A DNA stretch of 64,000 nt from a bacterium (lineage in GTDB: Bacteria > Electryoneota > Electryoneia > Electryoneales > Electryoneaceae). The notes below the pieces were generated by a model that was not told where the DNA came from, did not search any database, and worked only from the letters and a program-made list of their open reading frames with translations. The translations under genes and the position numbers were made by a program. The stretch covers positions 2,677,586 to 2,741,585 of the forward strand of contig OY769902.1 of NCBI GenBank assembly GCA_963669175.1. The letters are read 5' to 3'. Positions 1-64,000 of this stretch are shown piece after piece; the first letter of the stretch is position 1; each line of letters starts with the position of its first letter.

Positions 1-716
1 CAGAACTGTTTGGCAAGGATATCGAACATGTTCCAGCCGGTACTGCCCATAAACTGGATGTCGATCATCCGAAGACCGCCAAACGGTGGGCGATGGTGAT
101 TGATACTCGCAAGTGTCGTGAAAATCCGGACTGCGATGCCTGTATCAATGCCTGTCATGATGTTCATAACGTGCCGCATTTTGAGGAAAAAGACGAGATC
201 AAGTGGATCTGGAAAGAAAGCTATCACCATGCTTTTTCCGGCGATGACAACGAATACATGCCGCATGACATTCTGCATTCGAATGTCCTGTTGCTGTGTA
301 ACCACTGTGATGATCCGCCTTGTGTGAAGGTGTGTCCGCCGAAGGCGACATTCCAGCGTGAAGACGGTATCGTGATGATGGACTGGCACCGTTGTATCGG
401 TTGTCGTTATTGCATCGCGGCCTGTCCTTACGGTTCACGTTCGTTCAACTGGCGTGACCCGCGCGAAGGCTTGGAAAACAAGAACCCGAACTTCCCGACA
501 CGGGAAAAGGGCGTTGTTGAAAAGTGTACATTCTGCGACAGCCGACTGGCGCGCGGCCAGTTACCGGCCTGTGTTGAGGTCTGCCCGCATCACGCGCTGA
601 CATTCGGTGATATTGATGATCCGAACAGCGAGGTGCGTGAGATTCTCGAACAGAACAACACGATTCGCCGCAAGCCCAGTTTGGGTACAAAACCGCAAGT
701 TTTCTACATTGTGTGA
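1..716 (+). CDS. 4Fe-4S ferredoxin-type subunit of a membrane-bound oxidoreductase (NrfC/PsrB/ActB-C-terminal-like); 5' end lies outside the window
   Basis: Reading frame is open from nt 3 with no stop before the track start at 93. Several CxxCxxCxxxCP ferredoxin motifs are present (CDACINACHD, CNHCDDPPCVKVCP, CIGCRYCIAACPYG, CTFCDSRLARGQLPACVEVCP). The ..KRWAMVIDTRKC.. stretch is typical of NrfC/PsrB FeS subunits. Confidence 0.8.
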   Translation, partial: ELFGKDIEHVPAGTAHKLDVDHPKTAKRWAMVIDTRKCRENPDCDACINACHDVHNVPHFEEKDEIKWIWKESYHHAFSGDDNEYMPHDILHSNVLLLCNHCDDPPCVKVCPPKATFQREDGIVMMDWHRCIGCRYCIAACPYGSRSFNWRDPREGLENKNPNFPTREKGVVEKCTFCDSRLARGQLPACVEVCPHHALTFGDIDDPNSEVREILEQNNTIRRKPSLGTKPQVFYIV

Positions 717-726
717 GGGATAGATC

Positions 727-1896
727 ATGATTGAAAAAGCGTTACACGGTGGAAAGGCATACTGGGCGCTGATCGTGGTCATCCTTGGGGTGATTGGGGT
801 TGGCGTAGCCACCTGGTTCTATCAGTACCACAATGGTCTGACAGTAACCGGGTTAAACCGGGACGTGTCCTGGGGGCTGTATATCGGCCAGTTGACTTTC
901 TTTGTGGGTGTCGCGGCGTCTGCAGTTATGCTCGTACTGCCGTACTACCTGCACGATTACAAAGCGTTTGGCAAGATGACGGTGTTGGGTGAGTTCGTCG
1001 CCATTGCTTCCGTCATCATGTGCGTGTTGTTCGTGTTTGTCGACCTTGGCAAGCCGATGCGCATTACCAATGTCTTCCTGCATCCGAACCCGATATCCAT
1101 GATGTTCTGGGATACGATCGTGTTGTCCGGTTACATGTTGCTGAACATCCTGATCAGCCGTGTTGCCCTGGATGCGGAGAAGAAGGGTATTGCACCGCCG
1201 AAGTGGATCAAGCCGTTCATCATCCTGTCGATTCCATGGGCGGTCAGTATTCATACTGTCACGGCATTCCTGTATGCCGGCCTGGTTGCTCGTCCCTTCT
1301 GGATGACGGCTGTTATGGCGCCTCGATTCCTGGCGTCTGCGTTTGCCGCCGGTCCGGCTCTGCTGATGATTTTTGCGTTGATCATTCGCAAGTTCACCAA
1401 GTTTGATCCGGGCGAAAAGGCGATCAACCGTCTGAGCATCATTATCACGTATTCCATGGCGATCAATGTTTTCCTGATTCTGATGGAAGTCTTCACCGCG
1501 GCCTATAGCGGGATGCCGGAACACCTGGACCACTTCAAGTTCCTGTATACCGGCATTACCGATGCGAACGGTGTCACCCATACACAGATGGTACCGTGGA
1601 TGTGGGCATCGTCGATCCTGGCGCTGGTTTCCCTGTTCATCCTGTTTGTTCCGAAACTACGGAAGAACCACGGTTTGTTGTTCATGGCTTGTGCGGCGGT
1701 GTTCATTTCGCTGTGGATTGACAAGGGTTTCGGCCTGATGATCGCCGGATTCACCCCGACACCGACTCACCAGATCGCGTACTACATGCCGACATTGCCG
1801 GAATGGTTGATCATGTTCGGCATCTTCGGGATTGGCGCGTTTATCATCACCACGTTGTACAAGGTGGCGCTGACCATGCGTGGAGCGGTGAAATAG
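727..1896 (+). CDS. NrfD/PsrC-family polytopic membrane subunit (quinol-interacting anchor of a polysulfide/nitrite-reductase-like complex)
   Basis: 389 aa with about 8-10 hydrophobic helices. Starts 11 nt after the FeS gene with the same orientation. Architecture and length match the NrfD/PsrC family. Confidence 0.75.
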   Translation: MIEKALHGGKAYWALIVVILGVIGVGVATWFYQYHNGLTVTGLNRDVSWGLYIGQLTFFVGVAASAVMLVLPYYLHDYKAFGKMTVLGEFVAIASVIMCVLFVFVDLGKPMRITNVFLHPNPISMMFWDTIVLSGYMLLNILISRVALDAEKKGIAPPKWIKPFIILSIPWAVSIHTVTAFLYAGLVARPFWMTAVMAPRFLASAFAAGPALLMIFALIIRKFTKFDPGEKAINRLSIIITYSMAINVFLILMEVFTAAYSGMPEHLDHFKFLYTGITDANGVTHTQMVPWMWASSILALVSLFILFVPKLRKNHGLLFMACAAVFISLWIDKGFGLMIAGFTPTPTHQIAYYMPTLPEWLIMFGIFGIGAFIITTLYKVALTMRGAVK

Positions 1897-1915
1897 CAGC
1901 ACGTTTCAGTCTTTT

Positions 1916-1951
1916 CAGGGGGTCGGGGTATTTATGATCCCGGCCCCTTTT
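1916..1951 (+). terminator. Rho-independent terminator after the NrfD-like gene
   Basis: GGGGTCGGGG...CCCGGCCCC stem followed by TTTTTGTTGG. Confidence 0.55.
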
Positions 1952-1959
1952 TGTTGGAA

Positions 1960-2007
1960 GTGAAAAAAGTGAAAAAAGTGAAAAAGGTGAAAAAAGTGAA
2001 AAAGGTG
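1960..2007. repeat. Tandem repeat (GTGAAAAAG)x5, 9-bp period
   Basis: Directly visible in sequence. A second degenerate copy (gaagtggaaagtgaaaaggtgaacaaag) lies at about 2412-2440. Confidence 0.9.
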
Positions 2008-2529
2008 GGTGGCCCTGTACGTTTCTAACAATACTGTATAGGAGTGCATGGCCCGATTTGCCGGAAGTGCAACATGATACTATCGAGATGCTGACAAGAT
2101 TTGTGGGGCGTCGTCTTATGATGCGGATCATGAGCAAGTCGGGAACTGCGGAGAGCCTGGGTGGCCGATCCGCAGGTACAAATGCTGCCACTATACTTGA
2201 AACAAGAAAACAATGAGGAACTATCCATTCTTGATGAGGTATTGAGCGAATCGGGACAGTGATAGGGAATTGTGTTTTCTCTATTGCCCGAAACCCATTC
2301 CCGATGCGCTCAAGAGTACGAAGAGGAATGAGATGCAGTGGGTATATTTCTTTTGAACCGAAAACGGAAAGTGCATCACTTGAGGTTCTGGCCAACCAGT
2401 CCATTTTTGTTTGAAGTGGAAAGTGAAAAGGTGAACAAAGTATAACTGTAGGATATGTCTTGGATTAGATTTGTGGTGCGCCTTTCACTGTTGAGATGAA
2501 AGAGTGTGACAGTCACAATTGGAGAAACC

Positions 2530-3438
2530 ATGAAACAAGCACGCATCATTTTCCTGGCCGGAGTAGCAAGCCTGCTTCTCTTCACCGGAATTGGCTGCAA
2601 GAAGCAGGAACAAATACCTGGTGCGTCAGCATGGAATCAGGAACCGGAAAAAGCAGTGGAAACCAGAGCGGCGAGCCAGGATCCGGAAGAAGTGTTGGAG
2701 ACGCTGGTCGTTGATGCGGATGTGGATGTTGAGATACGAATGCAGTTCATTCCGGTTTTTAATCGAAAAGACCCGATGAGCTATGAAGATATGGGCGAAG
2801 ACTACGAGAAGATGGAAGGTTGTGTCGCAAAAGCAGAATCACTGCTTGCCGCCCAGCGTGATATGAACTATAACCTTTTAACAGCAGCCGGTGGAGTTTC
2901 TGATTTCCCTTATTACGATCAAGCTGGTCAGGCCTGGAATCTTGCATATTCTGAACTTGGCGAGAGAAACAACTGGTATCTGTTTTCACTTTGTTGCGAT
3001 AGTGATACCGTGTACCAGTTTGAGACGCCATTTGGGTATCCTTTCAAGGTTCTACATGGAATCATCTTTCACGATACAACCTGGGTATTGGGGTATCATC
3101 GTATCACAAGAGAAGAACACGATTTATCCATACAATATGAAACAATTATAAATGGCGTCAGCTTCAATGACCAGGAAGGGTATGACGAAGTTGACTTCTA
3201 CGGTTGGATAGAAAACGAACCTTTCTATGTCTTCAAGAAGGGAGATCAATATGGGTATGTTTATAAAAATCAAGTAGTAAATGTCGGTTGGTCGTATTTA
3301 TATAATAGCGCTGGTGATGGCAGTCCAAAGTACACCTATCCGGAGAAAAGAAAGCAGGGCATGTTCTTCCAGGTACAGGAAGATGGGTACTGGGGATTTG
3401 TGGTACTGTACAGTGAAGTGATTGCCAAGAATGTGTGA
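2530..3438 (+). CDS. Lipoprotein, WG-containing beta-repeat family-like (paralog A)
   Basis: Signal peptide with lipobox LLLFTGIGC. RBS ggagaaacc lies upstream of the ATG at 2530. The C-terminal region (...KRKQGMFFQVQEDGYWGFVVLYSEVI...) resembles WG-beta repeat modules. About 45 % identical to the next gene. Confidence 0.6.
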   Translation: MKQARIIFLAGVASLLLFTGIGCKKQEQIPGASAWNQEPEKAVETRAASQDPEEVLETLVVDADVDVEIRMQFIPVFNRKDPMSYEDMGEDYEKMEGCVAKAESLLAAQRDMNYNLLTAAGGVSDFPYYDQAGQAWNLAYSELGERNNWYLFSLCCDSDTVYQFETPFGYPFKVLHGIIFHDTTWVLGYHRITREEHDLSIQYETIINGVSFNDQEGYDEVDFYGWIENEPFYVFKKGDQYGYVYKNQVVNVGWSYLYNSAGDGSPKYTYPEKRKQGMFFQVQEDGYWGFVVLYSEVIAKNV

Positions 3439-3505
3439 TAGAGGTGATTCAGGGCAGTTAACAGGATAGTTGTACTTACTGGCGAGCTCCATTTCAGGAG
3501 AATTC

Positions 3506-4339
3506 ATGAGACAAGCGATCATCTGTTTATGGGTACTGGGGCTGAGCCTGCTGCTTTGTCTCGGAAACGGTTGCCAGAGATGCGAACAGGAACAGAAGAA
3601 GCCAGCCATCGATGCGGACACAGAAGTGGCGTTCAAAATGGTGTTTATTCCTGTCGCTGATCATAAAGAGCCACTGCATTATGAAGGAACGAGCGAAGAA
3701 CGTGAGAAGCTGAAAGAAAGTTTCGCGGAAGCGGAATCATTGCTGGCTGCACAACGTGACATGAATTACAACTTGGTGACAACGACCATGTGGGGACATG
3801 AATTTCCCTATCGTGATGACCAGGACAATATCTGGACCCTGAGCAAAACGCGACCGTCCAACAATACGGCTACGTATTCACTGATTCGAGGTAAGGATAC
3901 CGTATACCGTTTTGAAGCGCCGTTTGCATCCTCCAGCAATATTATAAAGGGATTCATTGCAATGGATTCGACCTGGGTTCTGGGGTACAAGGGATACCGT
4001 AAGCAAACACAGGAAGACAATGGATCCCGTCTGACTTCTAAAATGGTAGTAAATGGAATCGATATCGGTGAACAGGAAGGGTATGATGACGTCTATTTCT
4101 TCGGCTGGATCGAGGGTGAAGTTTTTTATGTATTCAAACAAGATGAACAGTTTAGCTATGTCTATAGGGACAAAGTGAACAACCTTGGCTGGACAAAAGT
4201 AATGGATACTGCAGGGGATGGGAGTTACATATACACTTTTCCTGAAAAGCGAAGCCAGGGCATGTTCTTCCAGGTGCAGGAAGATGGGTACTGGGGATTT
4301 GTGGTGTTGTACAGTGAGTTGATACCGAAGGATGGATGA
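3506..4339 (+). CDS. Lipoprotein, WG-containing beta-repeat family-like (paralog B)
   Basis: Lipobox LLLCLGNGC. RBS aggag upstream of the ATG at 3506. Shares the blocks AESLLAAQRDMNYNL, WVLGY, EGYD-V-F-GWIE, QGMFFQVQEDGYWGFVVLYSE with paralog A. Confidence 0.6.
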   Translation: MRQAIICLWVLGLSLLLCLGNGCQRCEQEQKKPAIDADTEVAFKMVFIPVADHKEPLHYEGTSEEREKLKESFAEAESLLAAQRDMNYNLVTTTMWGHEFPYRDDQDNIWTLSKTRPSNNTATYSLIRGKDTVYRFEAPFASSSNIIKGFIAMDSTWVLGYKGYRKQTQEDNGSRLTSKMVVNGIDIGEQEGYDDVYFFGWIEGEVFYVFKQDEQFSYVYRDKVNNLGWTKVMDTAGDGSYIYTFPEKRSQGMFFQVQEDGYWGFVVLYSELIPKDG

Positions 4340-4360
4340 GGGGCAGATGAGTGAATATAG

Positions 4361-4443
4361 AAAAAGGGGACAGTTTCCTTTTCCATAAGTTGTGCGAAAA
4401 TGTCACGTATTATCGAGAGGAAAAGGATCCCGTCCCCTTTTCC
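4361..4443. repeat. Long inverted-repeat hairpin (AAAAAGGGGACAGTTTCCTTTTCC ... GGAAAAGGATCCCGTCCCCTTTTCC), member of a GGGNACAGNNNCCTTTYCC family; probably an intrinsic terminator
   Basis: Two roughly 20-nt arms are reverse-complementary with a 34-nt loop. The distal arm is followed by a T-run. Related pairs occur at 9727-9805 and 9828-9912. Confidence 0.6.
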
Positions 4444-4597
4444 CGACATACAAAATACGCTATTCAAATGATCGAACTTCGGTTGAAAGTCGAAAGAATG
4501 CCGTTATTCTAATCATCCTTTTATCCTGTTATCCTGTTCATCTTGAGAGTATCTTGTACATCTTGTGAATAGCAGTGGAGCTGTAAAGGAGAGAGAG

Positions 4598-6250
4598 ATG
4601 CAAGTCGTGATTATCGGTGGTGACGCCGCAGGGTTGAAGACAGCAGCACGTTTACGCAGGCTGGATGCCGATACGGAGATCGTGGTTCTCGAAAAGGGTG
4701 ATGTCATTTCCTATGCAGCCTGTGGGCTGCCCTATGTCCTGTCCGGGGATATTGATTCAGTCAATGACCTGTTGACCACGTCGTGGGATGAACCCAAGAC
4801 CCCGGAGTATTTCAAACGGGCCAAGGATGTTGACGTTCGGATCAAGACAGAAGCAGTCGGTATTGACCGGGAAAATAAGCTGGTTACGGCTAAAAATGTC
4901 GAGACCGGTGAAATGACTGAAATTCCTTATGACAACCTGGTCATCGCGACCGGCGCATCACCGATTCTTCCTCCGGGTGTGACAGGATGCGATCTGGATG
5001 GTGTCGGCTGCTTCACCAAACCGTCCGAGATGAAAGCGTTGAAGATGGGGTTGGCGCAGGGTGAAATCGGACGTGTGGTGATTCTGGGGGCCGGGTATAT
5101 CGGGCTGGAACTGTGCGAAGCCTTCGCCGCTTTGTGGGGCGCGGAAGTCGTTCTGCTGGAGAAGGAAGACCAGGTGCTGCCACGTTTTCTCGATCCTGAA
5201 ACGGCAAAGCTGGTCAATGCCGAGCTTGTAAACAATGATATTGAGGTACACTGCGGGGTGACAGTCGCCTCAATCGAAGAATCCGATGACGGTCTGTTGG
5301 TGAAAGATACGGACGGAAACGAGTATACCGGCGATCGTGTGGTTCTGGCTGCCGGGGTGCGTCCGAATACAGCATTGGCGGAACAATGTGATCTGCCCCT
5401 GGGTGCGCATGGCGGCATACAGGTCAATTGCCAGGGCAAAACAGAAGATCCCTACATCTATGCCGCCGGTGACTGCGCCGAGCTGCCGATTGAGGATGGT
5501 TCCCACCTGATGCCGTTGGGATCGATTGCCAACCGCATGGGCCGGGTGGTGGCGAATAACATCATGGGGCAGGAAGATGAAATGCCCTTCCTGCACGGTA
5601 CAGCAGTCGTGAAAGTGTTTGATCTGAACGTGGCGATTTGCGGCACCTGCGCCAATAGTCTGAAACGTAAAGGTCTGGAACCGGAAGAATACTGGTCCAG
5701 CTTTGATGAACGAGCGCATTATTACCCGGAAGGTCAGAATGTCAGGATGAAGATTACCTGTTATCCTGGCGGTAAACTGGCGGGGATACAGGTGCTCGGT
5801 AAGGGAGAAGTGGTTCGTTGGGCAAATACCTTTGCACAGGTGATGGACCTGGGCGGGGGAGATGCACGTATGCTCAACCGTCTTGAACATGCCTACGCGC
5901 CACCCTTTGCCGCGGCGATGGACCCGTTACACTACATGGCCTCCATGATCGAACGTGGCCCTGACTGGCAGATGGCCCCGGATACGCTCGAAGACGGTGG
6001 TGATGAAGCCTGGACCGTGGTTTGCTTGCTGACCGACGCGGAAGAAGCGGAATTGGATAAGCCGGATGTAAAGGGACACTGGCTGCATATTCCGTACAGT
6101 CATCTTCGTGAACGCATGAGCGAGTTGCCGAAGGATAATGTGGTCCTGATCTGCGCCCTGGGTACACGAAGCTATGATGCCTGTGTAACCCTGCGGAACC
6201 TGGGCTACCATGCCAAGTATATCGCAGGGGGAGTGGCTTTCGGGAAATGA
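4598..6250 (+). CDS. CoA-disulfide reductase / NADH oxidase-family flavoprotein with C-terminal rhodanese domain (NADH-dependent persulfide reductase, Npsr-like)
   Basis: N-terminal VVIIGGDAAG FAD fold and SYAACGLPY redox-active Cys, typical of the CoADR/Nox family. Second Rossmann motif VILGAGYIGLE. The C-terminal 100 aa carry a rhodanese-like active-site loop CALGTRS. RBS aaggagagag upstream of the ATG at 4598. Confidence 0.8.
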   Translation: MQVVIIGGDAAGLKTAARLRRLDADTEIVVLEKGDVISYAACGLPYVLSGDIDSVNDLLTTSWDEPKTPEYFKRAKDVDVRIKTEAVGIDRENKLVTAKNVETGEMTEIPYDNLVIATGASPILPPGVTGCDLDGVGCFTKPSEMKALKMGLAQGEIGRVVILGAGYIGLELCEAFAALWGAEVVLLEKEDQVLPRFLDPETAKLVNAELVNNDIEVHCGVTVASIEESDDGLLVKDTDGNEYTGDRVVLAAGVRPNTALAEQCDLPLGAHGGIQVNCQGKTEDPYIYAAGDCAELPIEDGSHLMPLGSIANRMGRVVANNIMGQEDEMPFLHGTAVVKVFDLNVAICGTCANSLKRKGLEPEEYWSSFDERAHYYPEGQNVRMKITCYPGGKLAGIQVLGKGEVVRWANTFAQVMDLGGGDARMLNRLEHAYAPPFAAAMDPLHYMASMIERGPDWQMAPDTLEDGGDEAWTVVCLLTDAEEAELDKPDVKGHWLHIPYSHLRERMSELPKDNVVLICALGTRSYDACVTLRNLGYHAKYIAGGVAFGK

Positions 6251-6294
6251 AGTTTGAAAGTTCAAAAGTTTGAAAGTTTGAAAGTTGAAAAGTT
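6251..6294. repeat. Tandem repeat (AGTTTGAA-like)x5, 8-9-bp period, immediately after the stop codon
   Basis: agtttgaaagttcaaaagtttgaaagtttgaaagttgaaaagtt. Confidence 0.9.
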
Positions 6295-6307
6295 ATTTTG
6301 TCAGCAA

Positions 6308-6342
6308 GCCGGGACAGAGCCATAGAAGAGCTGTCCCGGTTT
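6308..6342 (+). terminator. Rho-independent terminator
   Basis: CCGGGACAGagccatagaagagCTGTCCCGG followed by TTTTCG. Confidence 0.6.
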
Positions 6343-6355
6343 TCGTATACAACGG

Positions 6356-6381
6356 TAGCCCGGCCATGCCTGGCCGGGAAT
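6356..6381. repeat. Conserved hairpin element GTAGCCCGGCCATGCCTGGCCGGGA (second copy at 24441-24466)
   Basis: Near-identical 25-mer at both loci, in each case directly next to an A/G-rich short tandem repeat array. Internal palindrome CCGGCCA/TGGCCGG. Confidence 0.8.
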
Positions 6382-6556
6382 GGCATGTTGTATTGCTCGA
6401 GATCCCCGTTTTGTTCACGGCAGTGCTTCGCACCCCGCAAGCTTCGCTACGGTTCAAGCCGAGCCAGACGATTGATGTCTGATACTATTTTCATCTTTCG
6501 ACTGCCCCTGCTTGCTCGTCAGCATAGTATATACTAATTCAAAGACCAAGTCGGTA

Positions 6557-8839
6557 CTATTTCATCAGAATCAATCGTTGAATTGAGGTTTGTCCATCAA
6601 TATCCGCAACCACAAAGTATATCCCGCTGGATAGCAGACCATTGCAGGCCTGATTGCTGTTCCAATTTAACTCGTGATGCCCCGCGGCAATTTCCCCTGA
6701 AATCAGGGTTTGTACCCGCTGTCCCAGGATATTAACGATCTCCACCTGGCCGTTCCCTAGTCGTGAAAGGTTCAACGTGATCCGTGTCGAACTGTTGAAC
6801 GGGTTGGGGTAGGGCGCGCTCAGATTTACCTGTTGTGGGAGCAAGGATTGGTCTGAGACTTGTTCGTCTACCGAAGTCGGACAGGCTTCGCTGATGTCGA
6901 ACACTCTGAGGCCTGTATTGGACGTACAATAGAATCTTTGACCTTCATAGACAATGGAATTAAAGACATCGACATAATCAGGATAATATCCCGTCAGTGC
7001 TGGGTGGGCACGATCTGCTAGATCATAGATCATAAATTCATCTTGACCAGAGCAGTATATAAATAGATATCCCCAGTGAATGGAAATGGCCGATTGATTC
7101 TCGAGTAGAATTTCGTCAACAATTTCAGGTTGTGATGCAATACGAGCATCAATAATCATCAACGAACAGATATAACCATCATCATATTGATAGGCATAGG
7201 CATAAAGAAAACCATTGTAATATTCACAAAATCTTATGGTATAATTATCCAACGAAAGGGTTGCAATAATTGTGGAATCTGCCGGACGTGTCAAATCGAA
7301 TACTGTTATCTCATTTCTAAACGGCGCAAACAGGAAACGATCCGTCCCACAACACCTGTTTGCACCTTCCGGTATCACAAGCCTTTCTTGAAATTGGTCA
7401 TTTTCAGTATCAAGAATGCACATGGATTCATTCCCATATACAGGACCGCAAAATACCACAATTGTAGAGTCGCCTGTCGTCACCATATTTCCAATCACGG
7501 GAGCGGTGAATGTATCACACGCAACAGGCGTCTGCATGTTGTCCAGATTATACAAGACGACCATGTCATTTCCAGCCTCATTAGAAAGTGCAAGTAGATA
7601 GTTGTTTCCGATCATGACTTCCGAAAAAACAGTCTCAGTCTCAAGTGTATCAATGACATCCGGAAGCCCGGGTGCGGAAAGATCAAGGATGAAGATGCCC
7701 TGTTCTGAATTTGCCATATAGCCATAATTATTGAACATACAAATGTCACGTGGACCACCAGGCGCAACTCCAGAAGTGGAAAGCAGCTCAAACCAGTTGT
7801 TCTGTCTACTGTAGATATCGTAGGATTCACCAGCAGCATGGACAAAATCTCTATCTGCATACCAGACTTTGTGCAACTCACCGATTTCATCAAACAGTCC
7901 ATACATTTGCGGGGATACCGGATTTGTTATATCGTAGATGCGCAACATGTTTCTGTTATACGTCAATTCCAGTAGTCCATTCCTGTATTTCATCTTGTAA
8001 TCATCATCAGAAAGGGTAAAACTGCTTTGTAATTCCAGATCATCGTTCTCTTCAGAAAAGGTGTAGATTTCCAGGGTGGCGGGGTGATGAAACCAGGGAA
8101 CCGTAATCGCATAGAAGATATCATCCACAATCAATTGCTGAGCGAAACTGTTGAATTCAACATCAGTAAAATCACCGTACAGGTTGTCGATGTAATCCTG
8201 TCCTCCGGATAAGTAGAGAGTTGAATCATGAATAGCAAAATCAACAAAGGGAGTGATATAGTCGCCAACGAATGCTTCGCCTTCATACACTTGCCGAATC
8301 GTGTCAGGGTTTGAAATGTCATAGATACCAACGGTCACGGTAATGCAGGCAAAGGGCCAATCGGGCGGAGGGGGAGATTCCCACTCGCCACAGATCATGA
8401 TATAGGGATAACGAATGCTTTTTTCCAGGAAACTCGGATTGGAGCCAGTCCCGGCCGGGATTTCCAGTGTATCTAAAGCTATTACCTGGTGATCTTCCTG
8501 AACACGGTAGATGACCCGTTTGCTGTAAATCAGGTTTTCGTTCACTTGCTCAAATTCAACGGGGAAGCCGTTTGAGTAGTGCGCAGTCTCGACAGGTGAA
8601 GCAGGATCGGAAATATCCAACCAGGCGTGACCATAGTGCTCGATGCCTAATAATACCGTATCACCAAAGACGGCTATCGATTGGACATCTCCCCAGGACT
8701 CGAACATGGTGCCAAGGCAGGAAACATTCAGGCTGTCCTGGGCATGGGTAACTGAAGAAAAGGGCAAAATGGAAAGAGAAACGAGGATTGAAAGCACAAA
8801 AACCTGCGCCAGACGGAACAACGCATCCTGCTTTACCAT
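6557..8839 (-). CDS. Large secreted protein with Por/T9SS C-terminal sorting domain (beta-propeller-like repeats; function unknown)
   Basis: N-terminal signal peptide (LSILVSLSILPFSSVTHAQ). C-terminal ~80 aa (YPNPFNSSTRITLNL...GQRV..L.....AGHHELNW......SGIYFVVADIDGQTSIQRLILMK) matches the Por_Secre_tail pattern. Confidence 0.7.
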   Translation of the reverse strand: MVKQDALFRLAQVFVLSILVSLSILPFSSVTHAQDSLNVSCLGTMFESWGDVQSIAVFGDTVLLGIEHYGHAWLDISDPASPVETAHYSNGFPVEFEQVNENLIYSKRVIYRVQEDHQVIALDTLEIPAGTGSNPSFLEKSIRYPYIMICGEWESPPPPDWPFACITVTVGIYDISNPDTIRQVYEGEAFVGDYITPFVDFAIHDSTLYLSGGQDYIDNLYGDFTDVEFNSFAQQLIVDDIFYAITVPWFHHPATLEIYTFSEENDDLELQSSFTLSDDDYKMKYRNGLLELTYNRNMLRIYDITNPVSPQMYGLFDEIGELHKVWYADRDFVHAAGESYDIYSRQNNWFELLSTSGVAPGGPRDICMFNNYGYMANSEQGIFILDLSAPGLPDVIDTLETETVFSEVMIGNNYLLALSNEAGNDMVVLYNLDNMQTPVACDTFTAPVIGNMVTTGDSTIVVFCGPVYGNESMCILDTENDQFQERLVIPEGANRCCGTDRFLFAPFRNEITVFDLTRPADSTIIATLSLDNYTIRFCEYYNGFLYAYAYQYDDGYICSLMIIDARIASQPEIVDEILLENQSAISIHWGYLFIYCSGQDEFMIYDLADRAHPALTGYYPDYVDVFNSIVYEGQRFYCTSNTGLRVFDISEACPTSVDEQVSDQSLLPQQVNLSAPYPNPFNSSTRITLNLSRLGNGQVEIVNILGQRVQTLISGEIAAGHHELNWNSNQACNGLLSSGIYFVVADIDGQTSIQRLILMK

Positions 8840-8978
8840 AATATTCTCCCCCTCAAAGAATAAGTCTTATTGGGCTTTCGCACTCCCCCTTCATAAAACT
8901 ACTAACAACATTTCGCTCTTTTCAAGTGATTCTGGCGTATTGAGCAGACTTTTACCAGATGTACAGTAGGGCGATTTC

Positions 8979-9533
8979 TCAGGACGTCAGGTGATCGACC
9001 AGAATTCGGACACCGATCAGGATGAGGATAATGCCGGCGCTGATCTCCAGCTTGCCAGACAGACGATTGGTGACAAAAGCCGCAGCACGCATGGAAACAG
9101 CCGTGAGCAGGGTGGTGGTGACGCCTATGATTGTGACGGCGAGCGGAATGCCGATGGTTGTGCCCGGAAGCGCCAATCCAGCACCCAGCGCATCGATGCT
9201 GACTGCAATGGAGAGGCCAATCATTCGCCAGCTACGAGTGAGGTCAACTTCGGAAGCGTGTTCGGTGTCGTCGTTACGGTTGAGGATCATGCGAACACCG
9301 AGAAAGGCCAGGACGCCAAACACCAGCCAATGATCCCAGGGGCCGATCCATTTCAGCAGTACCGTACCGGCCAACGCGCTGGCTAATGGGAATAGCGCCT
9401 GGAACAGACCGAAATGGAAGGAAATACGGAAAAGGGCACGTCCGCTACGGTAACGTAAGCCTAATGCACCACCTACCGCGGTGGCGTCCATCGCCAAAGC
9501 AAGGGATAAAACAAGTACTTCAACCAGCCCCAT
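8979..9533 (-). CDS. mntP: Manganese efflux pump MntP
   Basis: 184 aa, 6 TM segments. Blocks AMDATAVG, WDHWLVFGVLAFLGVRMI, SIDALGAGLAL and ISAGIILILIGVRIL align with E. coli MntP (SMDAFA, WNHWIAFVLLIFLGGRMI, SLDAMAVGVGLAFL, AEILGGLVLIGIGVQIL). Confidence 0.85.
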   Translation of the reverse strand: MGLVEVLVLSLALAMDATAVGGALGLRYRSGRALFRISFHFGLFQALFPLASALAGTVLLKWIGPWDHWLVFGVLAFLGVRMILNRNDDTEHASEVDLTRSWRMIGLSIAVSIDALGAGLALPGTTIGIPLAVTIIGVTTTLLTAVSMRAAAFVTNRLSGKLEISAGIILILIGVRILVDHLTS

Positions 9534-9726
9534 CAGGGTTCCTGTGTTTGCTTCGTATCAAACAGGCGATTCTTCTCTTATTATGACTCTTGATTACAAC
9601 ATTTCATCCAAAACGGAAACTATCGTATGCTGTAGTGCCTAAAAACTTGTTTCTCCGCTGTTTAGAATGCGTAAGATATCGACTTGAGTATTCCTTCTTA
9701 TGATCATTCAGCAATAACAAGCGATA

Positions 9727-9805
9727 AATCTGGTACAGTTACCTTTTCATCAAAGATATTTTCTATATCTTACATCTGTAATCATGAAAAGGTAACAGTA
9801 CCATT
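9727..9805. repeat. Inverted-repeat hairpin pair (CTGGTACAGTTACCTTTTCATC ... GATGAAAAGGTAACAGTACCAT), GGGNACAG...CCTTT family
   Basis: Arms are reverse complements separated by about 35 nt. Located downstream of recG (minus strand) and upstream of mntP. Confidence 0.6.
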
Positions 9806-9827
9806 TTTCGCGTGATTCCTGCCTGTT

Positions 9828-9912
9828 CGCAAGAAAAAGGGTACAGCCACCTTTCCCGAACCATATACACACCGGGACCACTTGATTCCAGGGAAAGGAA
9901 ACTGTCCCCTTT
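9828..9912. repeat. Inverted-repeat hairpin pair (AAAAAGGGTACAGCCACCTTTCCC ... GGAAAGGAAACTGTCCCCTTTTTCC); probable recG terminator read on the minus strand
   Basis: Arms are reverse-complementary. On the minus strand the distal arm is followed by a T-run. Same family as 4361-4443. Confidence 0.6.
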
Positions 9913-10023
9913 TTCCATATCCTCTTTCTATATCACCAATAGATCGATCGTTTGATACTATCATGACGGTTTATTTTCAAGAGTAGCTATATTTTATCCT
10001 AATTCCTAATTCCTAATTAAGCT

Positions 10024-12150
10024 CTATCCCACTTTGATCCATTGCATTTTGTCTTTCGCCATTTCCTGGAACGCTTCCCGGAGTTCCGGCCAGGTCCGCA
10101 GGGTGACATCTTTGTTGATCAGTTCGTCGGCAGCGTGGCGGGCGCGCATGAGGAGCTGCTGATCGTTGACGATATCCGCGAATTTCAGTTCCGGCATGCC
10201 ATGTTGACGTGTGCCGAAGACATCCCCGCTGCCACGCAGGCGCAGGTCTTCTTCCGCGATGACGAAGCCGTCGAGAGTATTGATCATCGTCTTGATACGT
10301 GAACGCGCTACTTCAGTTACCGGCGGATAGCCCACGAGGTAACAACGGCTGTCGTTGCCGCCACGTCCGACTCGTCCACGTAACTGGTGCAACTGCGACA
10401 GGCCGAACCGTTCCGAGTGCTCGATCACCATTTCCGTAGCTTCCGGCACATCCACGCCGACTTCTACTACCGTGGTCGATACCAGTGCCGCCGCCTGTCC
10501 TGAGGCAAACTTCTGCATGGCAGCTTCTTTCTCGTCCATCTTCATCCGGCCATGCAGCAATTCAACAGGCAGGCCTTTCAATGGTCCATTTATCAGTTCT
10601 TCACGTCCCTCGACAGCCGCTTGCAGATCCAACTTCTCCGATTCCTCAACGAGGGGGAAGATGATGTAGGCGCGTCCACCTTTTTCCAGGCGTTTGCGGA
10701 TACGGCGATACAAGTCATCACGTTGATTGTCGCCGTTGATGGCCTGCGTGGTGATCTTCCCGCGTCCCGGGGGCATCTCATCAAGCCTGCTGACCTCAAG
10801 ATCACCGTACATGGTCAACGCCAGCGAGCGTGGGATCGGGGTAGCGGTCATAACCAGGACATCCGGCTTCTGCTTCAGGCCGGGGTCCATCAGTTTCTGA
10901 CGTTGTGCTACTCCGAAACGGTGCTGTTCATCTATGACTGTCAGCCCGAGGTTGGGCAGGATGACCGAATCCTGGATAATGGCGTGAGTGCCGATCACGA
11001 TACATGGTTCCCCGGAATCGAGACGGGGCAGGATTTCTTTCCGTTCAGCCGCCTTGGTTGATCCGGTCAGAAGATAGACCTGAACGCCAAGCCCCTCAAG
11101 GAATTTTCGACTGGTCAGGTAATGCTGTTCCGCCAGGATTTCTGTGGGCGCCATAAGCGCTGCCTGATAACCGTTTTCCACGGCTATACTCATGGCTATC
11201 AGCGCTACAACCGTCTTCCCCGAACCAACATCGCCCTGTAACAGGCGGCTCATCGGATGGGGGGAGGTCATGTCATTCCAGATCTCACGCAATACCCGTT
11301 TCTGGGCATTGGTCAAGTCAAAAGGCAGCTTTTTGTTGATCAGGTCACGTGTCTGGTCGCCAACCTGCGGATAAGCGATGCCGGATTCTTTCTGCTTCCG
11401 TTTATACCGGGTATATCCCCACATGAGTTGCAGAAATACGAGTTCGTCAAACTTGAACCGTTCCAGTCCTTTTTCCAGCTCCTGCTGGTTGTGAGGACGA
11501 TGGACTGCGTTCAGCGCTTCACGTATTGGCATCAGGTTAAAACGGTTCAGCAATTCTGTAGACCACATCTCTGTAATGGAATTGCCGAACTCACCGATAA
11601 TACGTTCCATCAGTTTTCGCAGGCCGCGCGCATCCAGCCCGGCATTTTCGAACTCCTTGCCGCCTGGATAGAGCGCTACCCATCGTCCACTTCCGGATTT
11701 CAGATCTTCCGCTTCTCCTTTGGACAGGTATGTAACTTCCGGATGCGCCATTTGCAGCTCGAAACCGAACTGCTTGACCACTCCGGAAAATGCAGCGGTA
11801 TAGCCGAATTTGATCCATTTTTTTATCTGGTTGGTACGTCGGAACCAGACCAGCTTGATAGCGCCGCCGCTGCCGTCTTCCAGGATGGCTTCGTACCGGG
11901 TTTTGCCTTTGGCTTTAACTTCTCGCGTGTCGGCAATGGTGCCGATAACCGTGATCTCGCCATTGGATGGCCCCTGCAGGGAGTTGAGCTGGGTTGTATG
12001 AGTACGATCCAGGTAACGACGCGGGAAGAAGAGGAGAAGATCCCGAAGAGTGCGTACCCCGGCCTTTTCGAACGGCACCGCTTTTTTTACCCCGATGCTC
12101 CGTACGAATCGTACCGATAAATTCAATGGCGCTGCTTTTTGACTACTCAA
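10024..12150 (-). CDS. recG: ATP-dependent DNA helicase RecG
   Basis: 708 aa. Walker A GDVGSGKT, DEQHRFGV (DEAH-like), TATPIPRSL, and C-terminal helicase motifs QLHQLRGRVGRG. N-terminal wedge domain of RecG length. Confidence 0.9.
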   Translation of the reverse strand: MSSQKAAPLNLSVRFVRSIGVKKAVPFEKAGVRTLRDLLLFFPRRYLDRTHTTQLNSLQGPSNGEITVIGTIADTREVKAKGKTRYEAILEDGSGGAIKLVWFRRTNQIKKWIKFGYTAAFSGVVKQFGFELQMAHPEVTYLSKGEAEDLKSGSGRWVALYPGGKEFENAGLDARGLRKLMERIIGEFGNSITEMWSTELLNRFNLMPIREALNAVHRPHNQQELEKGLERFKFDELVFLQLMWGYTRYKRKQKESGIAYPQVGDQTRDLINKKLPFDLTNAQKRVLREIWNDMTSPHPMSRLLQGDVGSGKTVVALIAMSIAVENGYQAALMAPTEILAEQHYLTSRKFLEGLGVQVYLLTGSTKAAERKEILPRLDSGEPCIVIGTHAIIQDSVILPNLGLTVIDEQHRFGVAQRQKLMDPGLKQKPDVLVMTATPIPRSLALTMYGDLEVSRLDEMPPGRGKITTQAINGDNQRDDLYRRIRKRLEKGGRAYIIFPLVEESEKLDLQAAVEGREELINGPLKGLPVELLHGRMKMDEKEAAMQKFASGQAAALVSTTVVEVGVDVPEATEMVIEHSERFGLSQLHQLRGRVGRGGNDSRCYLVGYPPVTEVARSRIKTMINTLDGFVIAEEDLRLRGSGDVFGTRQHGMPELKFADIVNDQQLLMRARHAADELINKDVTLRTWPELREAFQEMAKDKMQWIKVG

Positions 12151-12219
12151 CGGCTTTCTGTCCTCTCACTCATGCTACTAACCAAGTATTTTGCCCGTCT
12201 GCCAGCCAGCCGGGTATCG

Positions 12220-12244
12220 TCATTCCCGCGAAGGCGGGAATCTA
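12220..12244. repeat. Hairpin TCATTCCCGC-GAAG-GCGGGAATCTA (ATTCCC-N8-GGGAAT type), about 70 nt upstream of the recG start
   Basis: Perfect 8-bp stem with a GAAG loop. Related copies at 16841-16866 and 16959-16981. Confidence 0.7.
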
Positions 12245-12315
12245 CTCCCTTTGAATTACAGAGTAATACTTGTTGCAACGTACAGTTCGTCTTCACTGGA
12301 AAAAGTGTTAGTCTC

Positions 12316-13668
12316 TTACCAGGCCTTTACCCGGTATTTCAACATGATTTCGCCATCTGCAGGAACCGGGACATTCCATTTGTAGGTACGGGAATCGGTT
12401 TTCCGGCCCTTGATGGATTCATTTTCTATGGACCAATTGGCATAATTGTGTTCAACCACGACAATAGTCACGGCTTCCTTCTTATGGTTGCGCAACGACA
12501 ATTCCACTTCGTACTCGTAAACATTGCCGCGACGCACTTCATTGGTGACAACACGTTCGGCAACGAGGTCAAACGCTTTCCCGGTGACAAGTTGGATATC
12601 CTCATCACGTGGAGTATGGTCGATATTGTCCTCACCGATGAATTCAAGGTTACCGTCGGAATCACGCTTCATCAAACGAACCAGTCCCTTGGGCAGAGGC
12701 AGGCCAAGCCCGTTTTCTTCCGAGTTCGTGAATTCCATGCTTACTGTGATCTTGGTCTGATCAACGCGGTTGTCGTAAGTGAAAACCTTTTTCGCTGGCG
12801 TACTTGCCGGCTCGAACAGGCTGATCTGCTTCTGTTGATTGTGTTTGATCGTAACAGGGCGTGGCAGGGTATAGAGGTGGTATTCGAAGAATTCCTTCTC
12901 TGCGAACCCCTCATCCAGGGCAAAAAAGTCTACCGTATTGGCCTCCATGTAGCCACCTGCTTTACGCCCACGCACTTGTTGCAATACCTGCACATCACCA
13001 GCCATCAGTTTCAGCCTGGCGTTTTCATATGTAGCGCCGGAACGGTTGTCCATCTGAACCCAACCGGCCAGATCAATCGCGTCATCGTTGGCGGAGATCA
13101 CGGCCACATAGCTTGCATTCCAGGAAATACCACGAGTAATGTAGGACAGATCGGCTTCCATCTTACCGGCCTTGTTCGCCACCAGTAACCAGCGCAAGGT
13201 CGGTTTGAGCATGAGACCATCCGGCAAGGCGGGAAAATCAATACTGGTGATGGAAGCGTGGGTGATGGAACGGATGCGTCCGTCTTTCTCTTCCACGATT
13301 ACCGGAGGACCGGCGCTGAGCAAACGTCCACGCACCAGGCCGCCCTGTTCAACCAGTTGAATCTCAATCTGTTCACCGATGTACTTGCTCATCAGGGCCG
13401 TATTGTCGACCAGGTCGTACTCGTAGTTCTGCTCGAGAATCTTCAGCCCTTTACCTTTTAGCAGAACCGAGGTTGGATCAATCTGGCTGGCTACACCGTC
13501 GTATGAGAATTCCTGCACGCCCTTTTCCAGGTCCAGGGTGCGTTTCTGACGTACCAGCGCCATGCCCTGGTTGTATACGGTAATAGCCGTGGTCGGCTCT
13601 TCGGCCAGTGCAACAACGGCAAGACAAAGCAGGATAGCAGAAGTCACCAAAGTTTTTGGATGTTTCAT
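12316..13668 (-). CDS. Secreted DUF4139/DUF4140-family protein (mucoidy-inhibitor MuiA-like)
   Basis: Signal peptide MKHPKTLVTSAILLCLAVVALA after RBS ggagg. N-terminal TVYNQGMALVRQKRTLDLEKGVQEFSYDGVASQIDPTSV resembles the DUF4140 start. About 450 aa, typical for the family. Start moved to an internal Met at 13668. Confidence 0.6.
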   Translation of the reverse strand: MKHPKTLVTSAILLCLAVVALAEEPTTAITVYNQGMALVRQKRTLDLEKGVQEFSYDGVASQIDPTSVLLKGKGLKILEQNYEYDLVDNTALMSKYIGEQIEIQLVEQGGLVRGRLLSAGPPVIVEEKDGRIRSITHASITSIDFPALPDGLMLKPTLRWLLVANKAGKMEADLSYITRGISWNASYVAVISANDDAIDLAGWVQMDNRSGATYENARLKLMAGDVQVLQQVRGRKAGGYMEANTVDFFALDEGFAEKEFFEYHLYTLPRPVTIKHNQQKQISLFEPASTPAKKVFTYDNRVDQTKITVSMEFTNSEENGLGLPLPKGLVRLMKRDSDGNLEFIGEDNIDHTPRDEDIQLVTGKAFDLVAERVVTNEVRRGNVYEYEVELSLRNHKKEAVTIVVVEHNYANWSIENESIKGRKTDSRTYKWNVPVPADGEIMLKYRVKAW

Positions 13669-13910
13669 CAGTTCCTCCCGAGTAGTTGGCAAATCACTGC
13701 AAACAGTACCGGCTCGATTTGTAAACATCAATCTGCACAAGACAAAGCAGGATGGTATTAAAATAACCATCCTGAGTATCCTTTACATCCTTTGCATCCT
13801 GTAAATTCAAATTTTACAAGTCGGGACTCAGACCCGATTGAATAGACCGAGAACTTGCTTCCGGTTCTTACAATGCGAGAAAAAACAACTTCTCTTGACA
13901 AGCATTTTGC

Positions 13911-13983
13911 TGAAACCCGACAGCAAGCAGTCGGGCCAAGCGAATTTCATTGTATTGAAACCCGACAGCAAGCAGTCGGGCCA
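13911..13983. repeat. Two direct copies of a 28-nt REP-like element TGAAACCCGACAGCAAGCAGTCGGGCCA (13911-13938, 13956-13983)
   Basis: Each copy contains the hairpin CCCGAC-agcaagca-GTCGGG. The same element is present twice at 19112-19177. Confidence 0.85.
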
Positions 13984-14038
13984 CACAATGTCTTATCCTG
14001 TAAATTCTGAATCAATCCTGTTCATCTTGTGAATCGAT

Positions 14039-16753
14039 TTACCCCAGGTCGGCCAGGTGCGCTTCCAGTTTCTTGACCTTGGCTTCGAAGTCAGCCAGTT
14101 TGTCACGTTCGTGCTGAACCACATCAGCCGGGGCGTTGTTCACGAATTTCTCGTTCTTCAGTTTCCCGGTGATGCCTTTCAGCAGGCCCTTCAATTTGCC
14201 GATTTCCTTTTCGACACGAGCTTTTTCCGCGTCAAGGTCGATCAGGCCCGCGAGGGGGACATACAGCTCACGTCCCTCGACAACCGTGGTCGCGGACTGA
14301 GAAGGTTTCGAATCGGTAACTTCCGGCCCTTCGCCCTGGAGTTTTGCCAACCTGCTGATCATCTGCCATTCACGTTCGATCAGGGCCAGTCTCGGCTCAC
14401 CATTATTCACGGCAATACGAGCGTCCTTGGAAGGCGGCACCTGCAATTCACCGCGTACGTTCCGTACCGCGCTGATCAGCTCCTGCACATAGCCGAATTC
14501 TTCCACAGCGACTCGGTCGGTTCCGGACTCATCAAATACCGGATAAGCAGCTACTGCCACCGATTCGCTGCGATCTTCCGGCCAGTTCACACCTTCCACC
14601 TGTACCAGCAGGCTATAGATCTCTTCCGTGATATAGGGCATGAAAGGATGAAGCAGACGGACAATTTTATCCATCATGCCATAGGCGAAACGCAGCGTAG
14701 CGTCGCCCTGTTCGGCATCGGGGGAATCCTGGGCAATACGTGGCTTGATTGCTTCTATGTACCAGTCACAGAAATCGTTCCAGGTGAACCGGTAGATCGC
14801 CAGCAGCGCTTCATTCAGTTTGTATTTCTTCAAATATTTCCGAACATCATCAGCAGTCTGATTAAAGCGTCCTTCGATCCATTTATCCACGAGCTGCGGC
14901 TGGAACTCAGCGAATTTCTCCGGATTCCGGAAATTGTAGGTCGCCAGGAAACGGAACGAATTCCACAGCTTGTTGGCGAAGTTACGGCCCATCTCAAAGC
15001 GGGTCGGGTCGAGGTTAATGTCCTGACCTTCTGTGGTCAGCACGACCAGGCTGTAACGGACAGCATCGGCGCCGTACTGGTCAATCATTTCCAGAGGATC
15101 AATGCCGTTACCCAGGGATTTGGACATCCAGCGGCCCTGCTTATCCTTGATCATACCGGTGATGTACACGGTGTCGTATGGGATCTGGCCGGTGAAATGC
15201 AGGTCAGCCATGATCATCCGCGCGATCCAGAAGAAGATGATGTCGTAGCCGCTGACCAGTACGTTGGTCGGGTGATAGAAGTCCAGCTCCTTGGTCTTGT
15301 CCGGCCAGCCCAGGGTAGAGAAGGGCCACAACCAGCTCGAGAACCAGGTATCCAGCACGTCCTCATCCTGACGGATACGTTCGCTGCCGCACTTTTCGCA
15401 TTTGGTTGGATCTTCACGGTTGACCGTTACATGGTCACAATCCGCGCAATACCATGCCGGGATACGGTGACCCCACCAGAGCTGACGGCTGATGCACCAG
15501 TCCCGGATATTTTCCAACCACTGGTAGTAGACCTTCTCCCAGCGTGGTGGAACAAACTTGATCTCGCCGTTACGGACCACATCCAGGGCCGGATCGGCGA
15601 GTGGTTTCATCTTCAGGAACCACTGGGTTGACAGATAAGGCTCAATCGGCACCTTGCTACGGTTGCAATAGCCGACCGCGTGCATATGCTTCTCGATTTT
15701 GACCAGCAAGCCCGCTTCCTCGAGGTCTTTAACGATAGCGTCACGCGCTTCGAAACGGTCCATCCCGATGTATTTATCCGGCGCTGGCGCACAGATCTTT
15801 GCCGATGTATCCAGGATGATCGGCATGGGCAGGTTGTGGCGTTTGCCCACTTCGAAGTCATTGGGATCATGCGCCGGGGTAACCTTCACACATCCGGTCC
15901 CGAATTCACGGTCCACATAATCATCTTCAATTACGGGAATGGTGCGTCCGGTCAGGGGTAATTGCACTTCCTTACCCTTGAGATGAGTGTAGCGTTCATC
16001 TTCCGGATGAATCATTACCGCGGTGTCGCCCAGCATCGTTTCCGGACGTGTGGTAGCGACAACAACCCCTTCGCTGCCGTCAACACCGGGATAACGGATG
16101 TGCCAGAGATGGCCTTCTTCGTCCTTGTGATCCACCTCTTCATCGCTGATCGCCGATTGCAAGGCAGGGGACCAGTTCACGATATACGGACCACGATAAA
16201 CAAGGCCTTCTTCGTAGAGCTTAACGAACACTTCACGAACCGCCTTGGACAGGCCGTCATCGAGGGTGAAGCGTTCACGGCTCCAGTCCGCGGAGTCCCC
16301 AAGCGCCGCCTTCTGGCGGGTGATGGTGTCACGGTTACGCGCGACAACTTTCCAGACTTCTTCGACAAACTTTTCCCGTCCCAGTTCGGCGCGAGTCGGC
16401 ATGCCGTTCTTCTTCAGCTCTTTCTCGGTCACGGTCTGGGTGGCGATGCCGGCGTGATCCTTGCCTGCCTGCCAGTGAGATTCGAAGCCCATCATGCGAT
16501 GATAGCGAATCAAAGCGTCCTGGATAGAGTCCTGAAGGGCGTGCCCCATGTGCAATACGCCCGTCACATTTGGCGGCGGCATCATGATGCAATAGGATTT
16601 TTTGTCCGGATTCGGCTGTGTATCAAACAGGTGGTTTTCCTGCCACCATTCGGTCCACTTGGGCTCGACCTGCTTGGGGTCGTATAACTTCGGGATGTCC
16701 ACGGTTGTCTGCTCCAAATACTTCGGATTTACGGATTTCAGGTTTAAAAACAA
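14039..16753 (-). CDS. valS: Valine--tRNA ligase
   Basis: 904 aa. Class-I HIGH motif (PPPNVTGVLHMGHAL), KMSKSLGN, and a C-terminal coiled-coil tail. Confidence 0.95.
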   Translation of the reverse strand: MFLNLKSVNPKYLEQTTVDIPKLYDPKQVEPKWTEWWQENHLFDTQPNPDKKSYCIMMPPPNVTGVLHMGHALQDSIQDALIRYHRMMGFESHWQAGKDHAGIATQTVTEKELKKNGMPTRAELGREKFVEEVWKVVARNRDTITRQKAALGDSADWSRERFTLDDGLSKAVREVFVKLYEEGLVYRGPYIVNWSPALQSAISDEEVDHKDEEGHLWHIRYPGVDGSEGVVVATTRPETMLGDTAVMIHPEDERYTHLKGKEVQLPLTGRTIPVIEDDYVDREFGTGCVKVTPAHDPNDFEVGKRHNLPMPIILDTSAKICAPAPDKYIGMDRFEARDAIVKDLEEAGLLVKIEKHMHAVGYCNRSKVPIEPYLSTQWFLKMKPLADPALDVVRNGEIKFVPPRWEKVYYQWLENIRDWCISRQLWWGHRIPAWYCADCDHVTVNREDPTKCEKCGSERIRQDEDVLDTWFSSWLWPFSTLGWPDKTKELDFYHPTNVLVSGYDIIFFWIARMIMADLHFTGQIPYDTVYITGMIKDKQGRWMSKSLGNGIDPLEMIDQYGADAVRYSLVVLTTEGQDINLDPTRFEMGRNFANKLWNSFRFLATYNFRNPEKFAEFQPQLVDKWIEGRFNQTADDVRKYLKKYKLNEALLAIYRFTWNDFCDWYIEAIKPRIAQDSPDAEQGDATLRFAYGMMDKIVRLLHPFMPYITEEIYSLLVQVEGVNWPEDRSESVAVAAYPVFDESGTDRVAVEEFGYVQELISAVRNVRGELQVPPSKDARIAVNNGEPRLALIEREWQMISRLAKLQGEGPEVTDSKPSQSATTVVEGRELYVPLAGLIDLDAEKARVEKEIGKLKGLLKGITGKLKNEKFVNNAPADVVQHERDKLADFEAKVKKLEAHLADLG

Positions 16754-16840
16754 GTTGTCACCACTTCAGCTCAAAGAGTTACACTGAACCGAAATACTCT
16801 TATCCCAGCGAAGCAAGGTGCCTCAGAATCACTGATACTC

Positions 16841-16866
16841 TCATCCCAGCGAAGGCTGGGATCCAG
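16841..16866. repeat. Hairpin TCATCCCAGC-GAAG-GCTGGGATCCAG about 90 nt upstream of valS; degenerate copy at 16797-16822
   Basis: 8-bp stem with a GAAG loop. Same architecture as 12220-12244. Confidence 0.7.
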
Positions 16867-16958
16867 GCAAGTATCTATGTGTGAAAGAGAAGAACCTTTC
16901 TACATCACACAATGCGACGTGCAGAAATTCCCGCTTGTACGAATGTCGCAAGATGACT

Positions 16959-16981
16959 GGATTCCTGCCTGCGCAGGAATG
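16959..16981. repeat. Hairpin GGATTCCTGC-CTGC-GCAGGAATG (ATTCC-N8-GGAAT type)
   Basis: 8-bp perfect stem. Third member of the family in the valS/recG upstream regions. Confidence 0.65.
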
Positions 16982-17335
16982 AGAGTGTTATTGAGTCTGA
17001 GTAATCTTGAGAATCGTACATCACTTTCCATAAAGCTGCAATCCTCTGGTCACTCGTAACGTAAAACTCTCAAGACTTGGAAGATACAAAAGAAGTAAGG
17101 GAGGGAACAGACCTGATTTCAGAGGGAGACGAGGAGGTAGATGCTGTATTTCCAAAACAGTAGGGTGAATTCACAAGATGAACAGGCCAGGTAATGATAA
17201 ACAACCGGTCAGCGCATGAGTAGGTCTACCTGCACAGGATGCCAGTTACAGGAAAGGTATCAGGAGAACGATTGTGAAAAGGAGCCAACTAATTCTACGA
17301 GCCCAATGCACTGGGATTTACCCGTTAGCGGGCGA

Positions 17336-18145
17336 CTAAAACGATACCACACTGCCAAAACTGATTGCCGGATAAATCTTTTCATTCATGAGCACCAGCA
17401 TGAGTTCTGGATGAATGTTTCCCCATCGGTAGCCGAAACTCAACGAGGGAATAATCGTGAATCTCTGGTCCGTGGCTTTCACTTCTATGCCATTGATTAT
17501 TCGTGGAGTCGCTGATTGCGCCGTGACGTTGTAGTCAAGGAAATACACGGATGGTGTAAATGTAAACCACTGGTTTTCCCTTGTTTTGGAACTGATTGGG
17601 ATGACCAGCTCATAGCCAAGAATGGAGGATGTGGATTCCAGATCCGGATCATTTATCATTGAGGATCTGAAAGTTTCAGTTTGATCGCTGAAGGAATACC
17701 CTACTCCCGGCATGACGCTCATCTGGGTGGGATTCTCCTTTTCGCTTACGCAGTATTTCAGATGGACAGACCCGCCATAACTGCGCCCGAGCACGGCCCG
17801 TCCGGCAAAACCATGCAGACGGATGTCCATCCTGTCTAACACGCCCAGGCTGAAACCGCCGCCAAAACTGGTCCCGTAAAAAGAAAACGACTTGCATTCA
17901 ATACCGGTAAGAGTATCGTCTTCAAGGCTGTAAAAGGATGTAATGTTGTTCATTGTGTAACTCAGGCCGGCATTGCCATGAAAAGCGACGTGCCATTGCC
18001 CCTCCGTCGAACCCAGTTCATGGTGAGCCATTTCGTAGGTGGCGGCGGAAGTGATACGTGGGGTCTCAAGAATACTGCTACAGGAAGTAAAAAGCGCCAT
18101 TACAAGTAGCAAGACAAGGATTCTATACAGGCATTTTATCCGCAT
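17336..18145 (-). CDS. Putative outer-membrane beta-barrel lipoprotein
   Basis: Lipoprotein signal (LLLVMALFTSCSS), alternating amphipathic beta-strand pattern, C-terminal ...SFGSVVSF ending in Phe as in OMP beta-barrels. Confidence 0.5.
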   Translation of the reverse strand: MRIKCLYRILVLLLVMALFTSCSSILETPRITSAATYEMAHHELGSTEGQWHVAFHGNAGLSYTMNNITSFYSLEDDTLTGIECKSFSFYGTSFGGGFSLGVLDRMDIRLHGFAGRAVLGRSYGGSVHLKYCVSEKENPTQMSVMPGVGYSFSDQTETFRSSMINDPDLESTSSILGYELVIPISSKTRENQWFTFTPSVYFLDYNVTAQSATPRIINGIEVKATDQRFTIIPSLSFGYRWGNIHPELMLVLMNEKIYPAISFGSVVSF

Positions 18146-18306
18146 CGGTGATCTCAGTGGGTAAGGTTGACGAAAGAACCTGAGTATCGTGCCAGCGCTA
18201 ACAATAAACTGTTACGGAAAGTGGGGGAAAGTCAAGTCATGCTATCGAAGCTTATCAAAATATCAGCGTAGATTAGCATCCGATAGTATCTCATTTTTGA
18301 GTTTTA

Positions 18307-18912
18307 TTATGACTTTCCCATATTCTCGATGACTTTACGAAGTCCCACAAAGTCGGTCTTGCATGGTTTCAGCGAAAGCAGGCTACTTAGAGTAATGGTT
18401 TTCTGGTCAGGAATTTTATCGTTGAGCACACTTGTCGGAAGAATATAAAAATCCCACTGGTCAAGGTCCAACGGATTGATTTTGTCTTGATCCCTGGTTT
18501 TCAAGACACAGAAGATATACACGTCTGCATATCGTTTCAGTTCACCCGGATATTCGTTGGTTTCTGCGATCCATCCCCATGTCCTTGGAATACCGAATTT
18601 AATAATCGAATAGTCTTTCTGTGACCAGGATTGGATGTAAGACGCTGATTTGACTTCGATTTTGATCCCCGATTCTGTTCTCAGGTCATAAGCGTCCCAT
18701 TCCTGCCTTGTCCCGCCGGTTTGTCCAATTGCCATTGCAACGATGTATTCAGCCAAGACACCACGTAAGGCATTACCAACCAGGTCCGATGATGACCATT
18801 GCCAGAAAGACACCAGGTTCTGGTCCAAGGAATTTCCATCAACCACAAAGGATTCAGAACCAGATTTCTGGGTGATATTCAATGCCCCCAGATGGTTTTT
18901 GAGATTGGTCAT
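18307..18912 (-). CDS. Hypothetical protein with PD-(D/E)xK nuclease-like motif, in a low-GC islet
   Basis: 201 aa with no signal peptide. Motif ...AEYIVAMAIG...AYDLRTESGIKIEVKSASY has D ... E-V-K spacing typical of the restriction-endonuclease fold. Local GC is about 45 %, against about 55 % in flanking genes. Confidence 0.4.
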   Translation of the reverse strand: MTNLKNHLGALNITQKSGSESFVVDGNSLDQNLVSFWQWSSSDLVGNALRGVLAEYIVAMAIGQTGGTRQEWDAYDLRTESGIKIEVKSASYIQSWSQKDYSIIKFGIPRTWGWIAETNEYPGELKRYADVYIFCVLKTRDQDKINPLDLDQWDFYILPTSVLNDKIPDQKTITLSSLLSLKPCKTDFVGLRKVIENMGKS

Positions 18913-19111
18913 CTGTATTTCCTATGTATATAACTCAGACTTTTTGAGGATTGCGTCCCGAAGTACAGGGAAAATAGTGTCTCGCCGTTTGTTTGAAAGT
19001 TCGGATTTTTCCAGATTGGAATCAACATGTTTGAATACAAAATTCCTTTTTTATAGAAGGATGTCTCAAGAATTAATAACTTAAAGCCAGGTAAACTAAT
19101 AAAAGGGCGCG

Positions 19112-19177
19112 TGGCCCGACTGCTTGCTGTCGGGTTTCTGAGCCTTCCCTGAGTCCCGACAGCAAGCAGTCGGGCCA
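19112..19177. repeat. Two copies (inverted relative to each other) of the REP-like element GAAACCCGACAGCAAGCAGTCGGGCCA
   Basis: 19112-19138 is the exact reverse complement of the 13911 unit. 19152-19177 is a direct copy. Located in an AT-rich intergenic region downstream of the nuclease-like gene. Confidence 0.85.
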
Positions 19178-19572
19178 TACGCATAAAAGACAAAGAATTA
19201 AACTAAAAGACAAAGGACTAACTCTTTGATCTAATTATAATAGACCACCGCCAGCAAGCTGGCGGGGCCAAAGGGCATTGCAATAGACTCCTGACAGTGA
19301 GCAGTTGGACAAAAGCTGTTTTAGCGTTCGGGAGTAGAGAATGGGGGCTTTTGATCCGAAAACAGAACCGCAATCATATGTCTCCTGCCCGAAAGTATCT
19401 ACTGAATGAAAAGTCTTGATTTACCCGGCATACTGGCATTACTACCGTATCTTCAGTAACTTCCGTTGGTGCAGTACGCTTCCAACTTCGCAGTTCAGGT
19501 TTTTCTTCCCGCATGCTTTCACCGCTCCGGCTCCCTTCGTATATTATTTGGTTAAAGCAAACCGGCGGAGAC

Positions 19573-20340
19573 ATGGGCAGGATCATAGCAATCGCAAACC
19601 AGAAGGGTGGTGTAGGCAAGACTACCACCGCGATCAACCTCGCTGCGGGGCTGGCAGTAGCGGAGAAACGTACGCTGCTCGTGGATTTCGATCCCCAGGC
19701 CAATGCAACCAGCGGGATGGGATTCGCTACGGATGGCAAGCTGTCTACGATTTACGATGTTTTGACCGGTGACGTGAAGCCGGAAGACGCGATACTGGAA
19801 ACCTCAATCCCGTCGTTGTACCTGCTCCCGGCGCATATCAAGCTGGTTGGCGCTGAAATTGAGCTGGTGAACCTGGAGAATCGGGAGCGTCTGCTCCGTA
19901 TGCGCGCCCGTCAATATCTGAAAGACAATTTCGACTTTGTGCTGATTGACAATATGCCCAGCCTGGGACTACTTACAGTGAATTCTCTGGTCTGCGCCGA
20001 TTCCGTCATTATCCCGGTCCAGACCGAGTATTATGCGTTGGAAGGGTTGAGCCAGTTATTGCAGACGATCAAGCTGGTGCAGCAGCACCTGAACCCGCAG
20101 CTCAAGATCGAAGGTGCGGTGATGACCATGTTCGACAGCCGGTTGAACCTGGCGCGTCAGGTGGTGGAAGAGGTCTACAAGCATTTTAAGGGTAAAGTTT
20201 TTCATACACCGATATTCCGCAATGTCCGTTTGAGTGAAGCGCCCAGTTATGGCTTGCCGATCATGATGTATGATCTGTCCAGTCGTGGCGCTGAGAACTA
20301 CATGGCGTTGACCGAGGAGGTGATCAAGCATGGCGCGTAA
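19573..20340 (+). CDS. parA: Chromosome-partitioning ATPase ParA/Soj
   Basis: Deviant Walker A KGGVGKTTT, followed by ...LLVDFDPQANATSG... Overlaps parB by 11 nt. Confidence 0.9.
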   Translation: MGRIIAIANQKGGVGKTTTAINLAAGLAVAEKRTLLVDFDPQANATSGMGFATDGKLSTIYDVLTGDVKPEDAILETSIPSLYLLPAHIKLVGAEIELVNLENRERLLRMRARQYLKDNFDFVLIDNMPSLGLLTVNSLVCADSVIIPVQTEYYALEGLSQLLQTIKLVQQHLNPQLKIEGAVMTMFDSRLNLARQVVEEVYKHFKGKVFHTPIFRNVRLSEAPSYGLPIMMYDLSSRGAENYMALTEEVIKHGA

Positions 20341-21217
20341 GGGGGGGCTGGGCAAAGGGTTGTCCGCATTGATTCCGAACGCGGATGAAAGTGATCTGAG
20401 CATCAATTCATCGCTGGAAATCGAACTGGCCTTGATCGAGCCGAGGCGTGATCAGCCGCGAATCCGGTTTGATCCGGAAGCGCAGGCGGACCTGGTGCAA
20501 TCCATCCGTACACAGGGCGTATTGCAGCCGCTGCTGGTCACACCACGTGGCGACAAATACATCCTCGTTGCCGGGGAACGGCGCTATCGTGCGTCACGAG
20601 CGGCCGGATTGTACACCGTGCCCTGCCGTGTGCTGGATGAGTTGGATGATCAGCAGCTCCTGGAAATCAGCCTTGTCGAAAATGTTCAGCGTGAAGACCT
20701 GAACCCTATCGAACTGGCAATGGGCTATCGTCGGATGATCGAAGACCTGGGCATGACGCAGCAGCAGGTGGCGGATCGTGTGGGGAAGGATCGTGTCACA
20801 ATCGCCAACATGCTGCGCCTGCTGAAACTGCCGGAACCGATCCTGAACATGGTGCTGGACGGTGAACTGACCGGCGGGCATGCACGTGCGCTATTGATGC
20901 TGAAAAGCGATGCGGACCGGGTGGCATGGGCGAAGAAAAGCGTTGAACAATCACTTTCCGTGCGCGATGTGGAGCATGCCGCGCAGGTTGCCGAGAAGAA
21001 AGTCAAACCCGCTCCGAACCCGAAAAAGACTCCGCAACAGGCCTCGCAGGATGTCCATGCCAGTGATGTCGCACGTCAGCTCGAAGAGAAGTTGGGCATG
21101 TCTGTCGATGTGAAGCACAAGGGACCGGGCGGGAAAGTGATTCTGCATTACAATGACCTGGACGATCTGGATGAACTGATAGCCAATCTTACCATGGGGA
21201 GTCCTCCTGTCGAGTAA
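20330..21217 (+). CDS. parB: Chromosome-partitioning protein ParB/Spo0J
   Basis: N-terminal GLGKGLSALI, ParB box ...LLVTPRGDKYILVAGERRYRA..., and an HTH region. Confidence 0.9.
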   Translation: MARKGGLGKGLSALIPNADESDLSINSSLEIELALIEPRRDQPRIRFDPEAQADLVQSIRTQGVLQPLLVTPRGDKYILVAGERRYRASRAAGLYTVPCRVLDELDDQQLLEISLVENVQREDLNPIELAMGYRRMIEDLGMTQQQVADRVGKDRVTIANMLRLLKLPEPILNMVLDGELTGGHARALLMLKSDADRVAWAKKSVEQSLSVRDVEHAAQVAEKKVKPAPNPKKTPQQASQDVHASDVARQLEEKLGMSVDVKHKGPGGKVILHYNDLDDLDELIANLTMGSPPVE

Positions 21218-21220
21218 GCT

Positions 21221-23770
21221 ATGAATGTACGCCGGACGGCCGAACAGGGATTTCACGCGGCGCTTCGCCGGACGGCGGATGCGGACGCGGCCGTACGCGC
21301 TATCATGAGACCCTACCAATCTCATTGTGAAGGACTGATCATACTCGCGACCGGCGGGTATGGTCGCGGTGACAATTCTCTCCGAAGCGACCTCGACCTC
21401 ATCTTTCTAACCGACGATGATTCTGACCGTTACGCTGAATCCTTGCGGAAACTGGTGCAGTCCTTATGGGATCATGGCTGGACGCCGGGGCAGACGCTTT
21501 TCTCCCTGAACGAACTGGATAAAGAGCTGCTGACTGTCCCGGATCGGGCGTCCGCGTTGCTGGAATCACGCAAGGTATGGGGTGATCCCAAGGTCGCGGA
21601 TAAAATGGACCTGAAGCTGAACTCGACCATGAGCCGGAAGGTCTGGACCCGTTTTGTCGAAGAAAAACACATCGAGTATGTCTTCCGACGCAGGAAGTTC
21701 GGCGAATCCGTGCGGGTGATCGAGCCGGACTTGAAAGCACAGGCAGGCGGCCTGCGAGATCTGCACCATGTCTTCTGGATCGAACGGGCTCGCATGGCTC
21801 GTGAGAATGGCTGGCGGGTGCAACGCAGGCGATACGCATCAATCCCACCATTTCTGAACCGTCTGGCCAACGAGAAGCACCTGACACAACCTGAAGCGGA
21901 AGACCTGACCAATGCTTATGGTGTACTGCTGTATGTTCGTGAGAACCTGCGTGAAGTAGCGATTCGATCCGACAACCAGTTAACCGTGGAACTTCAGCCA
22001 AAGGTCGGGCTCAGGCTTGGCATCAGCGGTGACGACCAGCAGGTGATGCGAACCCTGATGCGCCAGGTTTACTGGGCAATGGAGAAGCTGGCGCGGTTTT
22101 CCGAAGAGTTCGGAACTGTACTGAGCGATGTAACCGGGCATGGGATTCCGCAACGCAAACCCCTGATTGAGATCCAAAGCGCTTCAGAAGTATCCGGTCT
22201 GATTTACATGGAGGAAGACGGGCCGGAAAAGGCTGCGTCGTCACCGGAGAACCTGTTGGGGCTTGTCGATGCCTGCATGGAGATGGAAGCTTCCCTGTCC
22301 GGAAGCGTACGTCACAGGCTGCGTCGTGAAGTGAATCGTAATTATTCACATGAACACAATCCGAAAAAGTGGGCTGGAGCGTTGGCCGACTGGTTCAAAC
22401 TGTCTGATGGTGTCGGAAGACGCCTGCGCAGGTTGTCCGAACTTGATGCGATTGAGCCCTGGCTGCAGGAATGGCGTGAAGTAAACGGTCTTTCAACGGG
22501 CAGCTTTTATCATACCTATACGGTGGATGAACACACCCTGCGTGCTTTGGAAGAGCTGGACCGTCTGCCGAACAAAAGCCTGGAAGGGCTGGCCGGGACA
22601 CTCTGGCAGGGATTCGCAAAGAAGGAATGGGTTTACCTGGCGATATTGCTGCATGATATCGCCAAGGGGCGTCCCGGGGATCATGGCTTGCTTGGCGCTG
22701 AAGTGGCAGAAGAGGCCATGCAGCGCTTGGGGTGGGATCACCTTGCTGAACCTGTCGCCCACCTCGTTCGTATCCACTTGAAAATGGAACAGACCGCGTT
22801 TCGTCGAGATCCGACTGATTCGACCGTATTACAGGATTTTGCCGAGCTGGTCGGTGATGAGAACATGCTGGTTGCGCTTTATCTCCTGACAGTATGCGAT
22901 CTTCGTGCGGTTCGAAACGGAGTCTGGACAGCCTGGAAGGGACGTTTGCTGGCAGAGCTTTACCTCGCCACACGTCAGTGGATGTTGATCGGGCGGGAAC
23001 GTGTCATCTCGGTAAAAGACGAAGCGCAAATCCTGGTTCCGGATTCGCAGGAGAATGAAGCGGCGCGTCGTCATGCGGAAGAGTTTCTCGAAGACATGCG
23101 TAGCGAGTACCGCCAGGTTGTCCCGGCAGATGAAATTGCGAACCATCTTGAAGCGCGCGATGAAATACGTTCGGGACGAGAGAAATTCCGTTGGCTGATC
23201 GATCCGGAGAAGGATTTTATCGTTCTGGCGCTGGTTACCAAAGACCGATTGAGGTTGGTTGCGGATGTGGCAGGCCTGCTGGTCTCACAGGGGATCGGCA
23301 TTCGTGAGGCGCGCCTGTTCACCGGGAAAGACGGGATCGTTATTGACCGTTTCCGCGCAGAGGATATTGAACCGGATGGCATTCCGCTCGAAGAACGCTT
23401 GCGTCGTATCCCGGAGTATTGGGGTAAAATGGAACGCAAGGAAACCTCCATCAAACGCCTGATGGAGAGCTATACCCGGCGCAGCAGAAGAAGACGTCCC
23501 CCGGCGGCTGTGGTGGAAAGCGAGATCAACCTGGCATCAGCTCAAAAGGGCTGGTTTATTGATGTGTCGGCCTCCAACAGTATCGGCCTCCTGTATCGTC
23601 TATGTACGGCTATCAGCGAGTTCGGACTGGATATTCACGCTGCTCGTGTTACCACCCGTCTGGATGGTATTCATGATGCGTTCCTGGTTCGTGATCCTGC
23701 GAAAAAGCTGGAGGCGGAAGAAGGGCGCGACTTGTTGATGCGTAACCTGAAAAAGGCAGTTCATGAATAG
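21221..23770 (+). CDS. glnD: Bifunctional [protein-PII] uridylyltransferase/uridylyl-removing enzyme GlnD
   Basis: 849 aa. Nucleotidyltransferase motif GGYGRGD...SDLDL, HD domain (HDIAKG), and two C-terminal ACT-like domains. Confidence 0.8.
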   Translation: MNVRRTAEQGFHAALRRTADADAAVRAIMRPYQSHCEGLIILATGGYGRGDNSLRSDLDLIFLTDDDSDRYAESLRKLVQSLWDHGWTPGQTLFSLNELDKELLTVPDRASALLESRKVWGDPKVADKMDLKLNSTMSRKVWTRFVEEKHIEYVFRRRKFGESVRVIEPDLKAQAGGLRDLHHVFWIERARMARENGWRVQRRRYASIPPFLNRLANEKHLTQPEAEDLTNAYGVLLYVRENLREVAIRSDNQLTVELQPKVGLRLGISGDDQQVMRTLMRQVYWAMEKLARFSEEFGTVLSDVTGHGIPQRKPLIEIQSASEVSGLIYMEEDGPEKAASSPENLLGLVDACMEMEASLSGSVRHRLRREVNRNYSHEHNPKKWAGALADWFKLSDGVGRRLRRLSELDAIEPWLQEWREVNGLSTGSFYHTYTVDEHTLRALEELDRLPNKSLEGLAGTLWQGFAKKEWVYLAILLHDIAKGRPGDHGLLGAEVAEEAMQRLGWDHLAEPVAHLVRIHLKMEQTAFRRDPTDSTVLQDFAELVGDENMLVALYLLTVCDLRAVRNGVWTAWKGRLLAELYLATRQWMLIGRERVISVKDEAQILVPDSQENEAARRHAEEFLEDMRSEYRQVVPADEIANHLEARDEIRSGREKFRWLIDPEKDFIVLALVTKDRLRLVADVAGLLVSQGIGIREARLFTGKDGIVIDRFRAEDIEPDGIPLEERLRRIPEYWGKMERKETSIKRLMESYTRRSRRRRPPAAVVESEINLASAQKGWFIDVSASNSIGLLYRLCTAISEFGLDIHAARVTTRLDGIHDAFLVRDPAKKLEAEEGRDLLMRNLKKAVHE

Positions 23771-24380
23771 GGCGGCGTACATATCGGTTCGCCGTTTGGC
23801 CCTGTTGTTGCTGCTCACGGCTTTCCTGGCCGGGTGCGCAGGACTGAAACCTGATCCGGCTTACAATCGTACTCGCCCCAATGGAAAAAAATCGACTCCT
23901 TCCCAGGACAGAAGCGGTTCAGCAAGCGACAGAAAAACCACACCGGCGACACCCGGAGGGAGCGGGCATCAGGGATCGTCTGCAACTGCCAACAAAACAT
24001 CAGGGCCATACGCGCAGGACAAACTGACCCGCGAAATTGATACCTGGTGGGGCTCACCTTATCGCTGGGGCGGCAACACTCGTGGTGGAGTGGATTGCAG
24101 CGGGTATACGGTCGCGTTGATGAAGAATGTGTACGGGGTCACCATCCCACGCACCTCCTCGCTTCAGTACAAGTCCGGCGTAGCTGTTTCCAAGGGGAAC
24201 CTGCGGCGGGGCGACCTTGTCTTTTTTAATACGAACGGACGTGGTGTATCGCATGTCGGGGTGTACCTGGGCGCTGGGAAGTTTACCCATGTGTCCAACT
24301 CGGACGGCGTCACTATTGATGATCTGGACAGTCCTTATTACAAGAAACGGTATGTCGGGGCGAGGAGGGTATTAAAGTAA
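23763..24380 (+). CDS. NlpC/P60 (C40) family peptidoglycan hydrolase lipoprotein
   Basis: Lipobox LAGCAG. A low-complexity linker, then GVDCSGYTVALMKNVYGV (catalytic Cys) ... SHVGVYLG..FTHVS (His). Confidence 0.8.
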   Translation: MNRAAYISVRRLALLLLLTAFLAGCAGLKPDPAYNRTRPNGKKSTPSQDRSGSASDRKTTPATPGGSGHQGSSATANKTSGPYAQDKLTREIDTWWGSPYRWGGNTRGGVDCSGYTVALMKNVYGVTIPRTSSLQYKSGVAVSKGNLRRGDLVFFNTNGRGVSHVGVYLGAGKFTHVSNSDGVTIDDLDSPYYKKRYVGARRVLK

Positions 24381-24441
24381 AGAAGGTAAAGAAGGTAAAA
24401 AAGGTAAAAAAAAGTAAAGAAAGTAAAGAAGGTAATGAAAG
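24375..24441. repeat. Tandem repeat, 9-bp period (RGTAAAGAA)x7, beginning at the NlpC/P60 stop codon
   Basis: agtaaagaaggtaaagaaggtaaaaaaggtaaaaaaaagtaaagaaagtaaagaaggtaatgaaagtag. Confidence 0.9.
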
Positions 24442-24466
24442 TAGCCTGGCCATGCCTGGCCGGGAG
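24441..24466. repeat. Hairpin element GTAGCCTGGCCATGCCTGGCCGGGA (copy of 6356-6381)
   Basis: Differs from the 6356 copy by one base. Confidence 0.8.
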
Positions 24467-24470
24467 TTAT

Positions 24471-24533
24471 AAAGTTGTAAAGTTGTAAAGTTGTAAAGTT
24501 GTAAAGTTGTAAAGTTGTAAAGTTGTAAAGTTG
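24471..24533. repeat. Tandem repeat (AAGTTGTA)x8, 8-bp period
   Basis: Perfect 8-mer array. Confidence 0.95.
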
Positions 24534-24716
24534 TTTTGAGCTAAACTATAAAGATAAGTGTTTATCTGTTTGATATACTAAGATTAACAAGAAAAATTTT
24601 GTATTTTTGAATTATCATTAAAGAAAGGTTTTTATCCTGTCTTATCCTTCATATCCTTTCCATCCTGTAGAATCTTGCTGTCATCCTTGAAATCCTTGTA
24701 TCCTTGCATCCTGTGA

Positions 24717-26915
<2,199 letters not shown>

Positions 26916-26970
26916 AGACACCAGGTACTTTCCTTTATATGGCTGGTGTCAGGTCACACGCCGCTTCGCG

Positions 26971-27057
26971 TCGCAAGACCTGACACAACGTGTCGGCAAG
27001 ACCTGACACAACTTGCAGGTAGATCTGACACAACATGACGGCAAGAGCTGATATTGC
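26971..27057. repeat. Imperfect tandem repeat of a 22-23-nt unit containing CAAGACCTGACACAAC (3-4 copies) with partial inverted copies to 27116
   Basis: tcgcaagacctgacacaacgtg / tcggcaagacctgacacaacttg / caggtagatctgacacaacatg. Related copies in both orientations at 32590-32870. Confidence 0.8.
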
Positions 27058-27206
27058 TGGATTTAAATGTTCCGTCAGATCTTGCGCACACGTTTTTCGT
27101 GCGTGTGACCTGACGGCTGCGATGCAAGTGGGAGTATCAGCACAGCGATTGCGAGTTTCAGCAAAAAGTTCTACTACAACCATAAACGAAGTGAAGAGGT
27201 AGAGTT

Positions 27207-27773
27207 ATGGCCAATACGGCCGATTTCCGCAACGGCATGGTCATCCGTTTCAGTGGTGATCCGTTTATTATCGTAGAGTTTCAGCATGTGAAGCCCGGTA
27301 AGGGCGGCGCGTTTGTACGCACCAAGCTGAAGAACATCGTAACCGGTCGCGTTATTGACAATACCTTCCGCGCTGGTGAAAAGGTGGAAGAAGTGCGTGT
27401 AGTCGCACGTCAAATGCAGTACCTGTACCAGGAAGGCGACAATTATGTCTTCATGGAAGGGGAAACCTACGAACAGTTTTACCTGGACCGCGAGATGCTG
27501 GGTGATGATGTCATCAAGTATCTGAAAGATGGTGAAGAGTACAAGGTTCTTTTCGAAGGCGATACTCCGCTGATCGTAGAAGTGCCATTCTTCATGGTCC
27601 TGGAAGTAACTGAGACCGAGCCGGGCGTAAAGGGAGATACCGTCTCCAACACCACCAAGCCGGCCACCCTGGAAACAGGAGCGGTTGTGCAGGTGCCGTT
27701 GTTTGTGGATGTGGGTGAGTTCATCAAGGTTGATACCCGCACTGATGAGTATCTCGAACGGGTGAAGAAGTAA
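27207..27773 (+). CDS. efp: Elongation factor P
   Basis: 188 aa. Conserved ...[15 protein letters not shown]... loop (beta-lysylation-site region) and three OB domains. Confidence 0.95.
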
Positions 27774-27810
27774 ACCCGTATTTAACACAGCACATCACAG
27801 GGAGTACTTC

Positions 27811-28287
27811 ATGGATTGGTCAGAAGTACGGAAACTGGTAAAGCTGGTGGAAGCCAGCGAGATCCAGGAACTGGAGCTTGAGAAGGAAGGGACCAGGCTC
27901 CGTATCCTGAAGCCGCAGCCGAAAATTGTTGAAATTCAGCAGGTAGCTGCTCCGGCCACGGTCACCATTCCTGCCCAGCCCGCAGCGCCCGTACAGGCTG
28001 CACTGGCAGCGGAAACGGTAGTGGAGAAGAAGGAAACAGCTCAATATCACGAAGTAAAATCGCCGATGGTCGGGACATTTTACCGTGCCCCGTCCCCCGA
28101 TGCCGATCCTTATGTACAGGTTGGTGACAAGGTGAAACAGGGGCAAACCCTGTGCATCGTGGAAGCGATGAAGCTGATGAACGAGATCGAGGCGGATGCG
28201 ACCGGTACCGTTGTTGACATTCTCTGCGAGAATGAGGAACCGGTAGAGTTCGGCCAGGTAATGTTCCTAATCGACCCAAAGGCATAA
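27811..28287 (+). CDS. accB: Acetyl-CoA carboxylase biotin carboxyl carrier protein
   Basis: Ala/Pro-rich linker and C-terminal biotinyl domain with [13 protein letters not shown] (AMKM/L biotinylation motif). Confidence 0.9.
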
Positions 28288-28288
28288 C

Positions 28289-29656
28289 GTGTTTTCCAAA
28301 ATCCTGATAGCCAATCGTGGGGAAATCGCGCTTCGTGTCATCCGGGCCTGCCAGGAGATGGGCATTAAATCCGTAGCTGTTTACAGTGAAGCGGATGCCG
28401 ATGCCCTGCATGTCAAGTTCGCGGACCAGGCGGTCTGTATCGGACGTGCGCCTTCCAACCAGAGTTACCTGGATTACCGGAGAATCATATCCGCCGCCGA
28501 GATTACCGGTGCGGATGCTATTCATCCCGGGTATGGTTTCCTGGCGGAAAACGCTGAATTCGCAGAAATCTGCGATGAAAGCAATTTTGTCTTCATTGGC
28601 CCATCTCCGGATGCGATCAGCCGCATGGGCGATAAATCCCTGGCGCGCACGACCATGACCAATGCCGGGGTGCCGATTACGCCTGGAAGTGATGGTGCGA
28701 TCACGTCGCTGGAGCATGCACGCAAGCTGGCCGAGGAAATTGGTTACCCGGTGATCCTGAAGGCCAGCGCCGGTGGCGGCGGACGTGGGATGAGAATCGC
28801 ACGCAGCGAAGACGCCCTGGAATCCAGCTACGAAATGGCCCGTGCCGAAGCGGAAGCCGCCTTCTCCAATCCCGAAGTGTACATGGAGAAGTACATCCTT
28901 CAGCCTCGCCATGTGGAAATCCAGATCATGGCGGACCAGCATGGCAACGTGGTCCATTTCGGGGAACGTGATTGCTCGATTCAGCGTCGGCACCAGAAGT
29001 TGATCGAAGAGAGTCCTTCACCGGCTGTGACGCCTGAGATCCGCAAAGCGATGGGTGATGCTGCTGCGAAAGCGGCGCTTGGTGTCAACTATGTCGGCGC
29101 CGGAACAGTAGAATTCCTGCTGGACAAGAGTGGCGAATTCTACTTCATGGAGATGAATACACGAATTCAGGTAGAGCACCCGGTCACTGAAATGGTTACC
29201 GGAACTGACCTGATCCGTGAGCAGATCCGAGTTGCGGCAGGCGAAAAGCTTTCCTACAAGCAGAAAGATATCAAAGTTCGCGGGCATGCGATTGAGTGCC
29301 GTATCAATGCGGAAAATCCGGATAAAAACTTCCTGCCGGCTCCTGGACAGATTGAGAGCTACCATGTTCCCGGCGGGTTTGGAGTCCGAGTTGACAGCCA
29401 TGCTTACCAGGGATATCGCATACCGCCGCATTATGACTCCCTGATCGCAAAACTGGTGGTTCACGATGAGGATCGTGAAAAAGCGATCAGAAAAATGCGC
29501 TGGGCATTGCAAGAGTTTATTATTGAAGGTGTTCCGACAACGATTCCACTGCATTTGGCCTTGATGGACAGCGAGGAATTTAATTCCGGGGATGTCTCTA
29601 CCATGTGGTTAGAGGGCTGGATGCCGAAGTATCTTGCAGGGAGAAGTAACAAGTAA
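28289..29656 (+). CDS. accC: Acetyl-CoA carboxylase biotin carboxylase subunit
   Basis: 455 aa. [17 protein letters not shown] start, ATP-grasp motifs, ...[14 protein letters not shown]... Confidence 0.95.
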
Positions 29657-29709
29657 AACTGGAGTCTCGGACAAAGGGACCATTTTTCTTTGTGTGAAGG
29701 GAGACGATC

Positions 29710-30090
29710 ATGGCCGATGTACCAAACAACCTGAAGTATACCGAAGATCATGAATGGGTGAAGCTCGATGGCGATATCGCCACGATTGGGATTACGGATT
29801 ACGCACAGGGTGAACTGGGTGACGTGGTATTCCTCGAACTGCCGGAAGTAGACGAAGAATTCGGCCAGGGCGATACCATGGGCTCAATTGAAGCGGTAAA
29901 GACTGTGGCGGACGTATACGCGCCGATCTCCGGCAAGGTTATCGAGATCAACGAGAAGCTCGATGACGCTCCGGAAACAGTCAACCAGGATCCTTACGGT
30001 GAAGGCTGGTTTGTCAAGGTCCAGGTTTCGGACAAGACCGAACTTGACGGCCTGATGGACGCCGAAGCTTACGGGCAGCACATCGCATAA
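29710..30090 (+). CDS. gcvH: Glycine cleavage system H protein
   Basis: 126 aa. Lipoyl-lysine motif ...[15 protein letters not shown]... Confidence 0.9.
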
Positions 30091-30096
30091 GTTTTA

Positions 30097-30128
30097 ACCC
30101 GGAGGAAACTCCTCCGGGTTGAATTTGG
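30097..30128 (+). terminator. Hairpin ACCCGGAGGaaactCCTCCGGGT plus a weak U-tract, between gcvH and gcvPA
   Basis: 9-bp GC-rich stem followed by TGAATTTGG. Could be a partial terminator or attenuator. Confidence 0.4.
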
Positions 30129-30222
30129 ATCATCCGCAACGGGTTTAGAGTCGGCAAGGACTCTATAACCCGTTTTGGATACCAGAACAAACCCGGTACA
30201 AACGGGTCAGGAGCACAGACCT

Positions 30223-31566
30223 ATGGCCTATGTGCCGCACACGGATGCCCAGATCGCCGAGATGCTGAAGGCGATCGGAGTTGAAAAGTTCGAAGATCTG
30301 ATTCGGGCAATTCCGGAAGACATACGGTTGACCGAAGGATTGGATATGGCGGAAGGGTTGTCCGAGCTGGAAACCCGTACAGCCATGGATGTCCTGGCGA
30401 GCGCAAACCGTAGTGCAACAGACAGCATCAGTTTTCTCGGTGGTGGCAGTTACGACCACTTTATCCCGGCCGGTGTCAGCGCGTTGACATCACGCAGCGA
30501 ATGGTACACCGCGTATACGCCGTATCAGCCGGAAGTTTCGCAGGGAACCCTGCAGGCCATCTACGAATACCAGTCTGTCATCTGTGACATCACCGGTATG
30601 GATGTGGCCAACGCCAGTATTTATGATGGCGCTACAGCTTTGAACGAAGCGATGTTGCTGGGCCTTCGTTCGCAGCGCAAACGCACCCGTATTGTCGCTT
30701 CATTGGGGATTCACCCGCATTACCTGCAGGTGTTACGTACTTATGCGACGACGTCAGACATCAATCTCGAGTTCCTGCCCGTCGTGAAGGGACGTACGGA
30801 ACCTGAAATGCTGAAGGACGCGTTGGGTGATGATGCGGCCGTGTTCCTGTTCGCGCAACCGAATTTCTTCGGCGTGCTTGAGGATGCAGAAACACTGACG
30901 CAGATCGCACACGATGCCGGCGCAGTTGTGGGTGTCAGCATGTACCCGGTCAGCCTGGGCATGTTGAAAACTCCGCGCGAGTTCGGCGCTGATATCGTAA
31001 CGGGTGAAGGGCAGTGCCTGGGTAACCCGATGGGCTTCGGTGGGCCGTACCTGGGTGTTTTCGCTACGACTACCAAGCTGATGCGTCAGATGCCGGGCCG
31101 TATCGCTGGCCAGACCACGGATGTGGAAGGCAAACGCGGATTTGTGCTGACCCTGCAAACGCGTGAACAGCATATCCGTCGAGGCAAAGCAACGTCCAAC
31201 ATCTGCACCAACGAAGGTCTTAACGCCCTGACCGCCGTGATTCACATGGCGCTGATAGGCAAAGAGGGCTTCAAGCAGGTCGCGGAGCTGTGTTACCATA
31301 AGGCGCATTACCTGCATGATCAGATCAAGGCGCTGGATGGGTATGCAATGGCGTACGATCATCCGTTCTTCAATGAATTTGTCGTGAAGACTCCAATTCC
31401 GGCCAGGGATGTGGTCAGCAAACTGGAAGCGAAGGGAATCTTCCCGGGCATCCGTTTGGACCGTTTCTTCCCGGAGATGGAGAATGACCTGTTGGTGGCA
31501 GTAACCGAGAAGCGTACCAAACAGGATATGGACCGGCTGGTCGAGGAGCTTGCGGCCATCCGGTAA
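30223..31566 (+). CDS. gcvPA: Glycine dehydrogenase (decarboxylating) subunit 1
   Basis: About 448 aa, PLP-dependent fold. Starts MAYVPHTDAQIAEMLKAIGV, typical of the GcvPA N-terminus. RBS caggag upstream of 30223. Confidence 0.85.
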   Translation: MAYVPHTDAQIAEMLKAIGVEKFEDLIRAIPEDIRLTEGLDMAEGLSELETRTAMDVLASANRSATDSISFLGGGSYDHFIPAGVSALTSRSEWYTAYTPYQPEVSQGTLQAIYEYQSVICDITGMDVANASIYDGATALNEAMLLGLRSQRKRTRIVASLGIHPHYLQVLRTYATTSDINLEFLPVVKGRTEPEMLKDALGDDAAVFLFAQPNFFGVLEDAETLTQIAHDAGAVVGVSMYPVSLGMLKTPREFGADIVTGEGQCLGNPMGFGGPYLGVFATTTKLMRQMPGRIAGQTTDVEGKRGFVLTLQTREQHIRRGKATSNICTNEGLNALTAVIHMALIGKEGFKQVAELCYHKAHYLHDQIKALDGYAMAYDHPFFNEFVVKTPIPARDVVSKLEAKGIFPGIRLDRFFPEMENDLLVAVTEKRTKQDMDRLVEELAAIR

Positions 31567-31588
31567 ATTGCCGGATAAGGAGGCACGC

Positions 31589-41365: not shown

Positions 41366-41593
41366 AGTGCGGGAATGGAAAGAAGCCTCTTAGCGTTAAA
41401 AGCAATTCCTTTTCATTCCTGCAATTAGTACTCATTGTGCGTACAATAATAAAGGTGTTCCGGGAGGGGTGACTGGGATAATTATCACAAGGATCCTTAC
41501 CGGGAATTTCCCACCAGCACCTGGAGCCGGGTGAGTAAGTGGTTCGATCCATCATGCCTGATGCAATGGATCATTAGCAAGGGAGGAGTGGCT

Positions 41594-42070
41594 ATGCAGG
41601 TACATCGTCAACACAAGAACGTGCTCCTGGGACTGCTGCTATTCTGTTTGTTGCCCATCGTGTCTTTCGCGAATGTCCTGACCGTGGATGAGGTCATGGC
41701 GGGTGATTTCCTCCGTTTCGGTGACTGGAAAACTCATATCACCGGAATAACAGCGCCGGCCCCTGATACGGAATGGGGCAAGGTTGCGCTTGATTTTGCC
41801 ATCGAGACGCTTCAAGGCAAGGCAGTGAAAGTCTTTACCCTGACCACCAACAACACCGCTGCCGGGATCGTATACGGGGAAGATGGGAATGCCTTCGCTA
41901 CGATCCTCTGTGGTGAGAACCGTGACCAGGATTTCGCCGTTCTGTTACTGGAACGTGGGCTGGCCAAAGTGAACACCGAAACCCTGCAGGAGGACCAGCA
42001 GAATTACCTCGAGGTCGAGAAAAAAGCCCGAGATAAGAAACTCGGGTTATGGTCCGACGAAACAGAATAA
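41594..42070 (+). CDS. Secreted staphylococcal-nuclease (SNase/thermonuclease)-like protein
   Basis: Signal peptide (LLGLLLFCLLPIVSFA) with RBS gggaggag. C-terminal ...ARDKKLGLWSDE matches the thermonuclease family signature ...KKLGLWS. The Ca-site/catalytic region (GDFLRFGDWKTHITGITAPAPDTEW) is divergent. Confidence 0.55.
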   Translation: MQVHRQHKNVLLGLLLFCLLPIVSFANVLTVDEVMAGDFLRFGDWKTHITGITAPAPDTEWGKVALDFAIETLQGKAVKVFTLTTNNTAAGIVYGEDGNAFATILCGENRDQDFAVLLLERGLAKVNTETLQEDQQNYLEVEKKARDKKLGLWSDETE

Positions 42071-42085
42071 AATTCCGATCCAATT

Positions 42086-43567
42086 TTATCCCTGCTTATC
42101 GATCACCTTTTTGAAATGGAAGCCATAGATCATAAAGGTGATCGCCAAGGGGAACATACGTGGCGAATGAGCCAGCGTACCGAACAGCATTTTCCAGAAA
42201 TACTGGCGTCCCCTGTCGATAATTCCCAGGAAGAATATCGATTTAAAAAACGCCCCGATATAAGAGAAACGGAATGATGCTTTCTTCTTCAAGGCTGGTT
42301 TATAGTCCTTGAAAAAGGTGATTACACGGTGGTAAAAGGACTCACTGCTGTAGATCGATTGCAGGACTTCACGGTAACCGTTGACCAGATCCTTCTGTTC
42401 CATTTTAGGCACGAAATTAATCGTCATGTCCATGTTGTCGCCGGTATGATCGCCCAACAGACGTCCCTCATCTTTCATACGGTGATACAGGCGTGTGCCT
42501 TTGGGAGCGTTCAACAGGCCGACCATGGCGGTTACGATTCCGCTTTCCTGGATAAAGGCGCTGAGCCGTTTGAAGATGGTCTCCTGGTCACTGTCAAAGC
42601 CGAGGATAAAACCGCCCTTGACCATGAGCCCCGCTTGGTGAATCCTGCGTACCGCTGCGACCAGATCACGGTTCTGATTCTGGACCTTGTTGCACTCGGC
42701 AAGGCTGCTCTCCTCAACAGTTTCGATGCCCACGAATACAGACCCGAATCCCGCATCCACCATGGCTTTCATCAACTCAGGATCGTCCGCAAGATTGATA
42801 CTGGATTCTGTGGAGAAGGTGAAGGGAAAATCACGCTTCCGGTTCCAGGCATGGATAGCGGGAAGGATACTGCGTTTCAGCTTGTTTTTGTTGCCGATAA
42901 AGTTGTCATCTACAAAGAAAACACTTCCATGCCAACCGAGCTTGTACAATGTATCCAGTTCATCCAGTAGCTGGTACTCGGATTTCGTTCGCACCTTTCG
43001 GCCATACAGGTTGGAAATATCACAGAAATCACAGTCGTAGGGGCAACCACGCGAATACTGAATATCCATCACGGCATACTTGTTCAAGCGTAACAATTCC
43101 CAGGATGGAATCGGTGAATCTGCCAGGACAACAGGAGCATCCGCTTTGTAAATATGGTTCGGTGTACCATTCTTAAGATCACGCAGGAATGCAGGGAAAA
43201 CCGTTTCCGCTTCACTCAGGAAAAGATAGTCTACATCATCAAACTCATCATAATCACTCATGAACAGGGGACCGCCTGCAACAATTTTCCTGTCAAGGCT
43301 GTGAATTCGTTCAATGACCTGCCGTACCGAGTCTTTCTGAATGGACATGGCGCTGATAAACACCAGGTCCGCCCATTCGATATCCTTGTTGCGCAAAGGG
43401 CTGACCTTCATGTCAACCAGCTTCTTCTCCCAGTGTTTCGGGAGCATGGCGGCAACAGTCAGCAGCCCGAGAGGAGGTTCATTTGCTTTCTTGGCAATGA
43501 AACGCAGGGCATGCTTGAAACTCCAGAAAGTGTCCGGGTGCTCAGGGTAGACAAGCAGAATATTCAT
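42086..43567 (-). CDS. B12-binding radical SAM protein (class B, DUF4070-type C-terminus)
   Basis: N-terminal cobalamin-binding Rossmann-like domain. CxxxCxxC radical-SAM cluster motif SRGCPYDCDFCDIS. 493 aa. Confidence 0.85.
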   Translation of the reverse strand: MNILLVYPEHPDTFWSFKHALRFIAKKANEPPLGLLTVAAMLPKHWEKKLVDMKVSPLRNKDIEWADLVFISAMSIQKDSVRQVIERIHSLDRKIVAGGPLFMSDYDEFDDVDYLFLSEAETVFPAFLRDLKNGTPNHIYKADAPVVLADSPIPSWELLRLNKYAVMDIQYSRGCPYDCDFCDISNLYGRKVRTKSEYQLLDELDTLYKLGWHGSVFFVDDNFIGNKNKLKRSILPAIHAWNRKRDFPFTFSTESSINLADDPELMKAMVDAGFGSVFVGIETVEESSLAECNKVQNQNRDLVAAVRRIHQAGLMVKGGFILGFDSDQETIFKRLSAFIQESGIVTAMVGLLNAPKGTRLYHRMKDEGRLLGDHTGDNMDMTINFVPKMEQKDLVNGYREVLQSIYSSESFYHRVITFFKDYKPALKKKASFRFSYIGAFFKSIFFLGIIDRGRQYFWKMLFGTLAHSPRMFPLAITFMIYGFHFKKVIDKQG

Positions 43568-43577
43568 AGCGCAATCC

Positions 43578-44174
43578 TCACAGCGATGTATTCCCGTTCA
43601 GGTTGTAAACACCCTTGGTGAAAGTATCTACCATCAGGCCAACAATTTCTTCAGTAGCAATGGTGAAGTCTTCCAGCGCCCAGGAAAACTCGACCGGTTT
43701 CAGGGAAATCATCAGCACATGCGCCAGTAATGCCGTATTCTCGATGCTGGTTTCACCTGTTTTATTCCCATGTTTCAGGATTTTTTCGATGATGGCGCGC
43801 TCCTCCAGCATCATACGGTCACGCGCTTCCTTGATGAAAGGCCAGTGATAATCCCAGCTATCACGTGTTACTTTATAAAAATTGGTCAAATGCTGAATAT
43901 TATTTATTTTGGTTAGTAGGAAAGCATAGAACATGTCCCGAACTGTTGAAGCGGCGGCGATGGATTCATTGATTCGCGCTATCATGGTATCGGTTTCCAG
44001 ATCGACAATCGAAATGAAGATGGCCTCCTTGTTTCTATATGATTTATAGATCGTTGTTTTCGATACCTGCGCTTCCCGGGCGATGTCATCAACCGTAACC
44101 CGCTTTAATCCGAACTGACTGAACAGCTTCTGCGATATTGCCAGTATTTTTTTTTCTGCTGAAGGGGTATCCAT
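43578..44174 (-). CDS. TetR/AcrR-family transcriptional regulator
   Basis: HTH ...LFSQFGLKRVTVDDIAREAQVSKTTIYKSYRNKEAIF... Start moved to Met at 44174 (RBS aggag). 4 nt separate it from the rSAM gene downstream, so they are probably co-transcribed. Confidence 0.8.
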   Translation of the reverse strand: MDTPSAEKKILAISQKLFSQFGLKRVTVDDIAREAQVSKTTIYKSYRNKEAIFISIVDLETDTMIARINESIAAASTVRDMFYAFLLTKINNIQHLTNFYKVTRDSWDYHWPFIKEARDRMMLEERAIIEKILKHGNKTGETSIENTALLAHVLMISLKPVEFSWALEDFTIATEEIVGLMVDTFTKGVYNLNGNTSL

Positions 44175-44310
44175 CCTGATTCTCCTGAACATAGTACGAT
44201 ATGGTTAAATTACGTACTGCCGTATCGAAACGCAACAGGTAGACTCGTTTGACTCTCAGAAAGAATACCGCAATATGTAATCCCTGCCTGCATTGGCGAA
44301 TTGCGAGGAA

Positions 44311-44348
44311 CAAAAAAAGCGGTCCGAATCATTTGATCCGAACCGCTG
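44311..44348 (-). terminator. Rho-independent terminator of the FKBP gene pair (minus strand)
   Basis: Minus-strand reading: cAGCGGTTCGGATCAaatgaTTCGGACCGCTTTTTTTG. Confidence 0.65.
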
Positions 44349-44369
44349 AATATGACTTTGCTAAGGAAA

Positions 44370-44885
44370 CTATTTAAAATCCACCAGCTCCACGTAGAAA
44401 ATCAGGGTAGCGTTCTGGGGGATTACGGGCGGATAGCCGCGCTGGCCGTAACCGAGTTCCGGTGGGATACGGAGGACGCGTTTTTCGCCGCGTTTCATGC
44501 CTTCGATGCCCATGTCCCAGCCACGGATGACCTGGCCTGCGCCAAGCTTGAAGACCAGGGCTTCACCACGGGGGATGGAGCTGTCGAAACGGTTGCCGTC
44601 AACCAGCCAGCCGGTATAGTGCATGCTGGTCATGGCGCCTGCGGCTACGGGATCGCCTGTTCCTTCTTTCAATACTGTGTATTCTGGTCCATTCTGGATT
44701 TGTTGCCAGGTAAATGAATCGAGATCCGGCATCACCAGGGGATCGTTCTGCGTCATGGTTGTTTCCTCGTTTTGTGTCTTGGCCTGCGCTTCAACTTCCT
44801 TAGTGCCTGCGTCGGTTTTTGCCTTGCAACCGACCAGCAACAGACCGACCAGCAACAAGGGGATGACCACAAATGTGGTACGCAT
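44370..44885 (-). CDS. FKBP-type peptidyl-prolyl cis-trans isomerase (lipoprotein)
   Basis: Lipobox LLLVGCKA. FKBP signature ...YTGWLVDGNRFDSS...GAGQVIRGWDMGIEGMKRGEKRVLRIPPELGYG. Confidence 0.85.
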   Translation of the reverse strand: MRTTFVVIPLLLVGLLLVGCKAKTDAGTKEVEAQAKTQNEETTMTQNDPLVMPDLDSFTWQQIQNGPEYTVLKEGTGDPVAAGAMTSMHYTGWLVDGNRFDSSIPRGEALVFKLGAGQVIRGWDMGIEGMKRGEKRVLRIPPELGYGQRGYPPVIPQNATLIFYVELVDFK

Positions 44886-44895
44886 AGTATACTCC

Positions 44896-45387
44896 TTACT
44901 TGATCTGTTTCACTTCAATGAAGAAATAAAGAGAGGCATTTGGTGGCACTTTTCCTCTTCCGCCTGAGCCATAGCCGAGTTCTGCCGGAATCATCATGAA
45001 GCGTTTGTCGCCGACACGCATGCCCGTAATTCCTTCATGCCAGCCCTGGATAACCGAAGATTTTCCAATGGTGAACTCGAAAGGTTCATTGCGTTCATAA
45101 CTGTTGTCAATGCGTCTCGAATTGGAAAGCCAGAGGACGTAGTTTACGACAACCGCATCTCCTTCACGGGCGGCTGGGCCATCCCCTTCATCCAGATCAA
45201 CATACTGGATTCCGTTCAACATCGTATGTTCGAAATAGAGGGAATCCAGGCTGGGCATCCGTTGAATTTCAAAGATGCGTTTCAGAAACATCTCTTTGTT
45301 TTCTTCAGTGTTGACTTTTTTCCCGCCACCACAACCAATCGCAAGCAGCAGTATAATACCTGTCAGCAGTACAAGACTCTTACGCAT
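44896..45387 (-). CDS. FKBP-type peptidyl-prolyl cis-trans isomerase (lipoprotein), second copy
   Basis: Lipobox LLAIGCGG. ...VNYVLWLSNSRRIDNS...VIQGWHEGITGMRVGDKRFMMIPAELGYGSGG. Confidence 0.85.
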   Translation of the reverse strand: MRKSLVLLTGIILLLAIGCGGGKKVNTEENKEMFLKRIFEIQRMPSLDSLYFEHTMLNGIQYVDLDEGDGPAAREGDAVVVNYVLWLSNSRRIDNSYERNEPFEFTIGKSSVIQGWHEGITGMRVGDKRFMMIPAELGYGSGGRGKVPPNASLYFFIEVKQIK

Positions 45388-45410
45388 GGCAACTCCTCCC
45401 CAATGCTATC

Positions 45411-46631
45411 TTATGGATTATCGCGCCAGTTTGTCGGCAGCAATCCTTCTTCTTCAGCCAATCGGATAATGCGCACAGCACGCTTTACTACAGGCGGATC
45501 AATCATTTTACTGCCAAGACTGACCACGCCAAGTCCTTCCGCTTCCGCCTTTTCAAAGGCAATAGTGATTTTCTTCGCTTTTTCAATCTCATCGGCTGAA
45601 GGGGCAAAGCCTTCATGCACGACCTGGATCTGGCGTGGATGAATACAGCCTTTGCCTTCGAAACCGAGCGATTTCGCTTCGAGTACAGATTCGCGCAGGG
45701 CGTCCATATCGGATACATCTGAAAATACCGTATCAATCGGTTGGACACCGGCTGCACGAGCGCCGTTTAATACCTGGGCGCGTGCCCAGAAGCTTTCTGT
45801 TCCTGCATTGGTACGTTGTGCCCCGATATCGGCGGTATAGTCTTCAAGTCCGATTGCCAGGGATACGACAGTCTCATGCGCCGAAGCGATTTCATAGGCG
45901 AACCAGGCGCCTTTCGCAGATTCAATAATCGGCATCAGCCAGATCTGATAGTCCTTCTCTTCACGTTTCAGGATATCAGCAATGGCATCGGCAACTACCT
46001 GAACCTGCTGTGGTGATTCCACTTTTGGTAACAGGACAAGCTGCACACCGTGTGTTACGATCCAGTTAAGATCTTCGAGGCCACGTTCCCCCTGGTTGAT
46101 CCGCACCATACGTTCGCAATTCATGAAATCCAGGGCACGCAAGCCGTTACGCACCATCACCCGTGCGGCATCTTTTTCCGAAGGCGCTACCGAATCCTCG
46201 AGATCCAGGATCACACCATCTGGATTGTGCAAAGGAGCATTGAGCATGAACTTCGGGCTGTTACCCGGCAGGTAGAGACGGGATCTACGGTTCTGTTTCG
46301 GCAGGGAAGGGGCGGGTGTTGTAAACAGAACCGGCAGCCACGGGGTCATATTCTGATCCGGTAGCGCCCTGCGTATTGCCGTTTCAATACGTGCCATGAG
46401 GACAAAGGGCACTGCGCCCTGATCTTCAACCACGACATGGGCGTGTTCAATACCGAAATGTTTCAGGCCTGCTTCAACCAGTTCACGGTTCTGTTTGCCA
46501 TATTGCACATCTACTTTGCTTGTCAGATCCAAGGTAATGCCGCCCTGATCCTTTATCGTAATCTCAACCCAGGCGTCGGACCGGACACTGCTGCCACGCT
46601 GTCCTGCCTGGCCAATTCCTGCGCTCATCAT
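45411..46631 (-). CDS. Fusion protein: citrate-lyase acyl-carrier (CitD)-like N-terminal domain plus citrate-lyase beta / citryl-CoA-lyase (CitE, HpcH/HpaI aldolase family) domain
   Basis: The N-terminal 95 aa align with CitD (AG...S.....EI / ..DQGAVPFVLMARIETAI). The remainder (LYLPGNSPKFMLNAPLHNPDGVILDLEDSVAP..KD.AR...VRIN..E) is the CitE/HpcH-HpaI TIM-barrel with DLED and E..D metal ligands. Confidence 0.7.
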   Translation of the reverse strand: MMSAGIGQAGQRGSSVRSDAWVEITIKDQGGITLDLTSKVDVQYGKQNRELVEAGLKHFGIEHAHVVVEDQGAVPFVLMARIETAIRRALPDQNMTPWLPVLFTTPAPSLPKQNRRSRLYLPGNSPKFMLNAPLHNPDGVILDLEDSVAPSEKDAARVMVRNGLRALDFMNCERMVRINQGERGLEDLNWIVTHGVQLVLLPKVESPQQVQVVADAIADILKREEKDYQIWLMPIIESAKGAWFAYEIASAHETVVSLAIGLEDYTADIGAQRTNAGTESFWARAQVLNGARAAGVQPIDTVFSDVSDMDALRESVLEAKSLGFEGKGCIHPRQIQVVHEGFAPSADEIEKAKKITIAFEKAEAEGLGVVSLGSKMIDPPVVKRAVRIIRLAEEEGLLPTNWRDNP

Positions 46632-46814
46632 CTATCCTGTAGGTTTTTTCTCGTGAATCATTCCACAGTGGAAGATACAACGAGCAATGCAGGGGATAAA
46701 GGGAGAGGCATGGGTTCAATCAGGATTGGTTGGGAATGACTCTTGTCCCCGGAGTCAGAAGCAGCTAGATTCATTTCGTAATGTTATCCAGCTTTGTGAA
46801 AGGAAAACCTCGTC

Positions 46815-47024
46815 ATGAGATGGCCGTGGTCGAAAAAGCCTGAGAGGATGGGTATTATAGCACTGATCTTTGCCTCGCTGGCCGTGCTGGTGGGGGTATA
46901 TCGTGCGGAACGAACAGTCCCCATGATGACCTCGGGCATTACGGTAAAAAACCTGACTCGTTTCGGGAAATGGGCCAAAGCGACTGCGGAACGTCTGCAG
47001 CGTGATGGTATCAAGGTGAATTGA
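46815..47024 (+). CDS. Hypothetical small membrane protein (69 aa)
   Basis: One predicted TM helix (IIALIFASLAVLVGV). 6 nt before the next gene on the same strand. Confidence 0.3.
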   Translation: MRWPWSKKPERMGIIALIFASLAVLVGVYRAERTVPMMTSGITVKNLTRFGKWAKATAERLQRDGIKVN

Positions 47025-47030
47025 TCCCCA

Positions 47031-47828
47031 ATGTCTGTTCTCGCCTGGATTTTACTGGTTGATACTCTCCTGGTTGTTATCCTCATGTTGTCTGACCGGA
47101 TTCTTCAAGCGGTCAATCGTCCACCCGGACTTCTGTTTGATGCGGTTCAACTTTGGGCGGCGTTGCTGGGTGTGATACTTCACGCCGGCTGGCAATGGGG
47201 ATGGTTGTGGTTGCTGAAATTTTCTGTTATAAGCATTGTATTACCCTATGTTTGTGAATTTCTCGGTCAGAAGACAGGTTTTCCATTCGGGAGATATCAG
47301 TATACGGAGAAAGCTGGTCCAAAGCTTCCGGGCAGTATTCCTGTTGCCGTGGTATTGATGTGGTGGGGCTTGTTGTATGTGACATTTTCTTCCGGTCTGC
47401 TCTGCTCGAGCCTGATACCGGTTTTTAATGTGGATGTTGTGACAATATTTTTCGCGTCCATTCTGCTTGTGGGATGGGATTTAACCGGTGATCCGGTTGC
47501 GGTTCATGCCGGGATGTGGGTGTGGGAGAAACCGCGAGGCTGGTACGGGATTCCATGGAGCAACTTTGCCGGCTGGTTCGGTGTCAGTGTGTTTACCATG
47601 ATGATATTCCGACTGGTAAATGGTCCCTTTGCGCTTTCTATTGAAAATACAAGGCATAACGCGGATTTCTATCTGTCGCTGGTGCCGTTGATTTTGCTGG
47701 GCGTATTGTATTTCAACTACATGGGCGCTGCTTGCAGACGTAGGCTGAGAGGTCCGGGAGTCACGGCCCTGATTTTCGGTTTCGGAATAGTTACAGCATG
47801 TGTTGCACTGAAGCTGAACTTATTGTAG
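47031..47828 (+). CDS. Polytopic membrane protein, carotenoid-biosynthesis-protein-like (DUF422/PF04240-type)
   Basis: 265 aa with 6-7 TM helices. Block ...LPYVCEFLGQKTGFPFGRYQYTEKAGPKLPGSIPVAVVLMWW... resembles the PF04240 core. Confidence 0.5.
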   Translation: MSVLAWILLVDTLLVVILMLSDRILQAVNRPPGLLFDAVQLWAALLGVILHAGWQWGWLWLLKFSVISIVLPYVCEFLGQKTGFPFGRYQYTEKAGPKLPGSIPVAVVLMWWGLLYVTFSSGLLCSSLIPVFNVDVVTIFFASILLVGWDLTGDPVAVHAGMWVWEKPRGWYGIPWSNFAGWFGVSVFTMMIFRLVNGPFALSIENTRHNADFYLSLVPLILLGVLYFNYMGAACRRRLRGPGVTALIFGFGIVTACVALKLNLL

Positions 47829-48052
47829 AAATGCAATAACTGATACTAAAAGACCTACAGATTAAGCGTTATTGACATTTCAGCGAACTTCGCAGTTTCA
47901 GGATTCCAAGCTCCTTTTCTTTCAACGGGATAAGTTCATTCTATAATACAATGAAAAAGAGCATCACAAGCATTTGGAATTTGTGAAAAAAAGTGATAAA
48001 TTGGCCTATCTCAAGAAGACCGTACAAGGAACATAGGAACCCTGATCCACCC

Positions 48053-50638
48053 ATGAACTTGAACTCCATTGGTGAACGGATAAAAGAAGTCCCCCTCGAG
48101 GAGGAAATGAAGCATTCCTACCTCGATTACTCGATGTCAGTAATCGTGTCTCGAGCGCTCCCGGATGTACGCGACGGAATGAAACCGGTCCATCGCCGTA
48201 TTCTGTTCGGGATGCATGAAATGGGCATGCTTCACAACCGGGCTTATAAGAAATCCGCACGTATTGTCGGTGATGTCATGGGTAAGTATCACCCCCATGG
48301 CGACTCGGCGATTTATGATGCCGTTGTGCGTATGGCGCAGGATTTCAGCCTGCGCTACCCGTTGGTTGACGGCCAGGGGAACTTCGGCAGCATTGACGGT
48401 GACGGCGCAGCGGCCATGCGTTATACAGAAGCCCGTCTTGCCAAGATCGCTGAAGAAGCGCTTGAAGATATTGGCAAAGAGACTGTCGATTTCGTAAGCA
48501 ATTACGATGATAGTATGCAGGAACCTTCCGTACTGCCTTCCAAGCTGCCGAACCTGCTGATCAATGGTGTTGGCGGTATTGCTGTCGGCATGGCGACAAA
48601 CATTCCCCCGCATAACCTGGGGGAAGTGATTGACGCCTGTTGTCACCTGATTGACAATCCGGAATGTGAGATTGACGACCTGATGAGGTTTGTGGTCGCC
48701 CCGGATTTCCCGACAGGCGGTATCATTTACGGTATCACAGGTGTACGGGAAGGGTATCGCACCGGTCGCGGACGTGTCATCATCCGTGCAAAAGCGCATA
48801 TCGAAGAAGACAAGCGCGGCAAAGAGAAAATTGTTGTCACGGAGATTCCATACCAGGTCAACAAAGCTGTCCTGGCCGAGAAAATTGCCGCCCTGGTCAA
48901 TGAAAAGAAGATCGAAGGCATCAGCGATATTCGTGACGAGTCGGACCGTGATGGTATCCGCCTGGTTATCGAGCTGAAGAAGGATGCTTACGGCGCGGTC
49001 ATACTGAACCAGTTGTACAAGATGACCAGCCTGCAATCCAGTTTCGGTATCAACATGATCGCGTTGGATCATGGTGCTCCGAAGCTGATGAACCTGAAGA
49101 CCATTCTTCAGAAGTTTGTCGAGCATCGTCATGAAGTGGTGCTGCGCCGGACGAATTTCGACCTGCGTAAAGCCAAAGAGCGTGAACATATTCTCGAAGG
49201 TTTGAAAATTGCGGTCGACAATATTGACCGTGTCATTCAGATTATTCGACAATCCAGTGGTCCAGAGACAGCGCGCATTGCGTTAATGGAAGAATTTGCT
49301 CTTTCAGATCTCCAGGCCAAGGCGATTCTGGACATGCGTCTGGCCAAACTGACCGGACTGGAAATTCAGAAACTGGAAGAAGAGCTGAAAGCCATTCGTG
49401 AATTGATCTCAGAGTTGGAACGGATTCTGGCATCACGTGATTTGCGGATGGAAATCATCAAAGATGAGCTGAAGGATCTGGAAGAACGCTACGGCGATGA
49501 GCGTCGCACGGAAGTCGTGAAGCATTACGAAGAATTCACCGTGGAAGACATGATCGCCGAAGAAGATATGGTCGTAACCATCAGCCATGCCGGTTACATC
49601 AAACGTCAGCCTGTGACCAGCTATCGTAAGCAGGGACGGGGAGGACGTGGCAAGACAGGCGCTACGATCAAAGATGAAGATTTCATCGAGCACCTGCTGG
49701 TGGCCAGTACTCACGAGTACATGCTGTTCTTCACGGACAAGGGCCAGATACACTGGTTGAAGGTGTACGACATTCCGCAGTTGGGACGATTGAGCAAGGG
49801 CAAAGCGTTGGTAAACCTGCTCGAGCTTGGTCCTGACCAGAAACTTGCGGCGTTCGTGTCGGTGAAAGAGTTTGTTGAGGGGCAGTATATCCTGTTGTGT
49901 TCACGGCAGGGCATTGTCAAGAAGACAGAGCTGACCGCTTACTCCAACCCGCGTCGTGGTGGCATTATCGCCATGAATATTCGTGACGACGACGAGTTGC
50001 TGGGCGCTTCCATCACGGACGGTGATTGCGAGGTTATCCTCGGTACCAGTGGTGGCAAGGCGGTTCGTTTCCGTGAAACCGATGTGCGTGCCATGGGGCG
50101 TACAGCGGCTGGTGTTATCGGTGTGAACCTGCCAAAGGGCCAGGAAGTGGTAGGCATGGTCGTCGTCAGGCGCGCCGGTACACTCCTGGTAGTCACGGAT
50201 AGAGGCTTCGGCAAGCGTTCCGATATCGCGGATTATCGCTTGACCAAACGTGGCGCTGGCGGTGTGCTGACATTGAAGACTTCTCCGAAGGTTGGCAACA
50301 TGATGTCAATTATGGAGGTGGTCGATGATGATGACCTGATGATTATCACCCAGAAGGGCGTGATGATCAGGTTGTCGATGAAGGATGTCCGAGTCATTGG
50401 TCGTGCGACGCAGGGTGTAAGGTTGATCCGCTTGGATGAAAACGACCAGATATCCTCGATTGCGCGTGTCATGAAGCAGGATGATTCGAACAAGAAACTG
50501 GATGAAAACGATAACGACGATATCCTCGACACCATCGAAGAGCCGTTGGAAGAAGATGGCGAGAATCAGGATGAGGGCGAGGATTCAGGGCCGGAAGAGG
50601 AAGAAGATGCCGGTCCGGAGGAGGACGAGAACTCCTAA
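48053..50638 (+). CDS. gyrA: DNA gyrase subunit A
   Basis: Active-site region ...[10 protein letters not shown]... Conserved N-terminus ...[29 protein letters not shown]. GyrA-box [13 protein letters not shown] in the C-terminal beta-pinwheel. Acidic C-terminal tail. Confidence 0.9.
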
Positions 50639-50654
50639 GCATTGAGGTGAAGCT

Positions 50655-51332
50655 ATGGCCAAGTCGCAGAAAAAAGAGGTTGCTGAAAGCAAGATCAGCG
50701 ACGCCACTGTCCGGCGACTCAGCTTGTATTACAGATCGTTAAAGTACGCCTATGACCGTGGGATGCGTACCATCAGCAGCCAGGAACTTGCAGACATGAA
50801 CAACCTGACGGCTGCACAGGTTCGCAAAGATTTATCCTTCTTCGGCGCTTTTGGACGACGGGGATTGGGATACTACGTTGCCGATTTGCAGCGAAACATC
50901 GCACGGATTCTCGGTGTCAACAAAACCTGGAATGTGGCCCTGATCGGCGCCGGCAATATCGGTCGTGCACTCGTCGATTATGACCAGTTCCGGCAGCAGG
51001 GATTCCTGATCAAGCTGATCTGTGATAATGACCCGCAAAAGATCGGTAAGATCGTTCACGGTCTGGAAGTAAAAGACTTTGCCAATATTGACGAAGAGGT
51101 GAAGTCGAACAAGATTAAAGTCGCGATTGTTGCTGTTCCGGCGGGAGTGGCGCAACCGGTTGTTGATCGCCTGGTAGAATGCAAGGTGCGTGCGATTATG
51201 AACTTTGCGCCGATTACCTTGCAGGTTCCGGATACGGTCTTTATCCGAAATGAGAACATGGCGATTGAAATTGAGTCGCTTAGTTTCGCCCTGACCAACC
51301 GGAAAGAGCCGCTGCGGACAATGGGTGGTTGA
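50655..51332 (+). CDS. rex: Redox-sensing transcriptional repressor Rex
   Basis: Winged-helix ...ATVRRLSLYYRSL...ISSQELA...AAQVRKDLSFFG... followed by the Rossmann NADH-binding motif VALIGAGNIGRAL. Confidence 0.85.
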   Translation: MAKSQKKEVAESKISDATVRRLSLYYRSLKYAYDRGMRTISSQELADMNNLTAAQVRKDLSFFGAFGRRGLGYYVADLQRNIARILGVNKTWNVALIGAGNIGRALVDYDQFRQQGFLIKLICDNDPQKIGKIVHGLEVKDFANIDEEVKSNKIKVAIVAVPAGVAQPVVDRLVECKVRAIMNFAPITLQVPDTVFIRNENMAIEIESLSFALTNRKEPLRTMGG

Positions 51333-51553
51333 GCTGAGTTACGATTCCGAGAGTATTCGATTCCCCTGTGTCAAAGCAGGGGAATTGTTGTTCTGGGGGA
51401 AATGATTGGAACATGTCAGTAGTAAATGGGAGTGTCAAGAGGGGTTTAATTGCACGTATGTCGAGCAGCATCCAGATTAAAATCGAGGGAAAAAAGACAT
51501 CATACAAGACTTTGGGATTGAACAGTAAACCGGTTTCGAGCGCAAGTGTCGTC

Positions 51554-53281
51554 ATGAACCTTCAACGGTCTATACTTCTCCCCATTCTGTTTTTGATCCT
51601 TTCCGGCTGCCTGCATGCCCGGCCGGCGCGTGAGCTACGCCTGAAACGTATCGATGTCAATGCCGATGTAGCAGTATCACAAAGCGAAGTTGAAGACTAT
51701 TGCGGACTTAAAGCAGGGAACATGTATACACCGGATGAACTTGAGCTTGCTAAAGATTCTCTATTTACCGGTTTGAATGCCGCTGGCTGGTTCCTCGCTG
51801 AAATAACTGATTATGAAATACAAATAGCGGAAGATGTATCCGAGGCAACCCTGCACATCCTGCTTGACCCCGGTCCACCTGCGATTGTTGATACAGTCAT
51901 TCTTTCCGGCCCACTGGGAGGACGTGGCAGTGAAATTCAGTCACGGTTCCGCACGAAGCAGGGAAGAAGGTTTAATCCTGTGGTTTGGGCAGCGGATATG
52001 GAAAGAGCGGTTACCTGGCTGGAGAACCGTGGCTTTCCCTTTGCCAAGGCAGAGACGGCAAGATTAACGCCTGAATTCTCTGGTGATTCCATCCTGGTCA
52101 CTGCAGAAATGAGAATAACTCCCGGCCTTGCAGTCACCATTGATGAGCTGGAGGTTGCAGGATTAACGCGCACCAAACAAAAGGTAGCGCGGAGGATTCT
52201 TTCGATCAGACCGGGGCGCCTGTACAATCCTTCCCGGGCAGAACGCGCTAAACGAAGATTGCTCCGTACCGGGTGGTTTTCAGAAGTGCAGACGGCGGAG
52301 ATATTTCGTAACCAGGAAGGCCGGTTCGGCCTGGTCTACAAAGCCCAGGAACAGCCTACCAGCAGCGTTTCAGGTGCGTTGGGCTATGCGCCCCAGGGGG
52401 AGGATACAAAGGGTGTGACGGGGCAGATTGACGCATCCTTTGGAAACCTTTTCGGAACAGGAAGGCGATTGGATTTCAACTGGCAACGTGTCAGCGATGA
52501 CGAACGCTCGTTTGCTGTATTGTATCGTGAACCTTATCTCTTCGGAGCGCCGCTGAACCTGGATATTCAGCTTTCGCAGGAGAATATCGATTCAGTATAC
52601 CTCGCACGGGTTTACGGACTGGAAGCGACCTACATGGCTGGAATGACCTGGGAGGTGTTGGGCGGTATCAAACGTCGTGAGATTCATGCAGACAGTACGA
52701 TTGCCGACAATGACAGTCTGTCCTACAATTTGATCGGCTTTACCGCCGGCATTCGTATTGATACACGGGATCGCGCCACAAACCCGAGTATCGGCGGGTA
52801 CTACGAAGTTCGTACAGAGCGCTATCTCCCGACAGGCGAATCAAGCGACCAGTATCAGGATCAGTTTGTTAACAGCATTTCAGTACGACACAATTTGCCT
52901 GTTGGACGAGGTTTTATCATTCATGGTGGTGTATCCTACAAAGAGATCACTGTTGATAGCGGACAGCCTCCGTACGCCGAATGGGTGCGCATCGGGGGAG
53001 GGAGTACGGTTCGGGGATACCTGGAAAACTCGCTTACGGCTCCCCGTGCCGGATGGAGCACGATAGAACTTAGAAGGTTGCTTGGGCCGGAATCACGAGT
53101 GTTCCTGTTTGCCGATGCTGCTGTGTTGTCGCGGGTAGATGATACAAGCTGGAAAAGCTCATTGGGAGCCGGGTTGCAGCTTGATGCCGGGGGCGGAATC
53201 ATGAACATTGCCATCGCATTGCCTTCAGGACAGGGGCTAAACCAGTCAGTGGTCCATGCGTCAGTGTCAACGAGATTCTGA
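51554..53281 (+). CDS. Omp85-family outer-membrane protein (BamA/TamA-like; POTRA plus bacterial-surface-antigen beta-barrel)
   Basis: Lipoprotein-like signal MNLQRSILLPILFLILSGC, POTRA-like segments, and a C-terminal beta-barrel ending ...VVHASVSTRF (terminal Phe). Start moved to Met at 51554 because the upstream part of the track ORF is Cys/Gly-rich and lacks a signal peptide. Confidence 0.65.
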   Translation: MNLQRSILLPILFLILSGCLHARPARELRLKRIDVNADVAVSQSEVEDYCGLKAGNMYTPDELELAKDSLFTGLNAAGWFLAEITDYEIQIAEDVSEATLHILLDPGPPAIVDTVILSGPLGGRGSEIQSRFRTKQGRRFNPVVWAADMERAVTWLENRGFPFAKAETARLTPEFSGDSILVTAEMRITPGLAVTIDELEVAGLTRTKQKVARRILSIRPGRLYNPSRAERAKRRLLRTGWFSEVQTAEIFRNQEGRFGLVYKAQEQPTSSVSGALGYAPQGEDTKGVTGQIDASFGNLFGTGRRLDFNWQRVSDDERSFAVLYREPYLFGAPLNLDIQLSQENIDSVYLARVYGLEATYMAGMTWEVLGGIKRREIHADSTIADNDSLSYNLIGFTAGIRIDTRDRATNPSIGGYYEVRTERYLPTGESSDQYQDQFVNSISVRHNLPVGRGFIIHGGVSYKEITVDSGQPPYAEWVRIGGGSTVRGYLENSLTAPRAGWSTIELRRLLGPESRVFLFADAAVLSRVDDTSWKSSLGAGLQLDAGGGIMNIAIALPSGQGLNQSVVHASVSTRF

Positions 53282-53461
53282 AATTGCAAACGTCTCTCTT
53301 CTGCCAGTCGTGAGTGATATTACAAACATCCTTATTGCATGCCTTTCTCGTATATTGCACTTTGTCTTTACGCTCTGCTCTCCCAGGGGAGCAAATAAAC
53401 AGCGGGATCAATACAGTTCTTTTGCGGGTATAACCTGACAGGTTAAACCTACGAGTACAGC

Positions 53462-56400
53462 ATGATGATGCTACAGTTGCGGCAACACTTTTCGATTCGT
53501 TCAACCAGCACAAGACCACTCCCTCTATTTGTTTTTCTTGTACTTGCCATGTTGTTTGTACTGCCTTTGGGAGCATTCGGCCAATATTTCGGTCAGAACA
53601 AAGTCAACTATAATATGCACGAATGGTACTATCTAAGGACTGAACATTTCGATATTTACCACCCGAAAGACGAGTATGAACTGGCCAAGTTCACTGCATG
53701 GACGGCTGAACGCTCGCTTCAGGATATTCAGGAATCCTTTAACTGGCAACTGACATCACGGGTAATATTCATTGTTTACCCGAATCATAACGAGTTTCAG
53801 CAGACAAACGTAGGCGGCTTTATCGGTGAATCCACAGGTGGTTTTACCGAGTTTATGAAGAATCGCGTCGTTATTCCATTTGAAGGGAATTACGAGAAGT
53901 TCCGGCATGTGATCCACCATGAGTTGACTCATGCTGTCATGCTGCGAATGTTGTATGGAGAAGGTTTGCAGAGCATCATCACCGGCATCAGCCGGATGCC
54001 GATCCCGTTATGGTTCATTGAAGGTCTGGCTGAATATGAATCAAACTATGGCTGGGATACAGAATCAGACATGTATATACGTGATGCCATCATCAATGAT
54101 TACCTGATGCCGATTGAACATTTGCAAGGGTATTTCATTTATAAGGGCGGACAATCTGTATTGTGGTATATCGCACAACGATATGGCGACGAGAAAATTG
54201 GAGAGCTTCTGCATAAAATTCGTTCAAGCCGTGATCCACTCCGAGCATTCAAGAATACACTCGGGGTTGATTTGGAGGAATTGAGCAAACGCTGGCAACG
54301 TCATCTGAAACGCGAAATCTGGCCGACATCTGCCGAATATGAAAATCCGGATGATTTTGCCGAACGTATAACAGATCACGAAGAATGGTACAATTTTGTG
54401 AATACGTCACCGGCTTTATCACCCAAGGGTGACAAACTGGTATTTCTCTCCGACAAGGATGATTATTACAGTATTTACCTGATGTCAACGGTGACAGGTA
54501 ACATTGAGCGCAGGCTGGTTCGTGGTTCAAAGTTTGACCTGTTTGAAAAGCTGTTATGGATACGTCCCTGGATTGACTGGTCGCCGGATGGACGTCAAAT
54601 CGTATTTGTTGCGGAATCCGGCGCAGAAGATGCACTCTATACAATAAACGTAAAATCCGGGAAGGTGACTGAAGAAATCAAACTGGGCATGGATGGAGTG
54701 TATAGTCCGAAATGGTCACCGGATGGAAAGAAGATTCTCTTTGCCGGGTTTACCGGTGGTCAGAGTGATATCTATACCTACGATCTGACCGACGGCACCA
54801 CGACGCAATTAACCGATGATATTTTCAGTGATTTTGATCCGGCCTGGTCGATGGATGGACAAAAAGTGTTGTTCATTTCAGATCGTCTTGAATTTGTGAC
54901 TCAGCCTGAAGACGGTTTTGAGATGTATAACCATGCCTATCATTACAGCAATGTGTACATGCTTGATGCTAAAAGCGGTGTAGTTGAACGTATCACTGAA
55001 GGCTTTTTCAATGACCGTACACCGTCGTTCACCCCTGCGCAGGATACCATCAGTTTCGTATCGGACCGGAACGGTATTCAGAATCTGTATTTGATGGACC
55101 TGAACACACGCGAATACTGGGCTGTGAGTGATATTCTTACCGGCATCACGCAACCAAGCTGGTCACGGGAGGGGACAGTTGCGTTTTCCTGTTTCTTCAA
55201 TGCCGGCTATGATGTATACCTGTACAAGAATCCGTTTGCTCCTGAAAGACGCAAAGATCTGAAGCCGACGGCCTACATGCACATGATGGCAGATCGTTAT
55301 CAGGAACGTACTGGTGATTCCCTGCGAGCAGATGTGTCCATGTCATTCCCGCTAGAATGGCTGCAAGTCGATCCTGCATTTCAGGGTGGTGATCCCAGTG
55401 TTGCCGATTCCATTGAAAACATCACGACTTTAAAAGTTCCGGTAGAATATTTCGATATTCTGGGACAAGTAGCAGGTGACAGTATAACCGTAGAAAACGA
55501 TGACGATTCTACCACCATCATCATCAAACGTCCAGAAAGAGTTGATCTGGAGAATGGCGTATTGGCCCTGAAGGATACGCTGGATGCTGATGTTATTCAG
55601 CGATTGGAAACCACGACCAGATACATAGTGACTGAAATTGATACTGCCACAGTATCTTTGAACGATCATGATTCCACGGACACCGGTGAAGAAATTACGG
55701 AGAATCGTGGCGCTGGCGGGGTGAGACTGGTGCCGGATAATCGTCCTGGTGAAGTGAAAGCCATGGAAAGTTCACCGTTTACACATTATGTCTTCCGTCC
55801 CTACTACGATGATAATAATGATGAGCCCGTTGACAGCCTGCAAGAGAAGGAAGAAGAAACCGGGCCCATGATGACGGAAGATGGAGAATTTGTTCAGAAT
55901 AAATATAAACTCAAATTCTCCCCCGATGTTGTCAATGCGACTGCCGGTTATGATACATACTTCGGTTTGCAGGGGATGGGGCAGATCATGTTCAGTGACG
56001 TGCTGGGCAACCACATCATGTACCTTGTAACTGACATGTATTACAGCTTCGAGAATTCCAACTTTGCTTTCTACTACTATTACCTGCCAAACCGTTGGGA
56101 TATCGGCGGCGGTGTTTTCCACAATGTCTATTTCTTCAACTATGGGGATATTCGCGACCGGAACTATGGTTTCTCCCTTGATGCGATCTATCCTTTTGAT
56201 AAATATAGACGTGTCGATTTCTCCATGTCGTATGTCAACATTGAACGCGATTTGTGGAACTGGGATCTTTACGACTACGAGCATACACAATCCCAGCATT
56301 TTATCCTTCCATCGATTGCCTATGTTTCAGATAATACCCTGTGGGGGTGGACCGGTCCGATGAACGGGCATCGTTATCGAGTCGGTTTCTCCTATAGTCC

Positions 56401-57031
56401 GAAACTGGCTGAGGATACCAAGTGGGGACTGGATTTTAAAACGATTTCCTTTGATGCACGAAAATACTGGCACCTTGGCCTGGATTACGTTCTCACGACA
56501 CGCATAGCCGGCGCTGCAAGCTACGGCCAGAATCCGCAACGGTTCTTCCTTGGTGGTGTGCCGAACTGGATCAACCGTCGGTTTGAGGGGGGGGATATCC
56601 GGGTAGACCTGAATGATGTCTATTTCTCGTCATTCGCAACCCCACTCAGAGGCGCTGATTATTATGAAAAGGATGGGAACCGTTACCTGTTGCTTAACCA
56701 GGAATTCCGCTTCCCGCTTATTCGGCAAATGCTGTTTGGTTGGCCACTTCCATTATTCTTCTACAACATTCGAGGCGCGGTTTTCTTTGACGCCGGAGCG
56801 GCATGGTATGGCCCCGGCTCGGCGCCCGATGGACAACCGGAAGGGTTCAAGATGTTCCACAAACCTTATCCCTATCAAGGTGATTATTTCCGGGATGTTG
56901 CCGTAGGGTATGGTTGGGGGGCACGTGTCGATCTTGGGATATTCCTGCTAAAGTGGGATATGGCTTGGGAAAATACCTGGCATTCAGTATCGAAACCCAA
57001 GTTCTACGTTTCCCTGGGAACAGACCTGTAA
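53462..57031 (+). CDS. 1189-aa outer-membrane protein: Peptidase_MA_2-like HExxH domain plus TolB-like PD40 beta-propeller repeats plus C-terminal Omp85 (Bac_surface_Ag) beta-barrel
   Basis: Signal peptide. HHELTHAVM ... PLWFIEGLAEYES (HExxH plus a downstream Glu). Multiple PD40 repeats (SPKWSPDGKKILFAG, DPAWSMDGQKVLFISDR, DWSPDGRQIVFV). The C-terminal 350 aa carry BamA-like blocks (YGQNPQRFFLGG...LRGADYY...LLNQEFRFPL...GAVFFDAGAAWYG). Confidence 0.6.
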   Translation: MMMLQLRQHFSIRSTSTRPLPLFVFLVLAMLFVLPLGAFGQYFGQNKVNYNMHEWYYLRTEHFDIYHPKDEYELAKFTAWTAERSLQDIQESFNWQLTSRVIFIVYPNHNEFQQTNVGGFIGESTGGFTEFMKNRVVIPFEGNYEKFRHVIHHELTHAVMLRMLYGEGLQSIITGISRMPIPLWFIEGLAEYESNYGWDTESDMYIRDAIINDYLMPIEHLQGYFIYKGGQSVLWYIAQRYGDEKIGELLHKIRSSRDPLRAFKNTLGVDLEELSKRWQRHLKREIWPTSAEYENPDDFAERITDHEEWYNFVNTSPALSPKGDKLVFLSDKDDYYSIYLMSTVTGNIERRLVRGSKFDLFEKLLWIRPWIDWSPDGRQIVFVAESGAEDALYTINVKSGKVTEEIKLGMDGVYSPKWSPDGKKILFAGFTGGQSDIYTYDLTDGTTTQLTDDIFSDFDPAWSMDGQKVLFISDRLEFVTQPEDGFEMYNHAYHYSNVYMLDAKSGVVERITEGFFNDRTPSFTPAQDTISFVSDRNGIQNLYLMDLNTREYWAVSDILTGITQPSWSREGTVAFSCFFNAGYDVYLYKNPFAPERRKDLKPTAYMHMMADRYQERTGDSLRADVSMSFPLEWLQVDPAFQGGDPSVADSIENITTLKVPVEYFDILGQVAGDSITVENDDDSTTIIIKRPERVDLENGVLALKDTLDADVIQRLETTTRYIVTEIDTATVSLNDHDSTDTGEEITENRGAGGVRLVPDNRPGEVKAMESSPFTHYVFRPYYDDNNDEPVDSLQEKEEETGPMMTEDGEFVQNKYKLKFSPDVVNATAGYDTYFGLQGMGQIMFSDVLGNHIMYLVTDMYYSFENSNFAFYYYYLPNRWDIGGGVFHNVYFFNYGDIRDRNYGFSLDAIYPFDKYRRVDFSMSYVNIERDLWNWDLYDYEHTQSQHFILPSIAYVSDNTLWGWTGPMNGHRYRVGFSYSPKLAEDTKWGLDFKTISFDARKYWHLGLDYVLTTRIAGAASYGQNPQRFFLGGVPNWINRRFEGGDIRVDLNDVYFSSFATPLRGADYYEKDGNRYLLLNQEFRFPLIRQMLFGWPLPLFFYNIRGAVFFDAGAAWYGPGSAPDGQPEGFKMFHKPYPYQGDYFRDVAVGYGWGARVDLGIFLLKWDMAWENTWHSVSKPKFYVSLGTDL

Positions 57032-57242
57032 AAACTGAATTCGAGCATGCAATGCGGCCGATTCATGTGAGAATCGGCCTTTTTTATCTCTTCGTCTACA
57101 ATTGTACAATGAATGTCTTCCATATCTCCTGTCATACTTGTATTTTTAATGTAAAATCTTTCACAAGCTTGCACCAAATAAAATTTAAGTGTACACTAAT
57201 GGATCAGGGAAGTGGACAACCTATTCAACAAGGAGATAGACC

Positions 57243-58988
57243 ATGAAGATGGGAAAGTGGTTAACACTTTTGTTGGCATTTTTGATGCTTTTTACACTGG
57301 GCACATTCGTCGGGTGTGAGGATTCGGAAGATGACGATGATGACGATGGCAGCAATTCAGTCCTGGTTGGCTCCTGGTATCGTTATTCGTTTATGGCAGG
57401 ATCCACAAATGTCTTTTTTCAAGCCAAGACAGTAATTAATTCCAATGGCTCAGGAACTACATATACTTATGATCTTGTAGATGGTGACGTCATACCATCT
57501 ACTGATTATTTCACATGGACGGACAATGATAATGTAATGACCATCTATAATGAGGACGGGGATGTTGAATTCTCCGGCAGCTTTACTTCCACTTCAGGCG
57601 GCACGGTCATTACGACTACGTATCAGGAAGATGGCATTTCCATGGCTGAAACGTCTGTTCGGGAATGTACTGGTCATGAAGCGGGAATGGTCGGAACCTG
57701 GCAGGGAGTGACGTACACCCTCAACGGACAGGCAGAGTCGATTGCCAACTGGGAATTCACGTTTAACGAGGATGGCACCTACACATTTACAGGATGGGGC
57801 GAAACGGATGCTGGCGAGTGGGCAACCGATGGCGCCTATTTCCTGGGTGTAAGCGATGATGATCCGATGGGACGTGGCTATGGGCTTTACCAGTACACCC
57901 TTTCCAATAATGATAGCACAGTAACCCTGACAGGATATGAGGGTGAGATAGATGAAGATTCCGGCTATCCCGAATCCTATGCTGTTCAACTTGTTTTTAC
58001 AAAGGGAACCGGCGGTGGTGTTGTCGTGGATACGGATCTGGTCGGAACCTGGCATACATACTCATATGATCTGTATGATGGAAGCACGAACACGCGCCTT
58101 AACATACCCACAAAGGAAGTCCTTAGTGATGATGGCACGGGTGTTCGCGTGACTATTGATGACGGGAATCTGGAAACTGAGAATTTCACCTGGACCGCGA
58201 ATAATAATTCCATTACGGTTTATGATTCAGATGGGAATGTAGAATTCTCCGGCACTTACCAGATCAGTAACAACGTCGTTACAACTTCCTTTGAAGATGA
58301 GTGGACAGACGGTGAAACGTACACGATTACCGTTACGAGTGTTAAGGAAACTGGTGATATCGACGTAAATGTACCGGGTGATTATGTACCGAGCACCTAC
58401 AAAATCGATGATGTGCTATACTACTATGAAGAATACGTTGTGTTTAATGATGACGGGACCGGTTCTTCGACCTATATCGATGGTGATACCGGCGTTAGTC
58501 AGGATGTGACCTGGTCCACCAACGGTTTGTACATGATTCTGTATACGGAAGACCTGCAAGGTTTGGCGTATGTGCTTCAATACGACTGGTATACGGATGG
58601 CTTGCTGGACATTAACTACTATTATGAGGATGCACGGGTAACGTCGCAGTACGTTGAGAACACTGGCGAACTCGATACTAGACTGGTAGGATCATGGTAT
58701 CTTACAGCTCGCACGATCAATAATGAGGATGATCCGGATATGCCGGATGATGCAACTTTTATACTGGATGCAGATGGAAATGCAACCGGTGAATGGGATG
58801 GCGAAACCTACGCCTTCACCATGACGACCAACGAAGGCTGGATGCTGCAGTTCCCAACCGAGTATGATGTGACTGTTGGTACAGCATACAGCTATACCGT
58901 CAGTGGGGACGCCTTGGTCGTGCACTACAGAGAAGAAGACGGCGCTGATGGATCGTATATTGTCGAAAGTTGGGCCAGGCTGCAATAG
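57243..58988 (+). CDS. Repeat lipoprotein (4 internal modules of about 140 aa, each starting LVG[ST]W[YH]); paralog 1
   Basis: Lipobox LGTFVGC followed by an acidic DSEDDDDDDG linker. Modules begin LVGSWYRY, MVGTWQGV, LVGTWHTY, LVGSWYLT, in a lipocalin-like/DUF-type repeat organisation. Confidence 0.55.
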   Translation: MKMGKWLTLLLAFLMLFTLGTFVGCEDSEDDDDDDGSNSVLVGSWYRYSFMAGSTNVFFQAKTVINSNGSGTTYTYDLVDGDVIPSTDYFTWTDNDNVMTIYNEDGDVEFSGSFTSTSGGTVITTTYQEDGISMAETSVRECTGHEAGMVGTWQGVTYTLNGQAESIANWEFTFNEDGTYTFTGWGETDAGEWATDGAYFLGVSDDDPMGRGYGLYQYTLSNNDSTVTLTGYEGEIDEDSGYPESYAVQLVFTKGTGGGVVVDTDLVGTWHTYSYDLYDGSTNTRLNIPTKEVLSDDGTGVRVTIDDGNLETENFTWTANNNSITVYDSDGNVEFSGTYQISNNVVTTSFEDEWTDGETYTITVTSVKETGDIDVNVPGDYVPSTYKIDDVLYYYEEYVVFNDDGTGSSTYIDGDTGVSQDVTWSTNGLYMILYTEDLQGLAYVLQYDWYTDGLLDINYYYEDARVTSQYVENTGELDTRLVGSWYLTARTINNEDDPDMPDDATFILDADGNATGEWDGETYAFTMTTNEGWMLQFPTEYDVTVGTAYSYTVSGDALVVHYREEDGADGSYIVESWARLQ

Positions 58989-59310
58989 CAGGAATATCGT
59001 CAACATTTCAACCGGATCTCGGCAACGGGATCCGGTTTTTTCATGAGTCCGGACCTGTTCATTTTTATACAGTTGTAAGAAATGGACCGATAGAAGAATT
59101 GAGCCGGATTAGAATGGGCATCAGCACAACGACGTATCGAGTAGATAAACTCGATATGCTTTTTACTGGCTGCTTCCGATATTGTGCAGCACGGTCTCCA
59201 TTTACGGAATGATGATTATACAGTATTGTTTCTGTAGCAATTGTGTTGCAATCGGGGTAAGATAGCGGTAAAATATACTACATTACGTGAGACTAGTCAG
59301 GGAAATAGAC

Positions 59311-61041
59311 ATGAAGACGACGTGTTTCGCAGGACTGCTGGCGCTGTTAATGATATTCGCAATGTGTGCATTCATCGGATGCGATAATTCAGAGCAAAAG
59401 GAAGAAAACGCTTCCATTTTGATTGGCACCTGGTATCGTTATTCGCTGAAGGCAGGACCGACCGACCTTTTTGTACCTTCCAAAGTTGTGATGCATGTAG
59501 ATGGAACCGGCATCAATTACACAACAGAAGTACAGGACGGGTTGCCTGTTGACGCTACCAACGAATTTACCTGGGCAGATGATAATGGTACCATGAGTAT
59601 CTATGGGACCAATGGAGAACTGCAATATTCTGGCCCCTATTCTTTAAACGAGGATAGTACTTTAATTACAACAATTTATGAGGTAGACAGTTTGGATGTA
59701 ACGGAAGTGTCCGTAAAATACTATATCGAGCATGATGAGGCATTGGTGGGGGACTGGTACGGTCTTTCCATTTCACGTGATGGGCAGGAAAATCCAATTC
59801 ATGGTTGGGAATTTTCTTTTTCCATCGGCGGTAGCTACTCCTTTGCCGGATGGGGAACTGAGGATACCGGTATATGGGGAACCAATGGTACCCATTTCAT
59901 GACGATAAGCAACTCAGATATCAAGGGACGGGATTACTGTCTGTATCGCTATTATCTATCCAACCATGACAGCCTTCTGACGTTTTACGGGTTTGAAGCG
60001 GATTGGGATACCGATAGCGAAGATCCGACTGTTTACCAGGTGGCGATGGTTTTAACCAAGGGAGCGGGCACGGAGATTGAAATTGATCCGAACCTGGTAG
60101 GCGTCTGGTATACGTTGCATTATGACCTGTTTGACGGTAACACTACAAAGAGATTAAATATCCCAACCAGGCAGATGATGTACAATGATGGCACCGGGAT
60201 TCGGGAATATTATGAAGGAGGGACTCTGATTTCGGAAATGTTTGCCTGGGAAGCAGCCAACAACGCCTTGACAGAATATGATACCGATGGACAGATCAGT
60301 TATTCTGCGCCGTATTACATTGTCGATAATTCGTTTTCCCTGACTTATAATCGGGAGTGGATGGATGGTGAAGACTACACCATGACAATTCTGAGTATTC
60401 GAGAATCTGAAGAGACTGATGCTTCGCTTGCCGGAGAGTATCTACCGCTTGCTAAAACAGTCAATGGAGTTATTATAGACAGCCAGGAAATAACCCTTAT
60501 TCATGAGGATGGATCCGGTTCTTCCGCAAGATTGGAAGGTGGCGCAGTAACAACCGAAGAGTTTACCTGGACCACTGGTGGGGACTATCTGTTCCTGTAC
60601 AGGGAAGAGATGAACGGTCTTGCATGCGTTATGGGATATAATTTTGACGATACTGATGTACTCGACTTCTTCTATTATGATGATATTGATCATATAAACC
60701 TGCGCTATATCAGGAATACAGGATCATTTGATTCCAGCCTTATCGGTGAATGGAGCCTGACTAACCGGTTGTTGAATGGCGATGAAGATCCTGACGTGCC
60801 TGATAGTGCAACACTTTCTATTTATGGAGACGCAACCGGTTCAAAACTTTGGGGCAGTGCAGAAACTGCATTTTCCCTGAATACGAATTTGCACTGGTTG
60901 CTTCAATACGTTGAAATCGATGGTGTTCTTGTGGGCAGAGTTTGCGATTACACGGTGAATGAGAACATCCTGGTTCTGGATTATCTGCAGGAAGATGGTA
61001 CGGCCGGTACAGAAGTGAGTGAGACTTGGACCAGGCAGTGA
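59311..61041 (+). CDS. Repeat lipoprotein, paralog 2
   Basis: Lipobox CAFIGC (start at Met 59311). Same four-module organisation (LIGTWYRY, LVGDWYGL, LVGVWYTL, LIGEWSLT). About 35-40 % identical to paralog 1. Confidence 0.55.
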   Translation: MKTTCFAGLLALLMIFAMCAFIGCDNSEQKEENASILIGTWYRYSLKAGPTDLFVPSKVVMHVDGTGINYTTEVQDGLPVDATNEFTWADDNGTMSIYGTNGELQYSGPYSLNEDSTLITTIYEVDSLDVTEVSVKYYIEHDEALVGDWYGLSISRDGQENPIHGWEFSFSIGGSYSFAGWGTEDTGIWGTNGTHFMTISNSDIKGRDYCLYRYYLSNHDSLLTFYGFEADWDTDSEDPTVYQVAMVLTKGAGTEIEIDPNLVGVWYTLHYDLFDGNTTKRLNIPTRQMMYNDGTGIREYYEGGTLISEMFAWEAANNALTEYDTDGQISYSAPYYIVDNSFSLTYNREWMDGEDYTMTILSIRESEETDASLAGEYLPLAKTVNGVIIDSQEITLIHEDGSGSSARLEGGAVTTEEFTWTTGGDYLFLYREEMNGLACVMGYNFDDTDVLDFFYYDDIDHINLRYIRNTGSFDSSLIGEWSLTNRLLNGDEDPDVPDSATLSIYGDATGSKLWGSAETAFSLNTNLHWLLQYVEIDGVLVGRVCDYTVNENILVLDYLQEDGTAGTEVSETWTRQ

Positions 61042-61433
61042 CAGATTTTTAAGTCAGGTGTCTGCATTTTAATCCCGACAGGGATTTTCGAACACAGCAC
61101 TGGGTCGTGCCGTCTTTTTGGCGACTACCTTGGGGGATGAGTCACGCCACATATTTACTCCGGTAGGAGTAACCTGACTATTATTAAGGGTATAAAGCAC
61201 GAGTGTTTAGGCAACCCGCTGCCGGGGTTGTGTAACGGGAGGGCGTTCAATTCCCACCGTGAGCGCCAAACAGACGGCGCTGGACGGTGGGCTAAAACAG
61301 GGAACCACTACCGTGGTTCTCCGATTTCGGCAATTTCTGCCCTTGTGATGATGTTGCTGATACTCCCTCGCCAAACGATTCTGGCACTTTTCAGCTCACT
61401 TCAGATCGAAACATCCTTTCCAACCATCGAAGA

Positions 61434-61465
61434 CGAAAAAAGGGGACAACCGAAGTTGTCCCCCT
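61434..61465 (-). terminator. Rho-independent terminator of gltA (minus strand)
   Basis: Minus-strand reading: GGGGACAACttcgGTTGTCCCCTTTTTTTCG. Confidence 0.7.
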
Positions 61466-61488
61466 GGAAGAAGCTGTTACTTTGTGTC

Positions 61489-62793
61489 TTACTTGCCGAA
61501 GGTATCCTTGATATACTTGGAGCCAATGGATTTCGGACGGGTAATGGCTGTGCCGACGGCACGGTTCCAGATGAGCTGGGACAACATACCCATGGAACGG
61601 GACACGCTGAACAGCACCGTGTAATACTGGAACTCACGCAAGCCGTAGTGATACAGCAGCGCGCCGGAACCGGCATCCACGTTCGGCCAGAAGTTCGCGA
61701 TCGGGTTCTTGCCCTCGGCGACGCGTTCTGCGCTGAAGGCCTCGAGGACTTTCGGGACCACGGTGAAGACACGGTCGACAGTCATGAAGACCGGATCGTC
61801 AGCCATCATCTTCTTACCGAAGATGTTGAAGCCGGTGAAGCGCGGGTCAGTGACACGCAGTACGGCGTGACCGTAACCCGGGACTACCTTGCCGCCACGC
61901 AGGGTGTCGAACGCGAACTTTTCGATGTCTTCTTCTGTCGGGGTGCCGCCGAAGATGTCCATCAGTTCGAGAATCCAGTTCAGGCATTCCTGGTTGGCGA
62001 GGCCGTGCAACGGACCGGCAAGACCGTTCAGACCGGCAGATACGGAATAATAGGGATCGGACAGGGCCGAGCCTACGGTATGGCAAGTGTTGGCGCTTAC
62101 ATTGCCACCTTCATGGTCGCAGTGGAAGTGCAGGTACAGACGCATCAGTTCCGCAAAGCCACCATCGGGATCCTTGAGGCCCAGCATGTTGGCGTAGTTG
62201 GCGCCCCAGTCGAGACCCGGGGTCCAGGGAATGATGTCACCCTTCTTGTAGCGGATACGATAGACACCGGCTGCAATGGACGGCAACTTGGCCAGAATCT
62301 GGAGTGAATCTTCAAGGGTCGGCTTCCAATACTCGGTCTTGGCAGCGCCCTTGTTGTACCATTCCACAAATGCAGATTCTTTCTGCATGACGAGAATGGC
62401 GGTGTCAAGCATGGCCATCGGGTGGCTGTCTTCCGGCATGGCATACAGCACATCCCAGACATAACCCGGCACTTCGGCACGCTTGTCGTATTCCCGCATC
62501 AGGTCGAGCTTCGCTGCTTCATCCGGCTTTTCACCGGTCAGCAACAGGTAAAATGTTTCTTCAGGCCATAAATCCATAATGTCCAGCAGGGGATAGCCCT
62601 GAATAATCAATCCCTTGTCAGGTTCCACCAGGCTGGTTTCACAAATCATGCCTTTTACACCACGCATGCCGCCATAAGCTTGTGCTACGGTGCAATCAGA
62701 CAATTTTTCCGATCCATAGTTCTTGATCATGTCGGCACGATTCTGACGCCACTGGGGGATGAGCTCTTCTAACTTACTGTACAGCTTGGACAT
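61489..62793 (-). CDS. gltA: Citrate synthase
   Basis: 434 aa. Citrate synthase signature GYGHAVLRVTDPR, plus the conserved His/Asp active-site region. Confidence 0.95.
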   Translation of the reverse strand: MSKLYSKLEELIPQWRQNRADMIKNYGSEKLSDCTVAQAYGGMRGVKGMICETSLVEPDKGLIIQGYPLLDIMDLWPEETFYLLLTGEKPDEAAKLDLMREYDKRAEVPGYVWDVLYAMPEDSHPMAMLDTAILVMQKESAFVEWYNKGAAKTEYWKPTLEDSLQILAKLPSIAAGVYRIRYKKGDIIPWTPGLDWGANYANMLGLKDPDGGFAELMRLYLHFHCDHEGGNVSANTCHTVGSALSDPYYSVSAGLNGLAGPLHGLANQECLNWILELMDIFGGTPTEEDIEKFAFDTLRGGKVVPGYGHAVLRVTDPRFTGFNIFGKKMMADDPVFMTVDRVFTVVPKVLEAFSAERVAEGKNPIANFWPNVDAGSGALLYHYGLREFQYYTVLFSVSRSMGMLSQLIWNRAVGTAITRPKSIGSKYIKDTFGK

Positions 62794-63348
62794 GTTGTCC
62801 TCCCATGTTGTAAGGGATCCCGTTTTGGTATAAGACTACAACTACCCGTTTGCATCATATCGATAACCGCCAAAAAGACGGAGTATCGTGTATATCAAGT
62901 ATTACCGATTATGTTCAACCTGTGTGTGGAACAGCGGTCCTCCTGAAGTTATGCCGGTAGCCAGTGCACGGGACCGTACCGCCCGCGCGGAAAGCTGCTG
63001 TGTGGGATTACACAAGCGACTCGTAAAATATTTCACATACCAGTCAGAGTCAAGTTCACCCTCCTCGCTGAGAAAATCAAGGAAAAGTGTGCTACTGATT
63101 GATATTTTTGATGATAGGAATTTTACCAAATCGTGAATCTCATTTTTTTATTGAGAAAACAATCCCCGGGAGAAACGAGCCAGTTAGTGGATGTGAAAAA
63201 AAACATGCCTTTTCTATTCCTGTCGCAGCCTGTTTCATGGGAAAGAATAGCACGGCTATTTTGCTACAGCCCGCTTTACTGTGTACCTTATATTTTCTGG
63301 TTGTTCGAACGTATCCCTGATGAGCACACGTCTACAAGGAAGCATACC

Positions 63349-63957
63349 ATGTCCGCAGGATTACCCCCAGCAGTAGTTGAATTGCAGAATGAACTGTCAC
63401 GGTTGCCGTCAATCGGGAAAAAGTCGGCGCTGAGAATGGCTTTGCACCTGTTGAAGTCAGACAGAGAAGCAGCGGAACGTCTGGCACGCGCAATCATCGA
63501 CGTCAAAGATAAAGTGCAGGTCTGCTCAATCTGCGGGTTCCTGTCTGATCGTGATCCCTGCCCGATTTGCACCGATGTTAAACGGGACAGTTCCCTTGTC
63601 TGTGTTGTGGAAGCGCCGGGGGATATCATCGCGCTTGAGAAAGGGTCCATTTTCCATGGCAAATACCATGTCCTGGGGGGAGCGCTGGCCCCGCTGGATG
63701 GGGTCGGCCCGGATGACCTGCGTATCGAAGAATTGAAAGAACGTGTGGAGCAGGAAGGAATCACCGAAGCGATCATCGCCACCAATCCCACCCCGGAAGG
63801 TGAACAGACCGCGATGTACCTGGCACGTGAGCTTCGTCCGATGGGAGTGAAGGTGTCACGTATCGCGCGTGGTATCCCGGTTGGCAGTGATCTGGAAAAC
63901 GCTGATGACCTGACGCTGACTCGAGCCCTGGAGGGACGAATTCAATTTGATGATTGA
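63349..63957 (+). CDS. recR: Recombination protein RecR
   Basis: N-terminal HhH (...LSRLPSIGKKSALRMALHLL...), C4 zinc finger CSICGFLSDRDPCPIC, and a Toprim domain (...LVCVVEAPGDIIALEK...). Start moved to Met at 63349. Confidence 0.9.
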   Translation: MSAGLPPAVVELQNELSRLPSIGKKSALRMALHLLKSDREAAERLARAIIDVKDKVQVCSICGFLSDRDPCPICTDVKRDSSLVCVVEAPGDIIALEKGSIFHGKYHVLGGALAPLDGVGPDDLRIEELKERVEQEGITEAIIATNPTPEGEQTAMYLARELRPMGVKVSRIARGIPVGSDLENADDLTLTRALEGRIQFDD

Positions 63958-64000
63958 TGTGTGGTTCAAAGAGGGGAAAGAGTGGAGGCCTGTACGCTTT

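Follow-up and report, generated by a model that had tools for sequence, protein, structure and literature searches.

We consider it probable, taking the evidence together, that the first 6250 nucleotides of the DNA analysed here (a stretch of 64,000 nucleotides, the window) hold the tail of a dsrMKJOP operon followed by the gene of an Npsr-like persulfide reductase, that this enzyme belongs to a clade inherited with dsr genes and turns over sulfane sulfur derived from the Dsr system, and that in this genome the operon has eroded and acquired inserts. All five plus-strand open reading frames of this region were present where the initial annotation had placed them (Table 1). The flavoprotein reading frame opens with ATG behind a GGAGAG ribosome-binding site, and the unit ends with it, since the following LVIVD gene is convergent.

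Table 1. Features of the dsrOP–flavoprotein region and other genes of the window
Feature	Position	Strand	Description	Basis
dsrO	3..716	+	237 aa visible, 5′ end cut by window edge	Fer4_11, NF045797, four 4-Cys groups
dsrP	727..1896	+	389 aa, NrfD-family integral membrane quinol-interacting subunit	NF045798, Pfam NrfD
Terminator-like hairpin	1917..1957	+		Terminator scan, fold
Tandem array AAGTGAAAA x 5.6	1958..2007	no strand		TRF score 86
Putative lipoprotein 1, orphan	2530..3438	+	302 aa	No Pfam/NCBIfam match
Putative lipoprotein 2, orphan	3506..4339	+	277 aa, tandem paralogue of lipoprotein 1	
Long terminator-like hairpin, then UUUUCC	4362..4441	+	3′ of lipoprotein 2	Fold
CoADR-rhodanese fusion flavoprotein	4598..6250	+	550 aa	Pyr_redox_2, 6PFZ alignment, tree
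Tandem array AAGTTTGAAAGTTCAA x 2.8	6250..6294	no strand	Begins at flavoprotein stop codon	TRF
T9SS LVIVD protein gene	6557–8839		Convergent	Por_Secre_tail and LVIVD matches
Rex-type gene	50655–51332			

Identification of dsrO and dsrP

The initial annotation had taken the FeS protein and the NrfD-like membrane protein for PsrB/NrfC and PsrC/NrfD, and expected a molybdopterin or haem catalytic partner upstream. Against NCBIfam equivalog models, which have curated cut-offs, the FeS protein scored 292.7 bits as DsrO (NF045797, cut-off 200) and the membrane protein 431.3 bits as DsrP (NF045798, cut-off 350), thus passing the models of two subunits of the DsrMKJOP complex, known for example from Archaeoglobus fulgidus and Desulfovibrio vulgaris. 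On these scores the pair closes a dsrMKJOP operon, whose 3′ end occupies positions 1–1896, dsrO being cut by the window edge. The Pfam matches were those anticipated, Fer4_11 for the FeS protein (75.7 bits) and NrfD for the membrane protein (135.1 bits). The FeS protein sequence contains four sets of four cysteines, which match the four [4Fe-4S] clusters of DsrO in the cryo-EM structure (bioRxiv 10.64898/2026.08.25.746951). Other models tried were NrfC (149 bits, cut-off 377.6) and TtrB (153 bits, cut-off 416), together with QrcC, QrcD (45.5 bits on the membrane protein) and TtrC (39.4 bits on the membrane protein), all of them far under their cut-offs.

The order O–P at the operon end is the same as in relatives that have dsrM, dsrK and dsrJ upstream. 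In the closest of these (L005), dsrM, dsrK, dsrJ and dsrO lie directly upstream of dsrP, all scoring above cut-off, and its DsrO and DsrP are 82% and 88% identical to those of the window. Among the 80 loci fetched via DsrP (L005–L084), 72–74 carry dsrM, dsrK and dsrJ upstream in place of a molybdopterin gene, and in 74 the gene preceding dsrO is dsrJ, with dsrK and dsrM before it. The window dsrO and dsrP are themselves not unusual; the 5′ part of their operon lies outside the window, which opens within dsrO and thus does not show dsrMKJ, dsrAB or dsrC of this genome. The identity of the pair, together with DsrJ, DsrK and DsrM (and no molybdopterin or multihaem catalytic subunit) as the upstream partners in relatives, therefore points to dissimilatory sulfite reduction through DsrC and not to polysulfide respiration.

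The initial reading supposes a Psr/Nrf-type quinol:polysulfide (or nitrite or tetrathionate) module, with a molybdopterin or multihaem subunit just upstream and the lipoproteins and flavoprotein in one polysulfide-reduction locus. It can appeal to the Pfam family names ('Polysulphide reductase, NrfD' for the membrane protein, Fer4_11 for the FeS protein) and to TtrB, NrfC and ArrB matches at E-values of 1e-43 to 1e-45, but these amount to 146–153 bits against cut-offs of 378–450, whereas the DsrO and DsrP models are passed. The dsr genes upstream of DsrP in relatives speak against it too, as does the restriction of the lipoproteins to this locus. For the relatives' loci the model is refuted, and for the window we regard its probability as negligible.

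The pair might instead be homologues of the DsrOh/DsrPh kind, which in cable bacteria have been proposed to join a tetrahaem cytochrome in a complex of their own, apart from DsrMKJOP. Stand-alone homologues are known (bioRxiv 10.64898/2026.08.25.746951), the region 5′ of dsrO falls beyond the window, and one related locus (L064) has a dsrP without dsrMKJO directly upstream. We consider this very improbable, as both window proteins exceed the equivalog cut-offs and the orthologue at 88% identity sits within a complete dsrMKJOP operon.

Architecture and family of the flavoprotein

The flavoprotein matched Pfam Pyr_redox_2 with 215 bits, while its Rhodanese match of 18.3 bits fell below the gathering score of 22.2. 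Residues 1–548 align with A. fulgidus Npsr (6PFZ; 328 bits, the best match), the loop LICALGTRS aligning to VVCAIGLRS, so that on this alignment the rhodanese domain is real despite its sub-threshold score. The redox cysteine, Cys42, lies in SYAACGLPY and the rhodanese cysteine, Cys519, in LICALGTRS; they are kept in 139 and 140 of 140 homologues, respectively. The fusion described in the initial annotation was thereby confirmed, as was its intact rhodanese cysteine; only the strength of the domain match fell short. The protein scored under the cut-offs of the NCBIfam CoA-disulfide-reductase models. We read it as a cytoplasmic persulfide/polysulfide reductase of the CoADR-rhodanese (Npsr/CoAPR) type that probably depends on NADH; characterised relatives reduce persulfides and polysulfides and not disulfides, and need both cysteines (PMC7969121; PMC9405070).

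The structures 3NTA (SlNpsr), 3ICR (BaCoADR-RHD) and 8A56 (EfCoAPR) gave 262–267 bits. With Npsr of A. fulgidus and Shewanella loihica (3NTA/3NTD; 328 and 267 bits) the window protein shares the two-domain architecture over its full length and both cysteine motifs, CGLPY and C-x-x-G-x-R-S, although identity is only about 35–40%. The CoAPR of Enterococcus faecalis (8A56) and the CoADR-RHD of Bacillus anthracis (3ICR) have the same fusion and cysteines (262 bits); their genes are part of Firmicutes operons for sulfide stress that CstR regulates, whereas the window gene belongs to a respiratory dsr neighbourhood found in FCB-type and other uncultivated lineages. Like DsrL, an NAD(P)H:acceptor oxidoreductase, the window protein is an NAD(P)H-linked cytoplasmic flavoprotein encoded inside dsr clusters, and most of the clusters examined carry both. 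Their folds are unrelated: DsrL belongs to the GltD/NfnB-like Fe-S flavoproteins (PRK12771), whereas the window protein, a flavoprotein of the single-Cys CoADR type, has a rhodanese domain and lacks Fe-S motifs.

Linkage of the flavoprotein gene to dsr clusters

A flavoprotein homologue lies directly 3′ of dsrP on the same strand, at 27–399 bp, in 21 of the 80 loci fetched via DsrP, a set biased toward linkage by the way it was obtained, and 1.7–3.7 kb after dsrP in two more. The gaps between the reading frames shrink to 7–28 bp in many loci (e.g. L009, L008, L024), which implies co-transcription with dsrP. In the only set unbiased for linkage, 80 metagenome loci found via the flavoprotein itself, dsr genes were present in 27; dsrP was immediately upstream in 20 and dsrC in 4, and in 3 the gene preceded dsrT-M-K. 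The genes typically run in the order dsrAB-(small ORF)-N-L-C-T-MKJOP-[flavoprotein gene]-hemA/cysG or qmo. The gene commonly follows the operon in the DsrP lineage of the window, but not in the Desulfobacterales, Nitrospirota and Thermodesulfovibrio loci.

In neighbour-joining trees, the only kind built, all 53 dsr-linked sequences and the window protein fell into one clade (40/40 bootstraps), which leaves out both characterised Npsr enzymes and contains just one clearly unlinked sequence. All 17 clearly unlinked loci outside it group with AfNpsr and SlNpsr. Residues specific to the dsr-linked clade include F139, N344, W366, E378 and G403. The clade is a distinct one, inherited inside dsr gene clusters, and the flavoprotein belongs evolutionarily with the adjoining DsrO/DsrP pair, since dozens of loci have a homologue of it directly 3′ of this pair. 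The coherent sulfur locus of the initial annotation therefore holds as far as the flavoprotein and the FeS/NrfD pair are concerned, the system being Dsr and not Psr. Of the two findings that annotation had named as speaking against it, one is seen, a different class of oxidoreductase lying upstream in relatives; the other is not, as the flavoprotein does group with the Npsr-type enzymes. No description of the linkage was found in the searchable literature, nor any mention of it in the AfNpsr paper (PMC7969121).

The flavoprotein might be a housekeeping enzyme of thiol, reactive-sulfur or oxygen defence (a CoA-disulfide reductase, CoA-persulfide reductase or NADH oxidase) whose proximity to dsrOP is functionally meaningless today. 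Its gene looks like a transcription unit of its own, lying past two hairpins, the two closest orthologues are unlinked from dsr, E. faecalis CoAPR protects the CoA pool under sulfide stress and does not serve respiration (PMC9405070), and no respiratory role has been assigned to AfNpsr, which comes from a sulfate reducer (PMC7969121). Set against this are the clade-wide linkage, in three independent arrangements and with 53 linked sequences to one clearly unlinked, and the short spacing to dsrP. We hold this reading to be unlikely; it overlaps with our preferred explanation, because an enzyme that clears persulfides made by the Dsr reactions also serves in defence.

Inserts between dsrP and the flavoprotein gene

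A distance of 2.7 kb, with two terminator-like hairpins in it, separates dsrP from the flavoprotein gene in this genome, and co-expression of the two is therefore not implied. The first hairpin, 21 nt past the dsrP stop, has a 13-bp stem with 8 GC pairs followed by UUUUUGUU (-26.1 kcal/mol, z = -3.26); the second folds with -32.8 kcal/mol (z = -5.06), and for neither was any of 200 shuffles as good. The array at 6250..6294 gave no stable fold (z = +0.52). The AAGTGAAAA array lies within the 609-bp spacer between dsrP and the lipoprotein genes, and arrays of this kind are also present in other parts of the window.

The two lipoproteins of the initial annotation each start with a hydrophobic signal that ends in G-C (GIGC and GNGC), the lipobox of the second being imperfect, and they are paralogues with 49% identity. 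Membership in a conserved module was not borne out: no homologue was found across 166 related loci, neither matched Pfam or NCBIfam, and in a search of 5.8e9 proteins each retrieved only itself and its paralogue. A profile of lipoprotein 2 gave only 45 weak matches among 1.84e9 representatives, confined to the C-terminal ~150 aa, and the ten best had no Pfam domain. Its AF2 model was unusable (pLDDT 39.8). The low GC of the lipoprotein genes (44.7%, against 53–55% for dsrP and the flavoprotein gene) and low GC3, together with the terminator-like hairpins after dsrP and lipoprotein 2, make them look inserted, as a lineage-specific addition that is part of no conserved module.

The two nearest relatives (L001 and L005; 81% and 88% identity) have lost the link, the genes lying on different contigs with other neighbours, and in Electryonea-like loci the flavoprotein gene is 3′ of ftsH. 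The interval between dsrP and the flavoprotein gene gathers variable inserts in the subclade of the window, differing between lineages: S41 peptidase, T9SS arylsulfotransferases and BioY in L086, L011 and L012, and an MmeI restriction-modification system with PadR in L087, where hemA still follows the flavoprotein gene. A tight operon thus appears to have eroded in this lineage by insertion of unrelated genes, leaving three units that now look separately transcribed.

The Rex-type gene reported elsewhere in the window was found (Table 1), and no full Rex palindrome occurred at 4340–4600, again as reported. The suggested Rex link to the flavoprotein gene is unsupported: TTGTGA-N6-TCACAA with up to three mismatches matched 33 times in the window, at background level (31.9 expected), and not once at 4340–4600.

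Proposed role of the enzyme

By the mechanism described for DsrMKJOP, which gene identity would extend to this organism, DsrP would oxidise menaquinol and feed the electrons into DsrO, a periplasmic protein with four [4Fe-4S] clusters, from which DsrJ and DsrM would relay them to DsrK in the cytoplasm, the subunit that would reduce the DsrC trisulfide made by DsrAB; the electron path and a persulfide on Cys329 of DsrK have been described (bioRxiv 10.64898/2026.08.25.746951). By analogy with its solved relatives, Cys519 of the flavoprotein would pick up sulfane sulfur, a bound CoA would carry it to Cys42 beside the FAD, like the swinging arm between the two cysteines of CoAPR (PMC9405070), and NAD(P)H would reduce it there to H2S. 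The substrate, the electron donor and the direction of this reaction are inferred, as is any contact of the enzyme with DsrC or DsrK.

The enzyme could alternatively work in an oxidative or disproportionating direction, its rhodanese domain supplying DsrC with sulfane sulfur drawn from S0, polysulfide or thiosulfate, much as sulfur oxidisers do through the Rhd-TusA-DsrE2 relay, and its flavin domain balancing NAD(H). The same clusters hold a DsrL-like gene (PRK12771, 590 bits), DsrL-2 occurs in organisms of reductive or disproportionating metabolism (PMC7596348; PMC10591310), and rhodaneses are named open questions in disproportionation (PMC10504309). Yet every characterised member of the family reduces persulfides with NAD(P)H (PMC7969121; PMC9405070), dsrEFH and tusA were not seen in the clusters examined, and the clusters are of the reductive type (dsrT, and a small ORF at the dsrD position). 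We consider this direction quite improbable.

Since the clade is inherited inside dsr gene clusters, the most likely role of the flavoprotein is the clearing or turnover of sulfane sulfur arising around the DsrAB, DsrC and DsrK reactions. It might act on persulfides of low molecular weight, CoA persulfide among them, or on Dsr proteins that have been persulfidated. Within the Npsr-like enzymes the dsr-associated clade appears to be undescribed and to have no characterised members, and its gene sits inside the dsr clusters of many uncultivated bacteria.

Identity of the FeS and NrfD-family subunits

Five plus-strand ORFs lie within positions 1–6250, as the initial annotation had described, and the classes that it gave to the FeS protein, the NrfD-family protein and the flavoprotein were matched in Pfam (see table). 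The first two had been read as part of a Psr/Nrf-type polysulfide module, a reading that fails on equivalog scores. The FeS subunit, which carries four 4-Cys motifs, scored 292.7 bits against the DsrO model NCBIfam NF045797 (cut-off 200) despite its missing N-terminus, and the membrane protein scored 431.3 bits against the DsrP model NF045798 (cut-off 350). The NrfC, TtrB and ArrB models gave the FeS subunit 149, 152.8 and 146.3 bits, under their cut-offs of 377.6, 416 and 450 respectively, and the QrcC/D and TtrC models were far under their own cut-offs.

Features of the window and contents of the dsrP-to-flavoprotein interval in related loci (L numbers)
Sequence	Feature	Position	Strand	Evidence or content
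Window	FeS protein (dsrO), cut by window edge	3–716	+	ORF; Pfam Fer4_11
Window	NrfD-family membrane protein (dsrP)	727–1896	+	ORF; Pfam NrfD
Window	A-rich arrays	1958–2007, 6250–6294, 24377–24534, 32489–32571		e.g. AAGTGAAAA x5.6, AAGTTTGAAAGTTCAA x2.8, AGTTGTAA x8.8
Window	Putative lipoprotein 1	2530–3438	+	ORF; paralogue of lipoprotein 2
Window	Putative lipoprotein 2	3506–4339	+	ORF; paralogue of lipoprotein 1
Window	Flavoprotein, 550 aa	4598–6250	+	ORF; Pfam Pyr_redox_2
Window	Secreted 760-aa protein	6557–8839	-	LVIVD repeats and T9SS C-terminal sorting domain; convergent with flavoprotein gene
Window	Nested tandem repeats, ~1.1 kb	40240–41349		GGGGATGACA-containing units
Window	Rex-type redox repressor gene	50655–51332		Put_DNA-bind_N and CoA_binding
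Window	Interval			Two lipoprotein genes
L011, L012	Interval			S41 peptidase; in L012 also a T9SS-tail-like ORF, opposite strand
L086	Interval	1823–6411		S41 peptidase, two T9SS arylsulfotransferases, BioY
L087	Interval	2053–7861		MmeI-type restriction-modification system, PadR, two unknowns

A Psr/Nrf-type module would have a molybdopterin or pentahaem catalytic subunit next to the pair; relatives have dsrJ ahead of dsrO, with dsrK and dsrM farther ahead, and the window itself starts inside dsrO. The closest DsrP relative (locus L005, 88% identity) has dsrM, dsrK, dsrJ and dsrO directly upstream, all scoring over cut-off. The dsrM/K/J genes were found in the same order in 72–74 of the 80 loci fetched via DsrP, and dsrAB and dsrC adjoin dsrMKJOP in many relatives. 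The DsrO and DsrP scores, together with the upstream dsrM/K/J genes of relatives, therefore indicate that the truncated gene at the window edge is the last but one of a dsrMKJOP operon. Judged by sequence, its 5′ end is the tail of a sulfite-reduction operon, which corrects the polysulfide reductase reading. That the pair belongs to a stand-alone DsrOh/DsrPh-cytochrome complex is unlikely, given that the 88%-identical orthologue sits in a full operon.

Within the 64 kb of the window, neither dsrAB nor dsrC was found; scans of the ORFs at 8979–18145 and 18307–32413 gave housekeeping genes or no Pfam match. Positions 1–9000 contained no Rfam element at E ≤ 1. The LVIVD/T9SS gene beyond the flavoprotein gene is low in GC (44.8%), and its product points to a host of the FCB group.

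The flavoprotein is an Npsr-like CoADR-rhodanese fusion

The core of the flavoprotein is a two-dinucleotide-binding pyridine nucleotide-disulfide oxidoreductase (Pfam Pyr_redox_2, 215 bits; Pyr_redox, 69.9 bits). Its best solved match was AfNpsr of A. fulgidus (6PFZ, 328 bits), with which it aligned over its whole length and at both catalytic cysteines, and its SYAACGLPY segment aligned with the CGLPY motif of 6PFZ and of SlNpsr from Shewanella loihica (3NTA). Of 140 homologues, 139 have the redox cysteine near the flavin (Cys42) and every one has the rhodanese cysteine (Cys519), which lies within a C-x-x-G-x-R loop whose G and R are conserved. The rhodanese fusion proposed in the initial annotation was upheld for both the domain and its active-site cysteine by the 6PFZ alignment, but the Pfam Rhodanese score of 18.3 bits fell under the threshold of 22.2. 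We take the domain to be real on the strength of the end-to-end alignment between the flavoprotein and CoADR-rhodanese enzymes of solved structure. The models for CoADR proper were not matched, with scores of 319.3 against the equivalog cut-off of 578.8 for TIGR03385, 312.7 against 458 for PRK09564 and 162 against 394 for PRK13512. A glutamate that follows the second Rossmann strand (VVLLEKE) points to NADH as donor.

AfNpsr and EfCoAPR of E. faecalis (8A56), to which the window enzyme is likened by sequence, are known NAD(P)H-dependent persulfide/polysulfide reductases. Persulfides of CoA, glutathione and cysteine are substrates of AfNpsr, as is polysulfide, but disulfides are not (PMC7969121). 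EfCoAPR needs both cysteines; persulfidation of its rhodanese cysteine occurs in vivo, and a bound CoA swings from one cysteine site to the other (PMC9405070).

The Rex-type repressor gene of the window lies 44 kb from the flavoprotein gene. The earlier remark that no full Rex palindrome lies upstream of the latter was borne out: the operator TTGTGA-N6-TCACAA, with up to 3 mismatches allowed, had no match in 4340–4600. Matches in the whole window numbered 33 against 31.9 expected, which is chance level. Rex control of the flavoprotein gene is unsupported and was rejected.

Linkage of the flavoprotein gene to dsr clusters

The window flavoprotein was compared by tblastn with the 80 DsrP loci, a set biased by the way it was fetched. 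A homologue (37–41% identity) was found on the same strand 27–399 bp after dsrP in 21 of these 80, and in L011 and L012 a homologue (51–52% identity) followed dsrP by 1.7 and 3.7 kb. The gaps between the dsrP and flavoprotein ORFs were often 7–28 bp. Within this set the gene was absent from the Nitrospirota, Thermodesulfovibrio and Desulfobacterales loci having 10 kb of downstream sequence. When neighbouring genes were clustered and annotated, a recurrent super-operon order was observed: dsrA-dsrB, an 83-aa ORF, dsrN, a DsrL-like gene, dsrC, dsrT (RsbRD_N), dsrM-K-J-O-P and the flavoprotein gene, ending with either hemA and siroheme-synthase genes or qmoC and hdrA-like genes. On a Zixibacteria chromosome (CP070766.1; L064, 9779–17350), dsrP, the flavoprotein gene, hemA and siroheme-synthase genes stand together, and the 10 kb upstream of them gave no hit to dsrM/K/J/O. 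This shows that dsrP and the flavoprotein gene can move as a pair without the genes for the other subunits.

An unbiased set was obtained by scanning metagenome contigs with the flavoprotein family alignment, which returned 80 loci, 27 of them with dsr genes in the fetched flanks. The gene directly upstream of the flavoprotein gene was dsrP in 20 of these 27 and dsrC in 4 (L102, L104, L125 and L139), the order in L125 being dsrL-dsrC-flavoprotein gene-hemA. In the arrangement seen in 3 of the 27 (L118, L126 and L153), the flavoprotein gene directly preceded dsrT-M-K(-J-O-P).

The conserved ORF of ~83 aa between dsrB and dsrN occupies the usual position of dsrD (L006, 1512–1763, with an equivalent ORF in 8 loci). 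It had no Pfam, NCBIfam or PDB match, and was left unnamed rather than called DsrD.

A separate dsr-linked clade

Phylogeny was by neighbour joining only, using all full-length flavoprotein sequences and 40 bootstrap replicates. The 53 dsr-linked proteins formed a single clade, recovered with the same leaf set in 40/40 bootstraps. This clade also took in one clearly unlinked locus (the Electryonea-like L088) and six whose flanks are too short for a verdict on linkage. The sequences outside it came from 17 further clearly unlinked loci and from 28 with similarly short flanks, and included AfNpsr and SlNpsr, so that these two characterised enzymes fall outside the clade containing the window protein. 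Clade-specific positions were few (F139, N344, W366, E378 and G403). The clade to which the window protein belongs is thus Npsr-like but distinct, and is maintained within dsr clusters in three arrangements. Were the enzyme a purely housekeeping flavoprotein, its adjacency to dsrOP would be meaningless; this fits the gene layout of the present genome but not the dsr synteny seen across the clade.

DsrOP and Npsr-type enzymes are already known. In targeted reading of the literature on dsr synteny, DsrL, DsrMKJOP, Npsr and CoAPR, we came across no mention of a connection between CoADR-rhodanese/Npsr genes and dsr clusters, and to that extent an Npsr-like clade embedded in dsr clusters appears to be new. 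The gene may be drawn unnamed in figures, for example among 'syntenic genes 1-4' of PMC6018796 Fig. 2.

The interval between dsrP and the flavoprotein gene

The window protein falls in a subclade from FCB-type organisms, among them Candidatus Electryonea clarkiae (phylum Electryoneota), and T9SS cargo genes lie close by. The dsrP-to-flavoprotein intervals of the subclade carry different cargo in each genome (see table), which suggests a local insertion hot spot; in L087, hemA still follows the flavoprotein gene. The dsr link has been lost in the closest relative, where L001 and L005 lie on different contigs with other neighbours, and also in Electryonea-like loci. A tblastn search of the window spacer for pseudogene remnants, queried with genes that relatives carry in the interval (hemA, S41 peptidase and PadR among them), found none.

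The two lipoproteins, 49% identical to each other, had no Pfam or NCBIfam match and no homologue in any fetched locus, which removes them from the sulfur module to which they had been assigned. A word-indexed search of 5.8 billion proteins returned only self and paralogue. An exhaustive profile search gave weak matches limited to the C-terminal ~150 aa, and the ten best of these contained no Pfam domain. An AlphaFold model (pLDDT 39.8) was too poor for a fold search, and degenerate WG-type beta repeats, suspected from the motif DGYWGF, were supported by no tool. The lipoprotein genes have a GC content of 45–46% (GC3 0.45–0.51), against 53–55% (GC3 0.60–0.72) for dsrP and the flavoprotein gene, and are flanked on either side by a hairpin with a U-rich tract, the one behind dsrP at z = -3.3 and the one behind lipoprotein 2 at z = -5.1. 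The lack of homologues, the low GC and the bracketing hairpins together indicate that the lipoprotein genes are a lineage-specific insertion with its own transcription unit, and thus unrelated inserts at this locus. The flavoprotein gene of the window is probably monocistronic, and its adjacency to dsrOP is a vestige inherited from the clustered arrangement.

Short A-rich tandem arrays with periods of 8–9 or 16 nt recur in the window; the first two listed in the table are intergenic and directly follow a terminator hairpin or a stop codon. The ~1.1-kb repeat region has periods of 18, 40, 56, 77 and 211 nt, with identity reaching 100%, and looks unlike a CRISPR array because whole periods repeat. 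A minus-strand ORF across it (40842–41555) had no Pfam match.

Proposed role and implications

The electron path described in a cryo-EM preprint runs from quinol oxidised at DsrP through four DsrO clusters to DsrJ and DsrM and then to DsrK, which reduces DsrC trisulfide; a persulfide was observed on DsrK Cys329 (10.64898/2026.08.25.746951). By analogy with its relatives, the window enzyme would be a cytoplasmic NAD(P)H-dependent persulfide reductase, and would remove or turn over sulfane sulfur made around the DsrAB, DsrC and DsrK reactions. The substrate may be a small persulfide, or a persulfide or trisulfide on a Dsr protein; the DsrK Cys329 persulfide and the dsrC-adjacent arrangement make a Dsr-protein-bound substrate worth testing. 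An oxidative or disproportionating role in sulfur relay is possible, against which stands the lack of dsrEFH or tusA context in the clusters examined.

The most specific form of the reductive proposal, which we regard as rather improbable, is that, where dsr clusters are of the DsrL type (Zixibacteria, Ignavibacteria, Electryoneota-like and others), the dsr-associated clade supplies the Dsr pathway with a component that has had no name so far. It would be a soluble reductase that uses NADH to act directly on sulfane sulfur bound to Dsr proteins, such as the DsrC trisulfide or persulfide or the DsrK persulfide. More broadly, the clade bears on two issues, the control of sulfane sulfur during DsrC-trisulfide reduction and, in the many DsrL-carrying lineages found recently, the way in which NAD(H) connects with Dsr. 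It provides a concrete, testable candidate for such a role, and its gene might serve as an additional marker of dsr clusters of this kind. If the more specific proposal is true, the organisms concerned would have, next to the membrane complex, a bypass or repair route coupled to NADH.

Follow-up and report, generated by a model that had tools for sequence, protein, structure and literature searches.

The 1189-residue protein encoded at positions 53462..57031 (+) of the window (the whole 64,000-nucleotide stretch of DNA analysed here) belongs, as an unexceptional member, to the WD40-Omp85 subfamily within the Omp85 superfamily, and its architecture is not new. Its gene stands alone, and the genes around it are not a conserved partner-and-cargo system. 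We favor, as rather more probable than otherwise, the idea that the protein is a stand-alone, outer-membrane-anchored zinc peptidase with a periplasmic enzyme module, of which the products of neighboring genes are not parts. A sequence-only reading of this DNA had described four open reading frames, a POTRA-bearing Omp85 gene, the adjoining 1189-codon gene and two lipoprotein genes, and an ORF check of the window found all four where they had been placed.

Domain organization of the 1189-residue protein

The protein begins with a signal peptide, read from the sequence, that spans residues 1–40 (53462..53581, +) with predicted cleavage after GAFG. The mature N-terminus displays the motif QxFG(K/Q)NKVxY at residues 41–50, in which F43, G44, N46 and V48 are invariant. 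It opens a Peptidase_MA_2 (gluzincin) domain of residues ~41–300 (53582..54361, +), which Pfam matches over residues 82–283 (6.9e-11) and to which 40 of 40 family members match. The HExxH motif lies at residues 153–157 (nt 53918-53932) and a putative third zinc ligand is present in WFIEGLAEYE (E187/E191); H153, E154, H157, E187 and E191 are invariant across 40 family sequences. Judged by these motifs, HExxH plus a downstream Glu, the domain would belong to the gluzincins of clan MA(E). A six-bladed TolB/PD40-type beta-propeller follows (residues ~301–595, 54362..55246, +), matched by PD40 in Pfam (7.9e-18) and by the TolB propeller in NCBIfam (8.7e-41), so the profile searches bear out the metalloprotease-like domain and PD40 repeats that had been read from the letters. 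Conservation in the family alignment is highest in the peptidase (0.70), followed by the propeller (0.62) and the barrel (0.60). Between propeller and barrel is a linker (residues ~596–811, 55247..55894, +), marked by a pLDDT below 50, by its lengths and composition, and by a column conservation of 0.18. It is made up of short helices and then an acidic disordered stretch (616–800) with a net charge of -26, and it is 140–230 residues long in the window protein's clade versus 67–97 in the other members, which are the majority of the family.

The C-terminal part of the protein (residues 812–1189, 55895..57031, +) is a 16-strand Omp85-type beta-barrel. The window sequence's own barrel matches are weak (TamL 8.1e-9 and BamA 6.5e-6 in NCBIfam), and Pfam Omp85 gives no match to it at E≤0.1. 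We nevertheless hold the identity of the barrel to be secure, because PF01103 matches 15 of the 40 family members (best 2.1e-18), AF2 confidently models 16 strands over residues 812–1186, and Foldseek matches the protein to BamA barrels (E 4.8e-11, TM 0.58). The loop-6 motif PLRGxDYY, in which R1063 and G1064 do not vary and Y1067 is conserved, sits between model strands 11 and 12. The protein thus possesses two marks of the Omp85 superfamily, a BamA-homologous 16-stranded barrel (PF01103) and a loop-6 (V/I)RG(F/Y)-type motif. POTRA domains were not found: PF07244 matches none of the 40 family members at E≤0.01, and the AF2 model has no beta-alpha-alpha-beta-beta unit between propeller and barrel. 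The earlier description of a POTRA-less Omp85 with a BamA-like C-terminal barrel therefore stands. In its lack of POTRA the protein differs from BamA of the BAM complex, whose model TIGR03303 gives it only 24.8 bits (cut-off 297), and TamL gives 34.5 bits (cut-off 400). It differs from TolB of the Tol-Pal system in lacking the TolA-binding N-terminal domain, in scoring 140 versus 343 bits with TIGR02800, and in having its propeller joined to peptidase and barrel domains in one chain.

A catalogued Omp85 subfamily

Heinz & Lithgow (PMC4104836) catalogued the WD40-Omp85 ('WD40-like') subfamily in 2014, when about 62 sequences were known, and it was cited again in 2024 (PMC11358297). For this cluster they give the Pfam architectures PF01103 with PF07676 repeats, and PF00930 (PMC4104836), which agree with that of the window protein. 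Its fold hits in their Supplementary Table S3 include BamA/TamA (4k3b, 4c00), TolB (2w8b, 2ivz) and the aminopeptidases 1z5h, 4kxd, 3qnf and 4fgm, with scores of 98.7–99.4 in the 'best aminopeptidase hit' column (PMC4104836). The window protein has the same plan, a gluzincin, aminopeptidase-like domain upstream of a PD40/TolB-like propeller, both N-terminal to a BamA/TamA-like Omp85 barrel without POTRA, and we assign it to the subfamily by this shared architecture rather than by alignment to members listed in 2014 (e.g. H1XQ58). Nothing essential differs, although the acidic linker of the window protein's clade is much longer. Absence of POTRA is itself characteristic of the subfamily.

More than 4,700 homologs of the 1189-residue protein were found, and homologs with its architecture occur in Calditrichota and KSB1. 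The barrel alone retrieves 1,564 cluster representatives, of which the full-length ones are ~980–1180 residues long, and the subfamily spreads over about a thousand 50%-identity clusters in the FCB group and other phyla. The nearest named relative of the window is Ca. Electryonea clarkiae, of the FCB group. Experimental work on any family member was absent from the literature searched. The protease/propeller module had been put forward as one not known to be characterised; within the literature searched, this holds in the experimental sense for a subfamily that is widespread, but the architecture had been on record since 2014.

Genes flanking the WD40-Omp85 gene

Upstream lies a short, BamA-like Omp85 gene, first called as 51368-53281, in whose product Pfam recognizes three stretches of POTRA (E 3.7e-23) followed by a barrel of the Omp85 type (3.3e-15). 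Its supposed GTG start at 51368 falls within a terminator-like hairpin that follows the Rex gene (51358..51387, +), and the true start is likely the ATG at 51557, which gives a protein of 574 residues (51557..53281, +) with a lipobox (LSGC) in its signal peptide. It resembles TamA and TamL in having three POTRA and a barrel of TamA-like size, and TamL in its lipobox, but falls under both TAM cut-offs (TamA 16.2 versus 625 bits, TamL 24 versus 400 bits). Compared with TpsB/TpsA systems, its ShlB score is 17.4 bits against a cut-off of 22.7, and no TPS-domain exoprotein is adjacent. We considered whether it might be the organism's BamA and rejected this, since it has three POTRA rather than five and scores 145.8 bits with TIGR03303 (cut-off 297.15). 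The 180-nt gap between it and the 1189-codon gene has no terminator, and the two may be co-transcribed. Outside the window only the two closest relatives (L001 and L007) keep the pair side by side, making three genomes in all; orthologs of the upstream gene at 36–41% identity are followed by other neighbors and not by a WD40-Omp85 gene. The upstream Omp85 is at most a clade-specific co-transcribed neighbor, although a partnership confined to this clade would be compatible with the adjacency retained in the two relatives without an intervening terminator. The Rex gene, for which a connection had been left open earlier, lies outside any such unit because a terminator of its own follows it and L001 lacks it.

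Downstream of the 1189-codon gene, an intrinsic terminator with a 9-bp GC-rich stem and then TTTTTT (57056..57079, +) is followed by two lipoprotein genes. The first (57243..58988, +; 581 residues) encodes a lipobox with Cys25, an acidic tether and five tandem lipocalin-like beta-barrel modules, and is outside the Omp85 unit; a second intrinsic terminator, a 12-bp stem and then a T run, lies beyond it (59010..59037, +). The second gene (59287..61041, +; 584 residues; lipobox FIGC), whose start is likely the ATG at 59311, is its paralog: the products share 39% identity from end to end (E 4e-160), have corresponding module boundaries and both carry a lipobox. The paralogy claimed earlier is thus confirmed; the module number is not, as each protein has five lipocalin-like modules, of which four start with an LVGxW-type motif. 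Lipoprotein 1 matches Lipocalin_4 in Pfam (6.5e-12), its AF2 model (pLDDT 83.5) has five beta units, and the modules resemble the Bacteroides lipocalin 4gzv (TM 0.53, normalised to target). They are akin to the Lipocalin_4 (PF13648) lipoproteins of Bacteroidota and similar small lipocalin-like barrels, from which they differ in placing five modules in tandem on one protein and in having only 5 homologs, found among 5.8 billion proteins. None of the 5 adjoins a WD40-Omp85 gene; the closest is in the same MAG as a WD40-Omp85 gene 74% identical to that of the window (L001), on another contig and behind unrelated genes. Lipoprotein homologs were likewise absent from 10 related WD40-Omp85 loci. The two lipoproteins are lineage-specific, separately terminated chains of five lipocalin-like domains.

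The sequence-only reading had taken these genes for a TAM-like or two-partner unit, in which the POTRA Omp85 pairs with the POTRA-less protease-Omp85 to make a translocon, and the two lipocalin-repeat lipoproteins are the dedicated cargo that it exports or assembles. The four genes are indeed adjacent and on the same strand, the two Omp85 genes have no terminator between them in the window and keep their adjacency in L001 and L007, and the lipoprotein model shows a weak Foldseek likeness to TbpB-type surface lipoproteins (E 3e-6, TM only 0.15). Against this, intrinsic terminators part Rex, the 1189-codon gene, lipoprotein 1 and lipoprotein 2, and are strong after the first three; a lipoprotein family of 5 members faces thousands of WD40-Omp85 proteins and does not accompany them, so the co-occurrence of LVGxW-repeat lipoproteins with this architecture, which the reading had offered as a check, is not seen; and the upstream Omp85's orthologs sit beside other genes. 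TamB (DUF490) is neither among the flanking genes nor among the large ORFs scanned, no TPS-domain cargo gene is nearby (the downstream proteins carry Lipocalin_4 domains), and no Slam (DUF560) was seen, which with the TbpB TM of ~0.15 led us to reject TbpB/Slam-like surface-lipoprotein export. A contig search with one protein as query returned 8 close loci for comparison; the four genes do not recur together across genomes as a conserved operon or dedicated cargo unit, the neighbors of the 1189-codon gene's counterparts differ among L009, L010 and L011, and local gene order is particular to each WD40-Omp85 sub-clade. Scans of the window with Rfam and for tRNA genes gave no hits, and a promoter scan did no better than on shuffled sequence (17 sites versus 16.1 expected). 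We regard the translocon-and-cargo explanation as very improbable; the comparative data have largely refuted it already. The reading had also named its own undoing, a common annotated family with unrelated neighbors elsewhere, and it yields on this point because WD40-Omp85 is a common, catalogued family of thousands of members with unrelated neighbors across genomes. Since the neighbors vary, terminators flank the 3' end of the gene and lipoprotein 1, lipoprotein homologs are rare and unlinked, and upstream Omp85 orthologs are unlinked, we conclude that the 1189-codon gene is a stand-alone gene.

Possible role at the outer membrane

How might such a protein work? We suggest that it would be exported by Sec and that its C-terminal 16-strand BamA-like barrel would be inserted into the outer membrane, with the N-terminal module kept in the periplasm, tethered by the flexible acidic linker. 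This module would be a gluzincin zinc peptidase, with its catalytic motif intact, packed against the six-bladed TolB-like propeller, which is probably a substrate-binding or gating platform. The barrel, which has no POTRA, would probably be chiefly an anchor or sensor and not an insertase, and the whole would likely cut unfolded polypeptides or peptides of the envelope on the periplasmic face of the outer membrane. In Omp85 proteins the N-terminus leaves the barrel toward the periplasm. Among Omp85 proteins with a non-POTRA enzyme domain, the patatin-like PlpD (formerly 'type Vd secretion') is the only one tested by experiment, and its enzyme domain stays periplasmic (PMC11116518); it is on these two grounds that we place the enzyme module of the window protein in the periplasm. 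Both proteins join an N-terminal non-POTRA enzyme domain to an Omp85 barrel (PMC11116518); PlpD, however, is a patatin lipase with one POTRA that forms homodimers, whereas the window protein has a zinc peptidase and a propeller and no POTRA.

It counts against the periplasmic reading that the long disordered linker would serve just as well as a tether of the passenger type. The order of signal peptide, enzyme, linker and Omp85 barrel is that of the type Vd model as first proposed, the long disordered acidic linker separates a passenger-like module from the barrel, and the organism has other secreted or surface proteins with T9SS tails. One might thus imagine a type V-like self-export in which the barrel, or BAM during barrel assembly, moves the peptidase and propeller to the surface, where they would act as a tethered extracellular protease for nutrients. 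We consider this unlikely, though it deserves some weight: the type Vd prototype PlpD keeps its enzyme domain periplasmic and translocation of a folded globular domain has been argued to be unfavorable (PMC11116518), the passenger would be a compact alpha-helical peptidase and propeller rather than a beta-helix, and the linker is only 67–97 residues long in most family members.

A fused BamA-with-BamB analogy was suggested by Heinz & Lithgow (PMC4104836), and by extension the protein might be an outer membrane protein biogenesis or quality-control factor, a fused analogue of BamA, BamB and a BepA-like protease that degrades stalled or misfolded beta-barrel substrates engaged at the barrel seam, possibly joined, in this clade, by the neighboring 3-POTRA Omp85. 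The BamA-like barrel with its retained loop-6 RG motif, a propeller that recalls the BamB and TolB scaffolds (PMC4104836), the invariant HExxH protease, an invariant N-terminal strand-like motif that may dock on the barrel edge like the PlpD lid, and adjacency to a POTRA Omp85 in three genomes are all in keeping with such a role. On the other hand, POTRA domains that could receive substrates are missing, linkage to BAM genes is not conserved, and the proposal is one of analogy alone. BamB has eight blades and is a lipoprotein, BepA is an M48 peptidase with TPR, neither is homologous to the window protein's domains, and for BepA there is no homology beyond the clan. We rate it slightly below self-export. 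A fuller version, in which the seam catches stalled or misfolded beta-barrel substrates or lipoproteins, the propeller passes them to the zinc site, the QxFGKNKVxY strand docks on the barrel edge as a PlpD-like lid, and the co-transcribed 3-POTRA Omp85 forms a hetero-pair as POTRA receptor, is a speculation to which we give still less credence.

These findings remove a false lead, in that there is no new translocon-cargo system at this locus. The window itself adds only one more protein to the family, and the clade it comes from is unusual for the length of its acidic linker. What is placed on record is a very widespread Omp85 subfamily whose zinc-protease motif is strictly conserved and which is experimentally uncharacterised. 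Since PlpD showed that Omp85 barrels can anchor periplasmic enzymes, WD40-Omp85 proteins are a reasonable next target in the study of non-insertase uses of the Omp85 scaffold.

Domain architecture of the 1,189-residue Omp85 protein

The protein encoded at 53462-57031 (+) is matched in Pfam by Peptidase_MA_2 over residues 82-283 (E 6.9e-11), by PD40 (7.9e-18) and by DPPIV_N, and in NCBIfam by a TolB propeller model (8.7e-41). Its sequence gave no match to Pfam Omp85 at E 0.1, and the C-terminus is touched only by the NCBIfam models TamL (8.1e-9, residues 995-1169) and BamA (6.5e-6, residues 825-1116). Nevertheless, PF01103 matches 15 of the 40 aligned homologs (best E-value 2.1e-18), the AlphaFold2 model (pLDDT 74, pTM 0.72) has 16 confident strands at residues 812-1186, and Foldseek aligns the protein with E. 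coli BamA barrels (E 4.8e-11, TM 0.58), and we regard the predicted barrel as secure in spite of the Pfam miss. R1063 and G1064 of its loop-6 motif, PLRGxDYY, are invariant. None of the 40 family members matches POTRA (PF07244), and no POTRA-like unit was seen in the AlphaFold2 model. Pfam, NCBIfam, AlphaFold2 and Foldseek thus bear out the sequence-only reading of the domains as an HExxH peptidase, a PD40 propeller and an Omp85 barrel that lacks POTRA.

Conservation is highest in the peptidase, at a mean majority frequency of 0.70 (propeller 0.62, barrel 0.60, linker 0.18). In its HHELTH … WFIEGLAEYE signature, H153, E154, H157, E187 and E191 are invariant across the 40 sequences, whose identity falls as low as 44%. 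All family members tested match Peptidase_MA_2; the weaker matches, M9, M61 and DUF2268, all belong to the gluzincin clan. We take the W-F-x-E-G-L-A-x-Y context to resemble the third-ligand motif of M1 aminopeptidases, and an invariant GGFTE strand, about 25 residues N-terminal to HExxH, presumably sits where M1 enzymes have GxMEN.

Two further segments may be described. Between propeller and barrel is an acidic, disordered linker of about 185 residues (616-800; window 55307-55861) with a net charge of -26; this expansion is clade-specific, and other family members have 67-97 residues at the same place. At the predicted mature N-terminus is a QxFG(K/Q)NKVxY motif (residues 41-50; window 53582-53611), in which F43, G44, N46 and V48 are invariant in the 40 sequences and which is modelled at pLDDT below 50. 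By analogy with the lid of PlpD, which pairs with barrel strand 1, the motif may be a docking strand.

Membership in the WD40-Omp85 family

This architecture is already known and is not new. Heinz & Lithgow (2014; PMC4104836) described a "WD40-Omp85" cluster as one Omp85/TpsB subfamily and compared it to a BamA-BamB fusion; they give PF01103 together with PF07676 repeats, and also PF00930, as its Pfam architectures. For every member, Table S3 of that paper records fold matches to the BamA/TamA barrel and TolB, as well as a "best aminopeptidase hit" (1z5h, 4kxd, 3qnf, 4fgm or 4ar1). Among the candidates examined, more than 4,700 homologs were found at E<=1e-5, from KSB1, Calditrichota, Zixibacteria, LCP-89 and unclassified bacteria, under such names as "BamA/TamA family outer membrane protein", "PD40 domain-containing protein" and "Tol biopolymer transport system component". 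A search with the barrel only gave 1,564 representatives (50%-identity clusters), 962 of them at E<=1e-10; full-length representatives are about 980-1180 residues long with the barrel C-terminal. The searched literature held no experimental work on any WD40-Omp85 member, and the gene belongs to a known, uncharacterised kind of protein.

Neighbouring genes

All four ORFs of the locus are present where the sequence-only reading had placed them. Pfam finds POTRA in three stretches of the upstream protein (51368-53281; E 3.7e-23), together with an Omp85 barrel (3.3e-15). Among NCBIfam models BamA scores highest, yet its 145.8 bits fall short of the cut-off, 297; TamA and TamL reach 16 and 24 bits. 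Since its assigned GTG start falls within a 12-bp terminator-like hairpin 3' of Rex (51358-51387) and the homolog alignment begins well downstream, the start is likely ATG 51557. Translation from there yields a clean signal peptide with the lipobox LSGC, which some 50% of the orthologs share, and leaves 51368-51556 as the doubtful 5' part of the ORF. At 622 residues, the public gene call is probably overlong too.

The two lipoproteins (57243-58988 and 59287-61041) are paralogs (39% identity over full length, E 4e-160) with a lipobox Cys in both and an acidic tether in the first. Each has five tandem beta modules of 8-9 strands, in the first at residues 43-140, 151-254, 268-368, 379-473 and 483-579 (AlphaFold2 pLDDT 83.5), and an LVGxW-type motif begins four of the five. 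Pfam detects Lipocalin_4 in them (6.5e-12), and a Bacteroides lipocalin is a structural match (target-normalised TM 0.53); a likeness to TbpB was superficial (TM ~0.15). Only five homologs were found among 5.8 billion proteins, none beside a WD40-Omp85 gene. The closest of these, 51% identical, is in GCA_964648415, the MAG that also contains L001, the locus nearest to ours, but on a different contig, where the 5.5 kb 5' of it carry unrelated genes. These are lineage-specific lipocalin-repeat lipoproteins.

The upstream Omp85 is retained only in the two closest of eight related loci, L001 (74% identity) and L007 (59%), and homologs of the lipoproteins, Rex and GyrA are absent from around the WD40-Omp85 gene in all eight. 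In more distant members the annotated flanks are unrelated: one locus has glycosyltransferases and RecG, another MTHFR and a third mlaEF. An all-against-all clustering of flanking ORFs found synteny particular to each sub-clade and no universal partner. Orthologs of the upstream Omp85 (36-41% identity) have aconitase, UDP-glucose dehydrogenase or a T9SS cargo gene as 3' neighbour. Strong terminators (hairpin and T-run) follow the WD40-Omp85 gene (57056-57079) and the first lipoprotein gene (59010-59037), and Rex has one as well; none lies between the two Omp85 genes here or in L001, so clade-specific co-transcription of that pair is possible. As judged from sequence, the comparative evidence is against the locus as a functional unit. 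The proposed two-partner or TAM-like translocation unit with dedicated lipoprotein cargo is not supported in view of the unconserved neighbours, the rare and unlinked lipoprotein homologs and the terminators, and we consider it most improbable; the protein is very probably a stand-alone WD40-Omp85 member that serves no cargo system.

RecG and ValRS, at 10024-12150 (-) and 14039-16753 (-), are about 40 kb from the WD40-Omp85 gene and directly 3' of its homolog in 55%-identity relatives (L008; L009 11750-19599), so synteny has been rearranged. Two glycosyltransferase genes, Glyco_tranf_2_5 and Glyco_trans_1_2, are kept immediately 5' of the homolog in the sub-clade of L005, L006, L008 and L009. 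In the Calditrichota-type L011, mlaE-mlaF (11112-12664), ABC transporter genes of outer-membrane lipid asymmetry, follow the homolog after a 3-nt gap. Elsewhere in the window, two large beta-propeller/LVIVD-repeat proteins (34116-37076, +; 6557-8839, -) carry T9SS C-terminal sorting domains (Por_Secre_tail), so the organism has a type IX secretion system, in agreement with its FCB-group affiliation. GyrA ends in an acidic tail of about 60 residues rich in Asp/Glu (50455-50638). One ORF (45411-46631, -) joins an ACP-like domain (PF06857, malonate decarboxylase delta subunit MdcD) to HpcH/HpaI aldolase/citrate lyase and looks like an acyl-carrier subunit fused to a lyase subunit. A 359-residue ORF (61228-62307, +) antisense to citrate synthase (61489-62793, -) is almost certainly a shadow ORF.

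Possible function

The N- and C-terminal ends of Omp85 barrels are on the periplasmic side. Among Omp85 proteins with a non-POTRA enzyme domain, PlpD is the one tested; its domain stays periplasmic, which contradicts the earlier view of type Vd secretion (PMC11116518). Display of the protease module on the cell surface seems unlikely; a quality-control role related to BAM, whose BamA barrels the model resembles, seems slightly less likely still. Because of the barrel topology and the PlpD precedent we favour, by analogy and at a little under even confidence, a periplasmic protease: the protein would be a zinc peptidase held in the periplasm and anchored to the outer membrane, whose TolB-like propeller may bind or gate substrates.
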